DNA of 63,823 bases, filler included, from an uncultured Methanosarcinales archaeon (GTDB lineage: Archaea; Nanobdellota; Nanobdellia; Woesearchaeales; CAYNLP01): the NCBI GenBank assembly GCA_964398115.1. It is 4 parts of 4 records of this genome, joined end to end, with 100 filler letters (N's around TTAATTAATTAA, not from the genome) between each part and the next. Parts side by side here need not be neighbours in the genome. Positions count along the whole stretch, not along the records: positions 43,704 to 63,823 come from CAYNLP010000016.1; 3 more parts are not named here. One strand, given 5' to 3'. The position numbers and the translations under genes are program-made. This document shows, in pieces, positions 1 through 63,823 of this stretch (position 1 is the stretch's first letter; each line of letters starts with the position of its first letter). A model generated the notes under the pieces. It was given only the letters and a program-made list of their open reading frames with translations. It did no database searches and was not told where the DNA came from.

Positions 1-120
1 GATATGCTCTTGGAAAAGAAAGGAATAGCGGATTTGGATTATATGGAACTCCTTCAGGAGTACATGATCTTGTACAGGTCATACCATCAACTCCGGGATG
101 AGCTGGAAAGGATAAGGTAA
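1..120 (+). CDS. 3' end of a hypothetical protein (partial)
   Basis: Frame 1 is open from base 1 (DMLLEKKGIADLDYMELLQEY...ERIR) to TAA at 118-120. Confidence 0.5.
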   Translation, partial: DMLLEKKGIADLDYMELLQEYMILYRSYHQLRDELERIR

Positions 121-182
121 ATTTTTGTTGAAAAGTGTTATTTGTTGACGACTAGATAGCTTTATGGGATTTGGTGACTACT

Positions 183-1997
183 ATGTGTGGAATTTTTGGA
201 TACATTGGTGAAAGGGAGGCAGCGCCTTTACTTTTGAGGGGGTTGAAGAGATTAGAGTATAGAGGTTACGATTCTGCTGGCATCTCCGTGTTAAGCAATC
301 CAGAAGTACGGGTTGTGAAGAAAGAAGGTGATATAAGCGAATTGCAGAAAAGTTTTGATAAAGAGGAGTTGCCGGGTAAAGCCGGCATCTCCCATACTAG
401 ATGGGCAACCACTGGTAAGGTAAACGATAGGAATGCTCATCCTCACACTAGTTGTGATGGAGAGATAAGCATTGTTCATAATGGCATCATTGAAAATGCA
501 AAAGAATTAAGGGAAGAATTGGAAAGAAAAGGTCATGTTTTTTCTTCAAATACTGATAGCGAGGTTGTGGCTCATCTTCTTGAAGAGGTTGACGCGAGTT
601 TAGAAGAAGCTATGATGGAAGTTGTGAATTCTTTAACTGGTAGCTTTGCACTAGTAGCTATACGAGTGGGTGAGCGGAAGCTTGTGGGTGCCAGGAAAGA
701 CAGTCCTCTTGTTGTTGGGATTTCAGAAGAAGAGAACTTTTTAGCATCTGACGTAACACCTTTCTTGGAATATACTGGAAGCGCTGTTTTTTTGGAAGAT
801 AATCAAGTTGTGGTGGTGGAAGAGGACAGTTTTGAAGTTTTTGACAAGTCTGGCAATAAGATAGATTTAGGTATTAGCGAGATTGATCAGGATTCGGAAG
901 AGATAGAGCTTAAGGGTCATGATACTTACATGCATAAAGAGATTTATGAACAACCTGATGTAGTTCGGAATAATTTGAAGTTGTTGCAAGATGGGAAAGT
1001 TAATTTTCCAAACTTAGAATTGGAAGATTTGGAAGGCTTTAACAGGATTATAATGACTGCTTGCGGTACTAGTTGGCATTCGTGCTTGATAGGAGAGTAC
1101 ATGTTTGAACAAATTCTTGACGTGCCTGTTGAGGTTGAGTATGCAAGCGAATTTAGATACAGCCAGGCCCCTCTTAGTGAACATGATTTAGTAGTTGGGA
1201 TTAGCCAATCTGGGGAAACGGCTGACACGTTAGCGGCTTTAAGAAAGGCAAAAGAAGAAGGTGCCACCACGCTGGGAGTTATTAACGTTCCTAATAGTAC
1301 GATGGCGAGAGAGGTGGATGAGAATGTTTTCATACAAGCAGGTAAGGAAATAGGAGTTGCGAGTACAAAAGCTTTCGTAGGGCAAATAACGGCTTTAAGC
1401 CTTTTAGCACTTAAATTTTATAGTGATTCGGAAGTTTCGGGCTTTGAAAGCCGGTTTCTTAAGGATATGAGGTGTTTGCCTCGTCTAATTGAGGATTTGC
1501 TAGAGAAAGAAGGTGAGGTTAAAGAATTGGCTGAAAAGTACAATAGAGATGGTGATTTACAGAATGCTTTGTTTATGGGTCGGGGTATTAATTTCCCAAC
1601 GGCTTTGGAAGGAGCTCTGAAATTAAAAGAGATTAGTTATGTTCACGCGGAGGGTTATCCCGCGGCGGAGATGAAGCATGGTCCGATTGCTTTGATTGAT
1701 GATGAAATGCCTAGCGTTTTTATCGCAAATAACGGCAACGAGCTTTACAGAAAGGTTTTAAACAATATTGAAGAGGTTAAAACTCGAGGAGGTAAGATAA
1801 TAGCTATCACGGATCATGAAGATGAAGAATTAGAAAGGTTAGCTGATGATTTGATAAAGGTGCCTAAAGTTCATCCTTGCTTGTCTCCAATAGTTAATGT
1901 TATTCCTTTGCAGCTGTTTTCTCTGCATATGGCCAAGTTGAGAGGGTTAAATGTAGATAAGCCGCGTAACCTTGCCAAATCAGTCACTGTTGAATAA
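183..1997 (+). CDS. glmS: Glutamine-fructose-6-phosphate transaminase (isomerizing)
   Basis: N-terminal MCGIFG (catalytic Cys, ATG at 183), EYRGYDSAG, HTRWAT, SQSGETADT, C-terminal PRNLAKSVTVE. Confidence 0.98.
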   Translation: MCGIFGYIGEREAAPLLLRGLKRLEYRGYDSAGISVLSNPEVRVVKKEGDISELQKSFDKEELPGKAGISHTRWATTGKVNDRNAHPHTSCDGEISIVHNGIIENAKELREELERKGHVFSSNTDSEVVAHLLEEVDASLEEAMMEVVNSLTGSFALVAIRVGERKLVGARKDSPLVVGISEEENFLASDVTPFLEYTGSAVFLEDNQVVVVEEDSFEVFDKSGNKIDLGISEIDQDSEEIELKGHDTYMHKEIYEQPDVVRNNLKLLQDGKVNFPNLELEDLEGFNRIIMTACGTSWHSCLIGEYMFEQILDVPVEVEYASEFRYSQAPLSEHDLVVGISQSGETADTLAALRKAKEEGATTLGVINVPNSTMAREVDENVFIQAGKEIGVASTKAFVGQITALSLLALKFYSDSEVSGFESRFLKDMRCLPRLIEDLLEKEGEVKELAEKYNRDGDLQNALFMGRGINFPTALEGALKLKEISYVHAEGYPAAEMKHGPIALIDDEMPSVFIANNGNELYRKVLNNIEEVKTRGGKIIAITDHEDEELERLADDLIKVPKVHPCLSPIVNVIPLQLFSLHMAKLRGLNVDKPRNLAKSVTVE

Positions 1998-2002
1998 TTT
2001 TT

Positions 2003-2395
2003 TTAGTAGGTTTCTATTTCTAAGTTTTCTATTTGGGAGAAGTGTTTTATGTTATCTGTTAGTAGTGTTTCATTAGTTTTCTTTGCTATTCCTGCTATCA
2101 TGCAGTCTATCATGTCTATGGGTTTTCCTTTATCTAGTAGTTCGCTTTCGATTTCTGCGCTGATTTTGGCACTTTCTTCATCTAGTTTTAGGATCATCTG
2201 ATTTTCAAGGGTTTCTTGGATTAGCTTTATTTCTTCTTTTGATTTTTTGCTTCTTTTTGCTCCTCTCCATAATTCTATAAGGGTTGGTGCTGGTACTCCC
2301 CAGCTTTTTCCTTGTTTTTCTATTTCGTCTAATTTTTTGATCGCTTTTTCTTTTTCGTTCATGAGGTCTATTAAGAAGGAGGTGTCAAGTATCAT
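2003..2395 (-). CDS. vapC: PIN-domain toxin, VapC family
   Basis: ILDTSFLID N-terminus, EL..G, D..IAG.A, LLTDN.KHF. Confidence 0.93.
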   Translation of the reverse strand: MILDTSFLIDLMNEKEKAIKKLDEIEKQGKSWGVPAPTLIELWRGAKRSKKSKEEIKLIQETLENQMILKLDEESAKISAEIESELLDKGKPIDMIDCMIAGIAKKTNETLLTDNIKHFSQIENLEIETY

Positions 2396-2628
2396 TTGTT
2401 CATTTTTTCTTGGATTTTCTTTCTTCTCTTATTGGTTTCTTTTCGTCTTTCTTTAATTTCGTCTTTCATGTTTTTGGCTTCTTTGTCTGATAGTGTACCG
2501 ATTAAGTTTCTTATGCTTTTACTTCCGAATTCTCTGTTTATGACGTCGCTGAAGCTTTCGTTTTCTTTTTTCTTGGCTTTTAGCTTTTTGTATGCATCTT
2601 CTTTTATGGTGATTGTTTTGGTCGCCAT
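2392..2628 (-). CDS. vapB: Archaeal antitoxin, VapB/UPF0330-like
   Basis: MATKTITIKEDAY..L...K..ESFSDVI.R motif; ATGA overlap with vapC. Confidence 0.88.
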   Translation of the reverse strand: MATKTITIKEDAYKKLKAKKKENESFSDVINREFGSKSIRNLIGTLSDKEAKNMKDEIKERRKETNKRRKKIQEKMNK

Positions 2629-2719
2629 TTTTACAAGTATGTGTATGTACTTGTTTTTTATATAGTTATTGGTTGCATTCTCGAATACTTTTTAACTATC
2701 ACGTATTTTTTATGCTAAT

Positions 2720-3829
2720 ATGAAGACTCAGGTTAGTAGTTTGGAGCTTTCGTACTTGGTTCGTGAGTTGGATGAGTTGGTGGATTGTCGGGTTAACAAG
2801 GTTTTTCAGAAAGAGGATGGTTTCTTGTTTGACTTGCACAAGCCTGGTGAAGGCAGGATTATGTTTCGTGCATTAATTCCTAACGCTGTTTTCTTCACTC
2901 AGTATAAGCCTGATTTTCCTAGTCATCCGCCGAAGTTTTGCATGTTTTTACGTAAGCACTTAGGGGGTATGATTGTGGATGAGGTTCGGCAGAAAGGTTT
3001 TGACAGGATTTTGGAGATTGAATTTAGTGGTTTTGGGGAAAAGTATATTCTCGTTTTGGAGTTGTTTAGTAAGGGTAATTTGATTTTGTGTAAGGAGGAT
3101 TATGAAATCGTTGCGCCGTTTAATAGTCAGACTTGGCAATCTCGTACTATTCGTGGAGGGACTGGGTATGAGTATCCTCCTGATCAGTTAAATCCTTACG
3201 AACTGGATTTTGATAGTTTTTGGCAAGTTTTTGAGGATAGTGATATGGATGAAGTTGTTAAGACTTTGGCGGTTGACTTTGGCCTTGGTGGTGCGTATGC
3301 TGAAGAGGTTTGTGCTAGGGCTGGGATTGATAAGAGTTTGTCGAGTGAAGACTTAGTTGAAGAAAAGGCTAGGAGTTTGTTTGAAGGTTTGGATGAGGTT
3401 TTGAATAGTGAAGTTGAGGCTACGGCGGTTGGTGATAGAGTTTATCCGTTTGATCCTGTGAGTGTGGAAGGTGAGAGGAAGTATTTTGACAGTTTTAACG
3501 AAGCGGTTGATGAAGTGGTTAGTAGGAATTTGGTGGCTAGAAAGGAAGAGGAGAAGGAGGAAATCCGTCAGGAGCGTATTGACAAAGTTGAGAATATTAT
3601 TAGGGATCAAGAGGAGAGTATTAAGAAGTTGAAAGGTGATATCAGGGATAATAAGAGGAAGGGTGAGTTGGTTTTTGAAAATTATCAAAGGTTGAGTGAT
3701 TTGTTGTATCAGGTTAACCAGGCTCGTGAGGACGGGTTGAGTTGGGATGAAATTCGGGAGAAACTGGAAGAAGTGGATTGGGTTGAGCAAGTTAATGATA
3801 AAGAGAAATTGTTAGTGGTAGACCTATAA
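2720..3829 (+). CDS. Rqc2/NEMF/FbpA-family protein: NFACT-N, HhH and coiled coil only
   Basis: PPKFCMFLRKHL, VRQKGFDRILEI, LELFSKGNLIL, GLGGAYAEEVC; ends at 369 aa with no NFACT-R/C domains. Confidence 0.88.
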   Translation: MKTQVSSLELSYLVRELDELVDCRVNKVFQKEDGFLFDLHKPGEGRIMFRALIPNAVFFTQYKPDFPSHPPKFCMFLRKHLGGMIVDEVRQKGFDRILEIEFSGFGEKYILVLELFSKGNLILCKEDYEIVAPFNSQTWQSRTIRGGTGYEYPPDQLNPYELDFDSFWQVFEDSDMDEVVKTLAVDFGLGGAYAEEVCARAGIDKSLSSEDLVEEKARSLFEGLDEVLNSEVEATAVGDRVYPFDPVSVEGERKYFDSFNEAVDEVVSRNLVARKEEEKEEIRQERIDKVENIIRDQEESIKKLKGDIRDNKRKGELVFENYQRLSDLLYQVNQAREDGLSWDEIREKLEEVDWVEQVNDKEKLLVVDL

Positions 3830-3864
3830 GTTTTATATAATATGTTTGGTAGATTCTGTTTTTG

Positions 3865-4413
3865 ATGAAGGTTAAGAGTAATGTGTACATGGCTGCTTTG
3901 AACGGCTTTCTAGTATTGCTTACTTATTTCTTTACCGTCGTATTAGGGGTTTTGATGTTGAAGTATTGGCATGGTATTGACTTGGTGGGTTTGTTGTTGG
4001 ATCTTTGGCCTAGGAATATACCCTTTGGTTCTGAATTCTTGAGTTTTCTTAAGACGTTGGTTGAGCATTTCTTAATAGCTGTTTTCGTTTTTGGATTGTT
4101 TCACGCGGCTGTTATTTCAAATAATGAGTTGAGAATACTTGAGGATAGTTTGCAATACACGAAAGGTTTGTTAATGGTTGAAACTGGCGAGGTGGATTGG
4201 AGTGATGTGAGGCAGGTTTATACTGAGGATTATCCTTTCTTTTGGAATACTAAAAAGTTGGTTGTTAAGAGTTTGAGTGCTGAGACTTTGGAATTTCCTT
4301 ATGTTAGAAGTGCGGAAGAGGTAAAGAGTGAAATCTTGAACAGGGTTAAAGAGAGGAGTGAAGAGGATGAGGTTGAGTCTATGCTTCAGCGTCCGATAAC
4401 TGCTCCCTCATAG
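3865..4413 (+). CDS. Membrane protein, possibly with a bacterial PH-like domain
   Basis: Two hydrophobic helices followed by a beta-rich YTKGLL...VDWSDVRQV segment. Confidence 0.55.
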   Translation: MKVKSNVYMAALNGFLVLLTYFFTVVLGVLMLKYWHGIDLVGLLLDLWPRNIPFGSEFLSFLKTLVEHFLIAVFVFGLFHAAVISNNELRILEDSLQYTKGLLMVETGEVDWSDVRQVYTEDYPFFWNTKKLVVKSLSAETLEFPYVRSAEEVKSEILNRVKERSEEDEVESMLQRPITAPS

Positions 4414-4434
4414 CCATTTTTTGATAGTATTGTA

Positions 4435-4534
4435 NNNNNNNNNNNNNNNNNNNNNNNNNNNNNNNNNNNNNNNNNNNNTTAATTAATTAANNNNNNNNNN
4501 NNNNNNNNNNNNNNNNNNNNNNNNNNNNNNNNNN
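4435..4534. other. Artificial contig linker
   Basis: N run, TTAATTAATTAA, N run; 100 nt. Confidence 0.99.
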
Positions 4535-4586
4535 GGTTGATACTCCTAACATACTACAAATTTTTCGGGATGGCTGTTGGTTGAAA

Positions 4587-5096
4587 ATGACAGATTATAT
4601 AGAAATAAGTAACAGAACGATATGGATCGGTATCATCGCAGGCGTAGTGGCATCGCTGTACTTGCTATTTCCTGTAATACTGCCGGGTTTCCCCAACCTC
4701 TGGTATGCCACGGGGATATTAGGCATATTTCTCGTGTGGGGATCTTTACAAGATGAGAGATTTCAAGGGTTCGTTATTGCAGCAGGAGTTTTTCTCATCA
4801 TCTCCTTCGCTGTGTATCCTGCAGTGACGAACTTCTTGGTAGATCAAGGAGGTCCAGTACAGAAGACAGAGAATACTGAAGTAGTGACTCTTAGCGTTCC
4901 TGACATGTTTTGCCAGGGATGTGTATACAGCGTTAGGGATGCACTAAAAGGGATTGATGGTGTGAAACAAGTGAAAGTGAGCTTGTCAGAAAAAGAAGCT
5001 GTTGTATCTTACAATCCGAAAAAGACAAGTCCTGAAGAGATGGTGCAGAATAGAGTTGTCGAAGGTTATGGAGGTAGTATAAAGGAAACATCGTGA
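4587..5096 (+). CDS. Membrane protein with C-terminal heavy-metal-associated (HMA) domain, MerT/MerP-fusion-like
   Basis: Three TM helices, then VPDMFCQGC...V..AL..IDGV (HMA MxCxxC). Confidence 0.85.
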   Translation: MTDYIEISNRTIWIGIIAGVVASLYLLFPVILPGFPNLWYATGILGIFLVWGSLQDERFQGFVIAAGVFLIISFAVYPAVTNFLVDQGGPVQKTENTEVVTLSVPDMFCQGCVYSVRDALKGIDGVKQVKVSLSEKEAVVSYNPKKTSPEEMVQNRVVEGYGGSIKETS

Positions 5097-6058
5097 GCAC
5101 GAAAAAGTTCAAAAGAGGGTTGGGAATAACCGCGTTTTTTCTGTTCACGATAATACTTGTAGGTCTGTTCTGGCTTGCAACCAACCCCACTCAGACGGTC
5201 ACGCTAACTCTAGCTTATGCTGCTGGTCTTTCCATGATCTTCCTGCCCTGTACCTTGCCCTTGGTCTTTATAATAATCCCGCTGAGCACTGGAGAAGGAT
5301 ATCGTAAAGGATTGTCCATGTCGCTATTATTTGGTCTGGGACTCGCAGTGACTTTAACCCTGTATGGTATCGCCGTAGCGTGGCTGGGCGACTACTTCGG
5401 GTTGGATGAAATAACACGAGGAATGTTCGTAGTGGCGGGAATAGCAGCATATATTTTTGGATTGACAGAATTAGATCTTATCAGTTTTGAAATACCCGAA
5501 ATAGGTGGTTTACCTCAATTCATCCAGGAAAAAGGAAATTATTTGAAGTCATTCATTATGGGGGTTTTCCTCGGAAATGCCGGTGTGGGATGTCCCAACC
5601 CAGCTTTTTATGTGCTTCTCGCATTTATAGCTACCACGGGAAATCTGTTCTACGGCGGGGGTCTCGGATTAGTACACGGCATTGGAAGAGCCACTCCATT
5701 GATCTTCCTTTCAATACTCGCAATCTTGGGCATCAACGCCTCAAGCTGGATTTCAGCTAAAAGAGAAGCTGTAGACAAAATAATGGGTTGGTTCCTCATA
5801 ATAGTTGGAGTGTTCATTTTCAGTATTGGGTTCTTTGGTATGTATTGGTGGGAAACATCCTTTATACATCAATATTGGAACGAGTTTATCAAATCTATTT
5901 CGCCACAACTGGCGGAGACAACTTCTGCTGCAGAATTTTTTGAGATAAGCTTAGAACCCCAAATAATCGAGAAGTACTGGCCCTCTGCTCCATGGTGGAC
6001 AATGGGAGTATTCACTATAATACCAGCTGTATGGCTAAAACTGAGGGGAGATCTATGA
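5093..6058 (+). CDS. CcdA/DsbD-family transmembrane thiol-disulfide electron transporter
   Basis: Multi-TM, conserved LPCTLPL and GCPNP cysteines. Confidence 0.85.
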   Translation: MSTKKFKRGLGITAFFLFTIILVGLFWLATNPTQTVTLTLAYAAGLSMIFLPCTLPLVFIIIPLSTGEGYRKGLSMSLLFGLGLAVTLTLYGIAVAWLGDYFGLDEITRGMFVVAGIAAYIFGLTELDLISFEIPEIGGLPQFIQEKGNYLKSFIMGVFLGNAGVGCPNPAFYVLLAFIATTGNLFYGGGLGLVHGIGRATPLIFLSILAILGINASSWISAKREAVDKIMGWFLIIVGVFIFSIGFFGMYWWETSFIHQYWNEFIKSISPQLAETTSAAEFFEISLEPQIIEKYWPSAPWWTMGVFTIIPAVWLKLRGDL

Positions 6059-6516
6059 ATGAAAAAATAATCAAAAAATTAATCATCGTTTTGCTGATTC
6101 TCTCTGTAATACCCTTAATCGGAGCTCACTCTATAGATAAGAAAGAAGAAACTCTAGACTCAAAAGAGTATGAAATAAGTTTAGAGACCAAACCAAAATA
6201 TCCGGTAACTGGAAAAACTACAGAACTACTATTTACAATTCACACGGAGAGAGGTCATGGAGAAGACCTTAAAGTAATATCTAAGATTGGAGATGAAGAA
6301 GTAATAGCGAAAGAGAGCGGACATGATACTTACAAAGCCAGATACGAATTTGATAAGTCCGGAAATAAAAGCATTGATATCAGCATTGATGGAGAAAAAG
6401 TAGGAGCCCTAACAGTTCAAGTTGACTCGTTCGGGAAAAAAGGTTGGATCAGTACCCTAGTATTAATATTCTTCACTTTCATAATATTATTTGCTATGTA
6501 TAAGGATTTGAGGTGA
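6055..6516 (+). CDS. Secreted Ig/YtkA-like protein with C-terminal TM anchor
   Basis: ATG at 6055 overlaps upstream TGA; signal peptide, beta-rich core, C-terminal TM. Confidence 0.6.
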   Translation: MNEKIIKKLIIVLLILSVIPLIGAHSIDKKEETLDSKEYEISLETKPKYPVTGKTTELLFTIHTERGHGEDLKVISKIGDEEVIAKESGHDTYKARYEFDKSGNKSIDISIDGEKVGALTVQVDSFGKKGWISTLVLIFFTFIILFAMYKDLR

Positions 6517-6770
6517 ATGAAATGACTAAAGTAGAGGTCTTGACAGCTCCAGGATGCGCTCATTGTATGAAAGCAAAGAAGTACTTAGAAGAATTGCAAG
6601 AAAATTATGATTTCGAGCTAGAAATCAAAGATTTAACCGAAAATCCTCAGCTTGCTCAAGAATATGACATAATGACATCTCCCGGTATTGTAATTGATGG
6701 CGAAGTTGCATTCCAAGGAGGGGTAAAGAAAGAATCACTTAAGAGGAAATTAGAGAAGGTTTTAAAATGA
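6513..6770 (+). CDS. Thioredoxin/glutaredoxin-like protein
   Basis: TAPGCAHC, IMTSPGIVIDG cis-Pro region. Confidence 0.9.
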   Translation: MNEMTKVEVLTAPGCAHCMKAKKYLEELQENYDFELEIKDLTENPQLAQEYDIMTSPGIVIDGEVAFQGGVKKESLKRKLEKVLK

Positions 6771-6940
6771 AGGCAACTCTTGAATGTCCAGAATGCGGTC
6801 ACAAACAAGCAGAGAAGATACCTCAAAAGTCGTGTCTCCCCTTCTACAAATGTGAAGGCTGCAACGAAACCATAAAAGCGAAAAATGAATGTTGCGTTTT
6901 CTGCAGCTATTCTAACAAGAAATGTCCGGTTAACCAATGA
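6767..6940 (+). CDS. 57-aa GDCCVxC-type Cys-rich protein (not in ORF track)
   Basis: MKATLECPECGHKQAEKIPQKSCLPFYKCEGCNETIKAKNECCVFCSYSNKKCPVNQ; ATGA overlaps at both ends. Confidence 0.88.
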   Translation: MKATLECPECGHKQAEKIPQKSCLPFYKCEGCNETIKAKNECCVFCSYSNKKCPVNQ

Positions 6941-7599
6941 AAAAGAAAACAAAATATATCTCAGGAATTTTACTCCTAATTCTGGCTATTGGATTATATC
7001 TTTATCTAAAGAAATATACTCCGGTATTAGACATGTTTTCTCAAGAAAAAATTCAATCATTCATCTCCGGCTACGGTGCTTGGGGACCGATCGTTTTTAT
7101 ACTTATAGAAATAGTGGCAGTCATTTTCAGCCAACTTCCTAACATTCCTTTAACGCTTGCAGCAGGAGCAATTTGGGGGCCTTTACTAGGAGCTACTTTT
7201 GCAGTCATAGGCGGACTTATAGGAGGTTGTCTAGCTTTCACTATATCCAGATTTTTAGGAAAAGACATTGTGGAAAAACTTGTGGGAGATCAGTATGAAA
7301 TAATTTATGAAATACCTGAAAAGTATTTGACTATCGGGATTTTCGTCACACGCCTCGTACCTTTCCTTTCATTCGACATAATAAGTTACGGGGCTGGACT
7401 GACTGATATTAAATTCAGACATTTCTTCATCGCAACCCTATTAGGAATGATACCCATGACACTCTTATTTGCTTACATGGGAGAAAAAATAATGTTCGGA
7501 GAAGTATGGAGCATTGTCATGACGGGTCTCGTAGTCATAGCCATGATCGCCTTACCAGTAATTTTGAAAAAGTACGATTGGAACTTCCAGGAAAGATAA
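6937..7599 (+). CDS. TVP38/TMEM64 (VTT/DedA superfamily) membrane protein
   Basis: AAGAIWGPLLG, RLVPFLSFDIISYGAGLT, ATLLGMIP. Confidence 0.92.
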   Translation: MKKKTKYISGILLLILAIGLYLYLKKYTPVLDMFSQEKIQSFISGYGAWGPIVFILIEIVAVIFSQLPNIPLTLAAGAIWGPLLGATFAVIGGLIGGCLAFTISRFLGKDIVEKLVGDQYEIIYEIPEKYLTIGIFVTRLVPFLSFDIISYGAGLTDIKFRHFFIATLLGMIPMTLLFAYMGEKIMFGEVWSIVMTGLVVIAMIALPVILKKYDWNFQER

Positions 7600-7632
7600 C
7601 ATTTATATTCTAGAAAAAGAGTTAAAGAAAAT

Positions 7633-8136
7633 ATGAACAACAAAAAGGTGGGGGTTACCTTAATAGTTTTAGGCTTGGTCTTAGGCGGGATTGTTTTCAG
7701 TATGGCCCAAAGTTTAGAAGCTCAAGCTGCGCAACAAGAGTGTAATCCAAACCAACAATGTAAAGAAATAGCAACAGGTCTTGGCTGGAGTCACATAGGG
7801 ATAGGAGCTCTCGGTGCGATTCTAGCGTTAGGCATCTACCTAGTGTTTTTCAACACAAGCGAAAAAGCAATTTTAGAAAGATTAGAAGCAGAAAAAGAAA
7901 AGAAACTCGCTCAAGAAAGACTTGCCATCATGATGCAAGCCCTTGATGATAACGAGAAAGAAATATTGAAAGCAATTGCAGAACAAGATGGAATAACTCA
8001 AAAAACATTAAGATTTAGAACAGGTTTAAGCAAATCAAAAATAAGTCAAGTTCTCTCATCATTCGAGAAGAAAGGAATTGTAAAAAGAGAATCTAAAGGT
8101 AAAACATACGCTATTCACCTAACCCAACCCATATAA
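7633..8136 (+). CDS. Membrane-anchored winged-HTH protein
   Basis: Two TM helices flanking a C-x5-C loop; C-terminal GITQKTLRFRTGLSKSKISQVL..FEKKGIVKRE..GKT. Confidence 0.8.
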   Translation: MNNKKVGVTLIVLGLVLGGIVFSMAQSLEAQAAQQECNPNQQCKEIATGLGWSHIGIGALGAILALGIYLVFFNTSEKAILERLEAEKEKKLAQERLAIMMQALDDNEKEILKAIAEQDGITQKTLRFRTGLSKSKISQVLSSFEKKGIVKRESKGKTYAIHLTQPI

Positions 8137-8276
8137 ACTTTCATGAACGCAATAAGGCCACTATTATAATCTTCTAATGTGATAAACCTTTTTCGTGGTA
8201 ACCGTTCACACGGCAACTTTAATAAAAAAATAAAACTAAGATAGAAAAAAGTGGGAGATACTAGGAGGTTAAAATT

Positions 8277-8774
8277 ATGAGAAAAATACTATTACTCGGA
8301 CTCATAACATTATTCTTAATCTTAGCAGCTTGTGGACAACAAACAACAGATAACCAACCAGACCAGATGCAAAACGAACAAAATCAGCAAACAAATCCAC
8401 AAGACAACCAACCTACACAAGATCAACCAGAAACTAATGAACAAAACGAACAAGGACCAAACTCTCAAACTAACACCCAAGACGATCAACAAAATCAAAA
8501 TGTAAAAGAAGTTACTATGACAGCCAAGCAATTCACTTTCGAACCCAGCACAGTAAAGGTCCAGAAGGGACAAACGTTAAGATTGGAAGTTACGAGTACC
8601 GACGTAGCGCACGGCATAGCCATACCTCAATTTGGAATTGATAAAAGACTTCCAGTAGGGGAAACCGTAACTATAGAATTCACCCCTGATAAGACTGGAA
8701 CTTTCGATTTCATTTGCAGTGTCTACTGTGGATCAGGACATTCCAGCATGACAGGGAAGCTGATTGTAGAATGA
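8277..8774 (+). CDS. Lipoprotein with CuA-type cupredoxin domain
   Basis: Lipobox LAAC, Q/N-rich linker, DVAHG and CSVYCGSGHSSM ligand set. Confidence 0.88.
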   Translation: MRKILLLGLITLFLILAACGQQTTDNQPDQMQNEQNQQTNPQDNQPTQDQPETNEQNEQGPNSQTNTQDDQQNQNVKEVTMTAKQFTFEPSTVKVQKGQTLRLEVTSTDVAHGIAIPQFGIDKRLPVGETVTIEFTPDKTGTFDFICSVYCGSGHSSMTGKLIVE

Positions 8775-9247
8775 ATAACGTAAAAATTTTGAAAGTCTTA
8801 CGAAAAAGAAATTATACGCTCTTAGCACTATTTTCCTCTATAACAGTATTACTGATCTATCCTGCTATCCAGGTCTATACAACAGGTGGACTTCAGAATT
8901 ATAACGTTTGGTTTGAAGCAATACCTATTTTCAACCTTACAGTATTCATCCTTTTCGGCATATTATTCGGTCCACTATTAGCACTACAAATTTACAATAG
9001 GAAAAATGCTACGTGTAGCTTGGAAAAGAGACGTATAGGAGCTTCAAGCGGAGGCGTCGGAGCTTTAATAGCATTCTTCGTCCCTGCTTGTCCAGCCTGT
9101 TTGTCTATTGCAACGTTCATCCTCCCCACAGCCTCGGCTCTTAGCTTCACTCAATTCATATCAAAGTATGGAGTTTACCTTCTTATAGTAAGCGTAGGTC
9201 TAATGATACTGGGAATTTACTTACAAGACGGATTCAAACAAGCATAA
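8771..9247 (+). CDS. Membrane protein with intramembrane CPAC motif
   Basis: ATG at 8771 overlaps upstream stop; about four TMs; ACPAC. Confidence 0.7.
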   Translation: MNNVKILKVLRKRNYTLLALFSSITVLLIYPAIQVYTTGGLQNYNVWFEAIPIFNLTVFILFGILFGPLLALQIYNRKNATCSLEKRRIGASSGGVGALIAFFVPACPACLSIATFILPTASALSFTQFISKYGVYLLIVSVGLMILGIYLQDGFKQA

Positions 9248-9302
9248 ACTATATAAGACAATGTGTTATTCAGACTAAATAGGAATTTGGGGTGATAGTT
9301 AG

Positions 9303-10217
9303 ATGCCACGAGAAACTAGATCAAAATTAGAAAACATGACTAAGGATGAAATAGAGGATTACGCCGATAGGAAATACGGCATAAGCCTTAGTACGAGTGA
9401 CACTAAAGATGATATGATTAACCAATTCTTTGAAGAATTGGCTAACATGGATACAGGAGAAGATTACGGCAAGCAAATTGAGAATTTACAGAGCAACATG
9501 ACTTTCATCGCCGTAGTCATAGGAATCCTAGTGATTCTGTCTCTTGGATTGAATTGGAAAGTTAGCAGTCAACTTTCCTCTATCCAATCCGGAGAAGTAC
9601 CAACTGACACCGGAGCCGCACCAGGAAACAACAACGGAGGAAACGATAATCCTTCACCAAATCAGGATCAAGGAGCTCAAAGAGCAGACGTTCCAATTCA
9701 AGATAATGATCCGAAGCTAGGGGATTCAAACGCTCCAGTAACAATCGTTGAATTCGCTGACTTTGAATGTCCATTCTGCAAGCGATACTTTGACAACGCC
9801 TATCCACAAATTAAAGAGAACTACGTCGACACAGGGAAGGTTAGGTACGTTTACAAGGACTTCCCACTGACAAGAATCCACCCAATGGCAAAGAAAGCCG
9901 CCATCGCTGCACAATGTGTTTACCAAATCGATGGTAATGACGCGTTCTGGGAATACCACGACATGATCTTCAACAATCAAAATCAATTGTCTGATAGTAG
10001 TTTGAAGCAGTGGGCATCAGATGTTGGATTGAACACGAACGAGTTCAACAGTTGCTTTGACAATAGAGACACAAAAAGTGAGGTTGAAGAAGACCTAAGT
10101 CAAGGTCAAAGCGCTGGTGCAAGCGGTACGCCAACCTTCTTCATCAATGGTAAGAAGATTGTTGGTGCACAACCGTACAGCAAGTTCAAACAAGCCATTG
10201 AGTCTGAGTTGAACTAA
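9303..10217 (+). CDS. Membrane-anchored DsbA-family oxidoreductase
   Basis: EFADFECPFC, YKDFPL..IHP.A..AA, GTPTFFING; TM near aa 68-85. Confidence 0.93.
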   Translation: MPRETRSKLENMTKDEIEDYADRKYGISLSTSDTKDDMINQFFEELANMDTGEDYGKQIENLQSNMTFIAVVIGILVILSLGLNWKVSSQLSSIQSGEVPTDTGAAPGNNNGGNDNPSPNQDQGAQRADVPIQDNDPKLGDSNAPVTIVEFADFECPFCKRYFDNAYPQIKENYVDTGKVRYVYKDFPLTRIHPMAKKAAIAAQCVYQIDGNDAFWEYHDMIFNNQNQLSDSSLKQWASDVGLNTNEFNSCFDNRDTKSEVEEDLSQGQSAGASGTPTFFINGKKIVGAQPYSKFKQAIESELN

Positions 10218-10273
10218 AGACTCAGATCAAAAATAATTTTTTCTTTTTTTCATAACTTTTTTGAGGGTTACCG

Positions 10274-10858
10274 ATGAGCAAAGATGTAAAGTGTAAATAT
10301 TGCGATAGAAGGTTTGGTTCTAAGAGTGCTAGAAATAATCATATCGAGGATAAGCACGGAGATGAGGTTTTCTTAACTCCTACTATGAAGAAGAAAGCGT
10401 TAACTTGGACTGTTGGAATAGTCTTTATGGCGGTTGCCGTTTACGGGATTATTTCAGTTGGTTCTAATTATGAACCAAGTACAGGACAGCCTATGACTCA
10501 AGGAGCGGTTCACTGGCACGCTGATTTGAAAATATTCACGTGTGGAGAGTTTAGGGATCTTTCCAACCTTGGAAGTGGAAGTACGCATGTAGGGACTCCT
10601 GTACTTCACACTCATGGAGATAACAAGATTCATGTTGAAGGCCAGGTTGATCAACCAGAAGATATAAGTTTAGCTTCTTATTTTGATGCTATTAACAAAG
10701 AATTTTCAAATAATACAATCTTGGATAAAACCAATGGTGATGAATGTCCAGATGGCGAGCCAGGCGAAGTGAAGCTTTTCGTTAATGGTGAGAGGAACTA
10801 TGAATATGATAATTACGTTGTTCAAAATGGTGATAGTATAAAGATTACTTTCAACTAA
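10274..10858 (+). CDS. C2H2 zinc finger, TM and His-rich external domain protein
   Basis: CKYC-x12-H-x4-H, TM, HWHAD and HTH....IHVE motifs. Confidence 0.7.
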   Translation: MSKDVKCKYCDRRFGSKSARNNHIEDKHGDEVFLTPTMKKKALTWTVGIVFMAVAVYGIISVGSNYEPSTGQPMTQGAVHWHADLKIFTCGEFRDLSNLGSGSTHVGTPVLHTHGDNKIHVEGQVDQPEDISLASYFDAINKEFSNNTILDKTNGDECPDGEPGEVKLFVNGERNYEYDNYVVQNGDSIKITFN

Positions 10859-10862
10859 AAAA

Positions 10863-11081
10863 ATGGTATACGAATTTGGAATGCCCATCTTTGGTTGGAT
10901 GTTCTGGATGGGTATACTCGGAACGCTTTTGTGGATTGTTTTCCTAGGTTTAATTATATGGTTTATCATTAAACTTGTAAGACAGGATGAAAGAAAAGCT
11001 TTAGAAATTGCAAAAGAGAGACTGGCTAAAGGAGAGATTACAAAAGAAGAATATGAAGAGATTAAGGAGGAGTTAAGATGA
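10863..11081 (+). CDS. SHOCT-domain membrane protein
   Basis: ALEIAKERLAKGEITKEEYEEIK after a TM helix. Confidence 0.88.
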   Translation: MVYEFGMPIFGWMFWMGILGTLLWIVFLGLIIWFIIKLVRQDERKALEIAKERLAKGEITKEEYEEIKEELR

Positions 11082-11461
11082 AGTTAGGATACACTCGACA
11101 GGTGAATTTGGAATACGGTGAAGCAGTAGAGAAAGTAAAAGGTGGATTGGAAGATAAAAGTTTCAAAATAACTCACGAAATGGATGTCAAACACATTTTG
11201 AATGAAAAACTTGGAGAGGAAATAGAGGACTATGTGATATTATCCGCTTCTAAACCTCAGTTAGTTAGTAAAGCATTAAGCATTGATCGTGATATCGGAT
11301 TGATGATTCCTTTCAACGTCATTATTTATACAAAAGAAGAAGAAACGTATGTTTCTGCTCTCGAATTTAGGGATTTAATGGATGAAATTGGAAATCATGA
11401 TCTCAAAGAAGTAGGTGGCGAAATTCAAAGTTATTTGAAAGAAGTTATAGATAATATTTAA
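11078..11461 (+). CDS. DUF302-family protein
   Basis: EMDVKHIL.EKLG....YVIL....P.....AL......GLMIP.NV pattern. Confidence 0.8.
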   Translation: MKLGYTRQVNLEYGEAVEKVKGGLEDKSFKITHEMDVKHILNEKLGEEIEDYVILSASKPQLVSKALSIDRDIGLMIPFNVIIYTKEEETYVSALEFRDLMDEIGNHDLKEVGGEIQSYLKEVIDNI

Positions 11462-11544
11462 ACATTTTCTCAGCGAGGGAAAAGTATATAATTTATAAAA
11501 TTCTATAACGAGGGTGAGCAAGTGGAAGGATGAAGAAAGAGAGG

Positions 11545-11644
11545 NNNNNNNNNNNNNNNNNNNNNNNNNNNNNNNNNNNNNNNNNNNNTTAATTAATTAA
11601 NNNNNNNNNNNNNNNNNNNNNNNNNNNNNNNNNNNNNNNNNNNN
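11545..11644. other. Artificial contig linker
   Basis: N run with TTAATTAATTAA. Confidence 0.99.
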
Positions 11645-12284
11645 CGTAATGGTGGTAAAGACAAGTGAGTTTATCCCAACACTCATCCCCTCTAATTTTA
11701 ATCAGGCCAGCGCCGAGATGTACTTTAAACGCTAGCAGTCTGAAAAGCCATATTACAAGAGTTGGCGGAGGATCTTCAGGGAATGGTTCGAAATTCCAGA
11801 ATGGGACAAGAAACATTGCTAAGAATCCTGTTTCCAAAAGTTGTATCTCCCATCCGTAACTATACCATCTTTGCCCTACATTGACAAAGGAAAGATAGAT
11901 GAACCAGTTTAAGAAGAGTAAAGGAACGTTAGCATATCCAAAAAGTAAAAGGAGTGAAAGGACTATTCCAAAAATGGCGAGGGCTATCAATGCAGTGTCT
12001 GAAATGTGAAACCAGAAAACAGTTGGGATTTCAAGAAAAGCAGAAAATGTGCTTCCAAAATTTCCACTAACTCTTTGCAAAAAGTCTTCAACAGGTAAAA
12101 CACCATTGCTTCCAAGTAAAGGTATCACTTGAAAAGCAAGGCTTACAAACGCGAACAAGTATGTCAATCCTAAAAAGCGTAAAAGTACGAATCGTACAAG
12201 CCAGTACTTGCTAGACTGTTTTTCAAAATACGCATCCATGCTTTCCAGCTTGTCAACCAACCAACTCCAATATTTCTCTACCAC
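11645..12284 (-). CDS. Lipase maturation factor (LMF1) family protein, truncated by contig end
   Basis: LRFLGLTYLFAFVSL..Q..PL.G.NG.LP, YLSFVNVGQ.WYSYGWE.QLLETGFL, GAGLIKIRGD.CW.L..L.HHY. Confidence 0.9.
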
Positions 12285-12319
12285 AAATATAGTTGATAGA
12301 AAAAACTGTGTTAAATGCT

Positions 12320-12853
12320 TTACGCATAGTATTCTTCAACAACTTCATACTCAGGGCCTTCACGACCAAGCTCGCTCTTCACCAATTTGAAACTATCAAC
12401 TTGGAATTCTATATCACGGACATCCATTTCCTCCACATCTTTCTTGAAAGCCACCTTTCCAGGTAAACTCTTAACACGAGCGAGTGTTACGTGAGCATGG
12501 AAGTCATGATCATCTTCAAAACTGGGCAAAGCTTTCCTAACATTTTCTGCTAACTTTTCTAGTCTAGGATTATCCTCAAAACCTAGCCAGAAAACCCTGA
12601 TGTAGTTCTCGTTAGGGAAGAATCCTAAACCATTTGTCTTAATGGTGCATGGTTTGAAATTTACTTGGTCAAGTTTTTCCTTTATCTCTTCTACTTTGGA
12701 TTGGTTGACGTCTCCTAAGAAAGTGAGGGTGATGTGACTTTGTCCTGGGTCAGGCTTGGTGAAGTTACCAGTATTTTCCGGTATTTCATCTTGTAGTCTT
12801 TTAACTTCTTCCTCCACCTCTTTTGGGACATCTACGGCTACGAATAACCTCAT
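12320..12853 (-). CDS. thpR: RNA 2',3'-cyclic phosphodiesterase (2H family)
   Basis: MRLFVAVD, HITLTFLG, HVTLARVK. Confidence 0.93.
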   Translation of the reverse strand: MRLFVAVDVPKEVEEEVKRLQDEIPENTGNFTKPDPGQSHITLTFLGDVNQSKVEEIKEKLDQVNFKPCTIKTNGLGFFPNENYIRVFWLGFEDNPRLEKLAENVRKALPSFEDDHDFHAHVTLARVKSLPGKVAFKKDVEEMDVRDIEFQVDSFKLVKSELGREGPEYEVVEEYYA

Positions 12854-12894
12854 GTCATTACTTACATGGGTATTGGTTGGTTATAAAATTTACC

Positions 12895-13233
12895 TTAGAA
12901 TTCTTCTGATGCTTTATCAGGGTCGAATTCTGCTTCGAAGTTTTCTCCCACGATTTTTTCTTTGCCAGTGTCTTCGTCTACGTGGACTCCTTCTTCCGGA
13001 CTGTCGTCGTCTTCAGAACTGTCTTTTTCACCTATGCGCTCGGCGAAGCCGACGTTTTTGGAAACATTGGTGACTCTAATCCTAATTTCGTCACCAGGTT
13101 TGGTGTCGGGTACGAAGAGAACAAAGCCTTCAACTCTGGCAATCCCGTCACCTTTTTCCCCCATCGCTTGGATGGTGACGTCGAGCTCATCACCTTCGCT
13201 CACAGGTGCTTGTTGATTCACGTCTTGCGCCAT
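12895..13233 (-). CDS. Single TRAM-domain RNA-binding protein with acidic tail
   Basis: APVSEGDE.DV.I...GEKGDGIARVEGFVLFVP. Confidence 0.92.
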   Translation of the reverse strand: MAQDVNQQAPVSEGDELDVTIQAMGEKGDGIARVEGFVLFVPDTKPGDEIRIRVTNVSKNVGFAERIGEKDSSEDDDSPEEGVHVDEDTGKEKIVGENFEAEFDPDKASEEF

Positions 13234-13278
13234 CTGAATCTATCTTCGTTTGTGCTTTTCCTATTTATAAATTTATTG

Positions 13279-14286
13279 TTAAGCATCTTCTAGTCCTTTG
13301 TCTGTTATTTTGAAGATGGCTTCTCCATCTGGCATGCTTGGACTGTCAACTAGCTTGGCTACTCTTGTTCCTTTCTTTCCTTTTCTTAGGTAGATTCTGA
13401 ACACGCTGTTATGAGCTACTATGTTTCCTCCAATTGCTTCTGTTGGGTCTCCAAAGAACTTGTCTGGTTTGCTCATCACTTGGTTGGTTACGTAAACGCA
13501 TACGTTATATTGATCTGCAATTCTGGCGAGGGTGTGCATGTGTTTGTTCAACTTTTGCTGTCTTTCTGCTAGTGTTCCTCTACCGACGAATTCAGCTCTG
13601 AAATGGGCTGTTAGGCTGTCTACAATTACTAGGACTATGTCTTCGTTGTCTTTCATAAGTTCATGAACTTTTTCTGCGAGTAGCATTTGATGGTCGCTGT
13701 TAAAGGCTCTTGCCACTTTGATATTTTGTAATGCTTCTTCTGGTTCTAGGTCTCTAGCTTTTGCCATTTCTGCAGCCCTTTCTGGTCTGAATGTGTTTTC
13801 AGTATCGATGTATACTGCTTGTGCGTTGTCGAATTGTTCTTGACATTTTATGCAGAGGGCGTGTGCGAGTTGTGTCTTTGCACTGCCATATGGTCCGAAG
13901 CATTCTATTATAGCTCCAGTTTCAAATCCTCCTCCTAGGAGGTCGTCGAAGTTTTCACTTCCGGTATGGATTTTCTTAACGTTCTTTCTTTTTTCTAGAT
14001 AGTCTTTTCCGCTTTGGAAGCCCATCTTTAAGCTTTCTCGGGCTTTGTTTATCATTTTCCTAGCGGTGGTTTCGGCTACGCCTCCGGCTGCTTCTGCTAG
14101 CTCGGCTGGTGTTGCTACTGCTATGCTCATGACGGTGTCAAATCCTGCTTCTGCTAGGTTGTCTGCTGTTGACGCGCCCACTCCTGGTAGGTCTGTAACT
14201 TCTGGTTCTTCTTCTGTCATGTTTTTTTCCTTTTCAACTTCTACTTTGACTTTTTTCTCAACTTCTTCTTTTGATTGTTGACTCAT
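13279..14286 (-). CDS. radA: DNA repair and recombination protein RadA
   Basis: HhH DLPGVG, DDLLGGG.ET, YIDTENTFRPER, DSLTAHFRAEFVGRGTLAERQQKLNKH. Confidence 0.97.
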   Translation of the reverse strand: MSQQSKEEVEKKVKVEVEKEKNMTEEEPEVTDLPGVGASTADNLAEAGFDTVMSIAVATPAELAEAAGGVAETTARKMINKARESLKMGFQSGKDYLEKRKNVKKIHTGSENFDDLLGGGFETGAIIECFGPYGSAKTQLAHALCIKCQEQFDNAQAVYIDTENTFRPERAAEMAKARDLEPEEALQNIKVARAFNSDHQMLLAEKVHELMKDNEDIVLVIVDSLTAHFRAEFVGRGTLAERQQKLNKHMHTLARIADQYNVCVYVTNQVMSKPDKFFGDPTEAIGGNIVAHNSVFRIYLRKGKKGTRVAKLVDSPSMPDGEAIFKITDKGLEDA

Positions 14287-14337
14287 TATCTCTCACCTTT
14301 GTGTAATTAATAAAGCTTTGTCTTGCCTTGTCGAATT

Positions 14338-14646
14338 TTATTCTTGGTGTAGTTCTATTTGTACTTCGTCGTCTTCACCTTTTGACAAGGCTAAGTGTTC
14401 ATACGCTTTCTCTAATACTAGTATTGCTTTTGGCAGGTCGTTAATCCTTAGCGAGTTGGTTGATCTCCAGTTGTCTTCGTCATCTTTGTAGCTTCTTTCG
14501 AAAGTGACTGTTTTGTACGTTACTTCGTTGCCTTCTTCGTCTTCTCTTTTGTTTTTCCATATTGTTGCTGTTACTAAACCTGCTCTGAATTTCTTTTCTG
14601 GCAGGTTTTTCTTTGCCTCATATTTTCCACTTACGTCTTGTGCCAT
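14338..14646 (-). CDS. Conserved hypothetical protein, possibly a PC4-like ssDNA-binding protein
   Basis: FRAG.V.ATIW.N...V.FERSYKD...W..T.SL...DLPK; beta-strands then a helix; lies upstream of radA. Confidence 0.55.
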   Translation of the reverse strand: MAQDVSGKYEAKKNLPEKKFRAGLVTATIWKNKREDEEGNEVTYKTVTFERSYKDDEDNWRSTNSLRINDLPKAILVLEKAYEHLALSKGEDDEVQIELHQE

Positions 14647-14650
14647 TTGT

Positions 14651-14729
14651 AAAACCCCCGTCGCTCAAACCTTTTGGGGTTTTTCGGGCTTTGAGCGACA
14701 CTACATATAAAGTGATGGTTTCTTATAAA
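14651..14729 (-). promoter_or_regulatory. TATA box and structured 5' leader
   Basis: TTTATAAG at 14729-14722; 10-bp inverted repeat GTCGCTCAAA/TTTGAGCGAC (14660-14669 and 14690-14699); GGGGGT SD-like tract. Confidence 0.6.
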
Positions 14730-14767
14730 GTGTTGTGTCAAGCCATGTCTAGTGTGTCCAGTGCTTT

Positions 14768-15217
14768 TCATATGAGGAGGTGTACGGTGAGAACAACCAA
14801 GATAAATATTATCACAGTCTCTGCAAAGCTACCAACTCTTAACGGGCCCTTGACCTTCAAGTCTCTAGGATAGAAAAGTTTCGTTCCTTCTTTCGTAACG
14901 CTGTCGGCGAGTAGGTGACTGGCATATCCTATGAGGAATATCCAACTTAGAATTTTCTCCTGAAAAATAGCGTATACTATTATGGTAAAGGTTGTCATTG
15001 CAAATATTGAGTGGAAGAAACCTCTGTGTTTCAATAAGTTTTTCAATAGTTTGAATTTTCTTCCGAGGAAGGAAGTTGAACTATCTATATCTGGGAGTAT
15101 ACTAGCCAAGAGGATTAAAACCGCGGCGGTGATTTCATAACCTGCAATCCAGTTTGTAAATTTTGCGAGTAAGAAGAGTATTAACGCTCCTAACGCTAAG
15201 TGTGTTCTGCCCATCAC
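14768..15217 (-). CDS. Membrane metal-dependent hydrolase (YdjM-like)
   Basis: GRTH, LPDID, HRGFFHS, GYASHLLADS.T..G. Confidence 0.88.
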   Translation of the reverse strand: MMGRTHLALGALILFLLAKFTNWIAGYEITAAVLILLASILPDIDSSTSFLGRKFKLLKNLLKHRGFFHSIFAMTTFTIIVYAIFQEKILSWIFLIGYASHLLADSVTKEGTKLFYPRDLKVKGPLRVGSFAETVIIFILVVLTVHLLI

Positions 15218-15220
15218 TTT

Positions 15221-15808
15221 TCAATCACCAAATTTCATTGCTGACAAGACGCCGGGAATCGCTCCAAAAATGTTCATTAAGAGATCAATTAATATGTCGT
15301 TGTATTCTCCGAAGTCCCCCGCTCCGTATTGCAATACTCCTGTGCCTTCTCCAAGTAGGTTGTATCCGAAGAATTCTATTAGTTCATGGAAAACGCTGAT
15401 TCCTAGAACACATAACAGGACAATAATGAAAAGTCTCATCCTTTTATATTCGTAATTTTCTGGTATGAAGTGGACGTAGCGATAGAAAAAGTATGAAAGT
15501 ATGAAACCGCCGACGAAGTGCATTATCATGTCAAATTGTAGCCATCCCCATTGAATTCCGTAAAACCATAAAGCGCCTGCACAGTGTAGCAATATCAAGA
15601 AGAGTTGTAAAGAATAGCTTAGCAAGTTTTGATTAAATCGGTCGTAGGTGAAGTAGAGGAAGAATACTAGTAGGGAGAAGAAGACGGCGTCGTAAAGCAG
15701 TCCATAGTCAACGTCTGTTCCCTTGTCCGGATATACTATACCACCATATATTCCTAATGCTATCAAAAGAGTGAGAACAAAGACTGTCAACCACTTAACC
15801 CTATCCAT
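15221..15808 (-). CDS. DUF2238-like membrane protein
   Basis: LH..G, FD..MHFVGG, HELIEF, Y.D...DL..N..G. Confidence 0.7.
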   Translation of the reverse strand: MDRVKWLTVFVLTLLIALGIYGGIVYPDKGTDVDYGLLYDAVFFSLLVFFLYFTYDRFNQNLLSYSLQLFLILLHCAGALWFYGIQWGWLQFDMIMHFVGGFILSYFFYRYVHFIPENYEYKRMRLFIIVLLCVLGISVFHELIEFFGYNLLGEGTGVLQYGAGDFGEYNDILIDLLMNIFGAIPGVLSAMKFGD

Positions 15809-15886
15809 ACTCTTGTTAAAAGGTAATAAAGATAATAAACTTTGGGTACTTACTTATAAAAGAAAAAAGTTGTTTCTGCTTAAATA

Positions 15887-16240
15887 ATGCCATCAGTAGA
15901 GTCCATATTGAAATCTCTGGATTATAACGCACGAAGGAATCCTAGACTCTCTTATAAGGTGGAAAGTGATGATGTGAAAATATTTTATCGCACAGCTTCT
16001 GAAAGAAAGCATTACGCCACGCTAGCTTTAGATGATCCTGTTGATAGTGAAATCTTACACTATAAATTGGGATTGACGAGTGGAGAATGGTCTCGAACAC
16101 CAGAGAGTTTTAGGAGATCTATGAGGATTGTTCATCATCATGCAGGAGACTTCGATGCGGGTGAAAGACCAACGCCAGTTCGAGATTTACCTTCTAGATC
16201 TGAGTTAGAAGAATCTGTTGAAAAACAATTGTTGTTTTAA
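15887..16240 (+). CDS. Hypothetical protein
   Basis: 117-aa ORF with TTATAAAA about 25 nt upstream. Confidence 0.55.
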   Translation: MPSVESILKSLDYNARRNPRLSYKVESDDVKIFYRTASERKHYATLALDDPVDSEILHYKLGLTSGEWSRTPESFRRSMRIVHHHAGDFDAGERPTPVRDLPSRSELEESVEKQLLF

Positions 16241-16569
16241 CGACAAACCCCTTCTTCACAATTACAGGGGATGGAAATCCTATCCGGGTATCCATTGTTG
16301 CAGAAGTATTCTACCAGTTTTTCTTCGCCCTGACAATAGTCTTCCTTCACTTCGTTTTCATCTATGTTATATGTCTGTCCTTTCAACCTATATTCTTTCC
16401 CTTTGTCCGTATCGCGACAATCTTCATATCTTATTACTTGTACGTCTTCACCGTATTGTTCTCGGATTGCTTCTCCCGTAGCTCCACTTTGTCCTTGGGT
16501 TATAGAAAAAGCGACGTATCCCAGTAATCCTAGTATGAAAAACCATCCGAACAGCTTCCCGTAGTTCAT
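16237..16569 (-). CDS. Small secreted Cys-rich protein (CxDTDxG module)
   Basis: TM, ATGEAI, CRDTDKG...EDYC....LVEYFC...C.C..G.C. Confidence 0.7.
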   Translation of the reverse strand: MNYGKLFGWFFILGLLGYVAFSITQGQSGATGEAIREQYGEDVQVIRYEDCRDTDKGKEYRLKGQTYNIDENEVKEDYCQGEEKLVEYFCNNGYPDRISIPCNCEEGVCR

Positions 16570-16608
16570 AACATTATTAGGATGAGTAAAGGTTGTATTT
16601 AAACGTTC

Positions 16609-16836
16609 TCACAATAAGTTTTCATAAGAAGATTCGACTGCTTCTTTACAAACTCTGACCTCATCACCGTCGCGTTCAACATAACCTTCCTCTTCATATA
16701 AACTTAGAAACCTATCTAGTTGATCCTCGCTAGGTCTGGGCAAGAAATCTACTTCTCTAGTAAGTTCAGAAACAGTTCTAGGATTATCTTCAATTAAAAG
16801 TTCCAATACTTTTCTACGTAATTTTTCATTTCTCAT
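16609..16836 (-). CDS. Small winged-helix-like protein
   Basis: LRRKVLELL...P.TVSEL...L..Y.EEGYVER; coupled to RPA gene. Confidence 0.55.
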   Translation of the reverse strand: MRNEKLRRKVLELLIEDNPRTVSELTREVDFLPRPSEDQLDRFLSLYEEEGYVERDGDEVRVCKEAVESSYENLL

Positions 16837-18092
16837 AATTCATCTATGCTCGGAATATCTTCGTCACCTATTTCTTCTTCACCGACGTCTTCATCCATCA
16901 TACCTTCTTCCATTGCTTCATCACTAACCATCGCTTTCTTTTCTTTTTCAACGTCTTCATCACTCTCTTCATCGTCTGTTTCTTCCTCATCTTTAGACTC
17001 TCCTTTTTCTTCATCACTTTCTCCTTTGTCTTCTTCGCTTTCTTCAGGTTCTGGTTGTACTTCCGGTTCGGGAGTTTCTTCAACTTCCACGTCTTCATCT
17101 GCTTGTTCTTTCAACTTATTCATTTCTTTTTCTGGATCAGGATTTCTTTCGATAAAGTTCGCGACGAGTTCTAACCTGTCGAAAGCATCGTTGTACTGTA
17201 CTCTTCCTCTAACCCTTACAATATTTCCAAGCAGATCGTTCTTTTCCTCTTCGAATTCAACTGGTGCTTCTCTGAACTCTTTAACTTCTTCATCATCTAA
17301 GCCTAAAAGCCTTTGAACACTATTCCGCCACAGAACAGCTCTAATGTTGTCGGTGCCGTCATCCAAGAAAAGGTTCATAACGTAGCTATAATCTGGATCG
17401 TTTACAGTACCGTGAGTTTCGCATTCGTAACTGTCTCCGCTTTCTCTTGCTCTGCTGCCACAACCAGGACATACTTCGAAAAATCTTGGTTCGAAAACTT
17501 GTACTATCGTGGCTAACACTTCAACGTTATCATCTTCTTTCTCCAAATCTTCTACTTTCTTCCTAGCTGGACCGATGTCATCAAGTTCGACATCAACACT
17601 GACGTCAGGAGGGTTTACTGTTAAGTCGCTTTTTTCATTCAAGTGTATTTCCGGACGGTTTTGATTCTCTCTAACATAACCGCTTTCAATCATTACCGTG
17701 TCGCCTTCACTAATGTTTTCAATCAAGTCAGCTTGGTCGTTCCACAATACAATTCTTATCGTACCTGTATTGTCAGCTAGTATAAAGTTACCAACTTTTC
17801 CACTCCTGCCGTTCTTGTCGAACTCGTTTATGTCAAAAACTTTGTAAGCTTTACCGATTACTTCGACATCTCGCATACCTGATACTATGTTGTCAATTTC
17901 TAAACGGCCAGTGCTTTGTGTCAATTTAACATCGAGTTCGTTGGCTACGATGTGCGCAGCGCCTTCCTCACTTATCAGGCCAGAAAGTTGATCAAGTTTT
18001 TCTTCAATCTTTTTATCTAAAGAATCCTCGCTGATATCGGTTTCTTCCAAAATTTTTTCTTTAATCTTACTCATAGGAATGTTAATACTCAA
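16833..18092 (-). CDS. Replication protein A (OB folds and Zn finger) with acidic tail
   Basis: GLISEEGAAHIVANEL, D.TG.IR.VLW twice, CPGC...CETH; TTG start. Confidence 0.92.
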   Translation of the reverse strand: MSINIPMSKIKEKILEETDISEDSLDKKIEEKLDQLSGLISEEGAAHIVANELDVKLTQSTGRLEIDNIVSGMRDVEVIGKAYKVFDINEFDKNGRSGKVGNFILADNTGTIRIVLWNDQADLIENISEGDTVMIESGYVRENQNRPEIHLNEKSDLTVNPPDVSVDVELDDIGPARKKVEDLEKEDDNVEVLATIVQVFEPRFFEVCPGCGSRARESGDSYECETHGTVNDPDYSYVMNLFLDDGTDNIRAVLWRNSVQRLLGLDDEEVKEFREAPVEFEEEKNDLLGNIVRVRGRVQYNDAFDRLELVANFIERNPDPEKEMNKLKEQADEDVEVEETPEPEVQPEPEESEEDKGESDEEKGESKDEEETDDEESDEDVEKEKKAMVSDEAMEEGMMDEDVGEEEIGDEDIPSIDEL

Positions 18093-18148
18093 TTTTAGTA
18101 GCCCCCAATCTTTCGAGAGTTGCGATTAGTTTATAAAATTTTCTACCC

Positions 18149-21100
18149 TTAACTCGCCGAATTTTCCGACATTTCCGCGTTTTCTAATGGATTAGCTGGA
18201 CACTGTAACGAGCTAAATATACCTTCCAGTCTTCCTTGAATTATATTTTTCACTTGCTGCGTTTTTTGACTATATAATTGCTGCAAAACTCTTTGCCTGG
18301 TTTGTGCATCCCATAAACTCACTACTTGAGTCAGTACATCTTTAGGCATTACTTTCATCATTTCATCCATCGCTCTAGCTTTAGCGTCAGCACTTAACGA
18401 ATTTATTTCTTCATTAACTAATTGTACTATTTGATCTTCATCGAGTTGGTGAAGTTTTTCATATACTTGCTCTATCCTTTGTGAATCAACTTCAGGCATT
18501 ACTTGTTCTAACATTATTTCTTGAACTTGCACTCCATACTTGCCATCAATGACATCCCTCACTAATTTGTCTATTTGTTCTCTAGTGAGTTGCAAGTCGG
18601 TAACTAACTCTCGCATTTCCTCTTCGCCTGCTTCTGCGTTGAATTCAAGGTTGGTTTCGTGCAAATAATTTATGCGTTGATCTAAGTTGATTGATACTCT
18701 CCTACCTTTTTTCAACATTTCAGCTTTCCTTTCCACTGATAGTTCCGTCACAGTTTGTTTTGCAGCTTTCAAGATTAATTCTTGACTGGACTCGCTGAGT
18801 TCGGATACTTGTCTTGAAGTTTTCCTTACAAAGTTCTTTTTGTCTTCTAGTTTGGTCACGTTTGACAATTTATGCCTGGCTTTCCTCTTCCACTCTTCTG
18901 GTATTTCTCTATCTTGTACGAGATCTTGATACGTTTTTGACTTTTCTTCTGCTGTCCTTACGACTTGTTGTATGTTGTTTCTAAACTCTTCAGAGTTGAA
19001 TTCGTTTTCCACATCTCTTATGGCGTTGGTGACTACGTTATCACTTAATTCTTCACTTAGTCTGGTTTCTCCTACTTGCTTTGCTATTTCCGAATCGCCT
19101 ATTACTTGAATCGCTTTTGCTGGATTACCACTTTCTACGGCGTTGATGAAGTCGTCAGCGTTTTGAGTTATTTTAACGTAAGAATCTTTTATTTCACCTA
19201 GTCCGAGGAATTCTAACATTCTTTTCTCTATTGACACAAACTTTTCACAAGCTTGGATGGGTTCACCTCTTTGCCCGTTGCTGTCCATAGGGATGAGTGT
19301 CAAGCAGTAACTAGGGCTGGTCATTTGAGCTAGTTGGTTCATGAATTCGTTCCCACAAGTGTTCATAATGAAGCTTGTCTTATCTTGAATCTTTCGTGTT
19401 GGTATCTTTCTTGCGAAGTGCACGTTCCCATTTTCTCCTATGACTTTCATGTATTCACACGCTTTATCTTTTATCTCGGTCAATTTTTGTATCATGTCGA
19501 CTTCACTTTCTAGGTTTTGTTCTGCCCTTTGCACGTCTGATTGTAGATCGTTGAGGTATTGGTTGTCGACGCTAACTACTGAGTTTTCACTGCCTACATC
19601 TATGTCTCCTGCTGGGGTGTTTAGGCTGCACTGTACTTGGAATGCGGAAATGTCTGAAGTTTCTGGAACGTCTAGTTGGACTTGTAAAGCTGCTTTTTGC
19701 TGGTTGGGTAACATTTCCAGAATGCTTGGAGGAATTCCTAGTGCTAGGCTTAAGCCTTGAGTCACTACTTGTTCTTGTACTTGGCTGAACAAGTCTTGGT
19801 TGGATTTTTCGACTTGTTCCATGTTTACATTCACGTCTTCTTGTTTTGGTTTTTCATCTCTTAGTGTGAGTGCGAATTTAGAACGGATTGGTTTCTTCAC
19901 AGTGTTTCCATTTTCTTGTATTTTGTATTCTTTTCTTGACTCTGCGCATACGAGGAAGGTTCTCCTGTTCTCTGGGCATAACCCGATAGCTTGTTGGTTT
20001 TGTCCTTGTCCTGAAATCCCTCCTGCTACTTTTGTCAGTACTAATTTGTCTTTATTATTTTCTGGCTTGTATAAGTTCAAACTTTTATAGTCTCCAGATA
20101 GTTGTGAAGATTCTATTTCTATGTTGTTCCCCTCTTTCGTTATAGTTATGGAATCTAGTTTTTCGTTTGTATCGGCGGGTTGTGGATTATAATATGTGGT
20201 GTTTGTTTCCAGGTCGTACACTCTTTTGACGGGTTCTTCCATCTTTATCTTTTGACCTTCTAGTTTTATCTCGTAGTTTTTCGGATCATCTATTTCTGTC
20301 AAGTTCAATCTACAAACGCATCTGGCTCGATCGTTGGCAAGGCAGGTTTCAAATTCTTCCACTACTTTATAGAAGAAGTCGTATTGTTCGCATTGGCTAA
20401 CGTCATTGTAGAGTTTATAGGAATTATTTTCTGAATTGTATTGTCTTATTTTTTCTTTCAAGGTGGCTTGGGGGCTTTCATACGTTTCTTCCCAGGTGTT
20501 TCTCGCCCAGGTTATAACGCTTTGCATGTGTTTGGTAATGCCAGGTAGTTCCAAATCTGTTTTTACTTTGAAGTGTGGCATGACGGTATAGTTTGAACCT
20601 TTATTGAAGTATCCTTGATTAAGTTGTCCTTGTTCGCTTGTTCCTACGCCGGAGCATTGGCTTATACTTTCTTTGTCATAGCTTATTGTGTCTACAGTGC
20701 CTCCTCCGTATAGGTTTAGACAGTTATTAGCGGTAGGACTTGTTTGAGATTGTAAACTCTCGAGTTGGTTTTCGCTGTAAAAGCAGAAAGGATTCCTTCC
20801 TGTTTGTTGGTTTTGGCTTGTGTAAATTCCGAAGTGTAAGTGTTCTGCGCTGGACGCTCCGGTGTTACCCATCGTTCCGATTTGTTGTTCCTTATTTACT
20901 TTGTCTCCAACGTCTACGTTGACTGTTTCAAGGTGAGCGTATCTTGTGTGAAGGCCGTTGTCGTGTTTTATATACACGTAGTTGCCGTATCCGTTGCATT
21001 TTCTTTCACAATCTGGGTTGGGTTGGCATCCTTTTGGACCGCAGTTGTACAAGCTGCATGTTTGTTGTTTGCAAACATCTATCACTTCTCCACTTGCTAT

Positions 21101-21841
21101 GGACTTGATTGTTTCTCCACCTCGGTTTCCGAAGTCGATGCCGTCGTGGAATCCGTCTCCGTGTTGTCTTTGTCCGTAGCAGGAAGTAACGGCTGAGTCT
21201 TGTGCTGTTACTGGCAGAGCTAGGTCTTCATCTTGTATTGAAATGTTTTGTACCGTTGGACCTGCTATTCTTGGTCGTCCCACACCTTTTTGAACTTGTA
21301 CTGTTATGGGTTTTTGAGCTGTGCCTTCTATCACGTATTCTTCTCCTTTCTTTTTCACTTTAAATTCGTAGTTGTTTAAAGGTATGTTTACAGCGGGGTC
21401 GGGATATTTTGCTAGGTAGGATTTCATGTCTGTCTGTAAGAATTTGCTGAACGTGTTGAATTCTGTTTGTGGTTCGCAGAATTGTTGTTGTGTGGACCAT
21501 CTGTTGTAAACAAATTTTGAACAATTAGTTTGTTTCACGGAGAACACGTTGTCGGCGCCGTCAATTCCTTCTTGCCATTCACCTCCTTGGTCGTTGTATT
21601 CTTCAAAGCTTTGACGCATCGAATACTTCGCTGCTTGGTCAATATAGGTTCTTGCACTTTCTGCTTTTTGAATGGTTTCTAACAACGCGGTTTGTGCGTC
21701 TCCAATCTTTCTTTCCTCTCCTTGACTGTTTTTAATGTTGAGTTCTCCTTTCACTGCCATGTAGGAAAATATTAGTAGTGAGATGAGGGTGATTAGTACT
21801 ATGAGGCTGTACACGTATCCTTTCTTACTTTCAATTTTCAT
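18149..21841 (-). CDS. 1230-aa pilin-like-signal protein with an M23 peptidoglycan endopeptidase domain
   Basis: KKG|YVYSLIVLITLISLL; HDGIDF, GYGNYVYIKH, TRYAHL, IGTMGNTGAS..EHLHF. Confidence 0.9.
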   Translation of the reverse strand: MKIESKKGYVYSLIVLITLISLLIFSYMAVKGELNIKNSQGEERKIGDAQTALLETIQKAESARTYIDQAAKYSMRQSFEEYNDQGGEWQEGIDGADNVFSVKQTNCSKFVYNRWSTQQQFCEPQTEFNTFSKFLQTDMKSYLAKYPDPAVNIPLNNYEFKVKKKGEEYVIEGTAQKPITVQVQKGVGRPRIAGPTVQNISIQDEDLALPVTAQDSAVTSCYGQRQHGDGFHDGIDFGNRGGETIKSIASGEVIDVCKQQTCSLYNCGPKGCQPNPDCERKCNGYGNYVYIKHDNGLHTRYAHLETVNVDVGDKVNKEQQIGTMGNTGASSAEHLHFGIYTSQNQQTGRNPFCFYSENQLESLQSQTSPTANNCLNLYGGGTVDTISYDKESISQCSGVGTSEQGQLNQGYFNKGSNYTVMPHFKVKTDLELPGITKHMQSVITWARNTWEETYESPQATLKEKIRQYNSENNSYKLYNDVSQCEQYDFFYKVVEEFETCLANDRARCVCRLNLTEIDDPKNYEIKLEGQKIKMEEPVKRVYDLETNTTYYNPQPADTNEKLDSITITKEGNNIEIESSQLSGDYKSLNLYKPENNKDKLVLTKVAGGISGQGQNQQAIGLCPENRRTFLVCAESRKEYKIQENGNTVKKPIRSKFALTLRDEKPKQEDVNVNMEQVEKSNQDLFSQVQEQVVTQGLSLALGIPPSILEMLPNQQKAALQVQLDVPETSDISAFQVQCSLNTPAGDIDVGSENSVVSVDNQYLNDLQSDVQRAEQNLESEVDMIQKLTEIKDKACEYMKVIGENGNVHFARKIPTRKIQDKTSFIMNTCGNEFMNQLAQMTSPSYCLTLIPMDSNGQRGEPIQACEKFVSIEKRMLEFLGLGEIKDSYVKITQNADDFINAVESGNPAKAIQVIGDSEIAKQVGETRLSEELSDNVVTNAIRDVENEFNSEEFRNNIQQVVRTAEEKSKTYQDLVQDREIPEEWKRKARHKLSNVTKLEDKKNFVRKTSRQVSELSESSQELILKAAKQTVTELSVERKAEMLKKGRRVSINLDQRINYLHETNLEFNAEAGEEEMRELVTDLQLTREQIDKLVRDVIDGKYGVQVQEIMLEQVMPEVDSQRIEQVYEKLHQLDEDQIVQLVNEEINSLSADAKARAMDEMMKVMPKDVLTQVVSLWDAQTRQRVLQQLYSQKTQQVKNIIQGRLEGIFSSLQCPANPLENAEMSENSAS

Positions 21842-22379
21842 CTTGTTTCCATCCTTTAATGTCCATTTGGATAGGCTTTTTCTCGTTTGGGACGGGGAGG
21901 TATATCCGTCCGGTAAATCGGTGGTCTTTTCCGGTTATCAAATCTCTCATAGTTTTTTGTATTGTACCCATTAGTGTAGGGGAAGGTTGTTCTAAATCCC
22001 CGATGGTTAGGCTTTCCCCTGCCGGATATTTTATTCTTATCCCATATGGTAGTTTTGACCTTTCGTATTCAGGATGTATTTCTCGCATTTCCATTTTTAT
22101 TTCATGTTTTAAAGTTTCTCTAGCTTCTGAATCTTCGTAGCTATAAACTACCAGGTCTGCTATCGTGTCTACTTCGGAATTTCCTGACAATTGTACATTG
22201 GTTGGTCTTTTCAAAAGGTTGTTTAAGAAATGTTCTGAGGTGGTGGCTGTGAATCTTGCTTTGGTTATTTCATTTTTTTGTGCGCTTTCCCAGTTTATGA
22301 GTGTGAGGAATCCTGCGAATACTAGGAGGTATAGGACGAACATTATCACGGTTCCTATCACGCTTTGTCCCTTGTTCAT
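21831..22379 (-). CDS. Pilin-like (class III signal) protein
   Basis: MNKG|QSVIGTVIMFVLYLLV. Confidence 0.75.
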   Translation of the reverse strand: MNKGQSVIGTVIMFVLYLLVFAGFLTLINWESAQKNEITKARFTATTSEHFLNNLLKRPTNVQLSGNSEVDTIADLVVYSYEDSEARETLKHEIKMEMREIHPEYERSKLPYGIRIKYPAGESLTIGDLEQPSPTLMGTIQKTMRDLITGKDHRFTGRIYLPVPNEKKPIQMDIKGWKQDEN

Positions 22380-22867
22380 TCTGGCACCGCCACTTTCACA
22401 TCTAGTATTCCTTTGCTAGTGTTTCCGTCTTTCATTATATTCACGGGAAGCCTTTTATGATAGAGTTCTGGACTTCCTATGCCTACGAGTCCTGCTTGTT
22501 GTAATGGTCTCCAAGTTTCGTATTGTTCTTTGTTATAGTAGATTGTTTGTTCATCGCCGTTTTTCACGTTTGTAAGTGTGACTTTTGCCGCCCCTACCAA
22601 GTTTGACTCGTAGTTTATCGCACCGTCTAGGGTTGAAGTGTTGAACTTCTCCCAAGATATAGTTCCTGGGCGTGTTCGTCCCATGTCGTCAACATAGCTT
22701 ATAGTGCTTGGAGAGTATGCAATCCTTGCAAATATCATTTCTCCTCTCACTCTTGCATCTTCGAATTCGTTTCCTGAAAAGTTTTGTATTATTATCAGTA
22801 TGGATATGAATCCTAGCAGGGTTAAGGTAACGATTTTAAACCAAGTTTTGAGTGTAAAATCTACCAT
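22376..22867 (-). CDS. Single-TM protein of the pilin-like cluster
   Basis: N-terminal hydrophobic helix without a basic KKG leader; translationally coupled. Confidence 0.65.
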   Translation of the reverse strand: MVDFTLKTWFKIVTLTLLGFISILIIIQNFSGNEFEDARVRGEMIFARIAYSPSTISYVDDMGRTRPGTISWEKFNTSTLDGAINYESNLVGAAKVTLTNVKNGDEQTIYYNKEQYETWRPLQQAGLVGIGSPELYHKRLPVNIMKDGNTSKGILDVKVAVPE

Positions 22868-23284
22868 TTAGGATCCCTCTTTGAAAAGCCAAGAAGTTTG
22901 GTTTTTCACAATAGTTATGTTATCAGATATCATTCCTGACTTGATATAGTCTAGGTTTGGGTCTGAAGCGTAGGGTTGTTCTATCCCAGCTCTTTGCTGT
23001 ACTGGCTCGTCGCTCTCATCGTAGAAAGTGATTCTATTCTTTGTCGCGTTGAACTCTATCGCATATTTACTTCTTATCTCGTAAGGAAAGTTTACGTTTC
23101 CTGGAGCCGCTAATACTCCGTCTGCCAGTAAAGAAATGTCTTTAGCGTAGTATTTTCTATGAAGGTTTGAGTCACCCACCACGTTGTTTACCATCATGTA
23201 TCCGAAGATTACTATAGTAGCGGCGAGGACTATTTCTACAGCAACTTCAAGAGTTTGATTTTCACCTTTTCTGTAGAGAGACAT
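22868..23284 (-). CDS. Pilin-like (class III signal) protein
   Basis: RKG|ENQTLEVAVEIVLAATIVI. Confidence 0.75.
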   Translation of the reverse strand: MSLYRKGENQTLEVAVEIVLAATIVIFGYMMVNNVVGDSNLHRKYYAKDISLLADGVLAAPGNVNFPYEIRSKYAIEFNATKNRITFYDESDEPVQQRAGIEQPYASDPNLDYIKSGMISDNITIVKNQTSWLFKEGS

Positions 23285-23325
23285 GACGAATTCAATGTCG
23301 ATTTCAGTTTATATATCTGACGCTA

Positions 23326-24402
23326 TTATTGGCAGAAGTATTTGGATGTCCCTGCCGATGTGAGTTCTGCTTTTACGTTGCATCCGAGTTGGCAAGGATC
23401 CATTGCGCAATGGGATCCTTCTACTTTCGTACAGTCTTTCGCAGTTCCTGTAATAGTGGTGCCCCCGCAATAGTCGTTGCATTCATCTATTTGGGAACAG
23501 TCTATCTGTCTGTATTCAGAAGTTGTCCCTGTAACCTTGCAATATCCGGTTCTGTATGCTTTTCCGTCGCAAGCACATAATTCGGTTATTTTTCCGTCTT
23601 CACATTTTTCAATTTGGATTGCTTCGCACCGGTTCGTTGTGGAATCTTTTCGGCAGTAGTTGGTGATGACACCTTTGATTACTTCATCCGTGTAGCTATT
23701 TTGACATTCTTCATCACTGTTTTGAGAACACTTTTGTAGATGTTTATATCTGTATTTTGTGTGTGGTCCTGAATCTGTTATTAGCACGTGTTGGCGTCCG
23801 TTTTCTGTAATTTTTTCTATGTAGAATTCGTTAAGTTTTCCTATATTGTCTCCGTAAATTACAAAATGTGTTTTTTTGGATTTCATATTATCTGGCAATT
23901 CTTCATAAGCTTGTATATTTACGTTTTTGCTTTCCGCTTTTTTGTCTGTTAAAGGGGGGATTTTGTGTGCTCCCATGAATTCAAAGTTTTGATTGAAATC
24001 CCAGCAGTTGACTATTTCTCCATCGCCGTCGCCTATGTGGAAGTTGTATAGACACATGCAGGTTTGTGTATTGCACCTGTCGGGTTTTCTTACTGTCTTT
24101 ACTTCATCGTCTATATTTACTCTTACTCTTTCTCTCGCTCCGTTGTCAAATCCGGCTAGGGAGAATTTTTCTGGTATGAACAAGCTGTCTGTGGTGTAAC
24201 TCATTCCTTCTTTGCTTAGCAAGTTGTTTATTTTGTCCTTCATCTGTATTGCTTGTTCTTTTGCTGCTTCAGCTTCTGTCGTGTCTCCTGTCACTATGTC
24301 CCACGCTTTGAGTGTTAATGGAAATGCGAATAGGAGAACTACGCCTAGAAACACTATTTTTATAATGTTTTCGAGAGAGAGTAAATCTCCTTTTCTACTC
24401 AT
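23326..24402 (-). CDS. Pilin-like protein with Cys-rich C-terminal region
   Basis: MSRKG|DLLSLENIIKIVFLGVV; many C-terminal Cys. Confidence 0.75.
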   Translation of the reverse strand: MSRKGDLLSLENIIKIVFLGVVLLFAFPLTLKAWDIVTGDTTEAEAAKEQAIQMKDKINNLLSKEGMSYTTDSLFIPEKFSLAGFDNGARERVRVNIDDEVKTVRKPDRCNTQTCMCLYNFHIGDGDGEIVNCWDFNQNFEFMGAHKIPPLTDKKAESKNVNIQAYEELPDNMKSKKTHFVIYGDNIGKLNEFYIEKITENGRQHVLITDSGPHTKYRYKHLQKCSQNSDEECQNSYTDEVIKGVITNYCRKDSTTNRCEAIQIEKCEDGKITELCACDGKAYRTGYCKVTGTTSEYRQIDCSQIDECNDYCGGTTITGTAKDCTKVEGSHCAMDPCQLGCNVKAELTSAGTSKYFCQ

Positions 24403-24412
24403 ATTCTTTATA

Positions 24413-25081
24413 CTATGCCGTATTTATACAGATTGATCCTTCATCATATTCGAAATTGGAGAATGAATCGTCTTGACCGGAAAGCCATCCTTTGTTAACG
24501 TGGATATCTTCAACATCTCCATCATTTTTTGAGTGGAATATTTCTATGATACCGTCTCTGCCTCCACACATATCTAGAGGTATTACTTTGCTATGTATGA
24601 TTTCGGAATTTGTTCTGTAGAATTGTATTCGTGCTATGCTATTGTCCCCTTGCTTCGTAAATTCTATTACTAGATTGGTATCTTCAGTCATTAGATTTAG
24701 TGTTTTTTGTGTTGCTTCTTCGCAGAGTCCTTGTTCTCCTTCATTGTTCTTGCAGGAAATCAGTAGTTGTATCATTTCAGAAAAGGATTGTGTGTATTGA
24801 GCTTCTTTTTTCGCCTTCTCAGTTTGAGGTATACAGCAATTAAGTTTTTCTTCTCTGCATTCTCCTCCTGTAACTTCAGTAGTTACGTATCCTTCATCAC
24901 AGGTTTCTTTACAAACTCCATTTCCGGCTGGTCCGCCGCATGCTTTACCTGCGTTACTAAGCTCTTTACCGAAGAGTTCAATAGATTGTATGCAACATTC
25001 AAGCATGACAACCATTAGTACTCCAACGATTACTACGGTTCCTAATGTTCCGAGTAAGGTTAGACCTCTTTTGTCCATCAT
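24413..25081 (-). CDS. Pilin-like protein with defensin-like Cys motif
   Basis: DKRG|LTLLGTLGTVVIV; C-x8-C-x3-C-x13-C-x6-CC. Confidence 0.75.
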   Translation of the reverse strand: MMDKRGLTLLGTLGTVVIVGVLMVVMLECCIQSIELFGKELSNAGKACGGPAGNGVCKETCDEGYVTTEVTGGECREEKLNCCIPQTEKAKKEAQYTQSFSEMIQLLISCKNNEGEQGLCEEATQKTLNLMTEDTNLVIEFTKQGDNSIARIQFYRTNSEIIHSKVIPLDMCGGRDGIIEIFHSKNDGDVEDIHVNKGWLSGQDDSFSNFEYDEGSICINTA

Positions 25082-25117
25082 GACTTTCTTTAGCTTTTTC
25101 TTCTTATTTAATACTTA

Positions 25118-25849
25118 CTAACTTTCAAATTCGCAATTTTGTCCTTGGACATGCTCTACATAGCAGATGTCGGCGTTTTCTCCACATCCTAAGCCATTAT
25201 AGGCTCTAAGTGCTCTGTTCCAACCTTCGTATTGTTTGTAATGCTGTCTGTAGTCGGTGTAGTCGTAGTTGTCTATTTGTTTGTAATTGTCCGCGTCACA
25301 GTGACTGTTGATTTTGCTGTGATATTCGCTTTCACTCCAACTAGTTGCTTGTTCGTGTTTATCTTTTAATATTGCCAGGCCGCATTTGATGTTTTGTGTT
25401 TTATTCTTTAAGTCTGCGTCTGGGCAGATTGATTCTGCCGTGTCAGGATTTATTTGCATTATCCCGTATGACAATCCGCTACTTACCACGTTTCCTTCTG
25501 AATTGCAGTGCCTCATATTGCTTTCTTGCTGTGCAAGGTCTCGGACTAAAGGCCATGGAAGTTGTCTCGTAGGGGGGAGATCGCTGTTGAATTCTTCAGT
25601 TAGGGTTTGTAATTTTTGTTGGTTTTCGTCTTGAGTGTCGTCTCTATATGCTTGGGGGCACGGCCATGTTTCTCCTGGTTGGTTTTCTTTGTTGGTAACT
25701 CCTAGCAAAGTGTCTTTAAAACTCGCAACTAGTCCTTTTCCGGTATCTCTTGTAGGGATAACAACTGATTTTAGTACTATCACTGTTATAGCTGCTACTA
25801 TGAAGAGTGTGAGTATCGTACGCCAGGTTATTTGTCCTTTTTTCATCAT
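25118..25849 (-). CDS. Pilin-like-signal protein with soluble lytic transglycosylase (SLT/GH23-like) domain
   Basis: Likely start MMKKG|QITW at 25849; SLT motifs QQESN (catalytic Glu), YGIMQI, NIKCG..IL, ALRAYNG. Confidence 0.88.
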   Translation of the reverse strand: MMKKGQITWRTILTLFIVAAITVIVLKSVVIPTRDTGKGLVASFKDTLLGVTNKENQPGETWPCPQAYRDDTQDENQQKLQTLTEEFNSDLPPTRQLPWPLVRDLAQQESNMRHCNSEGNVVSSGLSYGIMQINPDTAESICPDADLKNKTQNIKCGLAILKDKHEQATSWSESEYHSKINSHCDADNYKQIDNYDYTDYRQHYKQYEGWNRALRAYNGLGCGENADICYVEHVQGQNCEFES

Positions 25850-25980
25850 CCGAAAATCATTTCTAGTGTTGAAGTTCCTGTTTCTGACCAGACTTGTTGT
25901 AGTGTAAGCCATACGACGAGTACGAGTGTGGCTATTATGATTGCTATGAGGACCTGTTTGCTTATTCCTTTTTTATGCAT
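25846..25980 (-). CDS. 44-aa minimal pilin (not in ORF track)
   Basis: MHKKG|ISKQVLIAIIIATLVLVVWLTLQQVWSETGTSTLEMIFG; AGGAG SD; stop overlaps the SLT start. Confidence 0.8.
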   Translation of the reverse strand: MHKKGISKQVLIAIIIATLVLVVWLTLQQVWSETGTSTLEMIFG

Positions 25981-25998
25981 GATTATTTTTCTCCTTTA

Positions 25999-26916
25999 CT
26001 ATGTTTTTATAGGTATTGGTTCTCTTTCACAATCTAGGTTTTGCAAGGTTTCATTGTTGTATTCTGCGAGGATTGTTTGTGATACGTGTTCAGGAGTTGT
26101 TTCAGAGCTTATTTTGAACAGTCCTGCTTGCACTCCAACCCATGTTATCCCTGCAGCTGTTATTCCTGTTGCTCCAACTGCCCATCCAGCGGTTACAATG
26201 CCTAAGCTGTATCCTATAAATGCTGTTTTTCCTCCTGCTAAGACTCCTGCTCCTATCCCAATAGCGTTTCCTAACTTTCCGGTTTTTGTATTACCGCTTA
26301 TTTGATCTAAGAATTGTTGTATTTCATCTCTTCCTTTCGAATAGACGAACAGGGTGGCGTAGTCTTTGTCCGTGTTTAAACCCCAATTTTTAACATTTGA
26401 TGCTTCATCTAACTTTTGTATTTGCTTGTTTAAACTTTCCAGGGTTGAACTCCCTACGGTTGAGTATCCGCTTAAGTATTCCAGATAGGTCATTTCTTTC
26501 CGGGGTATTTCGTTTTCTGCCATGTATTTGTAAAGGCCGGTTATTTCTTTTTCTCGTCCTTCAAAGCTTATTATGGAGCACGTGTGGCAGTAAGTGGCTT
26601 CTTCTTGGAATAGGTTTTCGTCTCCTTCTGAAAAGCTGTACCAGCATTTCCTCATTTCTTCTGCTAGTTTTTCTTTCACGTTGTTGGATGTTTGTATGGT
26701 TACTTGCCTAGTTGGGCATTGTATTTCACTTGCAAATGTTCTTCCACTCCACATCTTTTGTGCGGCGTGTTTTTCTGTTTCTCCTCTGCACTTTCTAACT
26801 TCTAAACTTTCTTGCGTGTTGAACATTACGGGCTTGAGGATTAAGATTAGTATTATCAAGGCGGCAGTGGTTATAACGGCGGATGTTAACAATTTTTGTC
26901 CTTTATTCGAGTACAT
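25999..26916 (-). CDS. Pilin-like protein with glycine-zipper hydrophobic hairpin
   Basis: NKG|QKLL; LAEEMRKCW...C..C; GIGAGVLAGG...GWAVGATGITAAG. Confidence 0.75.
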   Translation of the reverse strand: MYSNKGQKLLTSAVITTAALIILILILKPVMFNTQESLEVRKCRGETEKHAAQKMWSGRTFASEIQCPTRQVTIQTSNNVKEKLAEEMRKCWYSFSEGDENLFQEEATYCHTCSIISFEGREKEITGLYKYMAENEIPRKEMTYLEYLSGYSTVGSSTLESLNKQIQKLDEASNVKNWGLNTDKDYATLFVYSKGRDEIQQFLDQISGNTKTGKLGNAIGIGAGVLAGGKTAFIGYSLGIVTAGWAVGATGITAAGITWVGVQAGLFKISSETTPEHVSQTILAEYNNETLQNLDCEREPIPIKT

Positions 26917-27568
26917 GGTCGCACCTTAACTGGTTGAACTTGTCTTGTGTCATCAACATTACTGAACTATCGGCGTTGTTGAAGATAACGTCGGACCATG
27001 GTATTGTCATTCTGTCTTCGCTGAATGCTTGGTACATGACGTAATATGTTCTAGTCGTGTCTAGGTTGTTTTCAATTAAAGCGGTGTAGTTTTCGACATT
27101 AGGATAGAGGAAACTGGTGTATTTTTCTTCTCTATTCCGTATGGTTTCTTCTGATAGGAATTGTTTGAAGTTTGGGATATTTCCTGTTCTGACGTTGTTA
27201 TCAAATTTTATTTCGGCGCATTGGAAGCATACTGTGTCTCCTACTCCTACTAGTTCTTTATCGAAAGGATCTAGTTCTCCTTGTTGGAATATTTCCCAGC
27301 ATTGTCTCATGTTTTCGGCTATTCTCTTCTTGGCTTTGTCTTGATCTATTTCTTCTTGTGTGATGGTCATTTCTGCTTTGTCGCATGTGAATTCTAATAT
27401 GTTTTCGCTTGCTACTGCTTTTTGTGCTGATAGTTTGCACATGTCAAATTTAAGTTCATCTTTAGAGCTGGCTATTAATTTGTCTGTAGTTAATGTTATT
27501 GCTATCACGGCTCCTATCACGAGTGCTATCGCTATTAGTTTTTCTATAGCTATGCCTTTTTTGTTCAT
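26903..27568 (-). CDS. Pilin-like protein, paralog of 25999-26916
   Basis: MNKKG|IAIEKLIAIALV; IAENMRQCW.F..G...F.....CFQC..I.F. Confidence 0.78.
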   Translation of the reverse strand: MNKKGIAIEKLIAIALVIGAVIAITLTTDKLIASSKDELKFDMCKLSAQKAVASENILEFTCDKAEMTITQEEIDQDKAKKRIAENMRQCWEIFQQGELDPFDKELVGVGDTVCFQCAEIKFDNNVRTGNIPNFKQFLSEETIRNREEKYTSFLYPNVENYTALIENNLDTTRTYYVMYQAFSEDRMTIPWSDVIFNNADSSVMLMTQDKFNQLRCDHVLE

Positions 27569-27660
27569 AAGAATGACTCCTTGAATTGGACTATTAAGAG
27601 TATTAGAGCTATTAGGCCGAAGCTGAATAGTATGAGCATTGCTAGTTTCTTTAGGGACAT
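27565..27660 (-). CDS. 31-aa single-TM peptide (not in ORF track)
   Basis: MSLKKLAMLILFSFGLIALILLIVQFKESFL; ATGA overlap with the next gene. Confidence 0.5.
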   Translation of the reverse strand: MSLKKLAMLILFSFGLIALILLIVQFKESFL

Positions 27661-27711
27661 CAGTTCGTTATTAGGCAGAAGATTGTATTAAAACATTTCC
27701 CTCAAATCTTT

Positions 27712-29094
27712 TTAGTCTGAGTTTTGCAATTCTTCTTCCAGTCTTTGTTTTGCTTGTTCGAAGAATCCTTGTTTTGCTTCTTCTGTTCCAACGTAAGCTT
27801 GGAATTCTGGTTCGTTCTCATTCCCTGCTCGGTCTCTAGCGTAGATACAAACATTGGCGTATACAACGCCGTCAACGTTTATCTCGTCATCACTCGATCT
27901 GGTATAGCCAGTTGTAGGACATTTGCCTTGTTTAGCAGTTCTTGAGATGAAGTCGAGTATTGATTGTTCTAAATTTTCGTCACTTGTTATGTCAGATTCC
28001 GTTTGCTCATCTCTAACACTGTAGTAGTATTCGTCGCACCCGCTTCCTCTATCTTCACAAGTTATTGTAGTGCCGTCTAATCCTAGACTGTGTGGTGGTA
28101 CTGAGTCAACCCTCACATTTTTAGTGGGGAAGTATAGTGTTTCTCCTCCTCTCATGTTTACTTCGATGCATAATGGCTGGTTTACGTATCCAGTGCCTAT
28201 TCTCTGCCTGACCGTACTTCCATTAATGAAGAATCCTACTTGGTCGTCTAGAAATACTTTGCTCGTTTCTATTTCACTTCCTGTAAATAATTGTTCGTTG
28301 CAGTTGGAGAATTGTCCTTGCATCATGAATCTGTAGTCTGCGCTTTCACAATCTCCAACGTTGCAATTGAGTCGGAAACTTTCTTCTTGAGTCCATTCTC
28401 CTTGTAGTCCTACTACTGAAACAGGCCGGGTTAGGTCTATTGGATAAGTGGCTTTTGCAACTCTTTGCCCGTCGTTGAGAACTTCTACATGAACTTGAAT
28501 ATTTTGTTTTAAGTTGCTTGACGTGAATTGGATGTTTGACAACCCAGATCCTGATTTGTCTCCTCTTGATTGATCGTCTGCAATGTTAGAACAAGGATCG
28601 CTTATCTCGGCTTTAGGATTGTCCTCGTTTTGTCTTACATAGAGTATTTGATCCGTTGACTCATCGGTTATGTAAATCTGGCAAGTTTGTCCTTCTTCAA
28701 GGATTTTACTGTCTATGTAGGTGTGGAAAGTGTATTCTCTCCCCGTAAATAGAGGTATTCTTTCTTCTGCGCTGTATAGTTTCCGTCTGTCTTCTACTTG
28801 TAGTTGTATGGCGTTGCTGCCAGGGACTACCTTGTTGTCTGAGAGGTGGCTTTTAATCTCGTCGCTTGTGCAGCATACTCCGGTGTCGCATGCTCCGGCT
28901 GCTTGGAAGAGTTGTTGTTCGTTTTCTCCGCAGCTTTGTTTACAGACTCCTTCTCTCCCGCTGCATGTGTTAATACTTTCTGCAAATCCTGAAAGGGTTT
29001 CTTGTCCTATGCTTAGTAGGATCCATACGAGTGCTAGTATGAGTATGACACTTCCTACTACTTTTAATGCACTTAGCTCTCCTTTCGTGTTCAT
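27712..29094 (-). CDS. Pilin-like protein with defensin-like motif and Ig-like domains
   Basis: TKG|ELSALKVVGSVILIL; CSGREGVCKQSC...CDTGVCC; VDSVPP...C.D.GSGC...ARDRAGN. Confidence 0.78.
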   Translation of the reverse strand: MNTKGELSALKVVGSVILILALVWILLSIGQETLSGFAESINTCSGREGVCKQSCGENEQQLFQAAGACDTGVCCTSDEIKSHLSDNKVVPGSNAIQLQVEDRRKLYSAEERIPLFTGREYTFHTYIDSKILEEGQTCQIYITDESTDQILYVRQNEDNPKAEISDPCSNIADDQSRGDKSGSGLSNIQFTSSNLKQNIQVHVEVLNDGQRVAKATYPIDLTRPVSVVGLQGEWTQEESFRLNCNVGDCESADYRFMMQGQFSNCNEQLFTGSEIETSKVFLDDQVGFFINGSTVRQRIGTGYVNQPLCIEVNMRGGETLYFPTKNVRVDSVPPHSLGLDGTTITCEDRGSGCDEYYYSVRDEQTESDITSDENLEQSILDFISRTAKQGKCPTTGYTRSSDDEINVDGVVYANVCIYARDRAGNENEPEFQAYVGTEEAKQGFFEQAKQRLEEELQNSD

Positions 29095-29095
29095 G

Positions 29096-29353
29096 TTATT
29101 CTCCTATGTCTTGAGGTGCGCAGCAAATTTCTCCTTCACCGCATCCTGTCGACTGATAGAAAGTGGTTCCTTCTGGACAGCTGTCGGCTGCACAGGTGAA
29201 TCCTTCTCCTCTTTCTTCACATGCGTTTGTAGATTCTCTGAAGTCTCCAATCTTGCCGGTGACGAGCATTATCAGAACTACTAGAATGATTAGGGCTAAT
29301 GCTGCCATCACTATTGTTTGCAAGCTCATCTCTATGCCTTTCTTGCTTTTCAT
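29096..29353 (-). CDS. Small archaeal pilin with defensin-like head
   Basis: KKG|IEMSLQTIVMAALALIILVVL; six-Cys motif ending CC. Confidence 0.85.
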   Translation of the reverse strand: MKSKKGIEMSLQTIVMAALALIILVVLIMLVTGKIGDFRESTNACEERGEGFTCAADSCPEGTTFYQSTGCGEGEICCAPQDIGE

Positions 29354-29628
29354 GATGATTCTTCTTGTTCAATGGGTATGCAACATTTTTGGTCGTCTTC
29401 AGGGCATGCTCGGTAGCTGTCTTCCGCGTATCCGCTGGGGCATTGTTCGTCTGTGTCTAAGTTCATGCATTGCCCGCCAGGCACTTTTTGGCATTCGTTG
29501 GTCTGTCCGAGAATGTTGCCTTGTCTCAAGACTAGTGTGGTTAGAATTACGAGTATTAATAGTGCGATTGCTGCTATTATTATGACGTTCATGCTTAGGC
29601 CTTGGCCTTTTTTCATTAAACTTTTCAC
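29350..29628 (-). CDS. Small archaeal pilin with defensin-like head
   Basis: KKG|QGLSMNVIIIAAIALLILVIL; six-Cys motif ending CC. Confidence 0.85.
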   Translation of the reverse strand: MKSLMKKGQGLSMNVIIIAAIALLILVILTTLVLRQGNILGQTNECQKVPGGQCMNLDTDEQCPSGYAEDSYRACPEDDQKCCIPIEQEESS

Positions 29629-29659
29629 CTCTAGAGTAATATCTTTTCGGTCTTTTCTA

Positions 29660-29673
29660 TTATTTAAATGTTG
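29660..29673 (-). promoter_or_regulatory. Putative TATA promoter of pilin 29350-29628
   Basis: CAACATTTAAATAA, identical to 29940-29953. Confidence 0.6.
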
Positions 29674-29916
29674 CTATGACTGTTCTCCAACCGGAATGCA
29701 GCATCTCTGGTCTTCTTCAGGACAAGTCGCTTTTGTGTGTTCAACCATGCCATCTCCGCAAGGATTTTCTTGACAGGTCCCGCCTGAAACTGTAGAACAA
29801 GATCTTGTGTCACTTGGAACGTTTGATATGAAAACCGCAGATAGTACTACTAGAACCAAGAGTGCGAGAGCTGCTATGACGATGGTTTTGAGGCTTAATC
29901 CTTGACCTTTTCTCAT
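29674..29916 (-). CDS. Small archaeal pilin with defensin-like head
   Basis: MRKG|QGLSLKTIVIAALALLVLVVL; C-x7-C-x4-C-x11-C-x6-CC. Confidence 0.85.
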   Translation of the reverse strand: MRKGQGLSLKTIVIAALALLVLVVLSAVFISNVPSDTRSCSTVSGGTCQENPCGDGMVEHTKATCPEEDQRCCIPVGEQS

Positions 29917-29939
29917 CTTGGTTTATTCTCTTAATCTTC

Positions 29940-29953
29940 TTATTTAAATGTTG
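29940..29953 (-). promoter_or_regulatory. Putative TATA promoter of pilin 29674-29916
   Basis: CAACATTTAAATAA ending about 24 nt before the ATG. Confidence 0.6.
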
Positions 29954-30463
29954 TTATGTCTTGCATATTTCCATGGTGACAGTTGCTTCGCTTTGCATTG
30001 GGTAGAGTGGGAGTACTTGCCTACCTGGGCTTTCTTTTTCTTTTTCACGATCACAGCCTTGGTTGGTAATGTTCCAGAGTTCTTCTCCGTCTTGATTTAT
30101 GTGGTAGTAGTAGCTCACTCCCCATTTGTCTAGTGTTTTCCGTAGTATTTGGTGGGCGGTTTGGTTTACGTAGTAACAGCTTTGATGTCCGTTGCAGATT
30201 ATGTCTCCGCCGCTTGCTTCTTCTAAGTTTCCGTTTCGGATGCAGTCTTTGACTAACGCGCTGTATTGTTGTCCGCAAGCTGGTATGTGGGTGTTGGTAA
30301 TTACTTGTACGAAGCTTTTGCCCATGTTGGCCTCGCCGAACGTTTCGCTCGAACTTGTTTGCTCTTCTGAGTTGAAAGTGGTGGTTAAGGTGAATGCTAA
30401 GACTAGTCCTGCTATGACTAGTATGAGCATTAATCCTACGATTTCGATTTGTCCTTTTTTCAT
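29954..30463 (-). CDS. Pilin-like (class III signal) protein
   Basis: MKKG|QIEIVGLMLILVIAGL. Confidence 0.8.
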   Translation of the reverse strand: MKKGQIEIVGLMLILVIAGLVLAFTLTTTFNSEEQTSSSETFGEANMGKSFVQVITNTHIPACGQQYSALVKDCIRNGNLEEASGGDIICNGHQSCYYVNQTAHQILRKTLDKWGVSYYYHINQDGEELWNITNQGCDREKEKESPGRQVLPLYPMQSEATVTMEICKT

Positions 30464-30945
30464 GAATGCTTCACCATGGTGAGGTATCCGAACGTGTTTG
30501 TTTTATTTATTGAGTTGTAGATGTAGACTGGCATTCGTATTGGGATTTCACTGCTAGTGTTGGCTGTGTGGTTGTAAATCACCCATTGTTTTTCTGTTGG
30601 GTAGACTTGGTTTACTTTGATCGTGGCAGATCCGTATTCTTCTCGGAAGAAATTGTATATGTCGCTGTTGGGGTTGGCGTTTCGTATACTTTGATTGGCT
30701 ATGTCTAGGCGGTGTTGGTCTAAGCAGTAGGTGTTGGTTTGTGGTGAATAGCCGCAGCTTATCTCTGGTGTGGTAGCGGCTTTTTGTGCTGTGTCGACCG
30801 CGCTTAGGCTTTCGAAAGTTCTGCCTTTTTCTCGTATTTGTTCTCCTGTGAACATTCCATATCCTACTAAGCCGGCTATTAGGATTATTATCACGATTAT
30901 TATGACCATGATGAGTTCTCCGGCTTTAATCATCGCTTTTTTCAT
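30460..30945 (-). CDS. Pilin-like (class III signal) protein
   Basis: MKKA|MIKAGELIMVIIIVIIIL. Confidence 0.78.
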   Translation of the reverse strand: MKKAMIKAGELIMVIIIVIIILIAGLVGYGMFTGEQIREKGRTFESLSAVDTAQKAATTPEISCGYSPQTNTYCLDQHRLDIANQSIRNANPNSDIYNFFREEYGSATIKVNQVYPTEKQWVIYNHTANTSSEIPIRMPVYIYNSINKTNTFGYLTMVKHS

Positions 30946-32018
30946 AGTGTTGGACAGTTCCTCCCTTTCTTCAAACTTTGTTGTAAGCTTTTTACTTTCT
31001 GAACTTCTGCTGCGATGTCTTCTTCTCTTCCTGGCCTTGCACTATTGTTTATGTTCCGGTATACTTGTTCTAGTTCTACTAGCATGTTTAAGCATTCACT
31101 GCATTGTGTGGGGTAGTCATCTACTGGGGGGTTTTTACACTCCGGGCTTGTGTGTTTTGCTTCTAAATCGTTTCTTATGGCTTTTAGTCTTTGAATTTCT
31201 AAGTCTGCTCTTTGTCTTAGTCTAGTGTATGCTTTAGCTCGGTTACATCTGTATTGTTCTACGTTTTCGCTGAATACAGCTCCGTACATCATTGCTTGTC
31301 CGACGTATCCTAGCATGTCGGTTTGTTCTAACGCGGTTTCGGTCATTTGGTAGAAGCCTACTCTTCCGTACATGTTTGGTCTTGGTTTGATGTTCACGGC
31401 GGATATGTCTCCGGAGACGGCTAGGTCTCCTTGAAGGTAGTTTAAGTCAGTTGCTGATTGGTTGAAGAATATGTATCGGTATTTGTCGGGGCCTTGTCTG
31501 CTGAAACTTTCAACGTCATCTTGGCTTATTGCAGCTCTTGTGAACCCGCTTGGTATTTCATCTATATATTTTTGCCAGAGTCCTTCGTTATCTTTTACTA
31601 TTATGAAGACTGTGTCGGGATCGGTTATGTATAGGAATCTGTCTATCCTGTTGGCTAATGTCCAGTCTAGCGTCCAGGTGTAGAAGGTGGTGTCTTCTAG
31701 CGCGTTTGGTGTGTAAATGGGTTGGTATCGTTTGCTAGTGGTTGAGGGTGCGCCTTGTAGTGTTAGTTCGCTCGTGGCGGGTCTTTCACACCTGTATTTT
31801 ATACTTGCTTGTGAGGTTTCTATTCTTTCGAATTTGTTTCCTGTGTTCGCCACGGTTTGGAGTTGGTTGTTGAAATATTGGAGTACGGTGGCTTGAGTTT
31901 CTGTATCTTGTTGCTGTGTTAGGTCTTGGGCGAATCCTGTTATGAATAGGAATACGGTTATTCCTGCTATGGCTGCAAATATCCATGTTATGTTTATGGA
32001 GATTTGTCCGGTTTTCAT
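30942..32018 (-). CDS. Pilin-like (class III signal) protein
   Basis: MKTG|QISINITWIFAAIAGITVFLF. Confidence 0.75.
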   Translation of the reverse strand: MKTGQISINITWIFAAIAGITVFLFITGFAQDLTQQQDTETQATVLQYFNNQLQTVANTGNKFERIETSQASIKYRCERPATSELTLQGAPSTTSKRYQPIYTPNALEDTTFYTWTLDWTLANRIDRFLYITDPDTVFIIVKDNEGLWQKYIDEIPSGFTRAAISQDDVESFSRQGPDKYRYIFFNQSATDLNYLQGDLAVSGDISAVNIKPRPNMYGRVGFYQMTETALEQTDMLGYVGQAMMYGAVFSENVEQYRCNRAKAYTRLRQRADLEIQRLKAIRNDLEAKHTSPECKNPPVDDYPTQCSECLNMLVELEQVYRNINNSARPGREEDIAAEVQKVKSLQQSLKKGRNCPTL

Positions 32019-32518
32019 CCTTCTACCAACGTTTTTTGTCCTCTTCCTTTGAATGTTACTTCTACTACGCCACCCTGTGCTTGGAGGCAGAGTGCTTCAG
32101 TACTTCCTGAAAGTTGTACTTTGTTAGAAGAGGCTACGGCTTCTGTGAATTCTCCTATTAAGAAAATGTTTTGTTTTGACGTGTTAGCTGATTTTAACAC
32201 GTTTAAATCGTTTTGTCCTAAGTTCATATCTGGCTTGGTTTCTATATTGTCTGTTTCTATTCCTCCTTGTATGCTGTTGTTGGCAAAGCAGATTGCTCTG
32301 TAATCGCATGGAAGATTTAAGGTTTCTTTGTGGACGCTTCCGTAGTCGTCGTATTTGTCTAGCAGGCTTGGGATTTCTTTTATGAAGTTTGCTTTTTGTG
32401 CCTCACAGGATTGTGTTAGTAGTCCTTGTATTCCTTGGTATCCTAGTATGAGTACCGTTACTGCTATTAGTATGAATAGGATGGTTGTCATTGATTCTTT
32501 AATTTGAGCTTTCTTCAT
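32015..32518 (-). CDS. Pilin-like (class III signal) protein
   Basis: MKKA|QIKESMTTILFILIAV. Confidence 0.78.
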   Translation of the reverse strand: MKKAQIKESMTTILFILIAVTVLILGYQGIQGLLTQSCEAQKANFIKEIPSLLDKYDDYGSVHKETLNLPCDYRAICFANNSIQGGIETDNIETKPDMNLGQNDLNVLKSANTSKQNIFLIGEFTEAVASSNKVQLSGSTEALCLQAQGGVVEVTFKGRGQKTLVEG

Positions 32519-34928
32519 CTTCTCCGAATGCTTCGTCTGCGTGTTTGCTTACGTCAGTGTCTCCTTTCTCTTCTTTTTCTTCGAATTCGTCGAATAGTTT
32601 TTCTCGTTCTTTTTTCTTCTTTGCTTTTCTTGCTTTTTCTCTTAGTTTTCTTTTCTTCCTTTTTCTTATCTGGTCTGCTGTTGGTTTTTGCCTTTGTTTT
32701 CTTCGTGGTTTCCTTTTAGTGGTTTGTTTCTTCTTTGAGCTTTGTTGTCCTTTCTTCATGCTTTCTGGTTTTTGAGGTCTATTCTTGGCGTGGCTGGTGG
32801 TTTTGCCTATTCCTGGCCCGTAGTATTGTTTGTAGCCGAGATATCCTCCGCCGCCTAGCATCATTAGTATTCCTAGGATTAGCATGATAACTGCGAGGAG
32901 GCTTGGCCCGGTATCTCTTGGTTCTTCGGTTGTGGTTTGTTCGCTTTCACATCTAGTGAGGTCGTATTGACAGTTGGCAGTGCATCCTAGTCTTCCTCCT
33001 GTTTGTCCTTCGAGTTGATCGCACCACGTCTTGCCGTCGAGGTCGTTTCCGTCGCACTCTTCTCCTTGTTCTACTACGCCGTTACCACATTCGGGTTCTC
33101 CACCGTCTGGACCATCTGGTGGTATGTCAGGACCATCTGTTTGGTTATCATCTTGATCGTCATCTGTTTGGTTATTGTCAGTTTCGTTATCATCTGTTTC
33201 TTCACATTGGCTTAGATACTCTCTATATGCCCAGTTTCCTTGATTGTCTGGAATCCACATGCATGCTTTTTGTCCGCATGGCACGGTTAACCTTGAGTCC
33301 ATGTTTTGTGTTCTTGTAGAGTTTTGCAGACATCTATCTCGGGGTTGTACTATTGTGTAGTTGTAGTATTCGCTGCATCCACTGTTTCCGTCTTGACAAT
33401 TTACCACTACGTCGTTAGCGTTTCTCGTTGGGTCTTCACTATCGTTTAGGATGACTACTGGTTCTGTCGTGTCGCATCGGTCGTCTGAACTGTTATACAC
33501 GTTGACGTCTACAGGGTTTGCAGGTTGGGTGTTATCTGCTCCGTCTACTGCTCGCATCTCCCATGTATAGGTCCCGGTTTGTATGTCAAAGTTTCCGTGT
33601 CCTACTTGGTTTCCTGACGTAGTTGTCCAATTAACGATAGTATTGGTTCCTCTTGTTAGGGTGTAGTTGTAGTGTTTTATTCCGCCTTCGTCGTTGGCGG
33701 AGAAGCTTGCCGTTAAGCTTTCAGGTCCGCATTGAGCGTTTTGTGCGTTTATGCTCACGTTCCTTGGTGGGGTTGTGTCTACAGTGAAGGAGTGTGTGGT
33801 TTCTTCAGTTTCTCTTTGTCCTCTGCATCTTACGTCGTATTCGTGCATTCCTTCGTTTAGTCCTTGTAAGTTGGTTGTGTGCGTTAATCCGTCTGTGCTG
33901 GTCATGCTTTGGTAAGTGCCGTTTCCGCTTGGCCTGTATTCGCATGCCGTGCTTATCTGCGTTTCTACGGTGAAGTCGATGTTAGTTGAACTTGTGTATT
34001 CTTCGGGGCTTATCATTTCTATTGTGAAAGCGTGTGTAAGGTCTACCGTTACGGTGTATGTGTTTTGTCCTGTGAGTCCTGCCTTGTTCTGGCATGTTAT
34101 GTTGTAGTTGAAGTTATGTGTGTCGGTGTCGTATATTTCGTAGGTCAGTGTTTCTTGATGTGTTGTGTCGTAGTCGGATTCTGTGCTTGGGTCGACGTCT
34201 CCGATTGTGTTTCCGTCTCTCCAGCAAACTGTGGGTTCATCGGTTGAAATTGTAAGAGTGGTTTCTTGTTCAGCTGGGTCTACGATCGGGTTCGTGGTTG
34301 CGTTGACTTGTACTGTGGGTTGTGTCTGATCGATTCTGAAAGTGTAGTCTTGTTTGGTGTTGTTGCCGGCTTCGTTTCTGCATATGAACCAGATTCTTTG
34401 ATCGTTCCAGCTCACGTCGCTGAATGTGTGTTGTCGTTGGTATGTGTCTGTGTCTTCTCCGTCTGCCCATTGGGTTTGTAGGAGTTCTGAAAATGTTTCT
34501 GTATATTGGCTTTGGCTCCATCCGCAGTGTGCGGGTTCTGTGGTTTCTATTATTGTGTCGTATGTGGTTTGGTCTGTCACTCCAAATTCTGGTTGTTGTA
34601 GTATTATTCTGAAGGGCACGTCTACGATGAAGCTGAAGTTGCTGTTTGCAGTGTTTTCTACTCTGTCGGAGGCTGTAACCCAGAGGGTGTAGTTCCCGTT
34701 GGTTAAGAGTTGTTCTGATGTAAACGTGTAGGTGGTGTTCCAATCCGTTGTGGGGTCTTGTATTACTCGATAACTGTTTCCTTCTCCTCGTATTTCTGCC
34801 GCGTCTATCCTTACTTCTTCTTCGTATTCCGCGGTTATAGTGGGTTTGGCTACTCTGCTTGTTTGCGCGTAGACTAAGCTAGTTAGGGCTAGTAAGGTAA
34901 TTCCTGCTATGAGTAGTTTATTCTTCAT
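32499..34928 (-). CDS. Surface protein: Ig-like repeats, Myxococcus-type Cys-rich repeat, TM, basic cytoplasmic tail
   Basis: Sec signal; VDTTPP and D..GN Ig motifs; CGNGVVEQGEECDG; TM followed by a K/R-rich tail. Confidence 0.78.
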   Translation of the reverse strand: MKNKLLIAGITLLALTSLVYAQTSRVAKPTITAEYEEEVRIDAAEIRGEGNSYRVIQDPTTDWNTTYTFTSEQLLTNGNYTLWVTASDRVENTANSNFSFIVDVPFRIILQQPEFGVTDQTTYDTIIETTEPAHCGWSQSQYTETFSELLQTQWADGEDTDTYQRQHTFSDVSWNDQRIWFICRNEAGNNTKQDYTFRIDQTQPTVQVNATTNPIVDPAEQETTLTISTDEPTVCWRDGNTIGDVDPSTESDYDTTHQETLTYEIYDTDTHNFNYNITCQNKAGLTGQNTYTVTVDLTHAFTIEMISPEEYTSSTNIDFTVETQISTACEYRPSGNGTYQSMTSTDGLTHTTNLQGLNEGMHEYDVRCRGQRETEETTHSFTVDTTPPRNVSINAQNAQCGPESLTASFSANDEGGIKHYNYTLTRGTNTIVNWTTTSGNQVGHGNFDIQTGTYTWEMRAVDGADNTQPANPVDVNVYNSSDDRCDTTEPVVILNDSEDPTRNANDVVVNCQDGNSGCSEYYNYTIVQPRDRCLQNSTRTQNMDSRLTVPCGQKACMWIPDNQGNWAYREYLSQCEETDDNETDNNQTDDDQDDNQTDGPDIPPDGPDGGEPECGNGVVEQGEECDGNDLDGKTWCDQLEGQTGGRLGCTANCQYDLTRCESEQTTTEEPRDTGPSLLAVIMLILGILMMLGGGGYLGYKQYYGPGIGKTTSHAKNRPQKPESMKKGQQSSKKKQTTKRKPRRKQRQKPTADQIRKRKKRKLREKARKAKKKKEREKLFDEFEEKEEKGDTDVSKHADEAFGEDEESSN

Positions 34929-37900
34929 TTTCTAAGGTGTAGGTTGGATCGTCTGGTGCTACGCCGTCGTATAGTAGTTGTAGTGTGGTTTCTATATTGT
35001 TGCCTGCCCAGTCTGTTGCTGTTATTGTCACATCGTTCATAGTTTCGTTGTTATCTCCTGCTATGTTGAAGGGCATGGTGAATTGTCCGTCTCCTCTTAT
35101 GCAGTTGTTTCCTCTTCCAGTACATGTTCCTACGCATCTTTCTTCATTGTTTCTCTCGTTCAATGCGCAGATTTGGGTTGCGTCTACAGAGATAGTTCCA
35201 GTTATCCTTCCAGTAGTTGCGCCGGTGACTTTCAATTCTCGTTCTGGGTCGAAGTATTCTGGTGGTGCTATAATTCTTGCTTCTTCAAACGCTGGGTTAG
35301 TCGTGTCTACCGTCACGGTGAAGTTTTGGATTTCTTCTGTATTGCCTCCCTGATCTTCGCTGTAGTATCTAACCATTTCTGTACCGTCAGTGTTGAAGGT
35401 CATTCGTGTTCTGTTCGCTCCTGTCGCGGTGGGGTTGCATCCTTCTCCTTTACAAGTGTAGAGTTGGTGGCATCCGAAGTTCCAATCTCTTTCGTTATCA
35501 TCTACTAGGTCTGAGCTTCTGTCGTTGCATTCTAGCGTTATGGTTGCGCTTTGCACTGCGCCTTCTTGCATTTCTCTGTTGAGTCCTGTAATTCTCGTCT
35601 CGGGTGGTATTTGGTCTATGACGAATCGTACGACGTCGTCGGGGTTTTGTTCTACTATCACGCTTCCGTCGTTGAGTGAGCATGCTATGTTGTACTCGTA
35701 TATGCCGGTTCCGGACACCTCGCTTGGCGCGGGGTTGGTGTGTTCTGTCGCTCCTGTGGTGCTGAACTCGTTTGTCATAGCATCGTATATGTGCGTGGTA
35801 GGGGAGTATCTGCAGGTGCCGGGACTTTCTGTTGTGGCGGACATTGTTATCTCGCTTGCTTGTGAGAAAGTGGTTCTTGGTTGGATGTTTGTGATTCTTC
35901 CATCTGATTCTACTACTAGGGATCGGCTGATGCCGTGTGAGTTTCTCGCGCCGTCGTAGCATTCTACGTTGAAGGTGTAAATTTCGGGTGGTACTTGGTA
36001 GCTTAGCGAGTATGTGTCTCCAGTGCCGCTTCCTGTGCGTGTGGTCCCTTCTCCGTTTAATTCCCAGTTGCAACTGATTGGCGTGGTTTCGTCATTGACG
36101 TTTATGTTTATGTCTAGTTGTGCGTTATCTGAAGCGGTTGACATTGTTGATGTGTAGGTTAAATCTATACTTGGCCGGTTAGTGTCGTAATTCACGGTTT
36201 CTACGTTTAACACTTCAAGGTTGTGGGCTGGGTCTTCGCTGTAGTACGTGATGTTGGTCTTACCAACTCCGGTTAGGTCTAGCAATATTTGATTTCCTGC
36301 TTGTGTTTGTGGATAGCACGTCCCGCGGGAGAAGCAGTAGTAAGTTTTGATATTTTCTGCGTTGTATGCGTTGTCTCTAACTCCATAGTCTATCCCTTCA
36401 TCCCATCCTATCACTCCGTCACTGTTCAAAAGAAGTGTGGTAGTTGGGTTTTCAAAATCGGTCAGGCATTTATCGTTATTATCTCCACAATCTCCTCTTT
36501 CTACACTTCCGGTTTCGGTTTGTAGGTTGTCTGCGTTTTTGACACATCCTATACCGCCAGATCTGTATTCGCATTTTCCTAGTCCTAATGCGTCGTTGCT
36601 ACGTTGTTCTACTATGTGGTTTCCTCCCACGCGTGTTCGGTCGTCGTATTGTGCGTTTACTTCAACACTTTGTCCTCCGGTGCATGCTGTTCTGTCATCT
36701 CCGTAGTCTTTGCATGTTGCTGATCCTTCACATACGCAGGTGTTATCTTCTGCTTGGAAGTAGCAGTTTCCTAAGCTTTCGCAGGTGTCTTGTGTGCATT
36801 CTTCATCTCCACTTCCGCATAGGCTTCCTAGATTTTCTGCGTTTTCATTAACGCATTTTCCTATTCCTAGGTTTTGACTGGCTGATTCTCCATATGGGGT
36901 TTTCCATTCACATGGTAGGTTTGTCCCGCATGGGTCTCCTAGACAGGTTTGTCTGCTTTCGTAATCCATGCATCCTCTTACGGGACAACTCTTGTACGGG
37001 TCGACGACTGTGCTACTGTTGTCTCGGTAGCATAGTCTGTCTTGTTGTAGTTGGTAACAGGTTAGGTCGGTTGAAGATCCTTCGTATTCTACTTCTCTGG
37101 ATGGGTCAGGGTACATTCCGTATGCTTGGTTGCATTGGTCGCAGTCGGCGGGTGTTTTGCATGATGCTCCTTGTGAGGTTTCTATGCAAACGCTGGAGTC
37201 GCATGAATTTCGGCTTTGGACTGCTCCGTTTGGCCCGCACTGTACTATGTCGTTATCGTGGCAGATGGTTTCTCCTTCTCTTCCGTTGCATAGTATGGAG
37301 CTTACTGTGATTGTTTGTTCTGAACTCGTTACTTCGGTTTGGTCTGGGAACACTGCTGTTATATTGTATGCGTATGTGGTGTCGTATTCTACAGTGGTGT
37401 CTTCGAAGTATGTGGCGGTGGTGTTTCCTACTATTTCGGTTGTTGTTTCACTTTGATTTCTTCTATGTATATAGTATTCTACTCTTGCTTGTTCACATCC
37501 CGGGTTTAAGTTCCATTCTAGTCGTATTATGCCGTCTCCTACTTCTTCTGGTTGGTCTAGTATTAGTTCTTGCGTATCTTCTGCTGCGGTGCATATTTGT
37601 TCGTCAGTAGGTGTTGGCTCGGTTGGCCCGGTTCCTCCTGTCTGGTCTGTTTCTCGTTGGACGTCGCTACATATTTGTGTGCAGTCCATATTTGAGTCTA
37701 TTGGTTCATCTTGATATTCTGTTACGAATGTGTAGGAGTCGCTACAGCTTAGGTTGGCTTGTGGTCTTACTTGTCCTCCTACGCTGATGTTGTCTTCTAG
37801 GTCGCAGCAACACCCGGTCGCGCATTCTGGCACGTTATTACAAGAGTCTTCTATGACGTCTCCTTGGCAAGAACTTTCTTGGTCTGGTGTTATGCCGGTG

Positions 37901-38028
37901 CAGAATTCGTTTTGCCTGTCTACACAACAATAGGATTCTTGTGATGTTACTAGGGCTGGTGAGAAAGCTAGGAGTATTGCTATCAGTAGTGTTATGCGCG
38001 CTTTCATACCGTGTTTCCTCTTCTTCAT
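34918..38028 (-). CDS. Large secreted Cys-rich adhesin-like protein with Fn3/Ig domains
   Basis: Signal peptide; CC..C-rich N-terminus; Fn3-like LEW..YYIHR..FEDTTV....YAYNITA; YYSED..N.E Ig repeats. Confidence 0.78.
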   Translation of the reverse strand: MKKRKHGMKARITLLIAILLAFSPALVTSQESYCCVDRQNEFCTGITPDQESSCQGDVIEDSCNNVPECATGCCCDLEDNISVGGQVRPQANLSCSDSYTFVTEYQDEPIDSNMDCTQICSDVQRETDQTGGTGPTEPTPTDEQICTAAEDTQELILDQPEEVGDGIIRLEWNLNPGCEQARVEYYIHRRNQSETTTEIVGNTTATYFEDTTVEYDTTYAYNITAVFPDQTEVTSSEQTITVSSILCNGREGETICHDNDIVQCGPNGAVQSRNSCDSSVCIETSQGASCKTPADCDQCNQAYGMYPDPSREVEYEGSSTDLTCYQLQQDRLCYRDNSSTVVDPYKSCPVRGCMDYESRQTCLGDPCGTNLPCEWKTPYGESASQNLGIGKCVNENAENLGSLCGSGDEECTQDTCESLGNCYFQAEDNTCVCEGSATCKDYGDDRTACTGGQSVEVNAQYDDRTRVGGNHIVEQRSNDALGLGKCEYRSGGIGCVKNADNLQTETGSVERGDCGDNNDKCLTDFENPTTTLLLNSDGVIGWDEGIDYGVRDNAYNAENIKTYYCFSRGTCYPQTQAGNQILLDLTGVGKTNITYYSEDPAHNLEVLNVETVNYDTNRPSIDLTYTSTMSTASDNAQLDININVNDETTPISCNWELNGEGTTRTGSGTGDTYSLSYQVPPEIYTFNVECYDGARNSHGISRSLVVESDGRITNIQPRTTFSQASEITMSATTESPGTCRYSPTTHIYDAMTNEFSTTGATEHTNPAPSEVSGTGIYEYNIACSLNDGSVIVEQNPDDVVRFVIDQIPPETRITGLNREMQEGAVQSATITLECNDRSSDLVDDNERDWNFGCHQLYTCKGEGCNPTATGANRTRMTFNTDGTEMVRYYSEDQGGNTEEIQNFTVTVDTTNPAFEEARIIAPPEYFDPERELKVTGATTGRITGTISVDATQICALNERNNEERCVGTCTGRGNNCIRGDGQFTMPFNIAGDNNETMNDVTITATDWAGNNIETTLQLLYDGVAPDDPTYTLENEE

Positions 38029-38058
38029 TTTTTGGACTATAATATTATATAAATGTTT

Positions 38059-39513
38059 TCAGCAAGTAGCGGATCCTGGAGGTATGGCTTTAAACCTTAA
38101 TTCTAAGGGGATTGTTCCGGAAGTGGAGTCGTAGAGGCCTTCGCTGTCGTGAACGCTTATGTGTATTCTTTTTATTTCTATACAGTTCAAGCTTCCACCA
38201 TCGCATGTACATTCAAACTGATGATTAAAGTTAAACTTATTTTCTTTTGGTATTAATTGATTAACCATAGGTGGTGGAGGAGGGGGAGGTGTATAACCAA
38301 CAGGGTTTAATTCCCAGTGTAGTTTTTCACTATCTGGAGATATTATGAATTCGGAAAGGTTAAGTTCTAGTTCGTGTTCTCCTACTTCTCTTGTGTAGTT
38401 TATCACATGCATTTCCGGTACTATTGGTCTTCTGTTTTCAATGTATCCTTGTATCATTAGTTGTTTTCCGTCTACCAAGCTTTCGGTGTCTATAACTCTT
38501 AGGAGGTCGTCGTGTTTCCATTTTTCTCCGTAGCTTTTCTTTCCTGTGTAGTTTTTGAGCACGTTTACTTCGAAGCCTTCTCTGCGGAGGGGGCTTTTTC
38601 CTTGTGAGAGGTTGTAGGTGATGTTGCGTACTTCTTGTTTTAGTATGTCTCTCGTGTATTCGTATAGTTGTTTGAATCTAGCGTCTATCCTATGTTCGAA
38701 GTTTATGTTGAGGGTGACGGGTGGTTGTCCTGCTCTGCTTACTTCGACGGGGTATGTGACGTTGACTTTTACGTCTGTCTTTCCAAACGTGTAGGTGACT
38801 CTAGGCTTGTTTAACACGTCGATTTGGTATCCTTGCTTTTCTTCGAAATCGTCGAAGTTTGCGCATCTTGGCAGGTGTGTCTGTGTATAGTTTTTCAGTT
38901 GTAGTTGGACCGGGTTTTCTGACGGTCTGCCGTATCGTCCTTCGCATGTGCTGTAGACTTCTGGTCGGTTGATGTTTCCTTTCCAATTAGATCCGTTTAT
39001 AGTACAGAGACGGTGGGTGTTTCGATATCCTGCGAATCCTGAATTTGTGTATAACGGGCATTGTTCGTTCCAATACTGTAATGATTTGAGTTGTGTTATG
39101 TTCGCCCCATCTTTAGGGTATTGTGGCGGTTGTGAGTTTATATTTGGGCATCCGGTGTAGGTGATGTTTTTTAGAAGGTATGTTACGTTGTATTTCCTGT
39201 CTTGTGTTTCTGGCTTGACTTGAGCGTAGTTTGTTCCTGGCGTTCCTGTTTTTTCTACGGTGCCGTTTTGTTCTTTCCATAATATTCCTCCTTGGTATCC
39301 TGCTAGTTGTAAGGCGTTTTCGCTGACGCTTTGTATGCAGCTTTTCACGTAGCTTCTTACGCTGTTGCTATCGAGGAATTCTTGTACGGCTTGTTCTGCT
39401 TCTTCCTTGTTTGTTTCGGATTGTATGCTGGTGGTTGCGAAGTATACGATGGCTATGGCTATGAGTGCGAGGAGCCCAAATACTACGAGAATTGTGAATT
39501 GTCCTTTACGCAT
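38059..39513 (-). CDS. Pilin-like (class III signal) protein, 484 aa
   Basis: MRKG|QFTILVVFGLLALIAI; YVKSCI.......L...GYQGG; poly-Pro near the C-terminus. Confidence 0.8.
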   Translation of the reverse strand: MRKGQFTILVVFGLLALIAIAIVYFATTSIQSETNKEEAEQAVQEFLDSNSVRSYVKSCIQSVSENALQLAGYQGGILWKEQNGTVEKTGTPGTNYAQVKPETQDRKYNVTYLLKNITYTGCPNINSQPPQYPKDGANITQLKSLQYWNEQCPLYTNSGFAGYRNTHRLCTINGSNWKGNINRPEVYSTCEGRYGRPSENPVQLQLKNYTQTHLPRCANFDDFEEKQGYQIDVLNKPRVTYTFGKTDVKVNVTYPVEVSRAGQPPVTLNINFEHRIDARFKQLYEYTRDILKQEVRNITYNLSQGKSPLRREGFEVNVLKNYTGKKSYGEKWKHDDLLRVIDTESLVDGKQLMIQGYIENRRPIVPEMHVINYTREVGEHELELNLSEFIISPDSEKLHWELNPVGYTPPPPPPPMVNQLIPKENKFNFNHQFECTCDGGSLNCIEIKRIHISVHDSEGLYDSTSGTIPLELRFKAIPPGSATC

Positions 39514-39524
39514 AGGTCACCTCT

Positions 39525-42368
39525 TTATCTTAGTTGAGTACGGCCGCTGAGAAGGTTCCAAGCTTGACTTTCCGGATTTTTCAAGATGAGTTCGTTGTCA
39601 GTTATTCTGGAACTTTCTGCCCTCACAGAGTTATTAATTTCTTCGTAACTCACTCCAATATTTTGGTATTCTACTGTCATGTAATTCACTCTTTCCTGAT
39701 TCTCTATGTCATACGTGTTTTCCATCAAAACTTTTATCCTTTGATCCCCTCTTTGTTGTAAGTATATCTTGTCAAAGTCTTGTAGTCGTGCGCTGAATTC
39801 CTGTTCTATGCCGATTAGGGATTGGAAGAATCTTACTATTTTATCCCATGTATTTCCGTCAGTAGCGAAGAATCCTCCACTATAGCTTCCAGGTTCTTTT
39901 GATAGCATTATTATTTTGCTGTTAGCGTCGTAGTATACTGCTAGGTTGGGCATGACGGCACATTCTTCGAATCCGAAAGTTTCGTTGTCGCAGTTGTTTT
40001 CCCACTCTTCCGGATTGGCGTTTGGATTCCTGCTAATGTATTCTGCTCTTAAGTTATCCATATAATTACTTATGGCGTTGTCATCTTGTTCATTGCCGAT
40101 ATGCGTAGCTACTAACGCCGGTTGGTCTTCTCTTACCAACGCGCAGTATTCACTCGTTTCCCCTGTGTTGGCTGTAGTTATTAAGCTTCTTGCTTTATCG
40201 TCACAGTATAGTTTGAAATTGTCATTGTTTAAGTCTACTTGTGTTAGTAGTTTTTCTGCAACCATTCTAGTCCTTGATGTCCAATTACCATTGAGGCAAT
40301 AATTGTTATCCTGCCAATATCTTGTGTCTCTACACCCTTCATCTAATTCTAAACCTAGCAAGCATTGGTTTTCTTCAGGACAGTAGCCTCTTTCTGTTTC
40401 GTCCATGCTTCTTTTCAAAACGGGGTCTCTCACCCACTCTCCTCGTTGAGTTTCTGCATTGTAAACACAGGTATAGGGTATGTATTGTCCTGCGCTTTCA
40501 TCGTAGCACGCTACGGTGGCATTTGGCACGTTAACTGCTGAGCTAGTATGGTTATAGTTTATGCCTCCAAGATGGCGTGGTGTTTGTAGGTTGTTCCAGC
40601 TTATTCTATCTGTTGCTGTTCCTTGACATTCTGCCCAGTATGGGTATTCTGTTGGTGCTTCTTTTCTATTTCCGGTGTGAGATACTGCGGAATCATTCTC
40701 AGTGTTTCCTTCGCTAACGCATCTACAATTGTCTGGTGCGCTTGGATCACAGGAGGGATAATCATCAGCAGCGCATTCTGTAACGTTCTGAACATATTTG
40801 CTTCCGCTTTGGTAACAGGTGCAGTAATGATTACTTCCGTCTGATGCTGAAACTAGAGGGATTGTGGAAGCAGCTTTTCTAGCATCCTCAGTGTTAGTAT
40901 CTTTTGACGCTGGACCTCCAGGTAAAGGATCACAATTTTCTGGATCGAAAGTGCACTGGTATTGTGTGGAACAGTCTGAATCACTACATTCTAATCTCTG
41001 AAGCATGTATCCTTTTCCACAATGCGTTCCTCCCGCTGGTGAACTTGTATTACAACCGATGTTATTCCAGGTACAAGTGTCTTCATTGCATGACGCACTA
41101 GTTCCTGTTATGTATTTTGGAGCGTCTGCATCAGGGTTAGGTTTAACATCTAAATATTGGCTGTTCCAAGTTGTGATGACGTCGCACCTGCCTGGAGCGG
41201 GTTGCCAATCCGCTCTTTTTGAAAGGAGTGAAGCATTTGTGTTCTGGTGATCTCGTAGTATTTCTCCCTTACACATTTGTGTAGGTAAATCTACTATGTC
41301 TAAACCGTGTCTTTCTAAGAAAACTTGATTACAATAATCTTTTGACGCTCGTTTCCAGGATTTATTTATACAAAATTGATTATTTCCATTAGTCACCACG
41401 TATGTAGCATTGTCTTCTGGATCGTTTCCACAACATGCCAGGCTTGGATCCGTTTCATTTACTTTCTGACTCCAATCATTACCGTTAGCTAGACAGTACT
41501 CTCTTTTTTCTGTGTTTACCGTTCTCAAGGCACATTGGTATCTGAATTTTCTGTCCTCTTCTGGCTCCCCACTATGGTACGATCTCATCCCAACTAAAAA
41601 GCCGTTTCCACAATCTACTGCAGATCCTTGCCTCCATTCATTTGGAGAAGTCCAACTTGTAATGTTGTAAGGATCGTTATTTGCATCGGTGCTCATACAA
41701 GCTTGATCATCTCCACTATCAGCGTTTAATTCACCCCGACAGTGATCCTGTGAGTTTTCATTCATCCCTTCTGGATAGCAGCATTGATATTGCCATTTAC
41801 TATCGTCAGCTGAAGATCCAAAGTCTGTATCTTGATCATATGCTTTTACTCCTGCTAGGTAACCTTGACCACAGTCAATTCCGGAACTGTAATCTTCTTG
41901 GTTTTCTGTCGTCCAATCATTACATGTAACTCCTGGAGCAGTTTCTCCTGAAACAGTACAGAAGTCATCGGGGTCGTCGCCTTGATCACGACATATTTCT
42001 ACGGATCCATTGTCCATTCCTTGATTGTATCCACATTTTACCATGAACATTCGTGCGTTGGCGTCATCATCATATTTTGAGCTTATTCCTGCTATGAATC
42101 CTTCTCCACAATGAATCCCCCATGCCTCTTCACCATCAAAGTTAAGTCCCCAGTAAGTGTCTCCAGTGTTATACCAGTAGCTAGTGTTTGTCATGTAAGG
42201 GTTATCTACTGACGGTTCCGGGCACCATTGGTTTTCTCCAGGAGATCCACAAGACTCGTAGTTTATTTCTGTGCCTTGTGAATACGCGGGGAGTGGTCCT
42301 GCTTGTACTATGGTTGTTAGGAGTAGTGTTGAGAATAGTATTGTTAGTATGGTTGTGGTTTTTTTCAT
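39525..42368 (-). CDS. Large secreted Cys-rich protein with dermatopontin-like repeats
   Basis: Sec signal; three CG.G(F/Y)..G..S...D..(F/W).Y.C repeats. Confidence 0.72.
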   Translation of the reverse strand: MKKTTTILTILFSTLLLTTIVQAGPLPAYSQGTEINYESCGSPGENQWCPEPSVDNPYMTNTSYWYNTGDTYWGLNFDGEEAWGIHCGEGFIAGISSKYDDDANARMFMVKCGYNQGMDNGSVEICRDQGDDPDDFCTVSGETAPGVTCNDWTTENQEDYSSGIDCGQGYLAGVKAYDQDTDFGSSADDSKWQYQCCYPEGMNENSQDHCRGELNADSGDDQACMSTDANNDPYNITSWTSPNEWRQGSAVDCGNGFLVGMRSYHSGEPEEDRKFRYQCALRTVNTEKREYCLANGNDWSQKVNETDPSLACCGNDPEDNATYVVTNGNNQFCINKSWKRASKDYCNQVFLERHGLDIVDLPTQMCKGEILRDHQNTNASLLSKRADWQPAPGRCDVITTWNSQYLDVKPNPDADAPKYITGTSASCNEDTCTWNNIGCNTSSPAGGTHCGKGYMLQRLECSDSDCSTQYQCTFDPENCDPLPGGPASKDTNTEDARKAASTIPLVSASDGSNHYCTCYQSGSKYVQNVTECAADDYPSCDPSAPDNCRCVSEGNTENDSAVSHTGNRKEAPTEYPYWAECQGTATDRISWNNLQTPRHLGGINYNHTSSAVNVPNATVACYDESAGQYIPYTCVYNAETQRGEWVRDPVLKRSMDETERGYCPEENQCLLGLELDEGCRDTRYWQDNNYCLNGNWTSRTRMVAEKLLTQVDLNNDNFKLYCDDKARSLITTANTGETSEYCALVREDQPALVATHIGNEQDDNAISNYMDNLRAEYISRNPNANPEEWENNCDNETFGFEECAVMPNLAVYYDANSKIIMLSKEPGSYSGGFFATDGNTWDKIVRFFQSLIGIEQEFSARLQDFDKIYLQQRGDQRIKVLMENTYDIENQERVNYMTVEYQNIGVSYEEINNSVRAESSRITDNELILKNPESQAWNLLSGRTQLR

Positions 42369-42429
42369 AAAGTGGTGTCCTCTTTTCTCTTGTTTTGTTT
42401 TTTTGGTTTTGTGTTATATAATTGTTTCG

Positions 42430-42981
42430 TCACCAGTTGGTGGCTTGTTGTGCTTCTTTTGGGTGCATTCCTATGGTTTTTCCTAAGGCTTCTAGTTCTT
42501 TTGGTGCTCGCATGTCGTATGGTTCTATGGCGAAGCTTGCGATTATCATGTCTACGTTGTATTTTCTGCATATCCGTACGTTTTGTTGCATTCTTCCTAG
42601 GGTTTGGCTGGCTTTTTCTTGGTTGTAGAGTTGGCTTAGGTTGAATGCTATGGCTGTGTTGTTTTCTCGTGCTTGTTTGGCTAGTTTTTGGTTTAGCCCG
42701 CTGGCTCTGTGGTGTACGAAGTCTTCTTTGTCTGTGTTTTCTAGGTTGAATATTATGTCTACTTTTGGTTCTTGGAACGCCCATTTTTTTCTTTCTGCTA
42801 GGATTAGGTCGTATTCGTTTTTGTTAGTGTCTTGTCTTTTTTGTGCTAGAAATGCAGTTTTTCCTTTTCTTTCTTTAGGTTGTTTTGTGTAGAGATAGAC
42901 TAGGTTGTTTATGCCGAGTTTTTCGCTCATTTCTTGGAATTCTTCTTCGTTTCCGTCTGGTATTACGATGTCTTTCATCAC
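42430..42981 (-). CDS. rnp3: Ribonuclease P protein subunit p30 (Rpp30)
   Basis: KVDII..LE....D..H.R.SGLN..L.KQA.E..AI.F; N.RICRKY....I.S.A...DMRAP.EL. Confidence 0.85.
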   Translation of the reverse strand: MMKDIVIPDGNEEEFQEMSEKLGINNLVYLYTKQPKERKGKTAFLAQKRQDTNKNEYDLILAERKKWAFQEPKVDIIFNLENTDKEDFVHHRASGLNQKLAKQARENNTAIAFNLSQLYNQEKASQTLGRMQQNVRICRKYNVDMIIASFAIEPYDMRAPKELEALGKTIGMHPKEAQQATNW

Positions 42982-43010
42982 TTTTGTTATTTAAGAAGTG
43001 TTGGTTTATA

Positions 43011-43603
43011 TTATATTTGGAAGAACCAGTTTAGCCAGTTTTTGAAGCCTTCCCACGCGTTTTGTACGAGACTTTCTGATTGTTTTTCCTTTTCTTGCTG
43101 TTTTGGTTGTTCTTTGTTGGCCTCTTTTTCCCGGGTTTGGTTGGTGTCGTTTTCTGTGAGTTCTCTTATTTTCTTGTTTAGTTCGTCGCCGCTGGTTAGG
43201 TTTGTATCGTTTGTGTCTATGGTTATGTTGGATGAAGTGTTAATATCTGTTTTTGTTTCGTTGGGCATGGTGTCGGTTACGGTCTTTTCTGAAATGTTGA
43301 GTTCTTCCTCTTCTTGTTTTGGTAGTGTGGTTTTTTCTATGTTGTATCGTTCATTTTCTCCTGTAATTTTTACTGCGTTTCCTTTTAGTCCGTAGTTTTT
43401 GTATTTGGCGAGTACGGTTGCTGCTTTGGCTGTGTCTTGTGGTGTTCCTCCGGCGACTATCATCCAGTCTTTGCCTAGGTCGCTTTCGTATAGGTAGATG
43501 TATCCGGTCCCGTTTTTGAAGTGGTTGCAGTTTTGTATTTGCATTATTTCTTGTGTTATTTGGTTGTCGCAGTTTGTTCCTATGCTGATGAGGTTGTGGC
43601 TTT
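43011..43603 (-). CDS. S-layer-like surface protein, C-terminal part (truncated by contig end)
   Basis: Frame stays open to the contig edge (NLISIGTNCDN); IVAGGTPQDTAKAATVL..Y resembles the S-layer C-terminal domain. Confidence 0.65.
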
Positions 43604-43703
43604 NNNNNNNNNNNNNNNNNNNNNNNNNNNNNNNNNNNNNNNNNNNNTTAATTAATTAANNNNNNNNNNNNNNNNNNNNNNNNNNNNNNNNNNNNNNNNN
43701 NNN
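43604..43703. other. Artificial contig linker
   Basis: N run with TTAATTAATTAA. Confidence 0.99.
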
Positions 43704-43927
43704 GTAATCTCAACATCCATCAAAATCACCAAGTAAGATTAATCTTACACTATTTATATAGTTTTCGTTTAGGAAATCAGAAAGCTTCCGATGCCAGCAA
43801 AACTTTTCCCAGAATCTCTGGATTCTGGCTGTTGTGAAATTTCTTCGATAAAAAGACTGTTTTGGAAAGTGTTGAGAAATAACTTTTTCGTAAAAATTAT
43901 AAACTAATCTCTACCCATTTTCTTATA

Positions 43928-44416
43928 ATGGAGTATGAACGTTCGGGGTTGGGAGTTTTAGTTACAACCTTATTAGTTGGCGTCACGGCTTGTTCAAACG
44001 GGGAACACCAAGACTATATAGAGGGCACGGTCGTGGGAGAATTCGGAAGCGTCCACAACCAAGTTGAAAATAATTCTCAAATTCGCAACGATTCAACAGA
44101 GCAAAAAAGTTACGGGTTGAAAGTAAGGACGGACAGTGCAAGATATGTTTTAGAAATCACAAGCAGCATTCAAGACTACAAAGGAAATCTAATTCACAAC
44201 CATACACCTCGAGATAGAGGAAGAACACTACTGGGACTAGCCGCGTCTATCGAACCCGGAACGAAGATAAAATTTCCCACCAAGTACGTAGGAGAAAATA
44301 AACAAATAAAGTTATTCGGTAAAGACAAGATAGGAATAGTCGCAAACAAAACATTAGACATAATCCGATACGCGCATGAAAGAAACGATGAAAAAGAATT
44401 CGCCACCCCCGACTAA
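43928..44416 (+). CDS. Putative lipoprotein
   Basis: LLVGVTAC lipobox-like signal. Confidence 0.6.
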   Translation: MEYERSGLGVLVTTLLVGVTACSNGEHQDYIEGTVVGEFGSVHNQVENNSQIRNDSTEQKSYGLKVRTDSARYVLEITSSIQDYKGNLIHNHTPRDRGRTLLGLAASIEPGTKIKFPTKYVGENKQIKLFGKDKIGIVANKTLDIIRYAHERNDEKEFATPD

Positions 44417-44467
44417 AAATTTCAAGAGAGAAAACCATTTAAACCACGACTTCCTCTACCCACTAAT

Positions 44468-44779
44468 ATGTTAGACCTGATAGGAAGAAGAGAAAGAGCA
44501 ACACCACTAGATTTTTACAAACAACTAAGCAAAGTAGACTACAAACCCGTAAATCAAGTAATACAAGAACTTGAATACAGAGGATACAAAGCCCAACACT
44601 TAAGAGGAAGCCTAGCACAAAGTTCTATACAAAATTGGTTACACACTTGGGAAAGAGACGGCTACGTAGAACCAAAAATGGTCGAAACCGAAGACGGCGA
44701 AGACTTTGCTTGGAAAAGAACAAAAAACTTAGAAACTTTAACAGAACAAGAACTCCTAAAAGCAATGTCTCCCTTATAA
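44468..44779 (+). CDS. Hypothetical protein, possibly winged helix
   Basis: SIQNWLHTWERDGYVE...AWKRT; TTTAAA about 25 nt upstream. Confidence 0.5.
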   Translation: MLDLIGRRERATPLDFYKQLSKVDYKPVNQVIQELEYRGYKAQHLRGSLAQSSIQNWLHTWERDGYVEPKMVETEDGEDFAWKRTKNLETLTEQELLKAMSPL

Positions 44780-44834
44780 AAAGAGACAAAAAACTATATT
44801 CTTAAAACGCTTTTCGAACTTTAATTATTCTAAA

Positions 44835-45293
44835 ATGCTAAAGCTTAAAAATGAAGTATTGATATGGAACAATCCGATGAAAACGCCACAAGGAAATTAT
44901 CCACTACTGGAATTGAAAGAAAAAGCAATGTCAGAGGTCTATAACCTCGTTTATAGCATTGTACAATATAAGTGTACAGAGGAAGGTATACAACGTTTCG
45001 AAGACGAGTTAGAAAAGCAAGAAAATCAACTGGAGAAACACGCTCGCCTAACACGATGGGGAAACAAAGAAAAGCAAGAAAATTTCATACGAGAAAGTTT
45101 AGAATACATGCTTAAACCAGCCTTGAGAGATTTATGGATACATGGTAACTCTCCACACCCCAGTACGTACATAGATGCTTGGATCGACGACTTAAACAGA
45201 AAATATCGTAAAAAGCTCAAAAAACACTTAGACAACTTCAACATACAAGTGCCCGAAGAACTTCTCAACTACTCGAATGATTTACATGTCTAA
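44835..45293 (+). CDS. Hypothetical protein
   Basis: 152-aa ORF with host-like codon bias. Confidence 0.55.
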   Translation: MLKLKNEVLIWNNPMKTPQGNYPLLELKEKAMSEVYNLVYSIVQYKCTEEGIQRFEDELEKQENQLEKHARLTRWGNKEKQENFIRESLEYMLKPALRDLWIHGNSPHPSTYIDAWIDDLNRKYRKKLKKHLDNFNIQVPEELLNYSNDLHV

Positions 45294-47030
45294 GCTTAAA
45301 GTAGCGCTTGCAACGATAGGATAATCCATCTTGCTTTCTTCCTGAACCGCGATGATATTTCTTTGACCCAAGGCTCGAGCAGCGTTCACCAAACTCGCTT
45401 TAACCTCCAACGGGCCAAAATCTTTAGACCCGTAACCGCTAAGGATGAAGTGCTCATCCAAACTCACCAAATTATCACGGCTTTCAGGAAAGTGAGGTTC
45501 CAACCTGTAAACACCTTGCACACCCACTTTGTAGCCTTCGTGTTCAAAACCACCCGTGGCTTTCAAAGTAACTTCGCTAAGACCAGGAACGGGCTTTCTC
45601 TCTCCTTTCCACGTCATCTTCATATCACGATACGCAAAGCTCCCACTCCAAAAAGCATTGTCACTCAACCCTTTATAAGTTAAATGAAAGCTCTCCCCAT
45701 CCACCTCGGCGCCTTGATAAAAACGAGGCAAGTTACCATTTAAGGACTTAACAAAACCTTCCACTTTATGATCACCCAAGTTCAAAACCACGCCAGGCTT
45801 CACATAACTAACTCGTTGAGAAGAAACATCCTCATGGTTTTGAAACTTCAAACTACCTCCCAAGCGATCATCCAAGAAGGGGTCGTAAAGGTCAGCAGCG
45901 CTCAACTTCAAAGTAAAGTCTCCCAACATTTTAGAAACGCTTCCGTAAACTGACAAGTCTTCTTCGCCATCCACGAAATGCAAGGAAGCATTGCCACGCA
46001 CCAAGAAATCTAATGGTAATGACTGGGTATGGTCAGCGAACAATTCAACATCTGAGAAGCTTTTCACATCATCTCCTAACTCTTTATATAAGTGACTAAC
46101 CACTAAACCAACATCTCCCCGGCCATAATCCAAACGCGTATTGTTAGTAACAAAATCTAAACTTTGCTTCAACCACTCCCTACTATCATCATACTTCATT
46201 TCACTAGTCACGTCACCACTTTGAAAACTAAAATCATTCTCTAACGTGAAACCCCTCACGTCTTTATCAAATGAAGCAACCACGAATTCTTGACTCGTCT
46301 CCTCCAAATACTTTTTCATATCAAACGCTTTAGATAAATCTGCGGTGATGTCAGAATGGCCAACATGAACGTCTAAACTCCAAGTACTGTCTTGCACTCC
46401 CCCAATTGCTAAGCCTCGAAAGCCGTCTCCAAAAGCACCCGTTGCGCCATTTCCAATAAAATCAGGCGTGAACAGGTAATCCATGTTAACACCAACCTTG
46501 TAACTTTCTGTTTTTCTTCCAAAACTGGCACTCGTCCTTCTAGGCTCTGCATGAACGTGTAAGCCTTCATCCAAATCAGAAGTTATAATAACAGGACGAT
46601 CCAAAGCGGGATGGGAAGCGTCGGGTTCTTCTGGTTCAACCGACAAGTGATTGCTAGGCCAAGTACTTCTTAACCCCATGCTAACCTTGTCTTTTAACAA
46701 CATTCTCAAATCGTTATAGAATTTAGTATTAGCCAAAGGTATGTCTTGAAAACTGGTTTTAGACTCTCCCGGGAGTAATGTGTGAGAACTCGCATCTCTG
46801 TAAAGGACTTGTTGAAAAGCGTCGCCACTGCTAAAACTTTCAGTGATTCGGTCATCCACGTCTTCTGCTTCTGCATTTACAACAATATCATCAATCGTGT
46901 GCTCGGGTCGTGGTGTAGAATCTTGCGGGATTGAGTCAGGAGTAGCTTGTTGAGCTTTCATAGGCGTAGCCAGTGACAGTAAGGCCATCACTGCCCCCGT
47001 TGTTGACACTGTCCTGTCATTCAACCCCAT
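45282..47030 (-). CDS. TonB-dependent-receptor-like beta-barrel protein (divergent)
   Basis: Signal peptide ending KA|QQ, TonB-box-like TIDDIVVNA, plug-like segment, many alternating beta strands, terminal LEVKASLVN...ASATLSLDM. Confidence 0.55.
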   Translation of the reverse strand: MGLNDRTVSTTGAVMALLSLATPMKAQQATPDSIPQDSTPRPEHTIDDIVVNAEAEDVDDRITESFSSGDAFQQVLYRDASSHTLLPGESKTSFQDIPLANTKFYNDLRMLLKDKVSMGLRSTWPSNHLSVEPEEPDASHPALDRPVIITSDLDEGLHVHAEPRRTSASFGRKTESYKVGVNMDYLFTPDFIGNGATGAFGDGFRGLAIGGVQDSTWSLDVHVGHSDITADLSKAFDMKKYLEETSQEFVVASFDKDVRGFTLENDFSFQSGDVTSEMKYDDSREWLKQSLDFVTNNTRLDYGRGDVGLVVSHLYKELGDDVKSFSDVELFADHTQSLPLDFLVRGNASLHFVDGEEDLSVYGSVSKMLGDFTLKLSAADLYDPFLDDRLGGSLKFQNHEDVSSQRVSYVKPGVVLNLGDHKVEGFVKSLNGNLPRFYQGAEVDGESFHLTYKGLSDNAFWSGSFAYRDMKMTWKGERKPVPGLSEVTLKATGGFEHEGYKVGVQGVYRLEPHFPESRDNLVSLDEHFILSGYGSKDFGPLEVKASLVNAARALGQRNIIAVQEESKMDYPIVASATLSLDM

Positions 47031-47286
47031 ATTCGTTGCGAGGAATTGCTAACTTATTAAATTTTTCTTTTTCTTATCACTCAAAAGTAGTTTAGAAATA
47101 ACTATTAATGTTAAGATATTTCATGGTAGAAGCTCCGAAAACAAAAAATAATTATTATCCATATAAACATAAAACCTGTTCTCTTCGAAACTACCCCCTT
47201 AAAAAAAGACGCAACCACACTCAACAACAAACACTACAAAGCCATCAAAGAACGCCTCAAAGAAAAAAATAAAAACTAACGCTAAC

Positions 47287-48285
47287 CTACCACCGACTAC
47301 CAACATGATGATGCTTCAACTTCTGACTAACCAAAAACACAAATAGAACAAAACCAACATACAACAACATCAAACTACCATAACCCAAACCAACATCCTT
47401 AATCAAATCCACAACCGTCACAGTCAACCAAGACGCAACCGAAACCGAACCCGACAAAGACAACAAAAGATTATCCATAGGCCTAACAACATCAATACTC
47501 TTATCCCTCACACTCTCAACCAACTTCTCAACCACTGGACCGCTCAAGAAAACACCATTAACAATAATGATTCCAATAACGGTCTGCATAAACCTAAACT
47601 TAGCCGTGTTCGCCACCACATTATGAAAAATGAAATACACACTCACAAACTCAATCGCCAACCCCAACCAAACACCCTTACTTACATCATGAAAAGTAGG
47701 ATAAATAACCTGCTCGTGAATATCCGAACGCTTCGTCAACAAGAACAAGAAATCCAAAATCAAAACAGTACCTACTGTCAACACGCTATGGAATCCATGA
47801 CCCATAAAGAAAATCTGCTCCGAACTAAAACTACCCTCCCAAACAGGGAAACTAATCAAAACCGCAGCTAACGAAAACAAGAAAGCATAAAACCAAACAA
47901 TCTCATCACCAACCTCCTGCATGTGCTGACGCCAATACCAAACAATGCCAAGATAACCAAGAACAAACAAGAAAAAAACCGGAGACAAAACAACAAAAGC
48001 CTGCTCACTAGCAGCCAAGCTCGGAACCATAGTAATCCCCTCATGCGCCATAACACTATACGAGAAGAAACCATCAATACCAATCCAACTCAAAGTAGTC
48101 AAGAAAACACCAAGAGTCAAAGGACTCATCATCTCACGACTAGTCTCCATAAAAACCTCCTTCTCATCCCCCGACTCCCCCCGTTGCCGCCAATAAAAAT
48201 AAATACCCCACAAACAACTAGCACCAGCAAGTGCCAAACCAACCTGCTTCAAAATCGACAACACTTCAAAAACAGTTACCATCAT
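47287..48285 (-). CDS. Polytopic membrane protein
   Basis: About nine hydrophobic helices; GHGFHS motif. Confidence 0.65.
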   Translation of the reverse strand: MMVTVFEVLSILKQVGLALAGASCLWGIYFYWRQRGESGDEKEVFMETSREMMSPLTLGVFLTTLSWIGIDGFFSYSVMAHEGITMVPSLAASEQAFVVLSPVFFLFVLGYLGIVWYWRQHMQEVGDEIVWFYAFLFSLAAVLISFPVWEGSFSSEQIFFMGHGFHSVLTVGTVLILDFLFLLTKRSDIHEQVIYPTFHDVSKGVWLGLAIEFVSVYFIFHNVVANTAKFRFMQTVIGIIIVNGVFLSGPVVEKLVESVRDKSIDVVRPMDNLLLSLSGSVSVASWLTVTVVDLIKDVGLGYGSLMLLYVGFVLFVFLVSQKLKHHHVGSRW

Positions 48286-48491
48286 TTATCCACCCAATAC
48301 AAAACCATACCAACAACGTATAAACCATGACTAAAAAACCAGTAACTAAAATCTCCAGTCCAAAAAGTAGGAACTCCAGCAAGTATCAAAACACCTGAAA
48401 TTAACAAAACAATCCAGCTCAACTTCCAATCATCAACCATTATATCTAAAATATATCCTAACCACTCCTTATTAACACTTACGATTACCAA
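48282..48491 (-). CDS. Small membrane protein
   Basis: Two hydrophobic segments; overlaps the next gene; start uncertain. Confidence 0.5.
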   Translation of the reverse strand: MVIVSVNKEWLGYILDIMVDDWKLSWIVLLISGVLILAGVPTFWTGDFSYWFFSHGLYVVGMVLYWVDK

Positions 48492-48602
48492 AAAATTGTA
48501 AGAAAAAAATGGTGTCGTCTTTTTTCCTTACCAATCAAACTTGATTTCTCCCTCTTTTATAAAATTTCAAGGATAGCTAAGAATTAAAGTGTAAAGAAAT
48601 CG

Positions 48603-50288
48603 TTAACGGATGATATTTCCTAGTATCATGTTCCAAAAACCACCGTCGTCTGATTCCTGCTCCACATCCTCCCGTTCTATTTTCTCCGGTACTTGCTTTC
48701 CTGCTTGTTGGAGCCTATTCCTCAATTCTTCGTTTCTCTCTTCCAACTTGTCTATGTAGGTAGTCTGTTCTTCCAATTCTTGTTGCAGATCGGGACACTG
48801 TTTGGATTGTCCTGTTATCAACTTGCAACCTCGAAGACCTCTCTTCACGTGTTTAATCCTCTTCTGTATCTCTTGATCTTCTTTCTCTTTCACTTCACTT
48901 TCTTTTAACTCTTTTTTATATCGGTACAGAGTATAATTGAGATAACCGCACTTCGTTGATAACATTTCCTGCCTTTTCTTACACACTTCCAAGTCTTCTT
49001 CAAGATCACTTATCATCTCATCTGCCTTTTCGATTTCTCCCTCGCGTTGCTTAAAGAATTCAAGTTTCTTCTGTATAATTTCACACTCGCTCCCATTCAC
49101 TTCTTTTTTCCTCTTACACCATTCACTCTCCATCTCTATCTCTGATATCTTTGACTCAACTTCGTTTATCTCTTTCTTTATATCCATCTTTTGATCTTCA
49201 GGTGCTTGTTTCAGCCTTTCCTTTAGTTGAGATAATCTGTTCTTTTCTCGTTCCGCAATAGATTCCATCCTAGTGCAATCATCATTTTGTGATTGAATCC
49301 TTTGCACTTCTTCTTTTGTTCTTCCTTGGCACTCGGCTAAGCGCCGTCTGAGATTTCTAATTTTTGACTTTACTTCTTCTAGTTCCTTCTGGGATTGTTC
49401 ATCTCCTCGCTCTACAGACTCTTTCAACTTATCTCTTTTTCTGGTAAGTTCTCGCATTTGTCTTGCAAGTTTTTCGCAATCTTTGTTTTTTTCTGACCTT
49501 CTTATACCTGCGCATTCTTTGTGTTTCTGGATGGCTTGTTGTAATTTTTGCTGAAGTTCTTCTTCTTTTTCTGAACCTTTCGGCACTTCTTCTAGTTTTT
49601 GTTCTATGCTGTTCACGTTTTCAAGCAGATTTTTACACCTTCTTTTCTCATCTGATTCTTCTGACTTGCACCTTTCTAGGTTTTCCTTTTTCTGCTCTAT
49701 CTCTTTCTGGATGGATTTTCTTTTCTCTGATTCCGTTTCGGGCAGAATTTCTAATCTCTTTTTCATGTACTTAATATCGTGTTGTATACGAGCGCATTCA
49801 CCTTCTGGCTTTGTTTCACGTTTTTCTTTCTCTAGTCTGCATTCCTTTAAGTTTTGCCTCAATCGTTCGATGCCTTCTCTAGCTTCTCGCATTTCTTCTT
49901 CGGTAACCTCTGAGTTATTCTTGGCGTCTTTTAGCTTCTGCTTCGTTTCTTTGAGTCGTTGGGCTATGCTTTCGCACATTTCAGTTTCTGACTTTTCAAC
50001 AGTGGTGGCGACGGCTATAGAAGTAGCGTTTTTTTCTTCGCACATTTTGAGATAGTTTTTGAACCTTTGCAGTTTATCTTTAATCACTTCTAATTCTTGT
50101 TTTAGATCTTCTCCTGCTTCTTCATCATATTCTATAGTATCATTAAGAAGTTCTTTCTTGTCTTCCAGTTCTTTCACTTGGGAACGTAGGTCTTGACAAT
50201 TATATGTAGTTTCTTCCTGGGAAATAACGGAAGGAGAAATGATGAGAATCCATAGGAAAATGGTGAATGGGAGTATTCTCTTCATCAC
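48603..50288 (-). CDS. Secreted coiled-coil protein with Cys-bracketed repeats
   Basis: Signal peptide; eight C..(L/I)...L..C helical units; C-terminal GGFWNMILGNIIR. Confidence 0.75.
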   Translation of the reverse strand: MMKRILPFTIFLWILIISPSVISQEETTYNCQDLRSQVKELEDKKELLNDTIEYDEEAGEDLKQELEVIKDKLQRFKNYLKMCEEKNATSIAVATTVEKSETEMCESIAQRLKETKQKLKDAKNNSEVTEEEMREAREGIERLRQNLKECRLEKEKRETKPEGECARIQHDIKYMKKRLEILPETESEKRKSIQKEIEQKKENLERCKSEESDEKRRCKNLLENVNSIEQKLEEVPKGSEKEEELQQKLQQAIQKHKECAGIRRSEKNKDCEKLARQMRELTRKRDKLKESVERGDEQSQKELEEVKSKIRNLRRRLAECQGRTKEEVQRIQSQNDDCTRMESIAEREKNRLSQLKERLKQAPEDQKMDIKKEINEVESKISEIEMESEWCKRKKEVNGSECEIIQKKLEFFKQREGEIEKADEMISDLEEDLEVCKKRQEMLSTKCGYLNYTLYRYKKELKESEVKEKEDQEIQKRIKHVKRGLRGCKLITGQSKQCPDLQQELEEQTTYIDKLEERNEELRNRLQQAGKQVPEKIEREDVEQESDDGGFWNMILGNIIR

Positions 50289-50594
50289 AGGCTTTTACCC
50301 TGATTCTTCTTATTTAAAGATTATGATTTTTTAAAGAATGGATGTTGCTACGATTAATAACTCTTTTCTACTATATCTTTTTTTTTGGGTTTTACTACAA
50401 ATTTTTTTGGTAAAGGCTGAAAACGATTAATTCTTCGCTCGGACTGTTTTGACCTTTTCATCCTTGCTCTTTTCAACACTTCTGGATATGTCAAGCTCGT
50501 CAGCTTATTCGAGGAAATCTATGATTCTAGATGGAAGATATCGTTCGTTCTGAAAAATTCTTGAGAAAAAAAGTAAATCTTTGAAATTATTGTC

Positions 50595-52592
50595 CTAACA
50601 ACCAAACACTGCGCATACCAAGTTGACGAAGGCTTTGACCACACCTCCTCTGCTTTCTTCGGAAGTTTCACCTGTCTGATTTTCTTCTTCACTTGTTTGT
50701 TCTTCTCCACTTTCGCCGGTGCTTCCATCTCCAGTTATCTGTACCGTTTTTTCTGCCGTCGCTGTCTCTCCACGACTATCACGTACGCTCAACAAAACGG
50801 TGTATTCGCCTGACTTGTTGTATGTGTGGGTGGCGCTTTCGCCCGAGTATGAATAACCGTCGCCCATCTGCCATTCGAACTTCTGAATCTTTCCGTCTGG
50901 ATCGTTACTACTAGCACCATTTAAGTTGACGGTGTCTCCAACTTTGGGATTTGCTGGTGACAAGCTTATCCTGGCATTTGGAGCTTGGTTCGGCTCGTCT
51001 ACTTTGACTTGTTTGCTCACGGTCGTGACTTCACCCTTGTCATCCTCAACTTCTAATGTTACGGTGTATGTTCCTGAGTTCTGGAAATTATGGCTGATTT
51101 GCTCTCCATTCGCTGATGTTCCGCTTCCGAATTGCCAGTCATAACTTACTATGTTTCCGTCGTAGTCACTGCTCGCACTCGCGGTGAAGCTGACCGATTC
51201 CCCTGTTACCGGTGTGGGATCACTCATGCTGAACTTGGCAACAGGAACGGCGTTGTTCACCTTAACGCTCTTGGTGATAGTAGTGGTGTTGCCGGCAGCG
51301 TTTTCTAATTCCAGCTTTACGTTGTAGGTTCCTGGACTTTTGTAAGTGTGCTTGACCGATATTCCATTCTTACTGGTACCGTCTCCCATGTTCCATCTGT
51401 AGTTGGTGATGTTACCCCAGAAGCTGTAGCTCGGCGACGCGTCGAAGTGCACGGTATCACCAGATTCTAAGGTTTTGGGAGAGAACGTGAAGTTACCCAC
51501 CAGGAAGTTACCAATCTCAGGAAGCTGATTCAAAGTGTAACTGATTTGGTTGAAGTCGGGCATGGTATATCCCATTCCCCAGTCGTATGACCCACTGCTG
51601 CTATCTGAGCCGGTGAAGTCGGCATGAACTGTTGTGCCGGGCGTGACGTGTTCGTAAGTCTTCGTCGTATCATTGTGCGTCACCAACACTTTAAGCTGAT
51701 TACCGATCCAATAATTCCTGTTAAAGGGAGTGGTGGCCTGAGTCTCGTCATACACTCTGTCGGTGAATTGTCCATCTTCCGTGATATATTTGTAAATCTT
51801 TATCTTCGCCCCGCTAGGCTCGCTACTCACACCCAGCGGCTTCTTTATCTTGTCCAGTTTGAAATTGATAGTTTGGGGAGGGTTCAAGCGCAGGCTTTTG
51901 GATTCGGACTCGTAGCCCTGTTTGGAAACCGTGATGCTCTTACGGCCTTCCCGTTCAGCAACGTCCACCGGCATCCGGGTTGTGTAAGGCGTTCCCCCCT
52001 TGTAATCTCCATTAATGCTGACCGAGGCGGCGTCCACGTTAGAAGTTATCTTGACCTGTGCCTTCTTGTCCTGAGAGGCCGGTTCCAGCCTGATAGGATT
52101 CTTGAAGAAAACTGTGGTCTGGTCTAACTTCTCATCTTTGCTCGACGTGTCCCAACTGTTGCTGTCGCTCTCGTAGTAGAGGAAGGCCAAGGCAGAAATC
52201 TTTTTGCCCGTGTGTAACCTCTGATAGGCAGAATCCAGATTGTCGGATTTAAGTTTCTTCAGGGAAATCTTTTCTGAATAGAAATTGGTGTCAAATCCTT
52301 TTTGATAAACTCCCAGGGAACTGACGAAGTGGTCTCCGTCCTCTACGATGCTGATAGCAAACTTCGGCTCTCCCTTGTTCTGCAGGGCGTTCGGTTTGAA
52401 CGGCTTGCCCACGTCGTTAATGTAAGTACCTGCCGCCCAGGACAGTTCGAAAGAACGGACGTAGCCATCGCCGTCCTTGTCAACCTTGTTCTTAACACCC
52501 TCGTTGTAGATGTGTTGTGCAGAAGTCAATCCAGATACGAGTAGAAGTGCAGATAAACTGATTAAAGCTGCTCTTGTAAGCTTCACCCTCAT
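50595..52592 (-). CDS. Surface protein with PEGA and three PKD domains
   Basis: Start MRVKL at 52592 with GGGGGT SD; GGTPY..ITVSKQGY (PEGA); W.MGDG/WQFGSG...HTY...G.Y.V.L three times. Confidence 0.88.
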   Translation of the reverse strand: MRVKLTRAALISLSALLLVSGLTSAQHIYNEGVKNKVDKDGDGYVRSFELSWAAGTYINDVGKPFKPNALQNKGEPKFAISIVEDGDHFVSSLGVYQKGFDTNFYSEKISLKKLKSDNLDSAYQRLHTGKKISALAFLYYESDSNSWDTSSKDEKLDQTTVFFKNPIRLEPASQDKKAQVKITSNVDAASVSINGDYKGGTPYTTRMPVDVAEREGRKSITVSKQGYESESKSLRLNPPQTINFKLDKIKKPLGVSSEPSGAKIKIYKYITEDGQFTDRVYDETQATTPFNRNYWIGNQLKVLVTHNDTTKTYEHVTPGTTVHADFTGSDSSSGSYDWGMGYTMPDFNQISYTLNQLPEIGNFLVGNFTFSPKTLESGDTVHFDASPSYSFWGNITNYRWNMGDGTSKNGISVKHTYKSPGTYNVKLELENAAGNTTTITKSVKVNNAVPVAKFSMSDPTPVTGESVSFTASASSDYDGNIVSYDWQFGSGTSANGEQISHNFQNSGTYTVTLEVEDDKGEVTTVSKQVKVDEPNQAPNARISLSPANPKVGDTVNLNGASSNDPDGKIQKFEWQMGDGYSYSGESATHTYNKSGEYTVLLSVRDSRGETATAEKTVQITGDGSTGESGEEQTSEEENQTGETSEESRGGVVKAFVNLVCAVFGC

Positions 52593-52835
52593 ACCCCCAA
52601 TCTTAATTAACTTATAAAGAAAGTGTTTATTAAAAATGTTATCCAAAGTTATTTGAGACCATAGCCCGGGCAGACTGTATGAAGAAAACGCAGACAAAGA
52701 TGAATTCAGCCTTAACGAACACCTATACAAAAAGGAATTATGAACTGTGACTGGTCAAAAACTGACTTAGTACCTTTATTTAAGAAACAAAAAATTAATA
52801 TAATTATATTGTTTATCTAAGCTTGGGTGGTCATT

Positions 52836-53417
52836 ATGGATAGGGGGGATTCTGACTCTCCAAATCTTACACAAAATGACAAAACAGTCTTGAAAAAAAT
52901 TTTAGACGCTAAAAAGATTCCAAATAGTGATATAGCAAAAGAGATGAATCTTTCACCTCAAGCGATATTTAAAATAAGGGAAAAATTAGAAGACTGTGGA
53001 ATTATCAAAGGATACGTACCAATAATTGATTTCAAGAAAATCGGGATAAGTATAATGGCCCTCCTTATTGTTCGTATCTCTCCTGCTATGTGGGATTCTT
53101 TTTCAGACTCTCAAATTTCAGAAAAGATATCGGAAGCTCCCTATGTAATCAGCGCTTATAGGGTTGCTGGTGAAAGTGCTTCACACGTCCTCTTGCTGGC
53201 TTTTAGAGATACAGACCAGAAGGAGAAGTATATCTCAGAGATTCAGACAAGCTTTGCTGAAGAAGTTCAGCTTAAGAGCGTATTTACTTTTTCCGTGGAC
53301 AAGATTATCTCGCACAACTCAATCGGGATCTTGCATGAGATAATCGATAAAGAAGAATTTTCACCAGATGACATATTCCTAAACCATATTGAAGAATCAT
53401 CAGACGATAAATCTTGA
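52836..53417 (+). CDS. Lrp/AsnC-family transcriptional regulator
   Basis: D..VL..I......S.IA..M.LS..AI.K...KLE..GIIKGY...ID.KKIG. Confidence 0.88.
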   Translation: MDRGDSDSPNLTQNDKTVLKKILDAKKIPNSDIAKEMNLSPQAIFKIREKLEDCGIIKGYVPIIDFKKIGISIMALLIVRISPAMWDSFSDSQISEKISEAPYVISAYRVAGESASHVLLLAFRDTDQKEKYISEIQTSFAEEVQLKSVFTFSVDKIISHNSIGILHEIIDKEEFSPDDIFLNHIEESSDDKS

Positions 53418-54027
53418 ACGAGTATAACCAATTTCCTCCGTTTATAAAAAATTGATATTATCAACTAATATCTGCTAACAGCTTTAGAATATCTACGCAA
53501 GATATAAGAACTTCGAGAATAGATGTAGATATGTGATAAAAAAGGGGTCAGTATTCCCGCAGAGATTGAAGATCAGTTTGTGCGTTTTTGCAACTGGTTG
53601 TTTAAGGATTGTAGCGGGTCTTTGCCTAATGGGGGTATAAGATACTGACTCAAGATTTAAGGTGGGACACTTGAAGAAGTTGACCTTATATCTGCCTTGA
53701 CACTGGTAGTTCATTTTACTTTAGGAACAGGAGGTTTGATGGATTCCCAGTCTTCTAGAATTAATGGCAGATGAAAGGGTATCTGAAATTGTAGCAATGG
53801 CAGAAATAGCACATGAGCGTGTTTTAACAAAAGCAAAAGAAAGGATGAAGAGAGAATTGGAAGCCATAAACACTTTTATTGGGGGGATGAACTGAATGAT
53901 AAATTTCAATAAGATTGAAGTAAGAAGGTCGATAGACTACTGGCGGTACTTAAGATTAATGATGATAAGTAATCAGTCAAAGCGAACAGATTTTGAGCAG
54001 AAAAAACTAATGAGGGAAAATAACAAA

Positions 54028-54204
54028 ATGGGAGAAGACGAAGAAAGATTGACGAACGATATGGATACAATTATATGTAGTCATTGCGATAAAGAAATAA
54101 CAAGTCCTGCATTGGCTGGTTTGACGCTTGTATGTCCTTATTGTAAAAAATCGGTCAATGGTCAATATTATCATCAATTTGATCCTGATTCAACAAAAGA
54201 GTAG
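54028..54204 (+). CDS. Small zinc-ribbon protein (start uncertain, 53896-54028)
   Basis: CSHC...CPYC. Confidence 0.5.
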   Translation: MGEDEERLTNDMDTIICSHCDKEITSPALAGLTLVCPYCKKSVNGQYYHQFDPDSTKE

Positions 54205-54261
54205 CTAACGATAGCCACACAGTAAAAGTAATAGTGTTGCGATTTAACAAAAAAATAAGCC

Positions 54262-54459
54262 ATGGAGGGGTTTTGTATGACAGGTAAAAGGAACAAATCA
54301 GAAAAACGTGAGTACCTTAAGACGCATGACTATCTTGAGAAGAGGATTGATGAGAAAAAAAGAGATGCAGACAGGATAGAAACGTCTGAGGAAAATGATG
54401 ATGCAAGAGTTCTTGAAAAGGGTAAGAAAGAGAATAAGCCTTGGATTCGCTTTTTATGA
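54262..54459 (+). CDS. Small charged hypothetical protein
   Basis: ORF with GGAGG preceding an internal ATG. Confidence 0.35.
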   Translation: MEGFCMTGKRNKSEKREYLKTHDYLEKRIDEKKRDADRIETSEENDDARVLEKGKKENKPWIRFL

Positions 54460-54467
54460 CGTACAAG

Positions 54468-54646
54468 TCAGTTAGAAATTTCATCCCAGTGTACAAATAA
54501 ATATAGAACAATGGCAAGTATAAGTCCAATAACTAGAACAAGTAAATCACTTTGAAATGTTCCTAAAAACCACTAAAAACAGCTCCTAGAAATCCAGCAA
54601 TAAGAATATCCGCAAAATCCTGAGTTTTGCTATCAATTTCAACCAT
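54468..54646 (-). pseudogene. Frameshifted small membrane protein
   Basis: MVEIDSKTQDFADILIAGFLGAVFSGF then stop; one extra T in a T5 run continues into GTFQSDLLVLVIGLILAIVLYLFVHWDEISN. Confidence 0.35.
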
Positions 54647-54779
54647 ACAAATGAAGTAGATATCAAAGCCTATAAATATCACTCTCTGCCTTTTATCTAT
54701 AACCCGCTATTTCTTTTCGATATAAATAATAATTATTCTTTACCTAATTTTTATAAGCAGTCCTTTTCTAATTAGCTTC

Positions 54780-55547
54780 ATGGATGAGTTAGAAGTCGCG
54801 GAGAAAGCAGCTAGGAAAGCTGGAAGTGTTCATCTAAAGCATTTTAGGAAGGATCACAAGTCGGAGCGGAAAAAAGATAAGAGTTTGTTAACACAGACTG
54901 ACACAGAAAGTGATGAAGTAATTATTGAAGTTTTAAAGAATAACTTTCCAGAGTATAATTTCTTGGGGGAAGAGTGTGGTTTTGTTGACAACGATAGTGA
55001 CTTGACTTGGATGATTGATCCGTTGGATGGCACAGCTAATTTCGCTCGTGGAGATCGAGAGTTTTGCAGCGTAGTTAGTTTAGTGAAAGATAAAGAAGCT
55101 GTGCTCAGCGCTATGTACTTTTCTGTTTATGATGAATTATACAAAGCTGTAAAGGGAGAAGGTGCGTGGAGAGATGGTGAAAAGTTGAGTGTTAGTTCTA
55201 AAAACGATATTTCCGAAATGGACGCGGTTTCTCACATGCCAACCCACGAAGATGAAAGACCTCCGAATCTTGAAATTTATAACAAGATTGTTTCTGAAGT
55301 TAACAGGGTTGAAATCCCTCGGACTTGTATTATCAGAAGCTTGGCGAAGTTGGCAGAAGGTAGCATGGATTTCTGTTTCAGAACTTGCATGGATTATTGG
55401 GATACCGGAGCAGGTGCTTTACTCGTTGAAGAAGCTGGTGGCGTAGCTACTGATTTCAACGGTGAGACTTTTAACCTAGATTCTGAGAATTATTTAATTT
55501 CTAACGGCGTGTGTCATGAATCATTGTTAGATTTGATTAATTCTTAA
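54780..55547 (+). CDS. Inositol monophosphatase family protein
   Basis: GEE, WMIDPLDGTANF, WDTGAG.L.VEEAGG. Confidence 0.93.
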   Translation: MDELEVAEKAARKAGSVHLKHFRKDHKSERKKDKSLLTQTDTESDEVIIEVLKNNFPEYNFLGEECGFVDNDSDLTWMIDPLDGTANFARGDREFCSVVSLVKDKEAVLSAMYFSVYDELYKAVKGEGAWRDGEKLSVSSKNDISEMDAVSHMPTHEDERPPNLEIYNKIVSEVNRVEIPRTCIIRSLAKLAEGSMDFCFRTCMDYWDTGAGALLVEEAGGVATDFNGETFNLDSENYLISNGVCHESLLDLINS

Positions 55548-55616
55548 TCTTATCTTTAACTATACTTTTTTGTATCGGGTGAGGAAGTTTTTCTTAAGAA
55601 GCGGGTTTGTAAAATC

Positions 55617-56084
55617 CTATATCTCTACTTTGGTTATAGAGAATTTGCTTTTAGCTCTTCGTATATCTTCTTCCGATGCTTCTGTTCTCAATTTTTTGTA
55701 CATCTCTCGTAGTTTGTTTTCCCAACGGCCTCTCTGGTATGTTAAGACTTCTACTTGGTCCGCTCCTCCCCTTCCAGTTACTTGCACATCTGCGATAGGG
55801 TTTGAAGTGTCTTCTGGCGAGTTTATCAAATCTTTCACTCGAAGCACAAGTTCGCCTTCATCTTCAGTTTCTATTAATTCGTCTCCGAAGTAATGTCTTC
55901 TTAAGTATATTTGCAACCCTTCTCTTCTAAATAAGTATTGGGCGACTGCGCTGTCTTTTTCACGATGTTCTGGACCTCCTTCCCCGTAGTTTGTTGCTAG
56001 AGTTCTGGCGGCGTCTACCAATTCCAAATTTTCCAATATTTCAGCCAGTCTTTCTTTTCTGAGTTCAAGTTCTAACTCGTTCAT
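55617..56084 (-). CDS. Hypothetical protein
   Basis: 155-aa ORF; AATATAAA upstream. Confidence 0.55.
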   Translation of the reverse strand: MNELELELRKERLAEILENLELVDAARTLATNYGEGGPEHREKDSAVAQYLFRREGLQIYLRRHYFGDELIETEDEGELVLRVKDLINSPEDTSNPIADVQVTGRGGADQVEVLTYQRGRWENKLREMYKKLRTEASEEDIRRAKSKFSITKVEI

Positions 56085-56284
56085 CTTGTTGGATAGAAAC
56101 GTGACATTCTTTATATTATTTACGTCTTTAGAGTAGCCAAGTTTTAATAATTTAAACTCTGAAATTCCTTTATTGTCTGTAAGTTAAGTAATTGAAAGAA
56201 TTTTTTACTATAAAGTAACAAATAATTTATAAACTGTTTTAAAGCGTAAAAAAATCGCCCACTATCTATAACCCCTGAAGGGGA

Positions 56285-56357
56285 TAGCCCCACCCAGATT
56301 CGAACTGGGGTCGCGCGGCCCAAAACCGCGCATGATTGGCCGCTACACTATGGGGCT
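56285..56357 (-). tRNA. tRNA-Gln(TTG)
   Basis: AGCCCCA/TGGGGCT acceptor stem, CGCGG-TT TTG GG-CCGCG anticodon arm, TTCGAAT T-loop; no encoded CCA. Confidence 0.95.
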
Positions 56358-56409
56358 ATATCAACCTCTAAACATATAGAATTCTCAACTGCTTTTTAAC
56401 ACTTTCCAT

Positions 56410-56685
56410 TCACTCATCGTAAAGAAGCAAAGGTTCATAAGAACTCAAATGCTGCACAGGAGTTAAACGACTAAACACAAGATCCCCGCCATCCATCTTA
56501 ACATCTCCCAAAACTAGTTGCTTGTCACCAGCAACGTAAGTCAAGCCACCAACATATCTCAACTCCGTCGGTGCACTCGCACCAGCCAACCTAACCTCAG
56601 CAACTTCTACCGGTTCAAAAAAACCTTCAACATCCTCGAAATCTCTTTCAGGCAAGTGCTCCAAAACCCTTTCATCAATAGCCAT
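56410..56685 (-). CDS. Hypothetical protein
   Basis: MAIDERVLEHL...; 91-aa ORF. Confidence 0.5.
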   Translation of the reverse strand: MAIDERVLEHLPERDFEDVEGFFEPVEVAEVRLAGASAPTELRYVGGLTYVAGDKQLVLGDVKMDGGDLVFSRLTPVQHLSSYEPLLLYDE

Positions 56686-56746
56686 ACACAGAGAAATAGT
56701 TAATATAACAATATTTAAATCTAATGTTTCCACAATTTAAGAATTG

Positions 56747-58042
56747 ATGAAAAACAAAACCTGGATATTAATAATCCTATTACTAGCCCTAACCGTAAGG
56801 ATATATCCACTACAAAACTACACAGAATGGGATGAAAGCATCTACCTACAACACGCCGAATACATAGACGAAGGAAAAAACAACTACAACGAATGGCAAT
56901 TAAGACCCCCGCTGGTAAGCATCTTGATAGCCGAGGCATGGCAAGTATGGGATCACATATACGCAGCACAAATACTCATAAACATCTTAGCCGCGCTCAT
57001 AGTAATACCCATATACTATATAGGAAAGAAACTACACAGCAAGAAAGCCGGACAATTCTCAAGCCTACTCGTCGCAATCTATCCCCTATTTGTAAGAAAC
57101 GGACACATGATCCTCACAGACAGCATACTAGCCACCTTCCTAGCCACCACACTCCTACTAACACTTAAGCAAGAAAAAACCAGGTCTTTAATAGCAGGAC
57201 TAATAGGAGGCTTGGCAATACTCACCAAATTCACAGCACTCGCACCACTAGCAATACTAGGACTCTACCACTACTGGAAAGAACGGAAAAAACTACCTAA
57301 GAAAACCCTCCTCTACACAATAGGAACACTAATACCTGTCATTCCCTACCTAGCGTGGAACCAAAAAATGTTCGGCAACATGCTACAACCATTCATCCAA
57401 AGCGCAAGAGTAGCAAGCACCGCAGGAAGCCAACAATGGATATATCCTGTCCTAACGATACCCCTAATGCTAGGCCTAGCACTTTACACCTGGCAAAGCA
57501 AAAAAGACCGAGAATACCTCACCATCGCAACCCTATGGACTGTAACAGTAACTCTCGGCGTGATAACAATACACATAGAACCACGATACCTCATACCCGC
57601 CGTCCTACCATTCATACCACTAGCAGGAATAGGATACACCGACACGACAGAAAAACTAAAATGGAAACACGCCACCACCACCGCCATAGCTTTAATAACA
57701 ATATTCAGCCTACCCGCATTTACCTACTTCCAATACAACCCAACAGTCAATTGGAAGACACCCACGATAAAAGCAACCGAATACATAAACCAAAACAACA
57801 TTACCGAAAAGATATGCGCGACAAAAGACTATCCCGTCTATGCATACTACACACAAAACAAAATAAACGTAGTAGACGGCCCTCACTTCGAAGAATACTA
57901 TCCACAAATACTACGAGGAAGTTGCATCCTAACAGTATACAAAAACAGAGATCAAATCCCAACAATAAGCTGGGCAGATCAACAACCACGCCTCCAAGAG
58001 ATATACGAAAACGAAAAACTAAAGCTATACCGCTACCACTGA
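56747..58042 (+). CDS. GT-C fold glycosyltransferase (ArnT/PMT, GT39/83-like)
   Basis: WDESIY, RPPL, GLAILTKFT, EPRYLIP; about 11 TMs. Confidence 0.88.
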   Translation: MKNKTWILIILLLALTVRIYPLQNYTEWDESIYLQHAEYIDEGKNNYNEWQLRPPLVSILIAEAWQVWDHIYAAQILINILAALIVIPIYYIGKKLHSKKAGQFSSLLVAIYPLFVRNGHMILTDSILATFLATTLLLTLKQEKTRSLIAGLIGGLAILTKFTALAPLAILGLYHYWKERKKLPKKTLLYTIGTLIPVIPYLAWNQKMFGNMLQPFIQSARVASTAGSQQWIYPVLTIPLMLGLALYTWQSKKDREYLTIATLWTVTVTLGVITIHIEPRYLIPAVLPFIPLAGIGYTDTTEKLKWKHATTTAIALITIFSLPAFTYFQYNPTVNWKTPTIKATEYINQNNITEKICATKDYPVYAYYTQNKINVVDGPHFEEYYPQILRGSCILTVYKNRDQIPTISWADQQPRLQEIYENEKLKLYRYH

Positions 58043-58089
58043 TAAAAAAATAAATATTTTTAAATACCACAGGGTTTTTGTAGCTACTA

Positions 58090-58827
58090 ATGGGTTGGAA
58101 AACATTTGTAAGGAATAGACTACTAGAAAGCGCGTCCGAACACAGAAGAAATGGAGATACAGGATTAACCTACCACGCTAAAATGGCAGCATTATCTTCT
58201 TTCGCTGGCGCCGGACAAGTACTCCCCAAATGGCAAGAAGAATTTGCAGATATTCTAGGAGTAGCAAAAGATGAATTCACCCAATACGACGTATACGTCG
58301 GAACCCTACTAGGAAACGTTATCAATGCATCAGCAGCGGCAGGAATAAAAGAAGACGGATGGTTTGTAGGACAAGCCGCAGATTACCTCCACACCCAAAC
58401 CGGAGTACCAGTAGATGAAGCTAGTAACGCAATACTCCTAGGACTAAGCATTTGGGGAACAACAACCAACTTTTACCGTATGTGCCACAACATCGAAACA
58501 CGAAAACCCTCCCCCGCCGTAGGACCCCTAGCAGCGATGAAAAACGTTCCATGGGGTGTATACCAAGCAGGAAAGAAAATATTCGAAAACCTCCCTGAAT
58601 CCACACAAGAAAATATAAGAAAATTCTGGGAAGAAGGAAACTTAGAAGCCCGAGTAGCAAAATCATACCACAAATCAAGAGTTAGAGAACTTAAAGCAGA
58701 AACAACCGCCCACCTAAAATACACCAAAGAATGGACAGGCAAAAAACTAAGAGAAATAGCAGAAGGAACAGACACATACATAGACCTAGCATACCACGCC
58801 GTCGAAGCAAGCTTTCGTAAACATTAA
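58090..58827 (+). CDS. Hypothetical protein
   Basis: 245-aa ORF; TTTTAAAT upstream. Confidence 0.6.
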   Translation: MGWKTFVRNRLLESASEHRRNGDTGLTYHAKMAALSSFAGAGQVLPKWQEEFADILGVAKDEFTQYDVYVGTLLGNVINASAAAGIKEDGWFVGQAADYLHTQTGVPVDEASNAILLGLSIWGTTTNFYRMCHNIETRKPSPAVGPLAAMKNVPWGVYQAGKKIFENLPESTQENIRKFWEEGNLEARVAKSYHKSRVRELKAETTAHLKYTKEWTGKKLREIAEGTDTYIDLAYHAVEASFRKH

Positions 58828-58854
58828 ATAAAACAACATCATCCCAAAACAACG

Positions 58855-60918
58855 ATGAAGATAAATTCTGTCGAACTCAAAAACATCAGATCGTACGACC
58901 ACGAAAAAGTTGAATTCCCTGAAGGAACAGTACTCCTAAGCGGGGACATAGGAAGCGGAAAAAGCAGCATCCTACTAGCAATTGAATTCGCAATCTTCGG
59001 CATCAAAAGAGGAAGTCTACCAGGCACCGCCCTCCTAAGACATGGAGAAAAACACGGCTGGGTAAAACTAAACTTCACACTTGAACACAAAGACGTAACC
59101 ATCTACAGAAGCCTCGAAAGAACCAAAGATTCAGTTACGCAAGACAACGGATACATCACCATCGATGGCAAAAAATTCGAAGGAACCCCCACAGAACTAA
59201 AAGCCAAAATAATAGACATGCTAGGATATCCAAAAGAACTAGTAACCAAATCCAAAAGCCTCATCTACCGCTACACGGTCTACACACCACAAGAAGCTAT
59301 GAAACAAATCCTCATGGAAGGCGACGATCAACGCCTAGACACCCTAAGAAAAATATTCAACATCGATAAATACAAAAGAATAAAAGAAAACGCAGCACTC
59401 CTCGCCAGAGACTTAAGAAGCGACAAGAAAATCTACAAAAAAAGAATAGAAGACCTAGACGATACTAAAGAAAAACTAGACAACAAAAAAACCGAATTAA
59501 AACAAAACAAAGAAGACCTAGAAGATATAAAAGACGACATAGACAAAATCGAAGAAAAAGTAGAAAACGCGAAAGAAAAAGTAGAAGAAATAGAAAAACA
59601 AAACCAACGAAGAAACAAAGCCGAAAAACAATACGAACTCGCAAAAAACAACCTAGACAACAAAAAAGAAAAACTAGAAACAAACCAAGAACAACAAGAA
59701 AAACTCAAACAACAAATCAAACAAATCAAAAAAGAACTAGAAGACAAAGGCATAGAAAAACTCGACAAAATCGAAAAACAAATCGAACAAAAAGAAAAAC
59801 AAATACAACAATTAGAAGACAAAATAAGCCAAGTAAAACAAAAAGAAGCTAAAAGAAAAACACAGAAAGAACAAGCAAAAGAAATCAAACAAAAAATAAC
59901 AAACATGGACGAATGCCCTGTATGCAAACAAAAAGTAACACAAGAACACAAACAAGACGTGAAAAAAGAACAAAAAGAAAAAATCAAAGACATCAACCAA
60001 CGATTACAAAAAGCAAAAGTAGCCAAGAAAAAAATTTCAGACAAAATAGATACACAAAAAGAAAACCTCGAAAAATTAAGAAAAAAAGAAAAAGAACTAG
60101 CCAGTATCAAAGAAAAACAAAAACGCCTAGAAGAAAAACAAGAAAACTTCACCGAATTAGAAAAGGAACAAGAAAACATTCAAGACGCCATTTCTGACTT
60201 GAAAGAAAGCATAGACGAATGGAAAAACCAATTAGAAGAAACCGAAGACTTATCCGACAAGTTAGAAAAAGCAAAAGAACGACACAAAAAACTCAGAAAC
60301 AAAATAAACGATAAAAAAATGGAAAAAACCCGTCTAGAAACAGAAATCAAAAACTTAAACGAAAACATCGAAGACTTGGAAGAAAGCGTAGAAGAAATGA
60401 AACAATCCAAAGAAAAACTCGACAAAATAAAAGAAACCCTAGAATGGATCGACGAATACTTCGTCAAAGTCATGGACGTCATGGAAAAACAAGTAATGCT
60501 AAGAATATACAACGAATTCAACGAATACTTCATCGAATGGTTCAACACACTAATGGAAGACGAAAGCGTTAACGTACGCTTAGACGAACAATTCGCACCC
60601 GTAATAGTACAAGACGGATACGAAACCACCATAGAAAACCTAAGCGGAGGAGAAAGAACCAGCGTAGCACTAGCATACCGACTAAGCTTAAACAAAGTAA
60701 TAAACGACTTTGTAGGAACTATCAAAACCAAAAATCTCATAATCCTTGACGAACCAACCGACGGGTTCAGCAACGACCAACTAGACAAAGTAAGAGACGT
60801 ACTACAACAACTAGACATAAACCAAGTAATTGTAGTAAGCCACGAAGCCAAAATGGAAACTTATGTAGACAACATAATAGAAATAGCCAAGCAAAACAAC
60901 AAGAGCAGGATTGTGTAA
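58855..60918 (+). CDS. Rad50/SbcC-like SMC ATPase
   Basis: L.NIRSY, GDIGSGKSS, Q-loop, zinc hook CPVC, LSGGE, LIILDEPT, VSH. Confidence 0.92.
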   Translation: MKINSVELKNIRSYDHEKVEFPEGTVLLSGDIGSGKSSILLAIEFAIFGIKRGSLPGTALLRHGEKHGWVKLNFTLEHKDVTIYRSLERTKDSVTQDNGYITIDGKKFEGTPTELKAKIIDMLGYPKELVTKSKSLIYRYTVYTPQEAMKQILMEGDDQRLDTLRKIFNIDKYKRIKENAALLARDLRSDKKIYKKRIEDLDDTKEKLDNKKTELKQNKEDLEDIKDDIDKIEEKVENAKEKVEEIEKQNQRRNKAEKQYELAKNNLDNKKEKLETNQEQQEKLKQQIKQIKKELEDKGIEKLDKIEKQIEQKEKQIQQLEDKISQVKQKEAKRKTQKEQAKEIKQKITNMDECPVCKQKVTQEHKQDVKKEQKEKIKDINQRLQKAKVAKKKISDKIDTQKENLEKLRKKEKELASIKEKQKRLEEKQENFTELEKEQENIQDAISDLKESIDEWKNQLEETEDLSDKLEKAKERHKKLRNKINDKKMEKTRLETEIKNLNENIEDLEESVEEMKQSKEKLDKIKETLEWIDEYFVKVMDVMEKQVMLRIYNEFNEYFIEWFNTLMEDESVNVRLDEQFAPVIVQDGYETTIENLSGGERTSVALAYRLSLNKVINDFVGTIKTKNLIILDEPTDGFSNDQLDKVRDVLQQLDINQVIVVSHEAKMETYVDNIIEIAKQNNKSRIV

Positions 60919-60955
60919 AAAGATTTAAATACACAAATCGACCAAAAAACGTTTG

Positions 60956-61507
60956 ATGGAAAGACGTCACAAAGAATACTTATTCACAGCAATCGTAATC
61001 TTCTTCGTAATAGCTGTCGCACTCAACCCAATAGAAGTAAACACGGAAGGACAAGCAGCAAAGCAACAACAAAAAGCTAACACGCCACACGTAGAACTCA
61101 TAAGCCCCGGCCCTCAAAGCACTTTACACACAAAAACACAAACATTCATCTACAAACCACAATCAACCACTTACGAAGTGAACTGCACCGTACTGGTAAA
61201 CGATCAAAAAGTAGACACACACCAGCTAAGCCCTGGACAGCAGGGCGTGGCAAAAGCCGAACTACCCCTCGGCTACCACACATGGAAAGTACAATGCGAC
61301 TTACTCAACGAAAGAACCATTTCAAGCCCAGAATGGAACTTCAAAGTTAAAACTCCAGAAAGCCTCGAGCAAAACCAGAACAGTTTCAGACAAGTAACCG
61401 GGCAAGCCACAGACACAGATATCCAATACGATGAGCGCGGTATATACATAGCACTGATAATAATAGGATCCTTTATCTGGATAGCACAAATCCGTAAGAA
61501 CAATTAA
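60956..61507 (+). CDS. Membrane-anchored Ig-like surface protein
   Basis: N- and C-terminal TMs; V.LISP...C.V.VN...G.H.W.VQC. Confidence 0.6.
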   Translation: MERRHKEYLFTAIVIFFVIAVALNPIEVNTEGQAAKQQQKANTPHVELISPGPQSTLHTKTQTFIYKPQSTTYEVNCTVLVNDQKVDTHQLSPGQQGVAKAELPLGYHTWKVQCDLLNERTISSPEWNFKVKTPESLEQNQNSFRQVTGQATDTDIQYDERGIYIALIIIGSFIWIAQIRKNN

Positions 61508-61550
61508 AAACTTCTAAAACATCCCCTTCAAACGTGAAAGGGGTGAATTG

Positions 61551-62093
61551 ATGATGGAACAAGACATAGAAGACAACAAGCTACAAATAGGTGATGAAGC
61601 ACCCAACTTCAACCTACCAAGCATCGAAGGACAAAACTATAATCTAAACGACTTTCAAAAAGACATACTCGTAGTCGTATTCACATGCAACCACTGCCCA
61701 TACGCACAAAGCTACCAACAACGCCTATACAAACTTCAGGAAGAATTCGACGAAGTAAACTTCGTCGGAATCAATAGCAACGACGCCGAAGCATATCCTG
61801 AAGACAGCTTTGAAGAAATGAAGAAAAGAACGGAAGAATTCAACTTCCCATACCTACGAGATGAAGACCAAGAAGTAGCGAAGAAATACGGCGCGCAACT
61901 AACACCAGAAGTGTTCGTGTTCGACGAAAACCGAGAATTAAGATATCACGGAAGGATTGACGACAACTGGAAAAGCGAACAAGAAGTAGAAAACGAAGAC
62001 CTCCGAAACGCACTCCTATCCCTATTGAAAGGAGAAGAAATAGAAAACCCTGAAACACCCGCCGTCGGTTGCTCAATCAAATGGCACGGATAA
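61551..62093 (+). CDS. Thioredoxin-fold AhpC/TSA-like protein
   Basis: IGDEAPNF.LP, FTCNHCPY, INSND...YPEDS, TPE, YHGRIDD, GCSIKW. Confidence 0.92.
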   Translation: MMEQDIEDNKLQIGDEAPNFNLPSIEGQNYNLNDFQKDILVVVFTCNHCPYAQSYQQRLYKLQEEFDEVNFVGINSNDAEAYPEDSFEEMKKRTEEFNFPYLRDEDQEVAKKYGAQLTPEVFVFDENRELRYHGRIDDNWKSEQEVENEDLRNALLSLLKGEEIENPETPAVGCSIKWHG

Positions 62094-62130
62094 ACTTATA
62101 AACAAATCTTTAATTCTCAAAAAACTAGAT

Positions 62131-62204
62131 GGGGCAGTGGTCTAGTTTGGTATGATACCACCCCGGGGCGGTGGTGATCGGGGGTTCGAATCCTCCCTGT
62201 CCCA
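62131..62204 (+). tRNA. tRNA-Pro(GGG) with non-canonical C33
   Basis: GGGGCAG/CTGTCCC acceptor stem; CCACC-CC GGG GC-GGTGG anticodon arm; TTCGAAT. Confidence 0.88.
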
Positions 62205-62259
62205 CTTTTATAGAAACCTATATAAATAAAGGCTTATAAAAAAAGAAGTGGAGGAGAGT

Positions 62260-63663
62260 ATGAAAAAATTAATACTTATTCTTGGAATGTTACTTCTCCT
62301 ACCAAGTGCTACAGCCTTTAGTGTAAACTTTCAAAACTTGAACAACAGCGTCTATCCTAACCAAACCGCCACTTATCAAATGACCATCAACAATGACAAA
62401 GGGTTTGAAAATCAATTCCAAATAAGCACTAGAGACCCAAACTATGTTGTTAGTACCGATCCGAGCGTTGGGAAAATCCCAAGCTTTTCAGCCAAAACCT
62501 ACACCGTGATGATAACTCCAAAAAGAGGAGTTAGTGAAGGACCTCACGCAGTGCCTATAAAGATAAAGTCAATAACTTCAGGACAATTCAAAGAAGACAC
62601 TTTGCTACTAAATGTAAAGCCAAGAAGTCCCTTCGGCGGGGAATACAGGCCGGCTGTAAGGCTAGAAGTAGAAGCACCTAGTGAAGTTGACCCTAGAGAG
62701 AAAGTGCCCGTCACTCTGAACATGGAGAATCAAAACCCTCGAGACATGCCGGAACTACAAGTATACGTCGATGGTGAAGTATTCGGTAAAGAATACCAGA
62801 TACATTTGAACCCGTTAGAGTCAAAAAGTAATGAACTTCTTTTCAGACCTGACCCGACAATAGAGCCAGGAATTTACACCTTAACCGTGAAACTCGTACT
62901 TGAAAACAGAAGCATAGCAGAAAGCACTCAAGACTTTGAAGTGATTAATTACTCCAACATCGTAGAGAAAGAGGAAAAGGTAACCAACTTTTTCAAAATC
63001 ACGAAAGACTTAACCCTAACCAACGATGGCAATGTGGAAAAAGTAGCAAGGAAAAAAGTGAAATACCCATTCTATCAAGACCTATTCGTATCATTTCAAC
63101 CTGAACCTGAAACCACGACAGAAAATGGTAAAGAATTCTATGTTTGGAGTCAAGAATTAGAACCTCAAGAAACATTTGAAATCACGATAACGGAAAATTA
63201 TAGAATACCAGTTTTCATCTTCTTCGCACTCGTAATAGCCATAGTTGGTTACTACGTATTCCGAAGCCCAATAGTAATAAGCAAGAGAAGTGTAGCTGTA
63301 GACACGGACAGTGACAAAACCGCGATCAAAGTAATACTGGAAGTGAAGAATAGAAGCAACAAACCAGTAAGTAACGTCACAGTACTTGACAAACTACCCA
63401 ACATTGCAGACTTTGTTAAAAAAGAAGAACCCGGAACGTTACAACCAGAAAAAGTAGTCAGTAGCGAAAGCAAAGGAACAAGCATAAGATGGGAACTACC
63501 AAGACTTGAACCACATGAAGAAAGAATAATCAGCTACCAAGCTAAGTGCAAACTACAAATAATAGGCGGGATGAAACTACCACCTAGCAAGGTGAAGTTC
63601 GAAACTGAAAAAGGCAAGGAAAGAGACACCCTATCAAACACTGCAAGCGTGGTAGAAGCATAA
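62260..63663 (+). CDS. Surface protein with Ig/CARDB-like domains, TM and a C-terminal DUF11-like domain
   Basis: Signal peptide after GAGGAG SD; L.NDGN; TM; V.N.S...V.NV.V.D.LP. Confidence 0.7.
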   Translation: MKKLILILGMLLLLPSATAFSVNFQNLNNSVYPNQTATYQMTINNDKGFENQFQISTRDPNYVVSTDPSVGKIPSFSAKTYTVMITPKRGVSEGPHAVPIKIKSITSGQFKEDTLLLNVKPRSPFGGEYRPAVRLEVEAPSEVDPREKVPVTLNMENQNPRDMPELQVYVDGEVFGKEYQIHLNPLESKSNELLFRPDPTIEPGIYTLTVKLVLENRSIAESTQDFEVINYSNIVEKEEKVTNFFKITKDLTLTNDGNVEKVARKKVKYPFYQDLFVSFQPEPETTTENGKEFYVWSQELEPQETFEITITENYRIPVFIFFALVIAIVGYYVFRSPIVISKRSVAVDTDSDKTAIKVILEVKNRSNKPVSNVTVLDKLPNIADFVKKEEPGTLQPEKVVSSESKGTSIRWELPRLEPHEERIISYQAKCKLQIIGGMKLPPSKVKFETEKGKERDTLSNTASVVEA

Positions 63664-63707
63664 GCAAAACTTTATAAACTAATCCAGAATTTTTTCTACA
63701 CAACAAA

Positions 63708-63779
63708 CCCTCCATAGCTCAACGGAAGAGCACTCGGCTGTAGACCGAGGTGTTCCAGGTTCAAATCCTGGTGGGGGGA
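63708..63779 (+). tRNA. tRNA-Tyr(GTA), intronless
   Basis: C1:G72 acceptor CCCTCCA/TGGGGGG; CTCGG-CT GTA GA-CCGAG; TTCAAAT; TTTATAAA promoter at 63671. Confidence 0.95.
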
Positions 63780-63823
63780 TTGTTTTATTCTATCTCTTTC
63801 ATAACGCTTGTCAGGATGTCTTT

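Follow-up and report, generated by a model that had tools for sequence, protein, structure and literature searches.

β-Barrel outer-membrane proteins, and TonB-dependent transporters (TBDTs) especially, are regarded as a signature trait of diderm bacteria and their organelles. For a barrel of the TBDT type, a lipid outer membrane is required, and normally the BAM machinery too; BAM substrates typically carry an aromatic C-terminal residue. To our knowledge, archaea are not known to make plugged outer-membrane barrels of the kind that serve nutrient uptake in Gram-negative bacteria, and the known outer-membrane pore protein of Ignicoccus is not a β-barrel. In the titles, abstracts and passages of the literature searched, no TBDT-like or other β-barrel outer-membrane protein was found reported in archaea.

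TBDTs of the BtuB, FhuA and FepA type share their layout with a gene product, P0001, encoded in the DNA studied here: a signal peptide, a flexible TonB-box-like strand, and a PG motif about 40 aa further on. The window, i.e. the whole stretch of 63,823 nt that was analysed, consists of four pieces with 100-nt spacers of N/TTAATTAATTAA between them (4435-4534, 11545-11644 and 43604-43703), and these three spacers rule out reading it as one contig. The target gene lies on the contig at 43704-63823 (20,120 bp), which was assembled from a metagenome and comes from a metagenome bin. The preliminary description had placed an outer-membrane barrel gene at 45282..47030; the ORF there is intact, and all of the sequence features listed for it were found:

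45282..47030, minus strand: complete CDS P0001, TonB-dependent-transporter-like, 582 aa, ATG start, stop codon at 45282-45284
47054..47061, minus strand: TATA-like box TTTAATAA, -31 to -24 from the ATG, no Shine-Dalgarno between
46953..47030, minus strand: Sec-type signal-peptide-like N-terminus, residues 1-26, hydrophobic stretch at 12-21, then KA followed by QQ
46872..46901, minus strand: TonB-box-like HTIDDIVVNA, residues 44-53, in a flexible low-confidence N-terminal segment
46593..46853, minus strand: short plug-like domain with PG motif (P87 G88), residues ~60-146, helices 56-67 and 71-78 plus short strands
45285..46592, minus strand: β-barrel domain, residues 147-582, ~22 long antiparallel strands (DSSP strands of the AF2 model)

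A predicted plugged barrel of extreme sequence divergence

The N-terminus of P0001 reads MGLNDRTVSTTGAVMALLSLATPMKA followed by QQ. It had been described as a bacterial-style signal peptide ending in KA before QQ, and a signal-peptide-like N-terminus is indeed present, with a hydrophobicity on the weak side for the window: its best 10-aa Kyte-Doolittle mean is 2.2 (residues 12-21), whereas the window's other secreted proteins mostly score 2.5-4.4. Across the family alignment, 11 of 13 sequences have AQ at residues 19-34. Two candidate signs of foreign origin were considered and rejected. The Bacteroidota 'Q-rule', as given in PMC5837995, was discarded as a donor clue, as Q at +1 is also found in other secreted window proteins (VYA/QT at 32499, VTS/QE at 34918 and VIS/QE at 48603). 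High acidity was discarded as a foreign or halophile sign, with the target at -6.2 per 100 aa, the window median at -2.9 and GlmS at -6.9.

The TonB-box-like TIDDIVVNA noted earlier occupies residues 45-53, and its hydrophobic positions I46, I49 and V51 are kept in 13/13 aligned sequences. In TBDTs, the N-terminal TonB box pairs with the C-terminal domain of TonB. E. coli TonB boxes follow DT[IL][TV]VTA, compared to HTIDDIVVNA in P0001, and the box-like strand starts at residue 48 in P0001 and at residue 26 in E. coli BtuB. The PG motif, present in 11/13 sequences, is at 87 in P0001 versus PGV at 70 in BtuB, giving a motif spacing of 39 aa versus 44 aa; PGESKTSFQDIPL, on which the plug-like region had been proposed, corresponds to residues 87-99. 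As in TBDTs, P0001 carries an Asn ~30 aa before the C-terminus and its strands are amphipathic; the invariant N549 is 33 aa from the C-terminus, compared to 27 aa from the BtuB end for NLFD, and the overall size is similar (582 aa versus 614 aa for the BtuB precursor). The terminal strand is ASATLSLDM, as reported before, and its last residue is M; P0001 thus differs from a BAM-type C-terminal β-signal with a final aromatic. In the family, F, W or Y is C-terminal in five of the 13 sequences and an aromatic lies within the last four residues in 10 of them. Further differences from TBDTs are the short plug (~90-100 aa), the absence of sequence homology detectable by HMM or profile-profile comparison, and the genomic setting, in which an archaeal promoter precedes the gene, the contig is of archaeal type, and TonB, ExbB and ExbD are absent nearby.

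Sequence searches bear out this divergence. P0001 matched no family in Pfam and NCBIfam at E<=10, including the models that define TBDTs (Plug PF07715, TonB_dep_Rec_b-barrel PF00593 and the NCBIfam TBDT models), and none of the 13 aligned sequences matched Plug or TonB_dep_Rec at E<=1. The PDB sequence search with P0001 returned only noise and the PDB profile search returned 0 matches. Profile alignment to BtuB, FhuA and FepA by hhalign was not significant (probability 3.3%, E 0.013), and this alignment sets N549 on the N of the BtuB NLFD. An exhaustive HMMER search of 1.84 billion representatives found 13 very distant relatives at 21-26% identity and no bacterial sequence more than 26% identical to P0001. 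The family alignment A1 has 13 rows, i.e. P0001 and 12 relatives, with the 158-aa fragment P0014 left out. P0001 aligns end to end with relatives 573-741 aa long, keeping the near-invariant columns P87, G88, D144, G171, G201, G203, D231 and D351 as well as L381, D383, R468, P482, E488, P515 and P571. The word-indexed homologue search returned the query itself only when run with P0001 or profile A1, and P0004 alone when run with this relative, a singleton 'hypothetical protein' on a 5,243-bp JGI contig. Scans of genomes from 185,579 species representatives yielded 14 pattern matches with alignment A3 (P0005, P0007 and P0001) and 33 with P0001 alone, with 0 confirmed loci in either case. The P0001 family is rare, extremely divergent and TBDT-like, and escapes detection by curated sequence models.

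The fold was predicted with AF2. The single-sequence model was unusable (pLDDT 32.4), and the model built on the 13-row alignment has a mean pLDDT of 82.3 and a pTM of 0.82, with values <50 for residues 1-59 and 10-residue block means of 62-91 in the plug-like domain. Past residue 140, DSSP assigns it 22 strands when elements shorter than 6 residues, of which there are five, are disregarded. Alternation of hydrophobic and polar residues, previously noted by eye, is recovered as a hydrophobic alternating face in 17 of the 22 strands, which counts for membrane embedding. The check proposed at the outset, a Foldseek comparison of an AlphaFold model, gave TBDTs for all of the best 50 PDB matches, with a query TM of 0.59-0.66 and E 1e-13 to 1e-16 over >520 columns, at a structural-alignment identity of 8-13%. 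The best match was BtuB (1nqg; E 6.5e-16, TMq 0.65, TMt 0.66, 546 columns). For the relative P0002, the Atlas's own model (pTM 0.73) has a TM of 0.81-0.83 to TBDT clusters. P0001 is thus predicted with good confidence to adopt the plugged-barrel fold of TBDTs, a prediction made from a shallow 13-row alignment; what shows the 22-stranded barrel with an N-terminal plug is the predicted structure alone. The plug would be seated inside the barrel, because the BtuB alignment of 546 columns exceeds the barrel alone.

By language-model features, the nearest Atlas clusters to P0001 are also of the TBDT type (score 0.92-0.93; 0.94 for P0002); these look-alikes are scored by features, without alignment or E-value, and serve as leads only. 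They fall in the FCB group and related phyla, and include a Fibrobacterota 'hypothetical protein' of 566 aa and a Spirochaetota 'TonB-dependent receptor-like beta-barrel' of 637 aa, both similar in length to P0001, together with Gemmatimonadota Plug clusters. Like P0001, the two clusters that head its match list have no common Pfam family.

Promoter, composition and contig

The preliminary description had placed an archaeal TATA about 25 nt upstream of the gene, and TTTAATAA is found at -31 to -24. As read from the sequence, this box without a Shine-Dalgarno is a leaderless-type archaeal promoter arrangement. Of 32 genes with 45 nt or more of upstream sequence, 13 have a TATA-like hexamer starting at -34..-28, whereas eight other 7-nt windows give 1-3 each. 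TATA boxes at about -30 also precede the genes at 43928, 44468, 44835 and 48603, so that they flank the target on both sides.

The strand-composition bias shared with the neighbours was also recovered. At fourfold-degenerate sites the target has a plus-strand AT skew of +0.44 and a GC skew of -0.23, the same direction as in all five nearest genes, in either orientation. An unusually strong A>T, C>G fourfold signature recurs in the contig's right half, and is mirrored on the contig that carries RadA and RPA, which is not that of the target. In tetranucleotide profile, the 4-kb interval 44001-48000 resembles the contig it belongs to, with a correlation of 0.936.

The archaeal character of the contig, taken for granted before, is supported by these TATA boxes and by two further features. 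A 72-nt tRNA-Tyr at 63708-63779 shows C1...G72 and lacks a V-arm, which a passage of PMC5370408 gives as the archaeal/eukaryal type; the same passage gives archaeal tRNA-Tyr identity for some CPR bacteria too. A 687-aa ATPase at 58855-60918 has its best matches to archaeal Rad50 (1e-59) and to an archaea-specific SMC-related protein (ASRP; 3.8e-50), both below curated cut-offs. The target has what is expected of a native archaeal gene, a promoter architecture and a composition like those of its host, and it probably belongs, intact and resident, to the genome of an archaeon, which is probably a member of the DPANN of Woese/Pacearchaeota type.

Origin, location and alternative readings

The best explanation overall, which we rate slightly above even, is a plugged barrel of TBDT fold that is resident in the archaeal genome and served by an archaeal TATA promoter. 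Transcription from this promoter would give a leaderless mRNA, and the product would be an exported, plug-gated β-barrel of ~22 strands with the TBDT fold. The family may descend from bacterial TBDTs through an old transfer from a diderm bacterium into the archaeal lineage. For acquisition from a Gram-negative partner, as proposed earlier, the search gave no donor or close bacterial homologue, the best relative being 26% identical. The protein would be exported by Sec and reside in a lipid bilayer beyond the cytoplasmic membrane, where it could act as a gated channel, the plug being shifted by whatever partner engages the conserved TonB-box-like strand. Within this explanation, it is possible, if short of probable, that the bilayer is the archaeon's own outer membrane, and unlikely that it is the outer membrane of an attached diderm host; the rest of the weight is left undecided. 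The stronger claim, that the archaeon natively makes and uses a TBDT-type barrel, either in its own outer membrane without known BAM or planted in the outer membrane of a diderm bacterial host as a means of drawing nutrients, is one we regard as doubtful. If true, it would be the first β-barrel outer-membrane transporter working for an archaeon.

A rival proposal, which follows the preliminary description, is that the secreted barrel is inserted into a Gram-negative host's outer membrane and serves the archaeon for feeding, in conjunction with a wall-lytic pilus locus. The latter is found, as had been stated, on a different contig: piece 3, from the same bin, encodes an SLT lytic transglycosylase, a 1230-aa M23 peptidase and, in 10 ORFs or more, type-IV-pilin-like N-termini. 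A passage of PMC8204110 proposes that large transglycosylase-bearing proteins of Woesearchaeota/Pacearchaeota attach to bacterial walls, and an export-signal-like N-terminus on a protein of predicted TBDT fold would suit the feeding-pore reading. However, the barrel gene and the pilus locus are unlinked, with no common operon, and the TonB-box-like motif kept throughout the alignment suggests coupling to an energy transducer, a coupling of no obvious use to a pore lodged in a foreign membrane unless it hijacked the host TonB. We also know of no precedent for delivery of a monomeric 22-strand barrel into the outer membrane of another cell, and consider this proposal unlikely.

We then weighed an assembly or binning artefact, in which bacterial DNA from a diderm, making up the segment or the contig's left part (43.7 to ~50 kb), would have been joined to or binned with archaeal DNA. 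All seven ORFs at 43928-50288, the target included, are without a Pfam match above the curated cut-off, leaving the left part without a protein marker of its own. The tetranucleotide correlation of the target alone is on the low side (0.66 versus a median of 0.85, with 4 of 29 size-matched segments lower), the look-alike clusters with assigned taxa are all bacterial, and the species representatives hold no confirmed P0001 locus. Against this, the contig has zero Ns, and TATA-like hexamers lie at -30 to -33 before five of the seven left-part genes, a register shared with the RadA contig. The extreme fourfold signature of 47287-48285 (+0.81/-0.90) is matched in the marker-bearing half by 56744-60918 (+0.67 to +0.83 / -0.73 to -0.81), and the 26% identity ceiling for bacterial sequences also argues against bacterial DNA. 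We consider an artefact rather improbable; were the contig chimeric, the gene would still represent a new divergent bacterial TBDT family, of modest interest.

Alternatively, a transferred bacterial gene could be retained without function in an organism that has no outer membrane or BAM. The C-terminal M, in place of an aromatic, is consistent with this, as is the gene content: among the 63 window ORFs we found no TonB, ExbB, ExbD, BamA/Omp85 or other outer-membrane biogenesis families, and no match to TonB_C, MotA_ExbB, ExbD or POTRA. The neighbours at 47287-48285 (332 aa, a multi-pass membrane protein) and 48282-48491 were considered as ExbB/ExbD/TonB analogues and give no family signal at E<=1; a gap of 256 bp separates them from the target, which has its own TATA box. 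Close relatives that might show purifying selection were likewise not found among the 1.84 billion representatives. However, the 582-aa frame is open, aligns at full length with its relatives and keeps the near-invariant columns, and acquiring a host-type promoter and the local strand bias takes time, over which an unselected ORF would rarely survive. We judge this reading quite improbable. A non-membrane, β-rich secreted surface protein forced into the TBDT template by the predictors is very improbable: the shallow alignment, the failed single-sequence model and the non-significant hhalign result would allow it, but two predictors agree on two family members (AF2 on P0001, the Atlas on P0002), and it is opposed by the Foldseek E-values over >520 columns, the hydrophobic/polar alternation of the strand faces, and TonB-box, PG and C-terminal N landmarks colinear with real TBDTs.

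Comparison with archaeal envelope systems

A resident TBDT-fold gene with archaeal signals raises the questions of how such a barrel would fold without BAM and which membrane would hold it, and of whether some ultra-small archaea possess outer membranes of bacterial type or else manipulate the ones of the bacteria they live on. As the family is invisible to Pfam and NCBIfam models, fold-level screening can find envelope proteins that annotation pipelines miss.

The closest archaeal parallel is the set of bacterial-type wall genes in DPANN, murein transglycosylases and M23 peptidases, which likewise place bacterial envelope-related genes in archaeal genomes. Passages of PMC8204110 and PMC12352652 describe such genes in genomes of Woese/Pacearchaeota type or of Nanoarchaeia, and the main text of the former contains 0 occurrences of 'TonB', 'outer membrane' and 'barrel'. 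The bin with the target carries both a murein transglycosylase and an M23 peptidase. These DPANN wall enzymes are soluble or anchored and act on the bacterial wall, whereas a TBDT-type barrel needs a lipid outer membrane. According to a passage of PMC4243693, an outer membrane and a periplasm-like space occur in certain archaea, ultra-small ones among them (Ignicoccus, ARMAN, SM1/Altiarchaeum and Methanomassiliicoccus); the sole occurrence of 'barrel' in the text of this source is a reference title on bacterial outer-membrane protein assembly. The double membranes of Ignicoccus, ARMAN and the like would offer a compartment in which a protein of the P0001 type could sit.

Sequence relatives and predicted fold

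The open reading frame at 45282..47030 (-) proved genuine, coding for a 582-aa protein (P0001), and all sequence strings quoted in the preliminary description were found in it or just upstream.

Features of P0001, its predicted model and its gene
N-terminus, signal-peptide region: reads MGLNDRTVSTTGAVMALLSLATPMKA, then QQ
Residues 45-53: TonB-box-like string TIDDIVVNA
Residues 87-99: PGESKTSFQDIPL
C-terminus: ASATLSLDM
Residues 1-59 of the model: disordered
Residues about 60-146 of the model: small mixed alpha/beta region
After residue ~146 to the C-terminus of the model: long antiparallel strands
47061-47054 (-): TATA-like box TTTAATAA, at -31 to -24 relative to the ATG

P0001 is cysteine-free with a net charge of -36, and its acidity (-6.2 per 100 aa vs a median of -2.9 for the window proteins) is inside the range of the others, with GlmS at -6.9. 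Pfam and NCBIfam gave no family at E<=10, PDB sequences gave noise only (E>0.2), and a word-indexed search of 5.8 billion clusters returned nothing except P0001 itself. Searched exhaustively with HMMER, 1.84 billion representatives contained 13 relatives (E 3e-35 to 3.6e-06; 21-26% identical), 12 of which are full length (573-741 aa). The alignment A1 was built from P0001 and these 12, excluding the 158-aa fragment P0014. None of its 13 sequences matches the Pfam Plug or TonB_dep_Rec families, even at E<=1, and its profile had no matches in the PDB. Two scans of genome collections yielded 14 and 33 pattern matches and no confirmed locus. One relative, P0004, forms a singleton cluster; it comes from a JGI contig of 5.2 kb and bears the name 'hypothetical protein'. 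Another, P0003 (741 aa), carries an N-terminal extension of ~200 aa and a second TonB-box-like motif (VVLPPVIVEAN and VEISGIVVEAN).

The single-sequence model of P0001 was unusable (pLDDT 32.4), and AlphaFold2 run on A1 gave a mean pLDDT of 82.3 and a pTM of 0.82. In agreement with the plugged barrel proposed in the preliminary description, a Foldseek search of the PDB with this model placed TonB-dependent transporters (TBDTs) in all 50 of the 50 best rows; the best match was BtuB (E 6.5e-16, TM 0.65/0.66, 546 aligned columns, 11% identity). The independent ESM Atlas model of the relative P0002 (pTM 0.73) has TBDT clusters as structural neighbours (TM 0.81-0.83), and language-model features of P0001 and P0002 led to TBDT-type clusters (0.92-0.94). 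Beyond residue 140, DSSP assigned 22 strands of at least 6 residues in the P0001 model, five shorter elements being left out of this count, and 17 of the 22 have one alternating face with a mean hydropathy >1.0, as a lipid-facing wall should show. The fold prediction is decisive in assigning P0001 as a putative TBDT-like plugged barrel.

Archaeal setting of the gene

The window contains 264 Ns, within three 100-nt spacers (4435-4534, 11545-11644 and 43604-43703), each an N-run, TTAATTAATTAA and a second N-run; it is therefore made of four contig pieces of one binned genome. Open reading frames running across a spacer are artefacts at that end, e.g. 11589-12284 (-), whose 3′ end enters one. The last piece (43704-63823) carries the target; its 20,120 bp equal the length given for the longest contig of P0001 in the protein database. 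The clearest archaeal markers are both on piece 3: an RPA-like OB-fold protein and RadA (Rad51 at 4.6e-85, together with HHH_5).

On the target's own contig, the tRNA-Tyr (63708-63779, 72 nt) starts with C, which pairs with G72, and is without a long variable arm. In the available text of PMC5370408, bacterial tRNA-Tyr is G1-C72 with a V-arm and the archaeal and eukaryal forms are C1-G72 without one. The marker is strong, not absolute, because some CPR bacteria are given there as exceptions. An ATPase of 687 aa (58855-60918) has its best match among archaeal Rad50 models (1e-59) and also matches an archaea-specific SMC-related protein (3.8e-50), both below curated cut-offs. A tRNA-Gln(TTG) was also called by ARAGORN at 56282-56358 (-), under the Rfam tRNA gathering score, which the contig's tRNA-Pro and tRNA-Tyr both reach.

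Promoters were compared in genes preceded by 45 nt or more of intergenic DNA, 32 in all. A TATA-like hexamer starts at -34..-28 in 13 of them, vs 1-3 of 32 in eight other 7-nt windows. The target is among the 13 (TTAATA at -30), as are the genes at 43928, 44468, 44835 and 48603 on both sides of it, and no Shine-Dalgarno-like sequence lies between its TTTAATAA box and the ATG. The archaeal-type TATA noted in the preliminary description stands in a register shared with these other genes of the window, and the strand-composition bias it described as shared with the neighbours was likewise borne out, the target's skews agreeing in direction with those of the five nearest genes. At fourfold-degenerate sites in 43.9-48.5 kb, A exceeds T and C exceeds G on the plus strand regardless of gene direction.

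Skews at fourfold-degenerate sites
45282-47030 (-), target: AT +0.44, GC -0.23
Three plus-strand genes left of the target: AT +0.21 to +0.52, GC -0.11 to -0.78
Two minus-strand genes right of the target: AT +0.45 to +0.81, GC -0.90 to -1.00

An equally extreme signature occurs at 56.4-63.8 kb of the same contig and is mirrored in genes of the RadA contig. The tetranucleotide correlation of the target to the rest was 0.66. Among 29 segments matched to it in size the median was 0.85, and four of them scored lower; this result is less favourable to a native gene. A bacterial fragment mis-joined at the target site is nevertheless unlikely. Four lines of evidence (tRNA-Tyr, ATPase, promoter architecture and composition) indicate that the contig is archaeal and the target native to it.

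In all pieces, synonymous sites carry a very strong bias (one strand has A>>T and C>>G; fourfold skews reach +0.83/-0.90). It does not depend on gene orientation and flips by domain, 43.9-48.5 and 56.4-63.8 kb going one way and 54.8-55.9 kb the opposite, a pattern suggestive of mutational asymmetry tied to replication, together with local inversions.

Neighbouring loci, possible role and origin

Other loci noted in the window are as follows.

47287-48285 (-): 332-aa multi-pass protein, directly upstream of the target
48282-48491 (-): 69-aa membrane protein, overlapping the preceding gene
48603-50288 (-): 561-aa secreted protein, just upstream of this pair
18149-43544 (-), piece 3: long block of co-oriented genes, including an SLT transglycosylase protein at 25118-25912

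The two orphan membrane-protein genes, on the target's strand, have the window's most extreme third-position codon skew (T3 0.51, A3 0.04), and no family was detected for either even at E<=1. The 561-aa protein is nearly all charged coiled-coil with cysteines at regular spacing, and gave weak SMC/coiled-coil matches and otherwise no family. The block on piece 3 also encodes an M23 peptidase protein of 1230 aa and large surface proteins of Ig-like type. At least 10 of its products have N-termini that read M-x-K/R-(K)-G-Q ahead of a hydrophobic segment (a class III, type-IV-pilin-like signal). Judged from its sequence, it looks like a pilus/adhesion apparatus plus murein-lytic enzymes, in an archaeon. 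Such a locus fits the interaction of Woese/Pacearchaeota-type DPANN with the walls of bacteria that is suggested in the accessible parts of PMC8204110 and PMC12352652. As the preliminary description had it, the M23/SLT/pilin locus is on a different contig from the target (piece 3), and nothing connects the two.

AQ follows the signal peptide in 11 of the 13 aligned family sequences, resembling the Bacteroidetes Q-rule as outlined in PMC5837995, in the portion available. Gln at the predicted +1 after Sec-type signal peptides recurs in the window (32499 VYA/QT, 34918 VTS/QE, 48603 VIS/QE, 45282 MKA/QQ), recalling the same rule, yet the bin is archaeal. We rejected the likeness as evidence on P0001 because other secreted window proteins share it.

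The target gene is intact, has a promoter of archaeal type and fits its surroundings in composition. Its product is a predicted plugged barrel that has an N-terminus of the export type and a conserved TonB-box-like strand. P0001 would be exported via Sec and enter a lipid bilayer beyond the cytoplasmic membrane, where it may act as a gated channel, with the plug moved aside when a partner binds the N-terminal strand. This bilayer could be an outer membrane belonging to the archaeon itself; double membranes are described for Ignicoccus, ARMAN, SM1 and Methanomassiliicoccus in the consulted part of PMC4243693. It could also be the outer membrane of a host, in this case a diderm bacterium, along the lines of the preliminary description.

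The TBDT fold and archaeal context of that interpretation stand; its Gram-negative donor, the 13 relatives being only 21-26% identical with no confirmed genome locus, and its pore in a host membrane are so far unsupported. Look-alike Atlas clusters, the only taxonomic hints, are all bacterial (Fibrobacterota, Spirochaetota, Bacteroidota, Gemmatimonadota, Pseudomonadota), and serve as leads, no sign of gene transfer. Because this fold is otherwise confined to bacteria and the target is compositionally at home, we infer that the gene most likely came from a diderm bacterium by an old transfer. The main risks to the analysis as a whole are its reliance on a metagenome-assembled contig, on structures predicted from a shallow alignment and on relatives without taxonomy.

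Comparison with canonical TonB-dependent transporters

Full-text searching of open-access literature listed no paper that describes archaeal outer-membrane proteins of the TBDT-like or beta-barrel kind, and 'TonB', 'outer membrane' and 'barrel' are absent from the main text of PMC8204110 as far as available. Among 63 window ORFs there were no matches to TonB, ExbB, ExbD, Omp85/BamA or other outer-membrane biogenesis families, and a permissive scan of the target's neighbours at E<=1 likewise gave no match to any of these.

We compared A1 with A4, an alignment of three TBDTs of E. coli K-12 (BtuB, FhuA and FepA) taken from its annotated record. The hhalign profile-profile comparison was not significant (probability 3.3%, E 0.013); therefore, sequence-level homology to TBDTs is not established. 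P0001 also differs from canonical TBDTs in its short plug (about 90-100 aa) and in ending on Met instead of an aromatic residue; in the family, F/W/Y is the last residue in 5 of 13 sequences and an aromatic lies within the final four in 10 of 13. The landmarks of P0001 are colinear with those of E. coli BtuB.

Landmarks in P0001 and BtuB
TonB-box-like motif start: P0001 residue 48 (DIVVNA); BtuB residue 26 (DT[IL][TV]VTA pattern)
PG / PGV motif: P0001 residue 87; BtuB residue 70
TonB-box-like motif to PG spacing: P0001 39 aa; BtuB 44 aa
Invariant Asn to C-terminus: P0001 N549, 33 aa; BtuB NLFD, 27 aa

Within the TonB-box-like motif, three hydrophobic positions are kept in 13 of 13 aligned sequences; the PG motif is kept in 11 of 13, and the weak hhalign alignment sets N549 on the NLFD asparagine. 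The fold is a known one; the family is missed by curated models, and its presence in this host domain was not expected.
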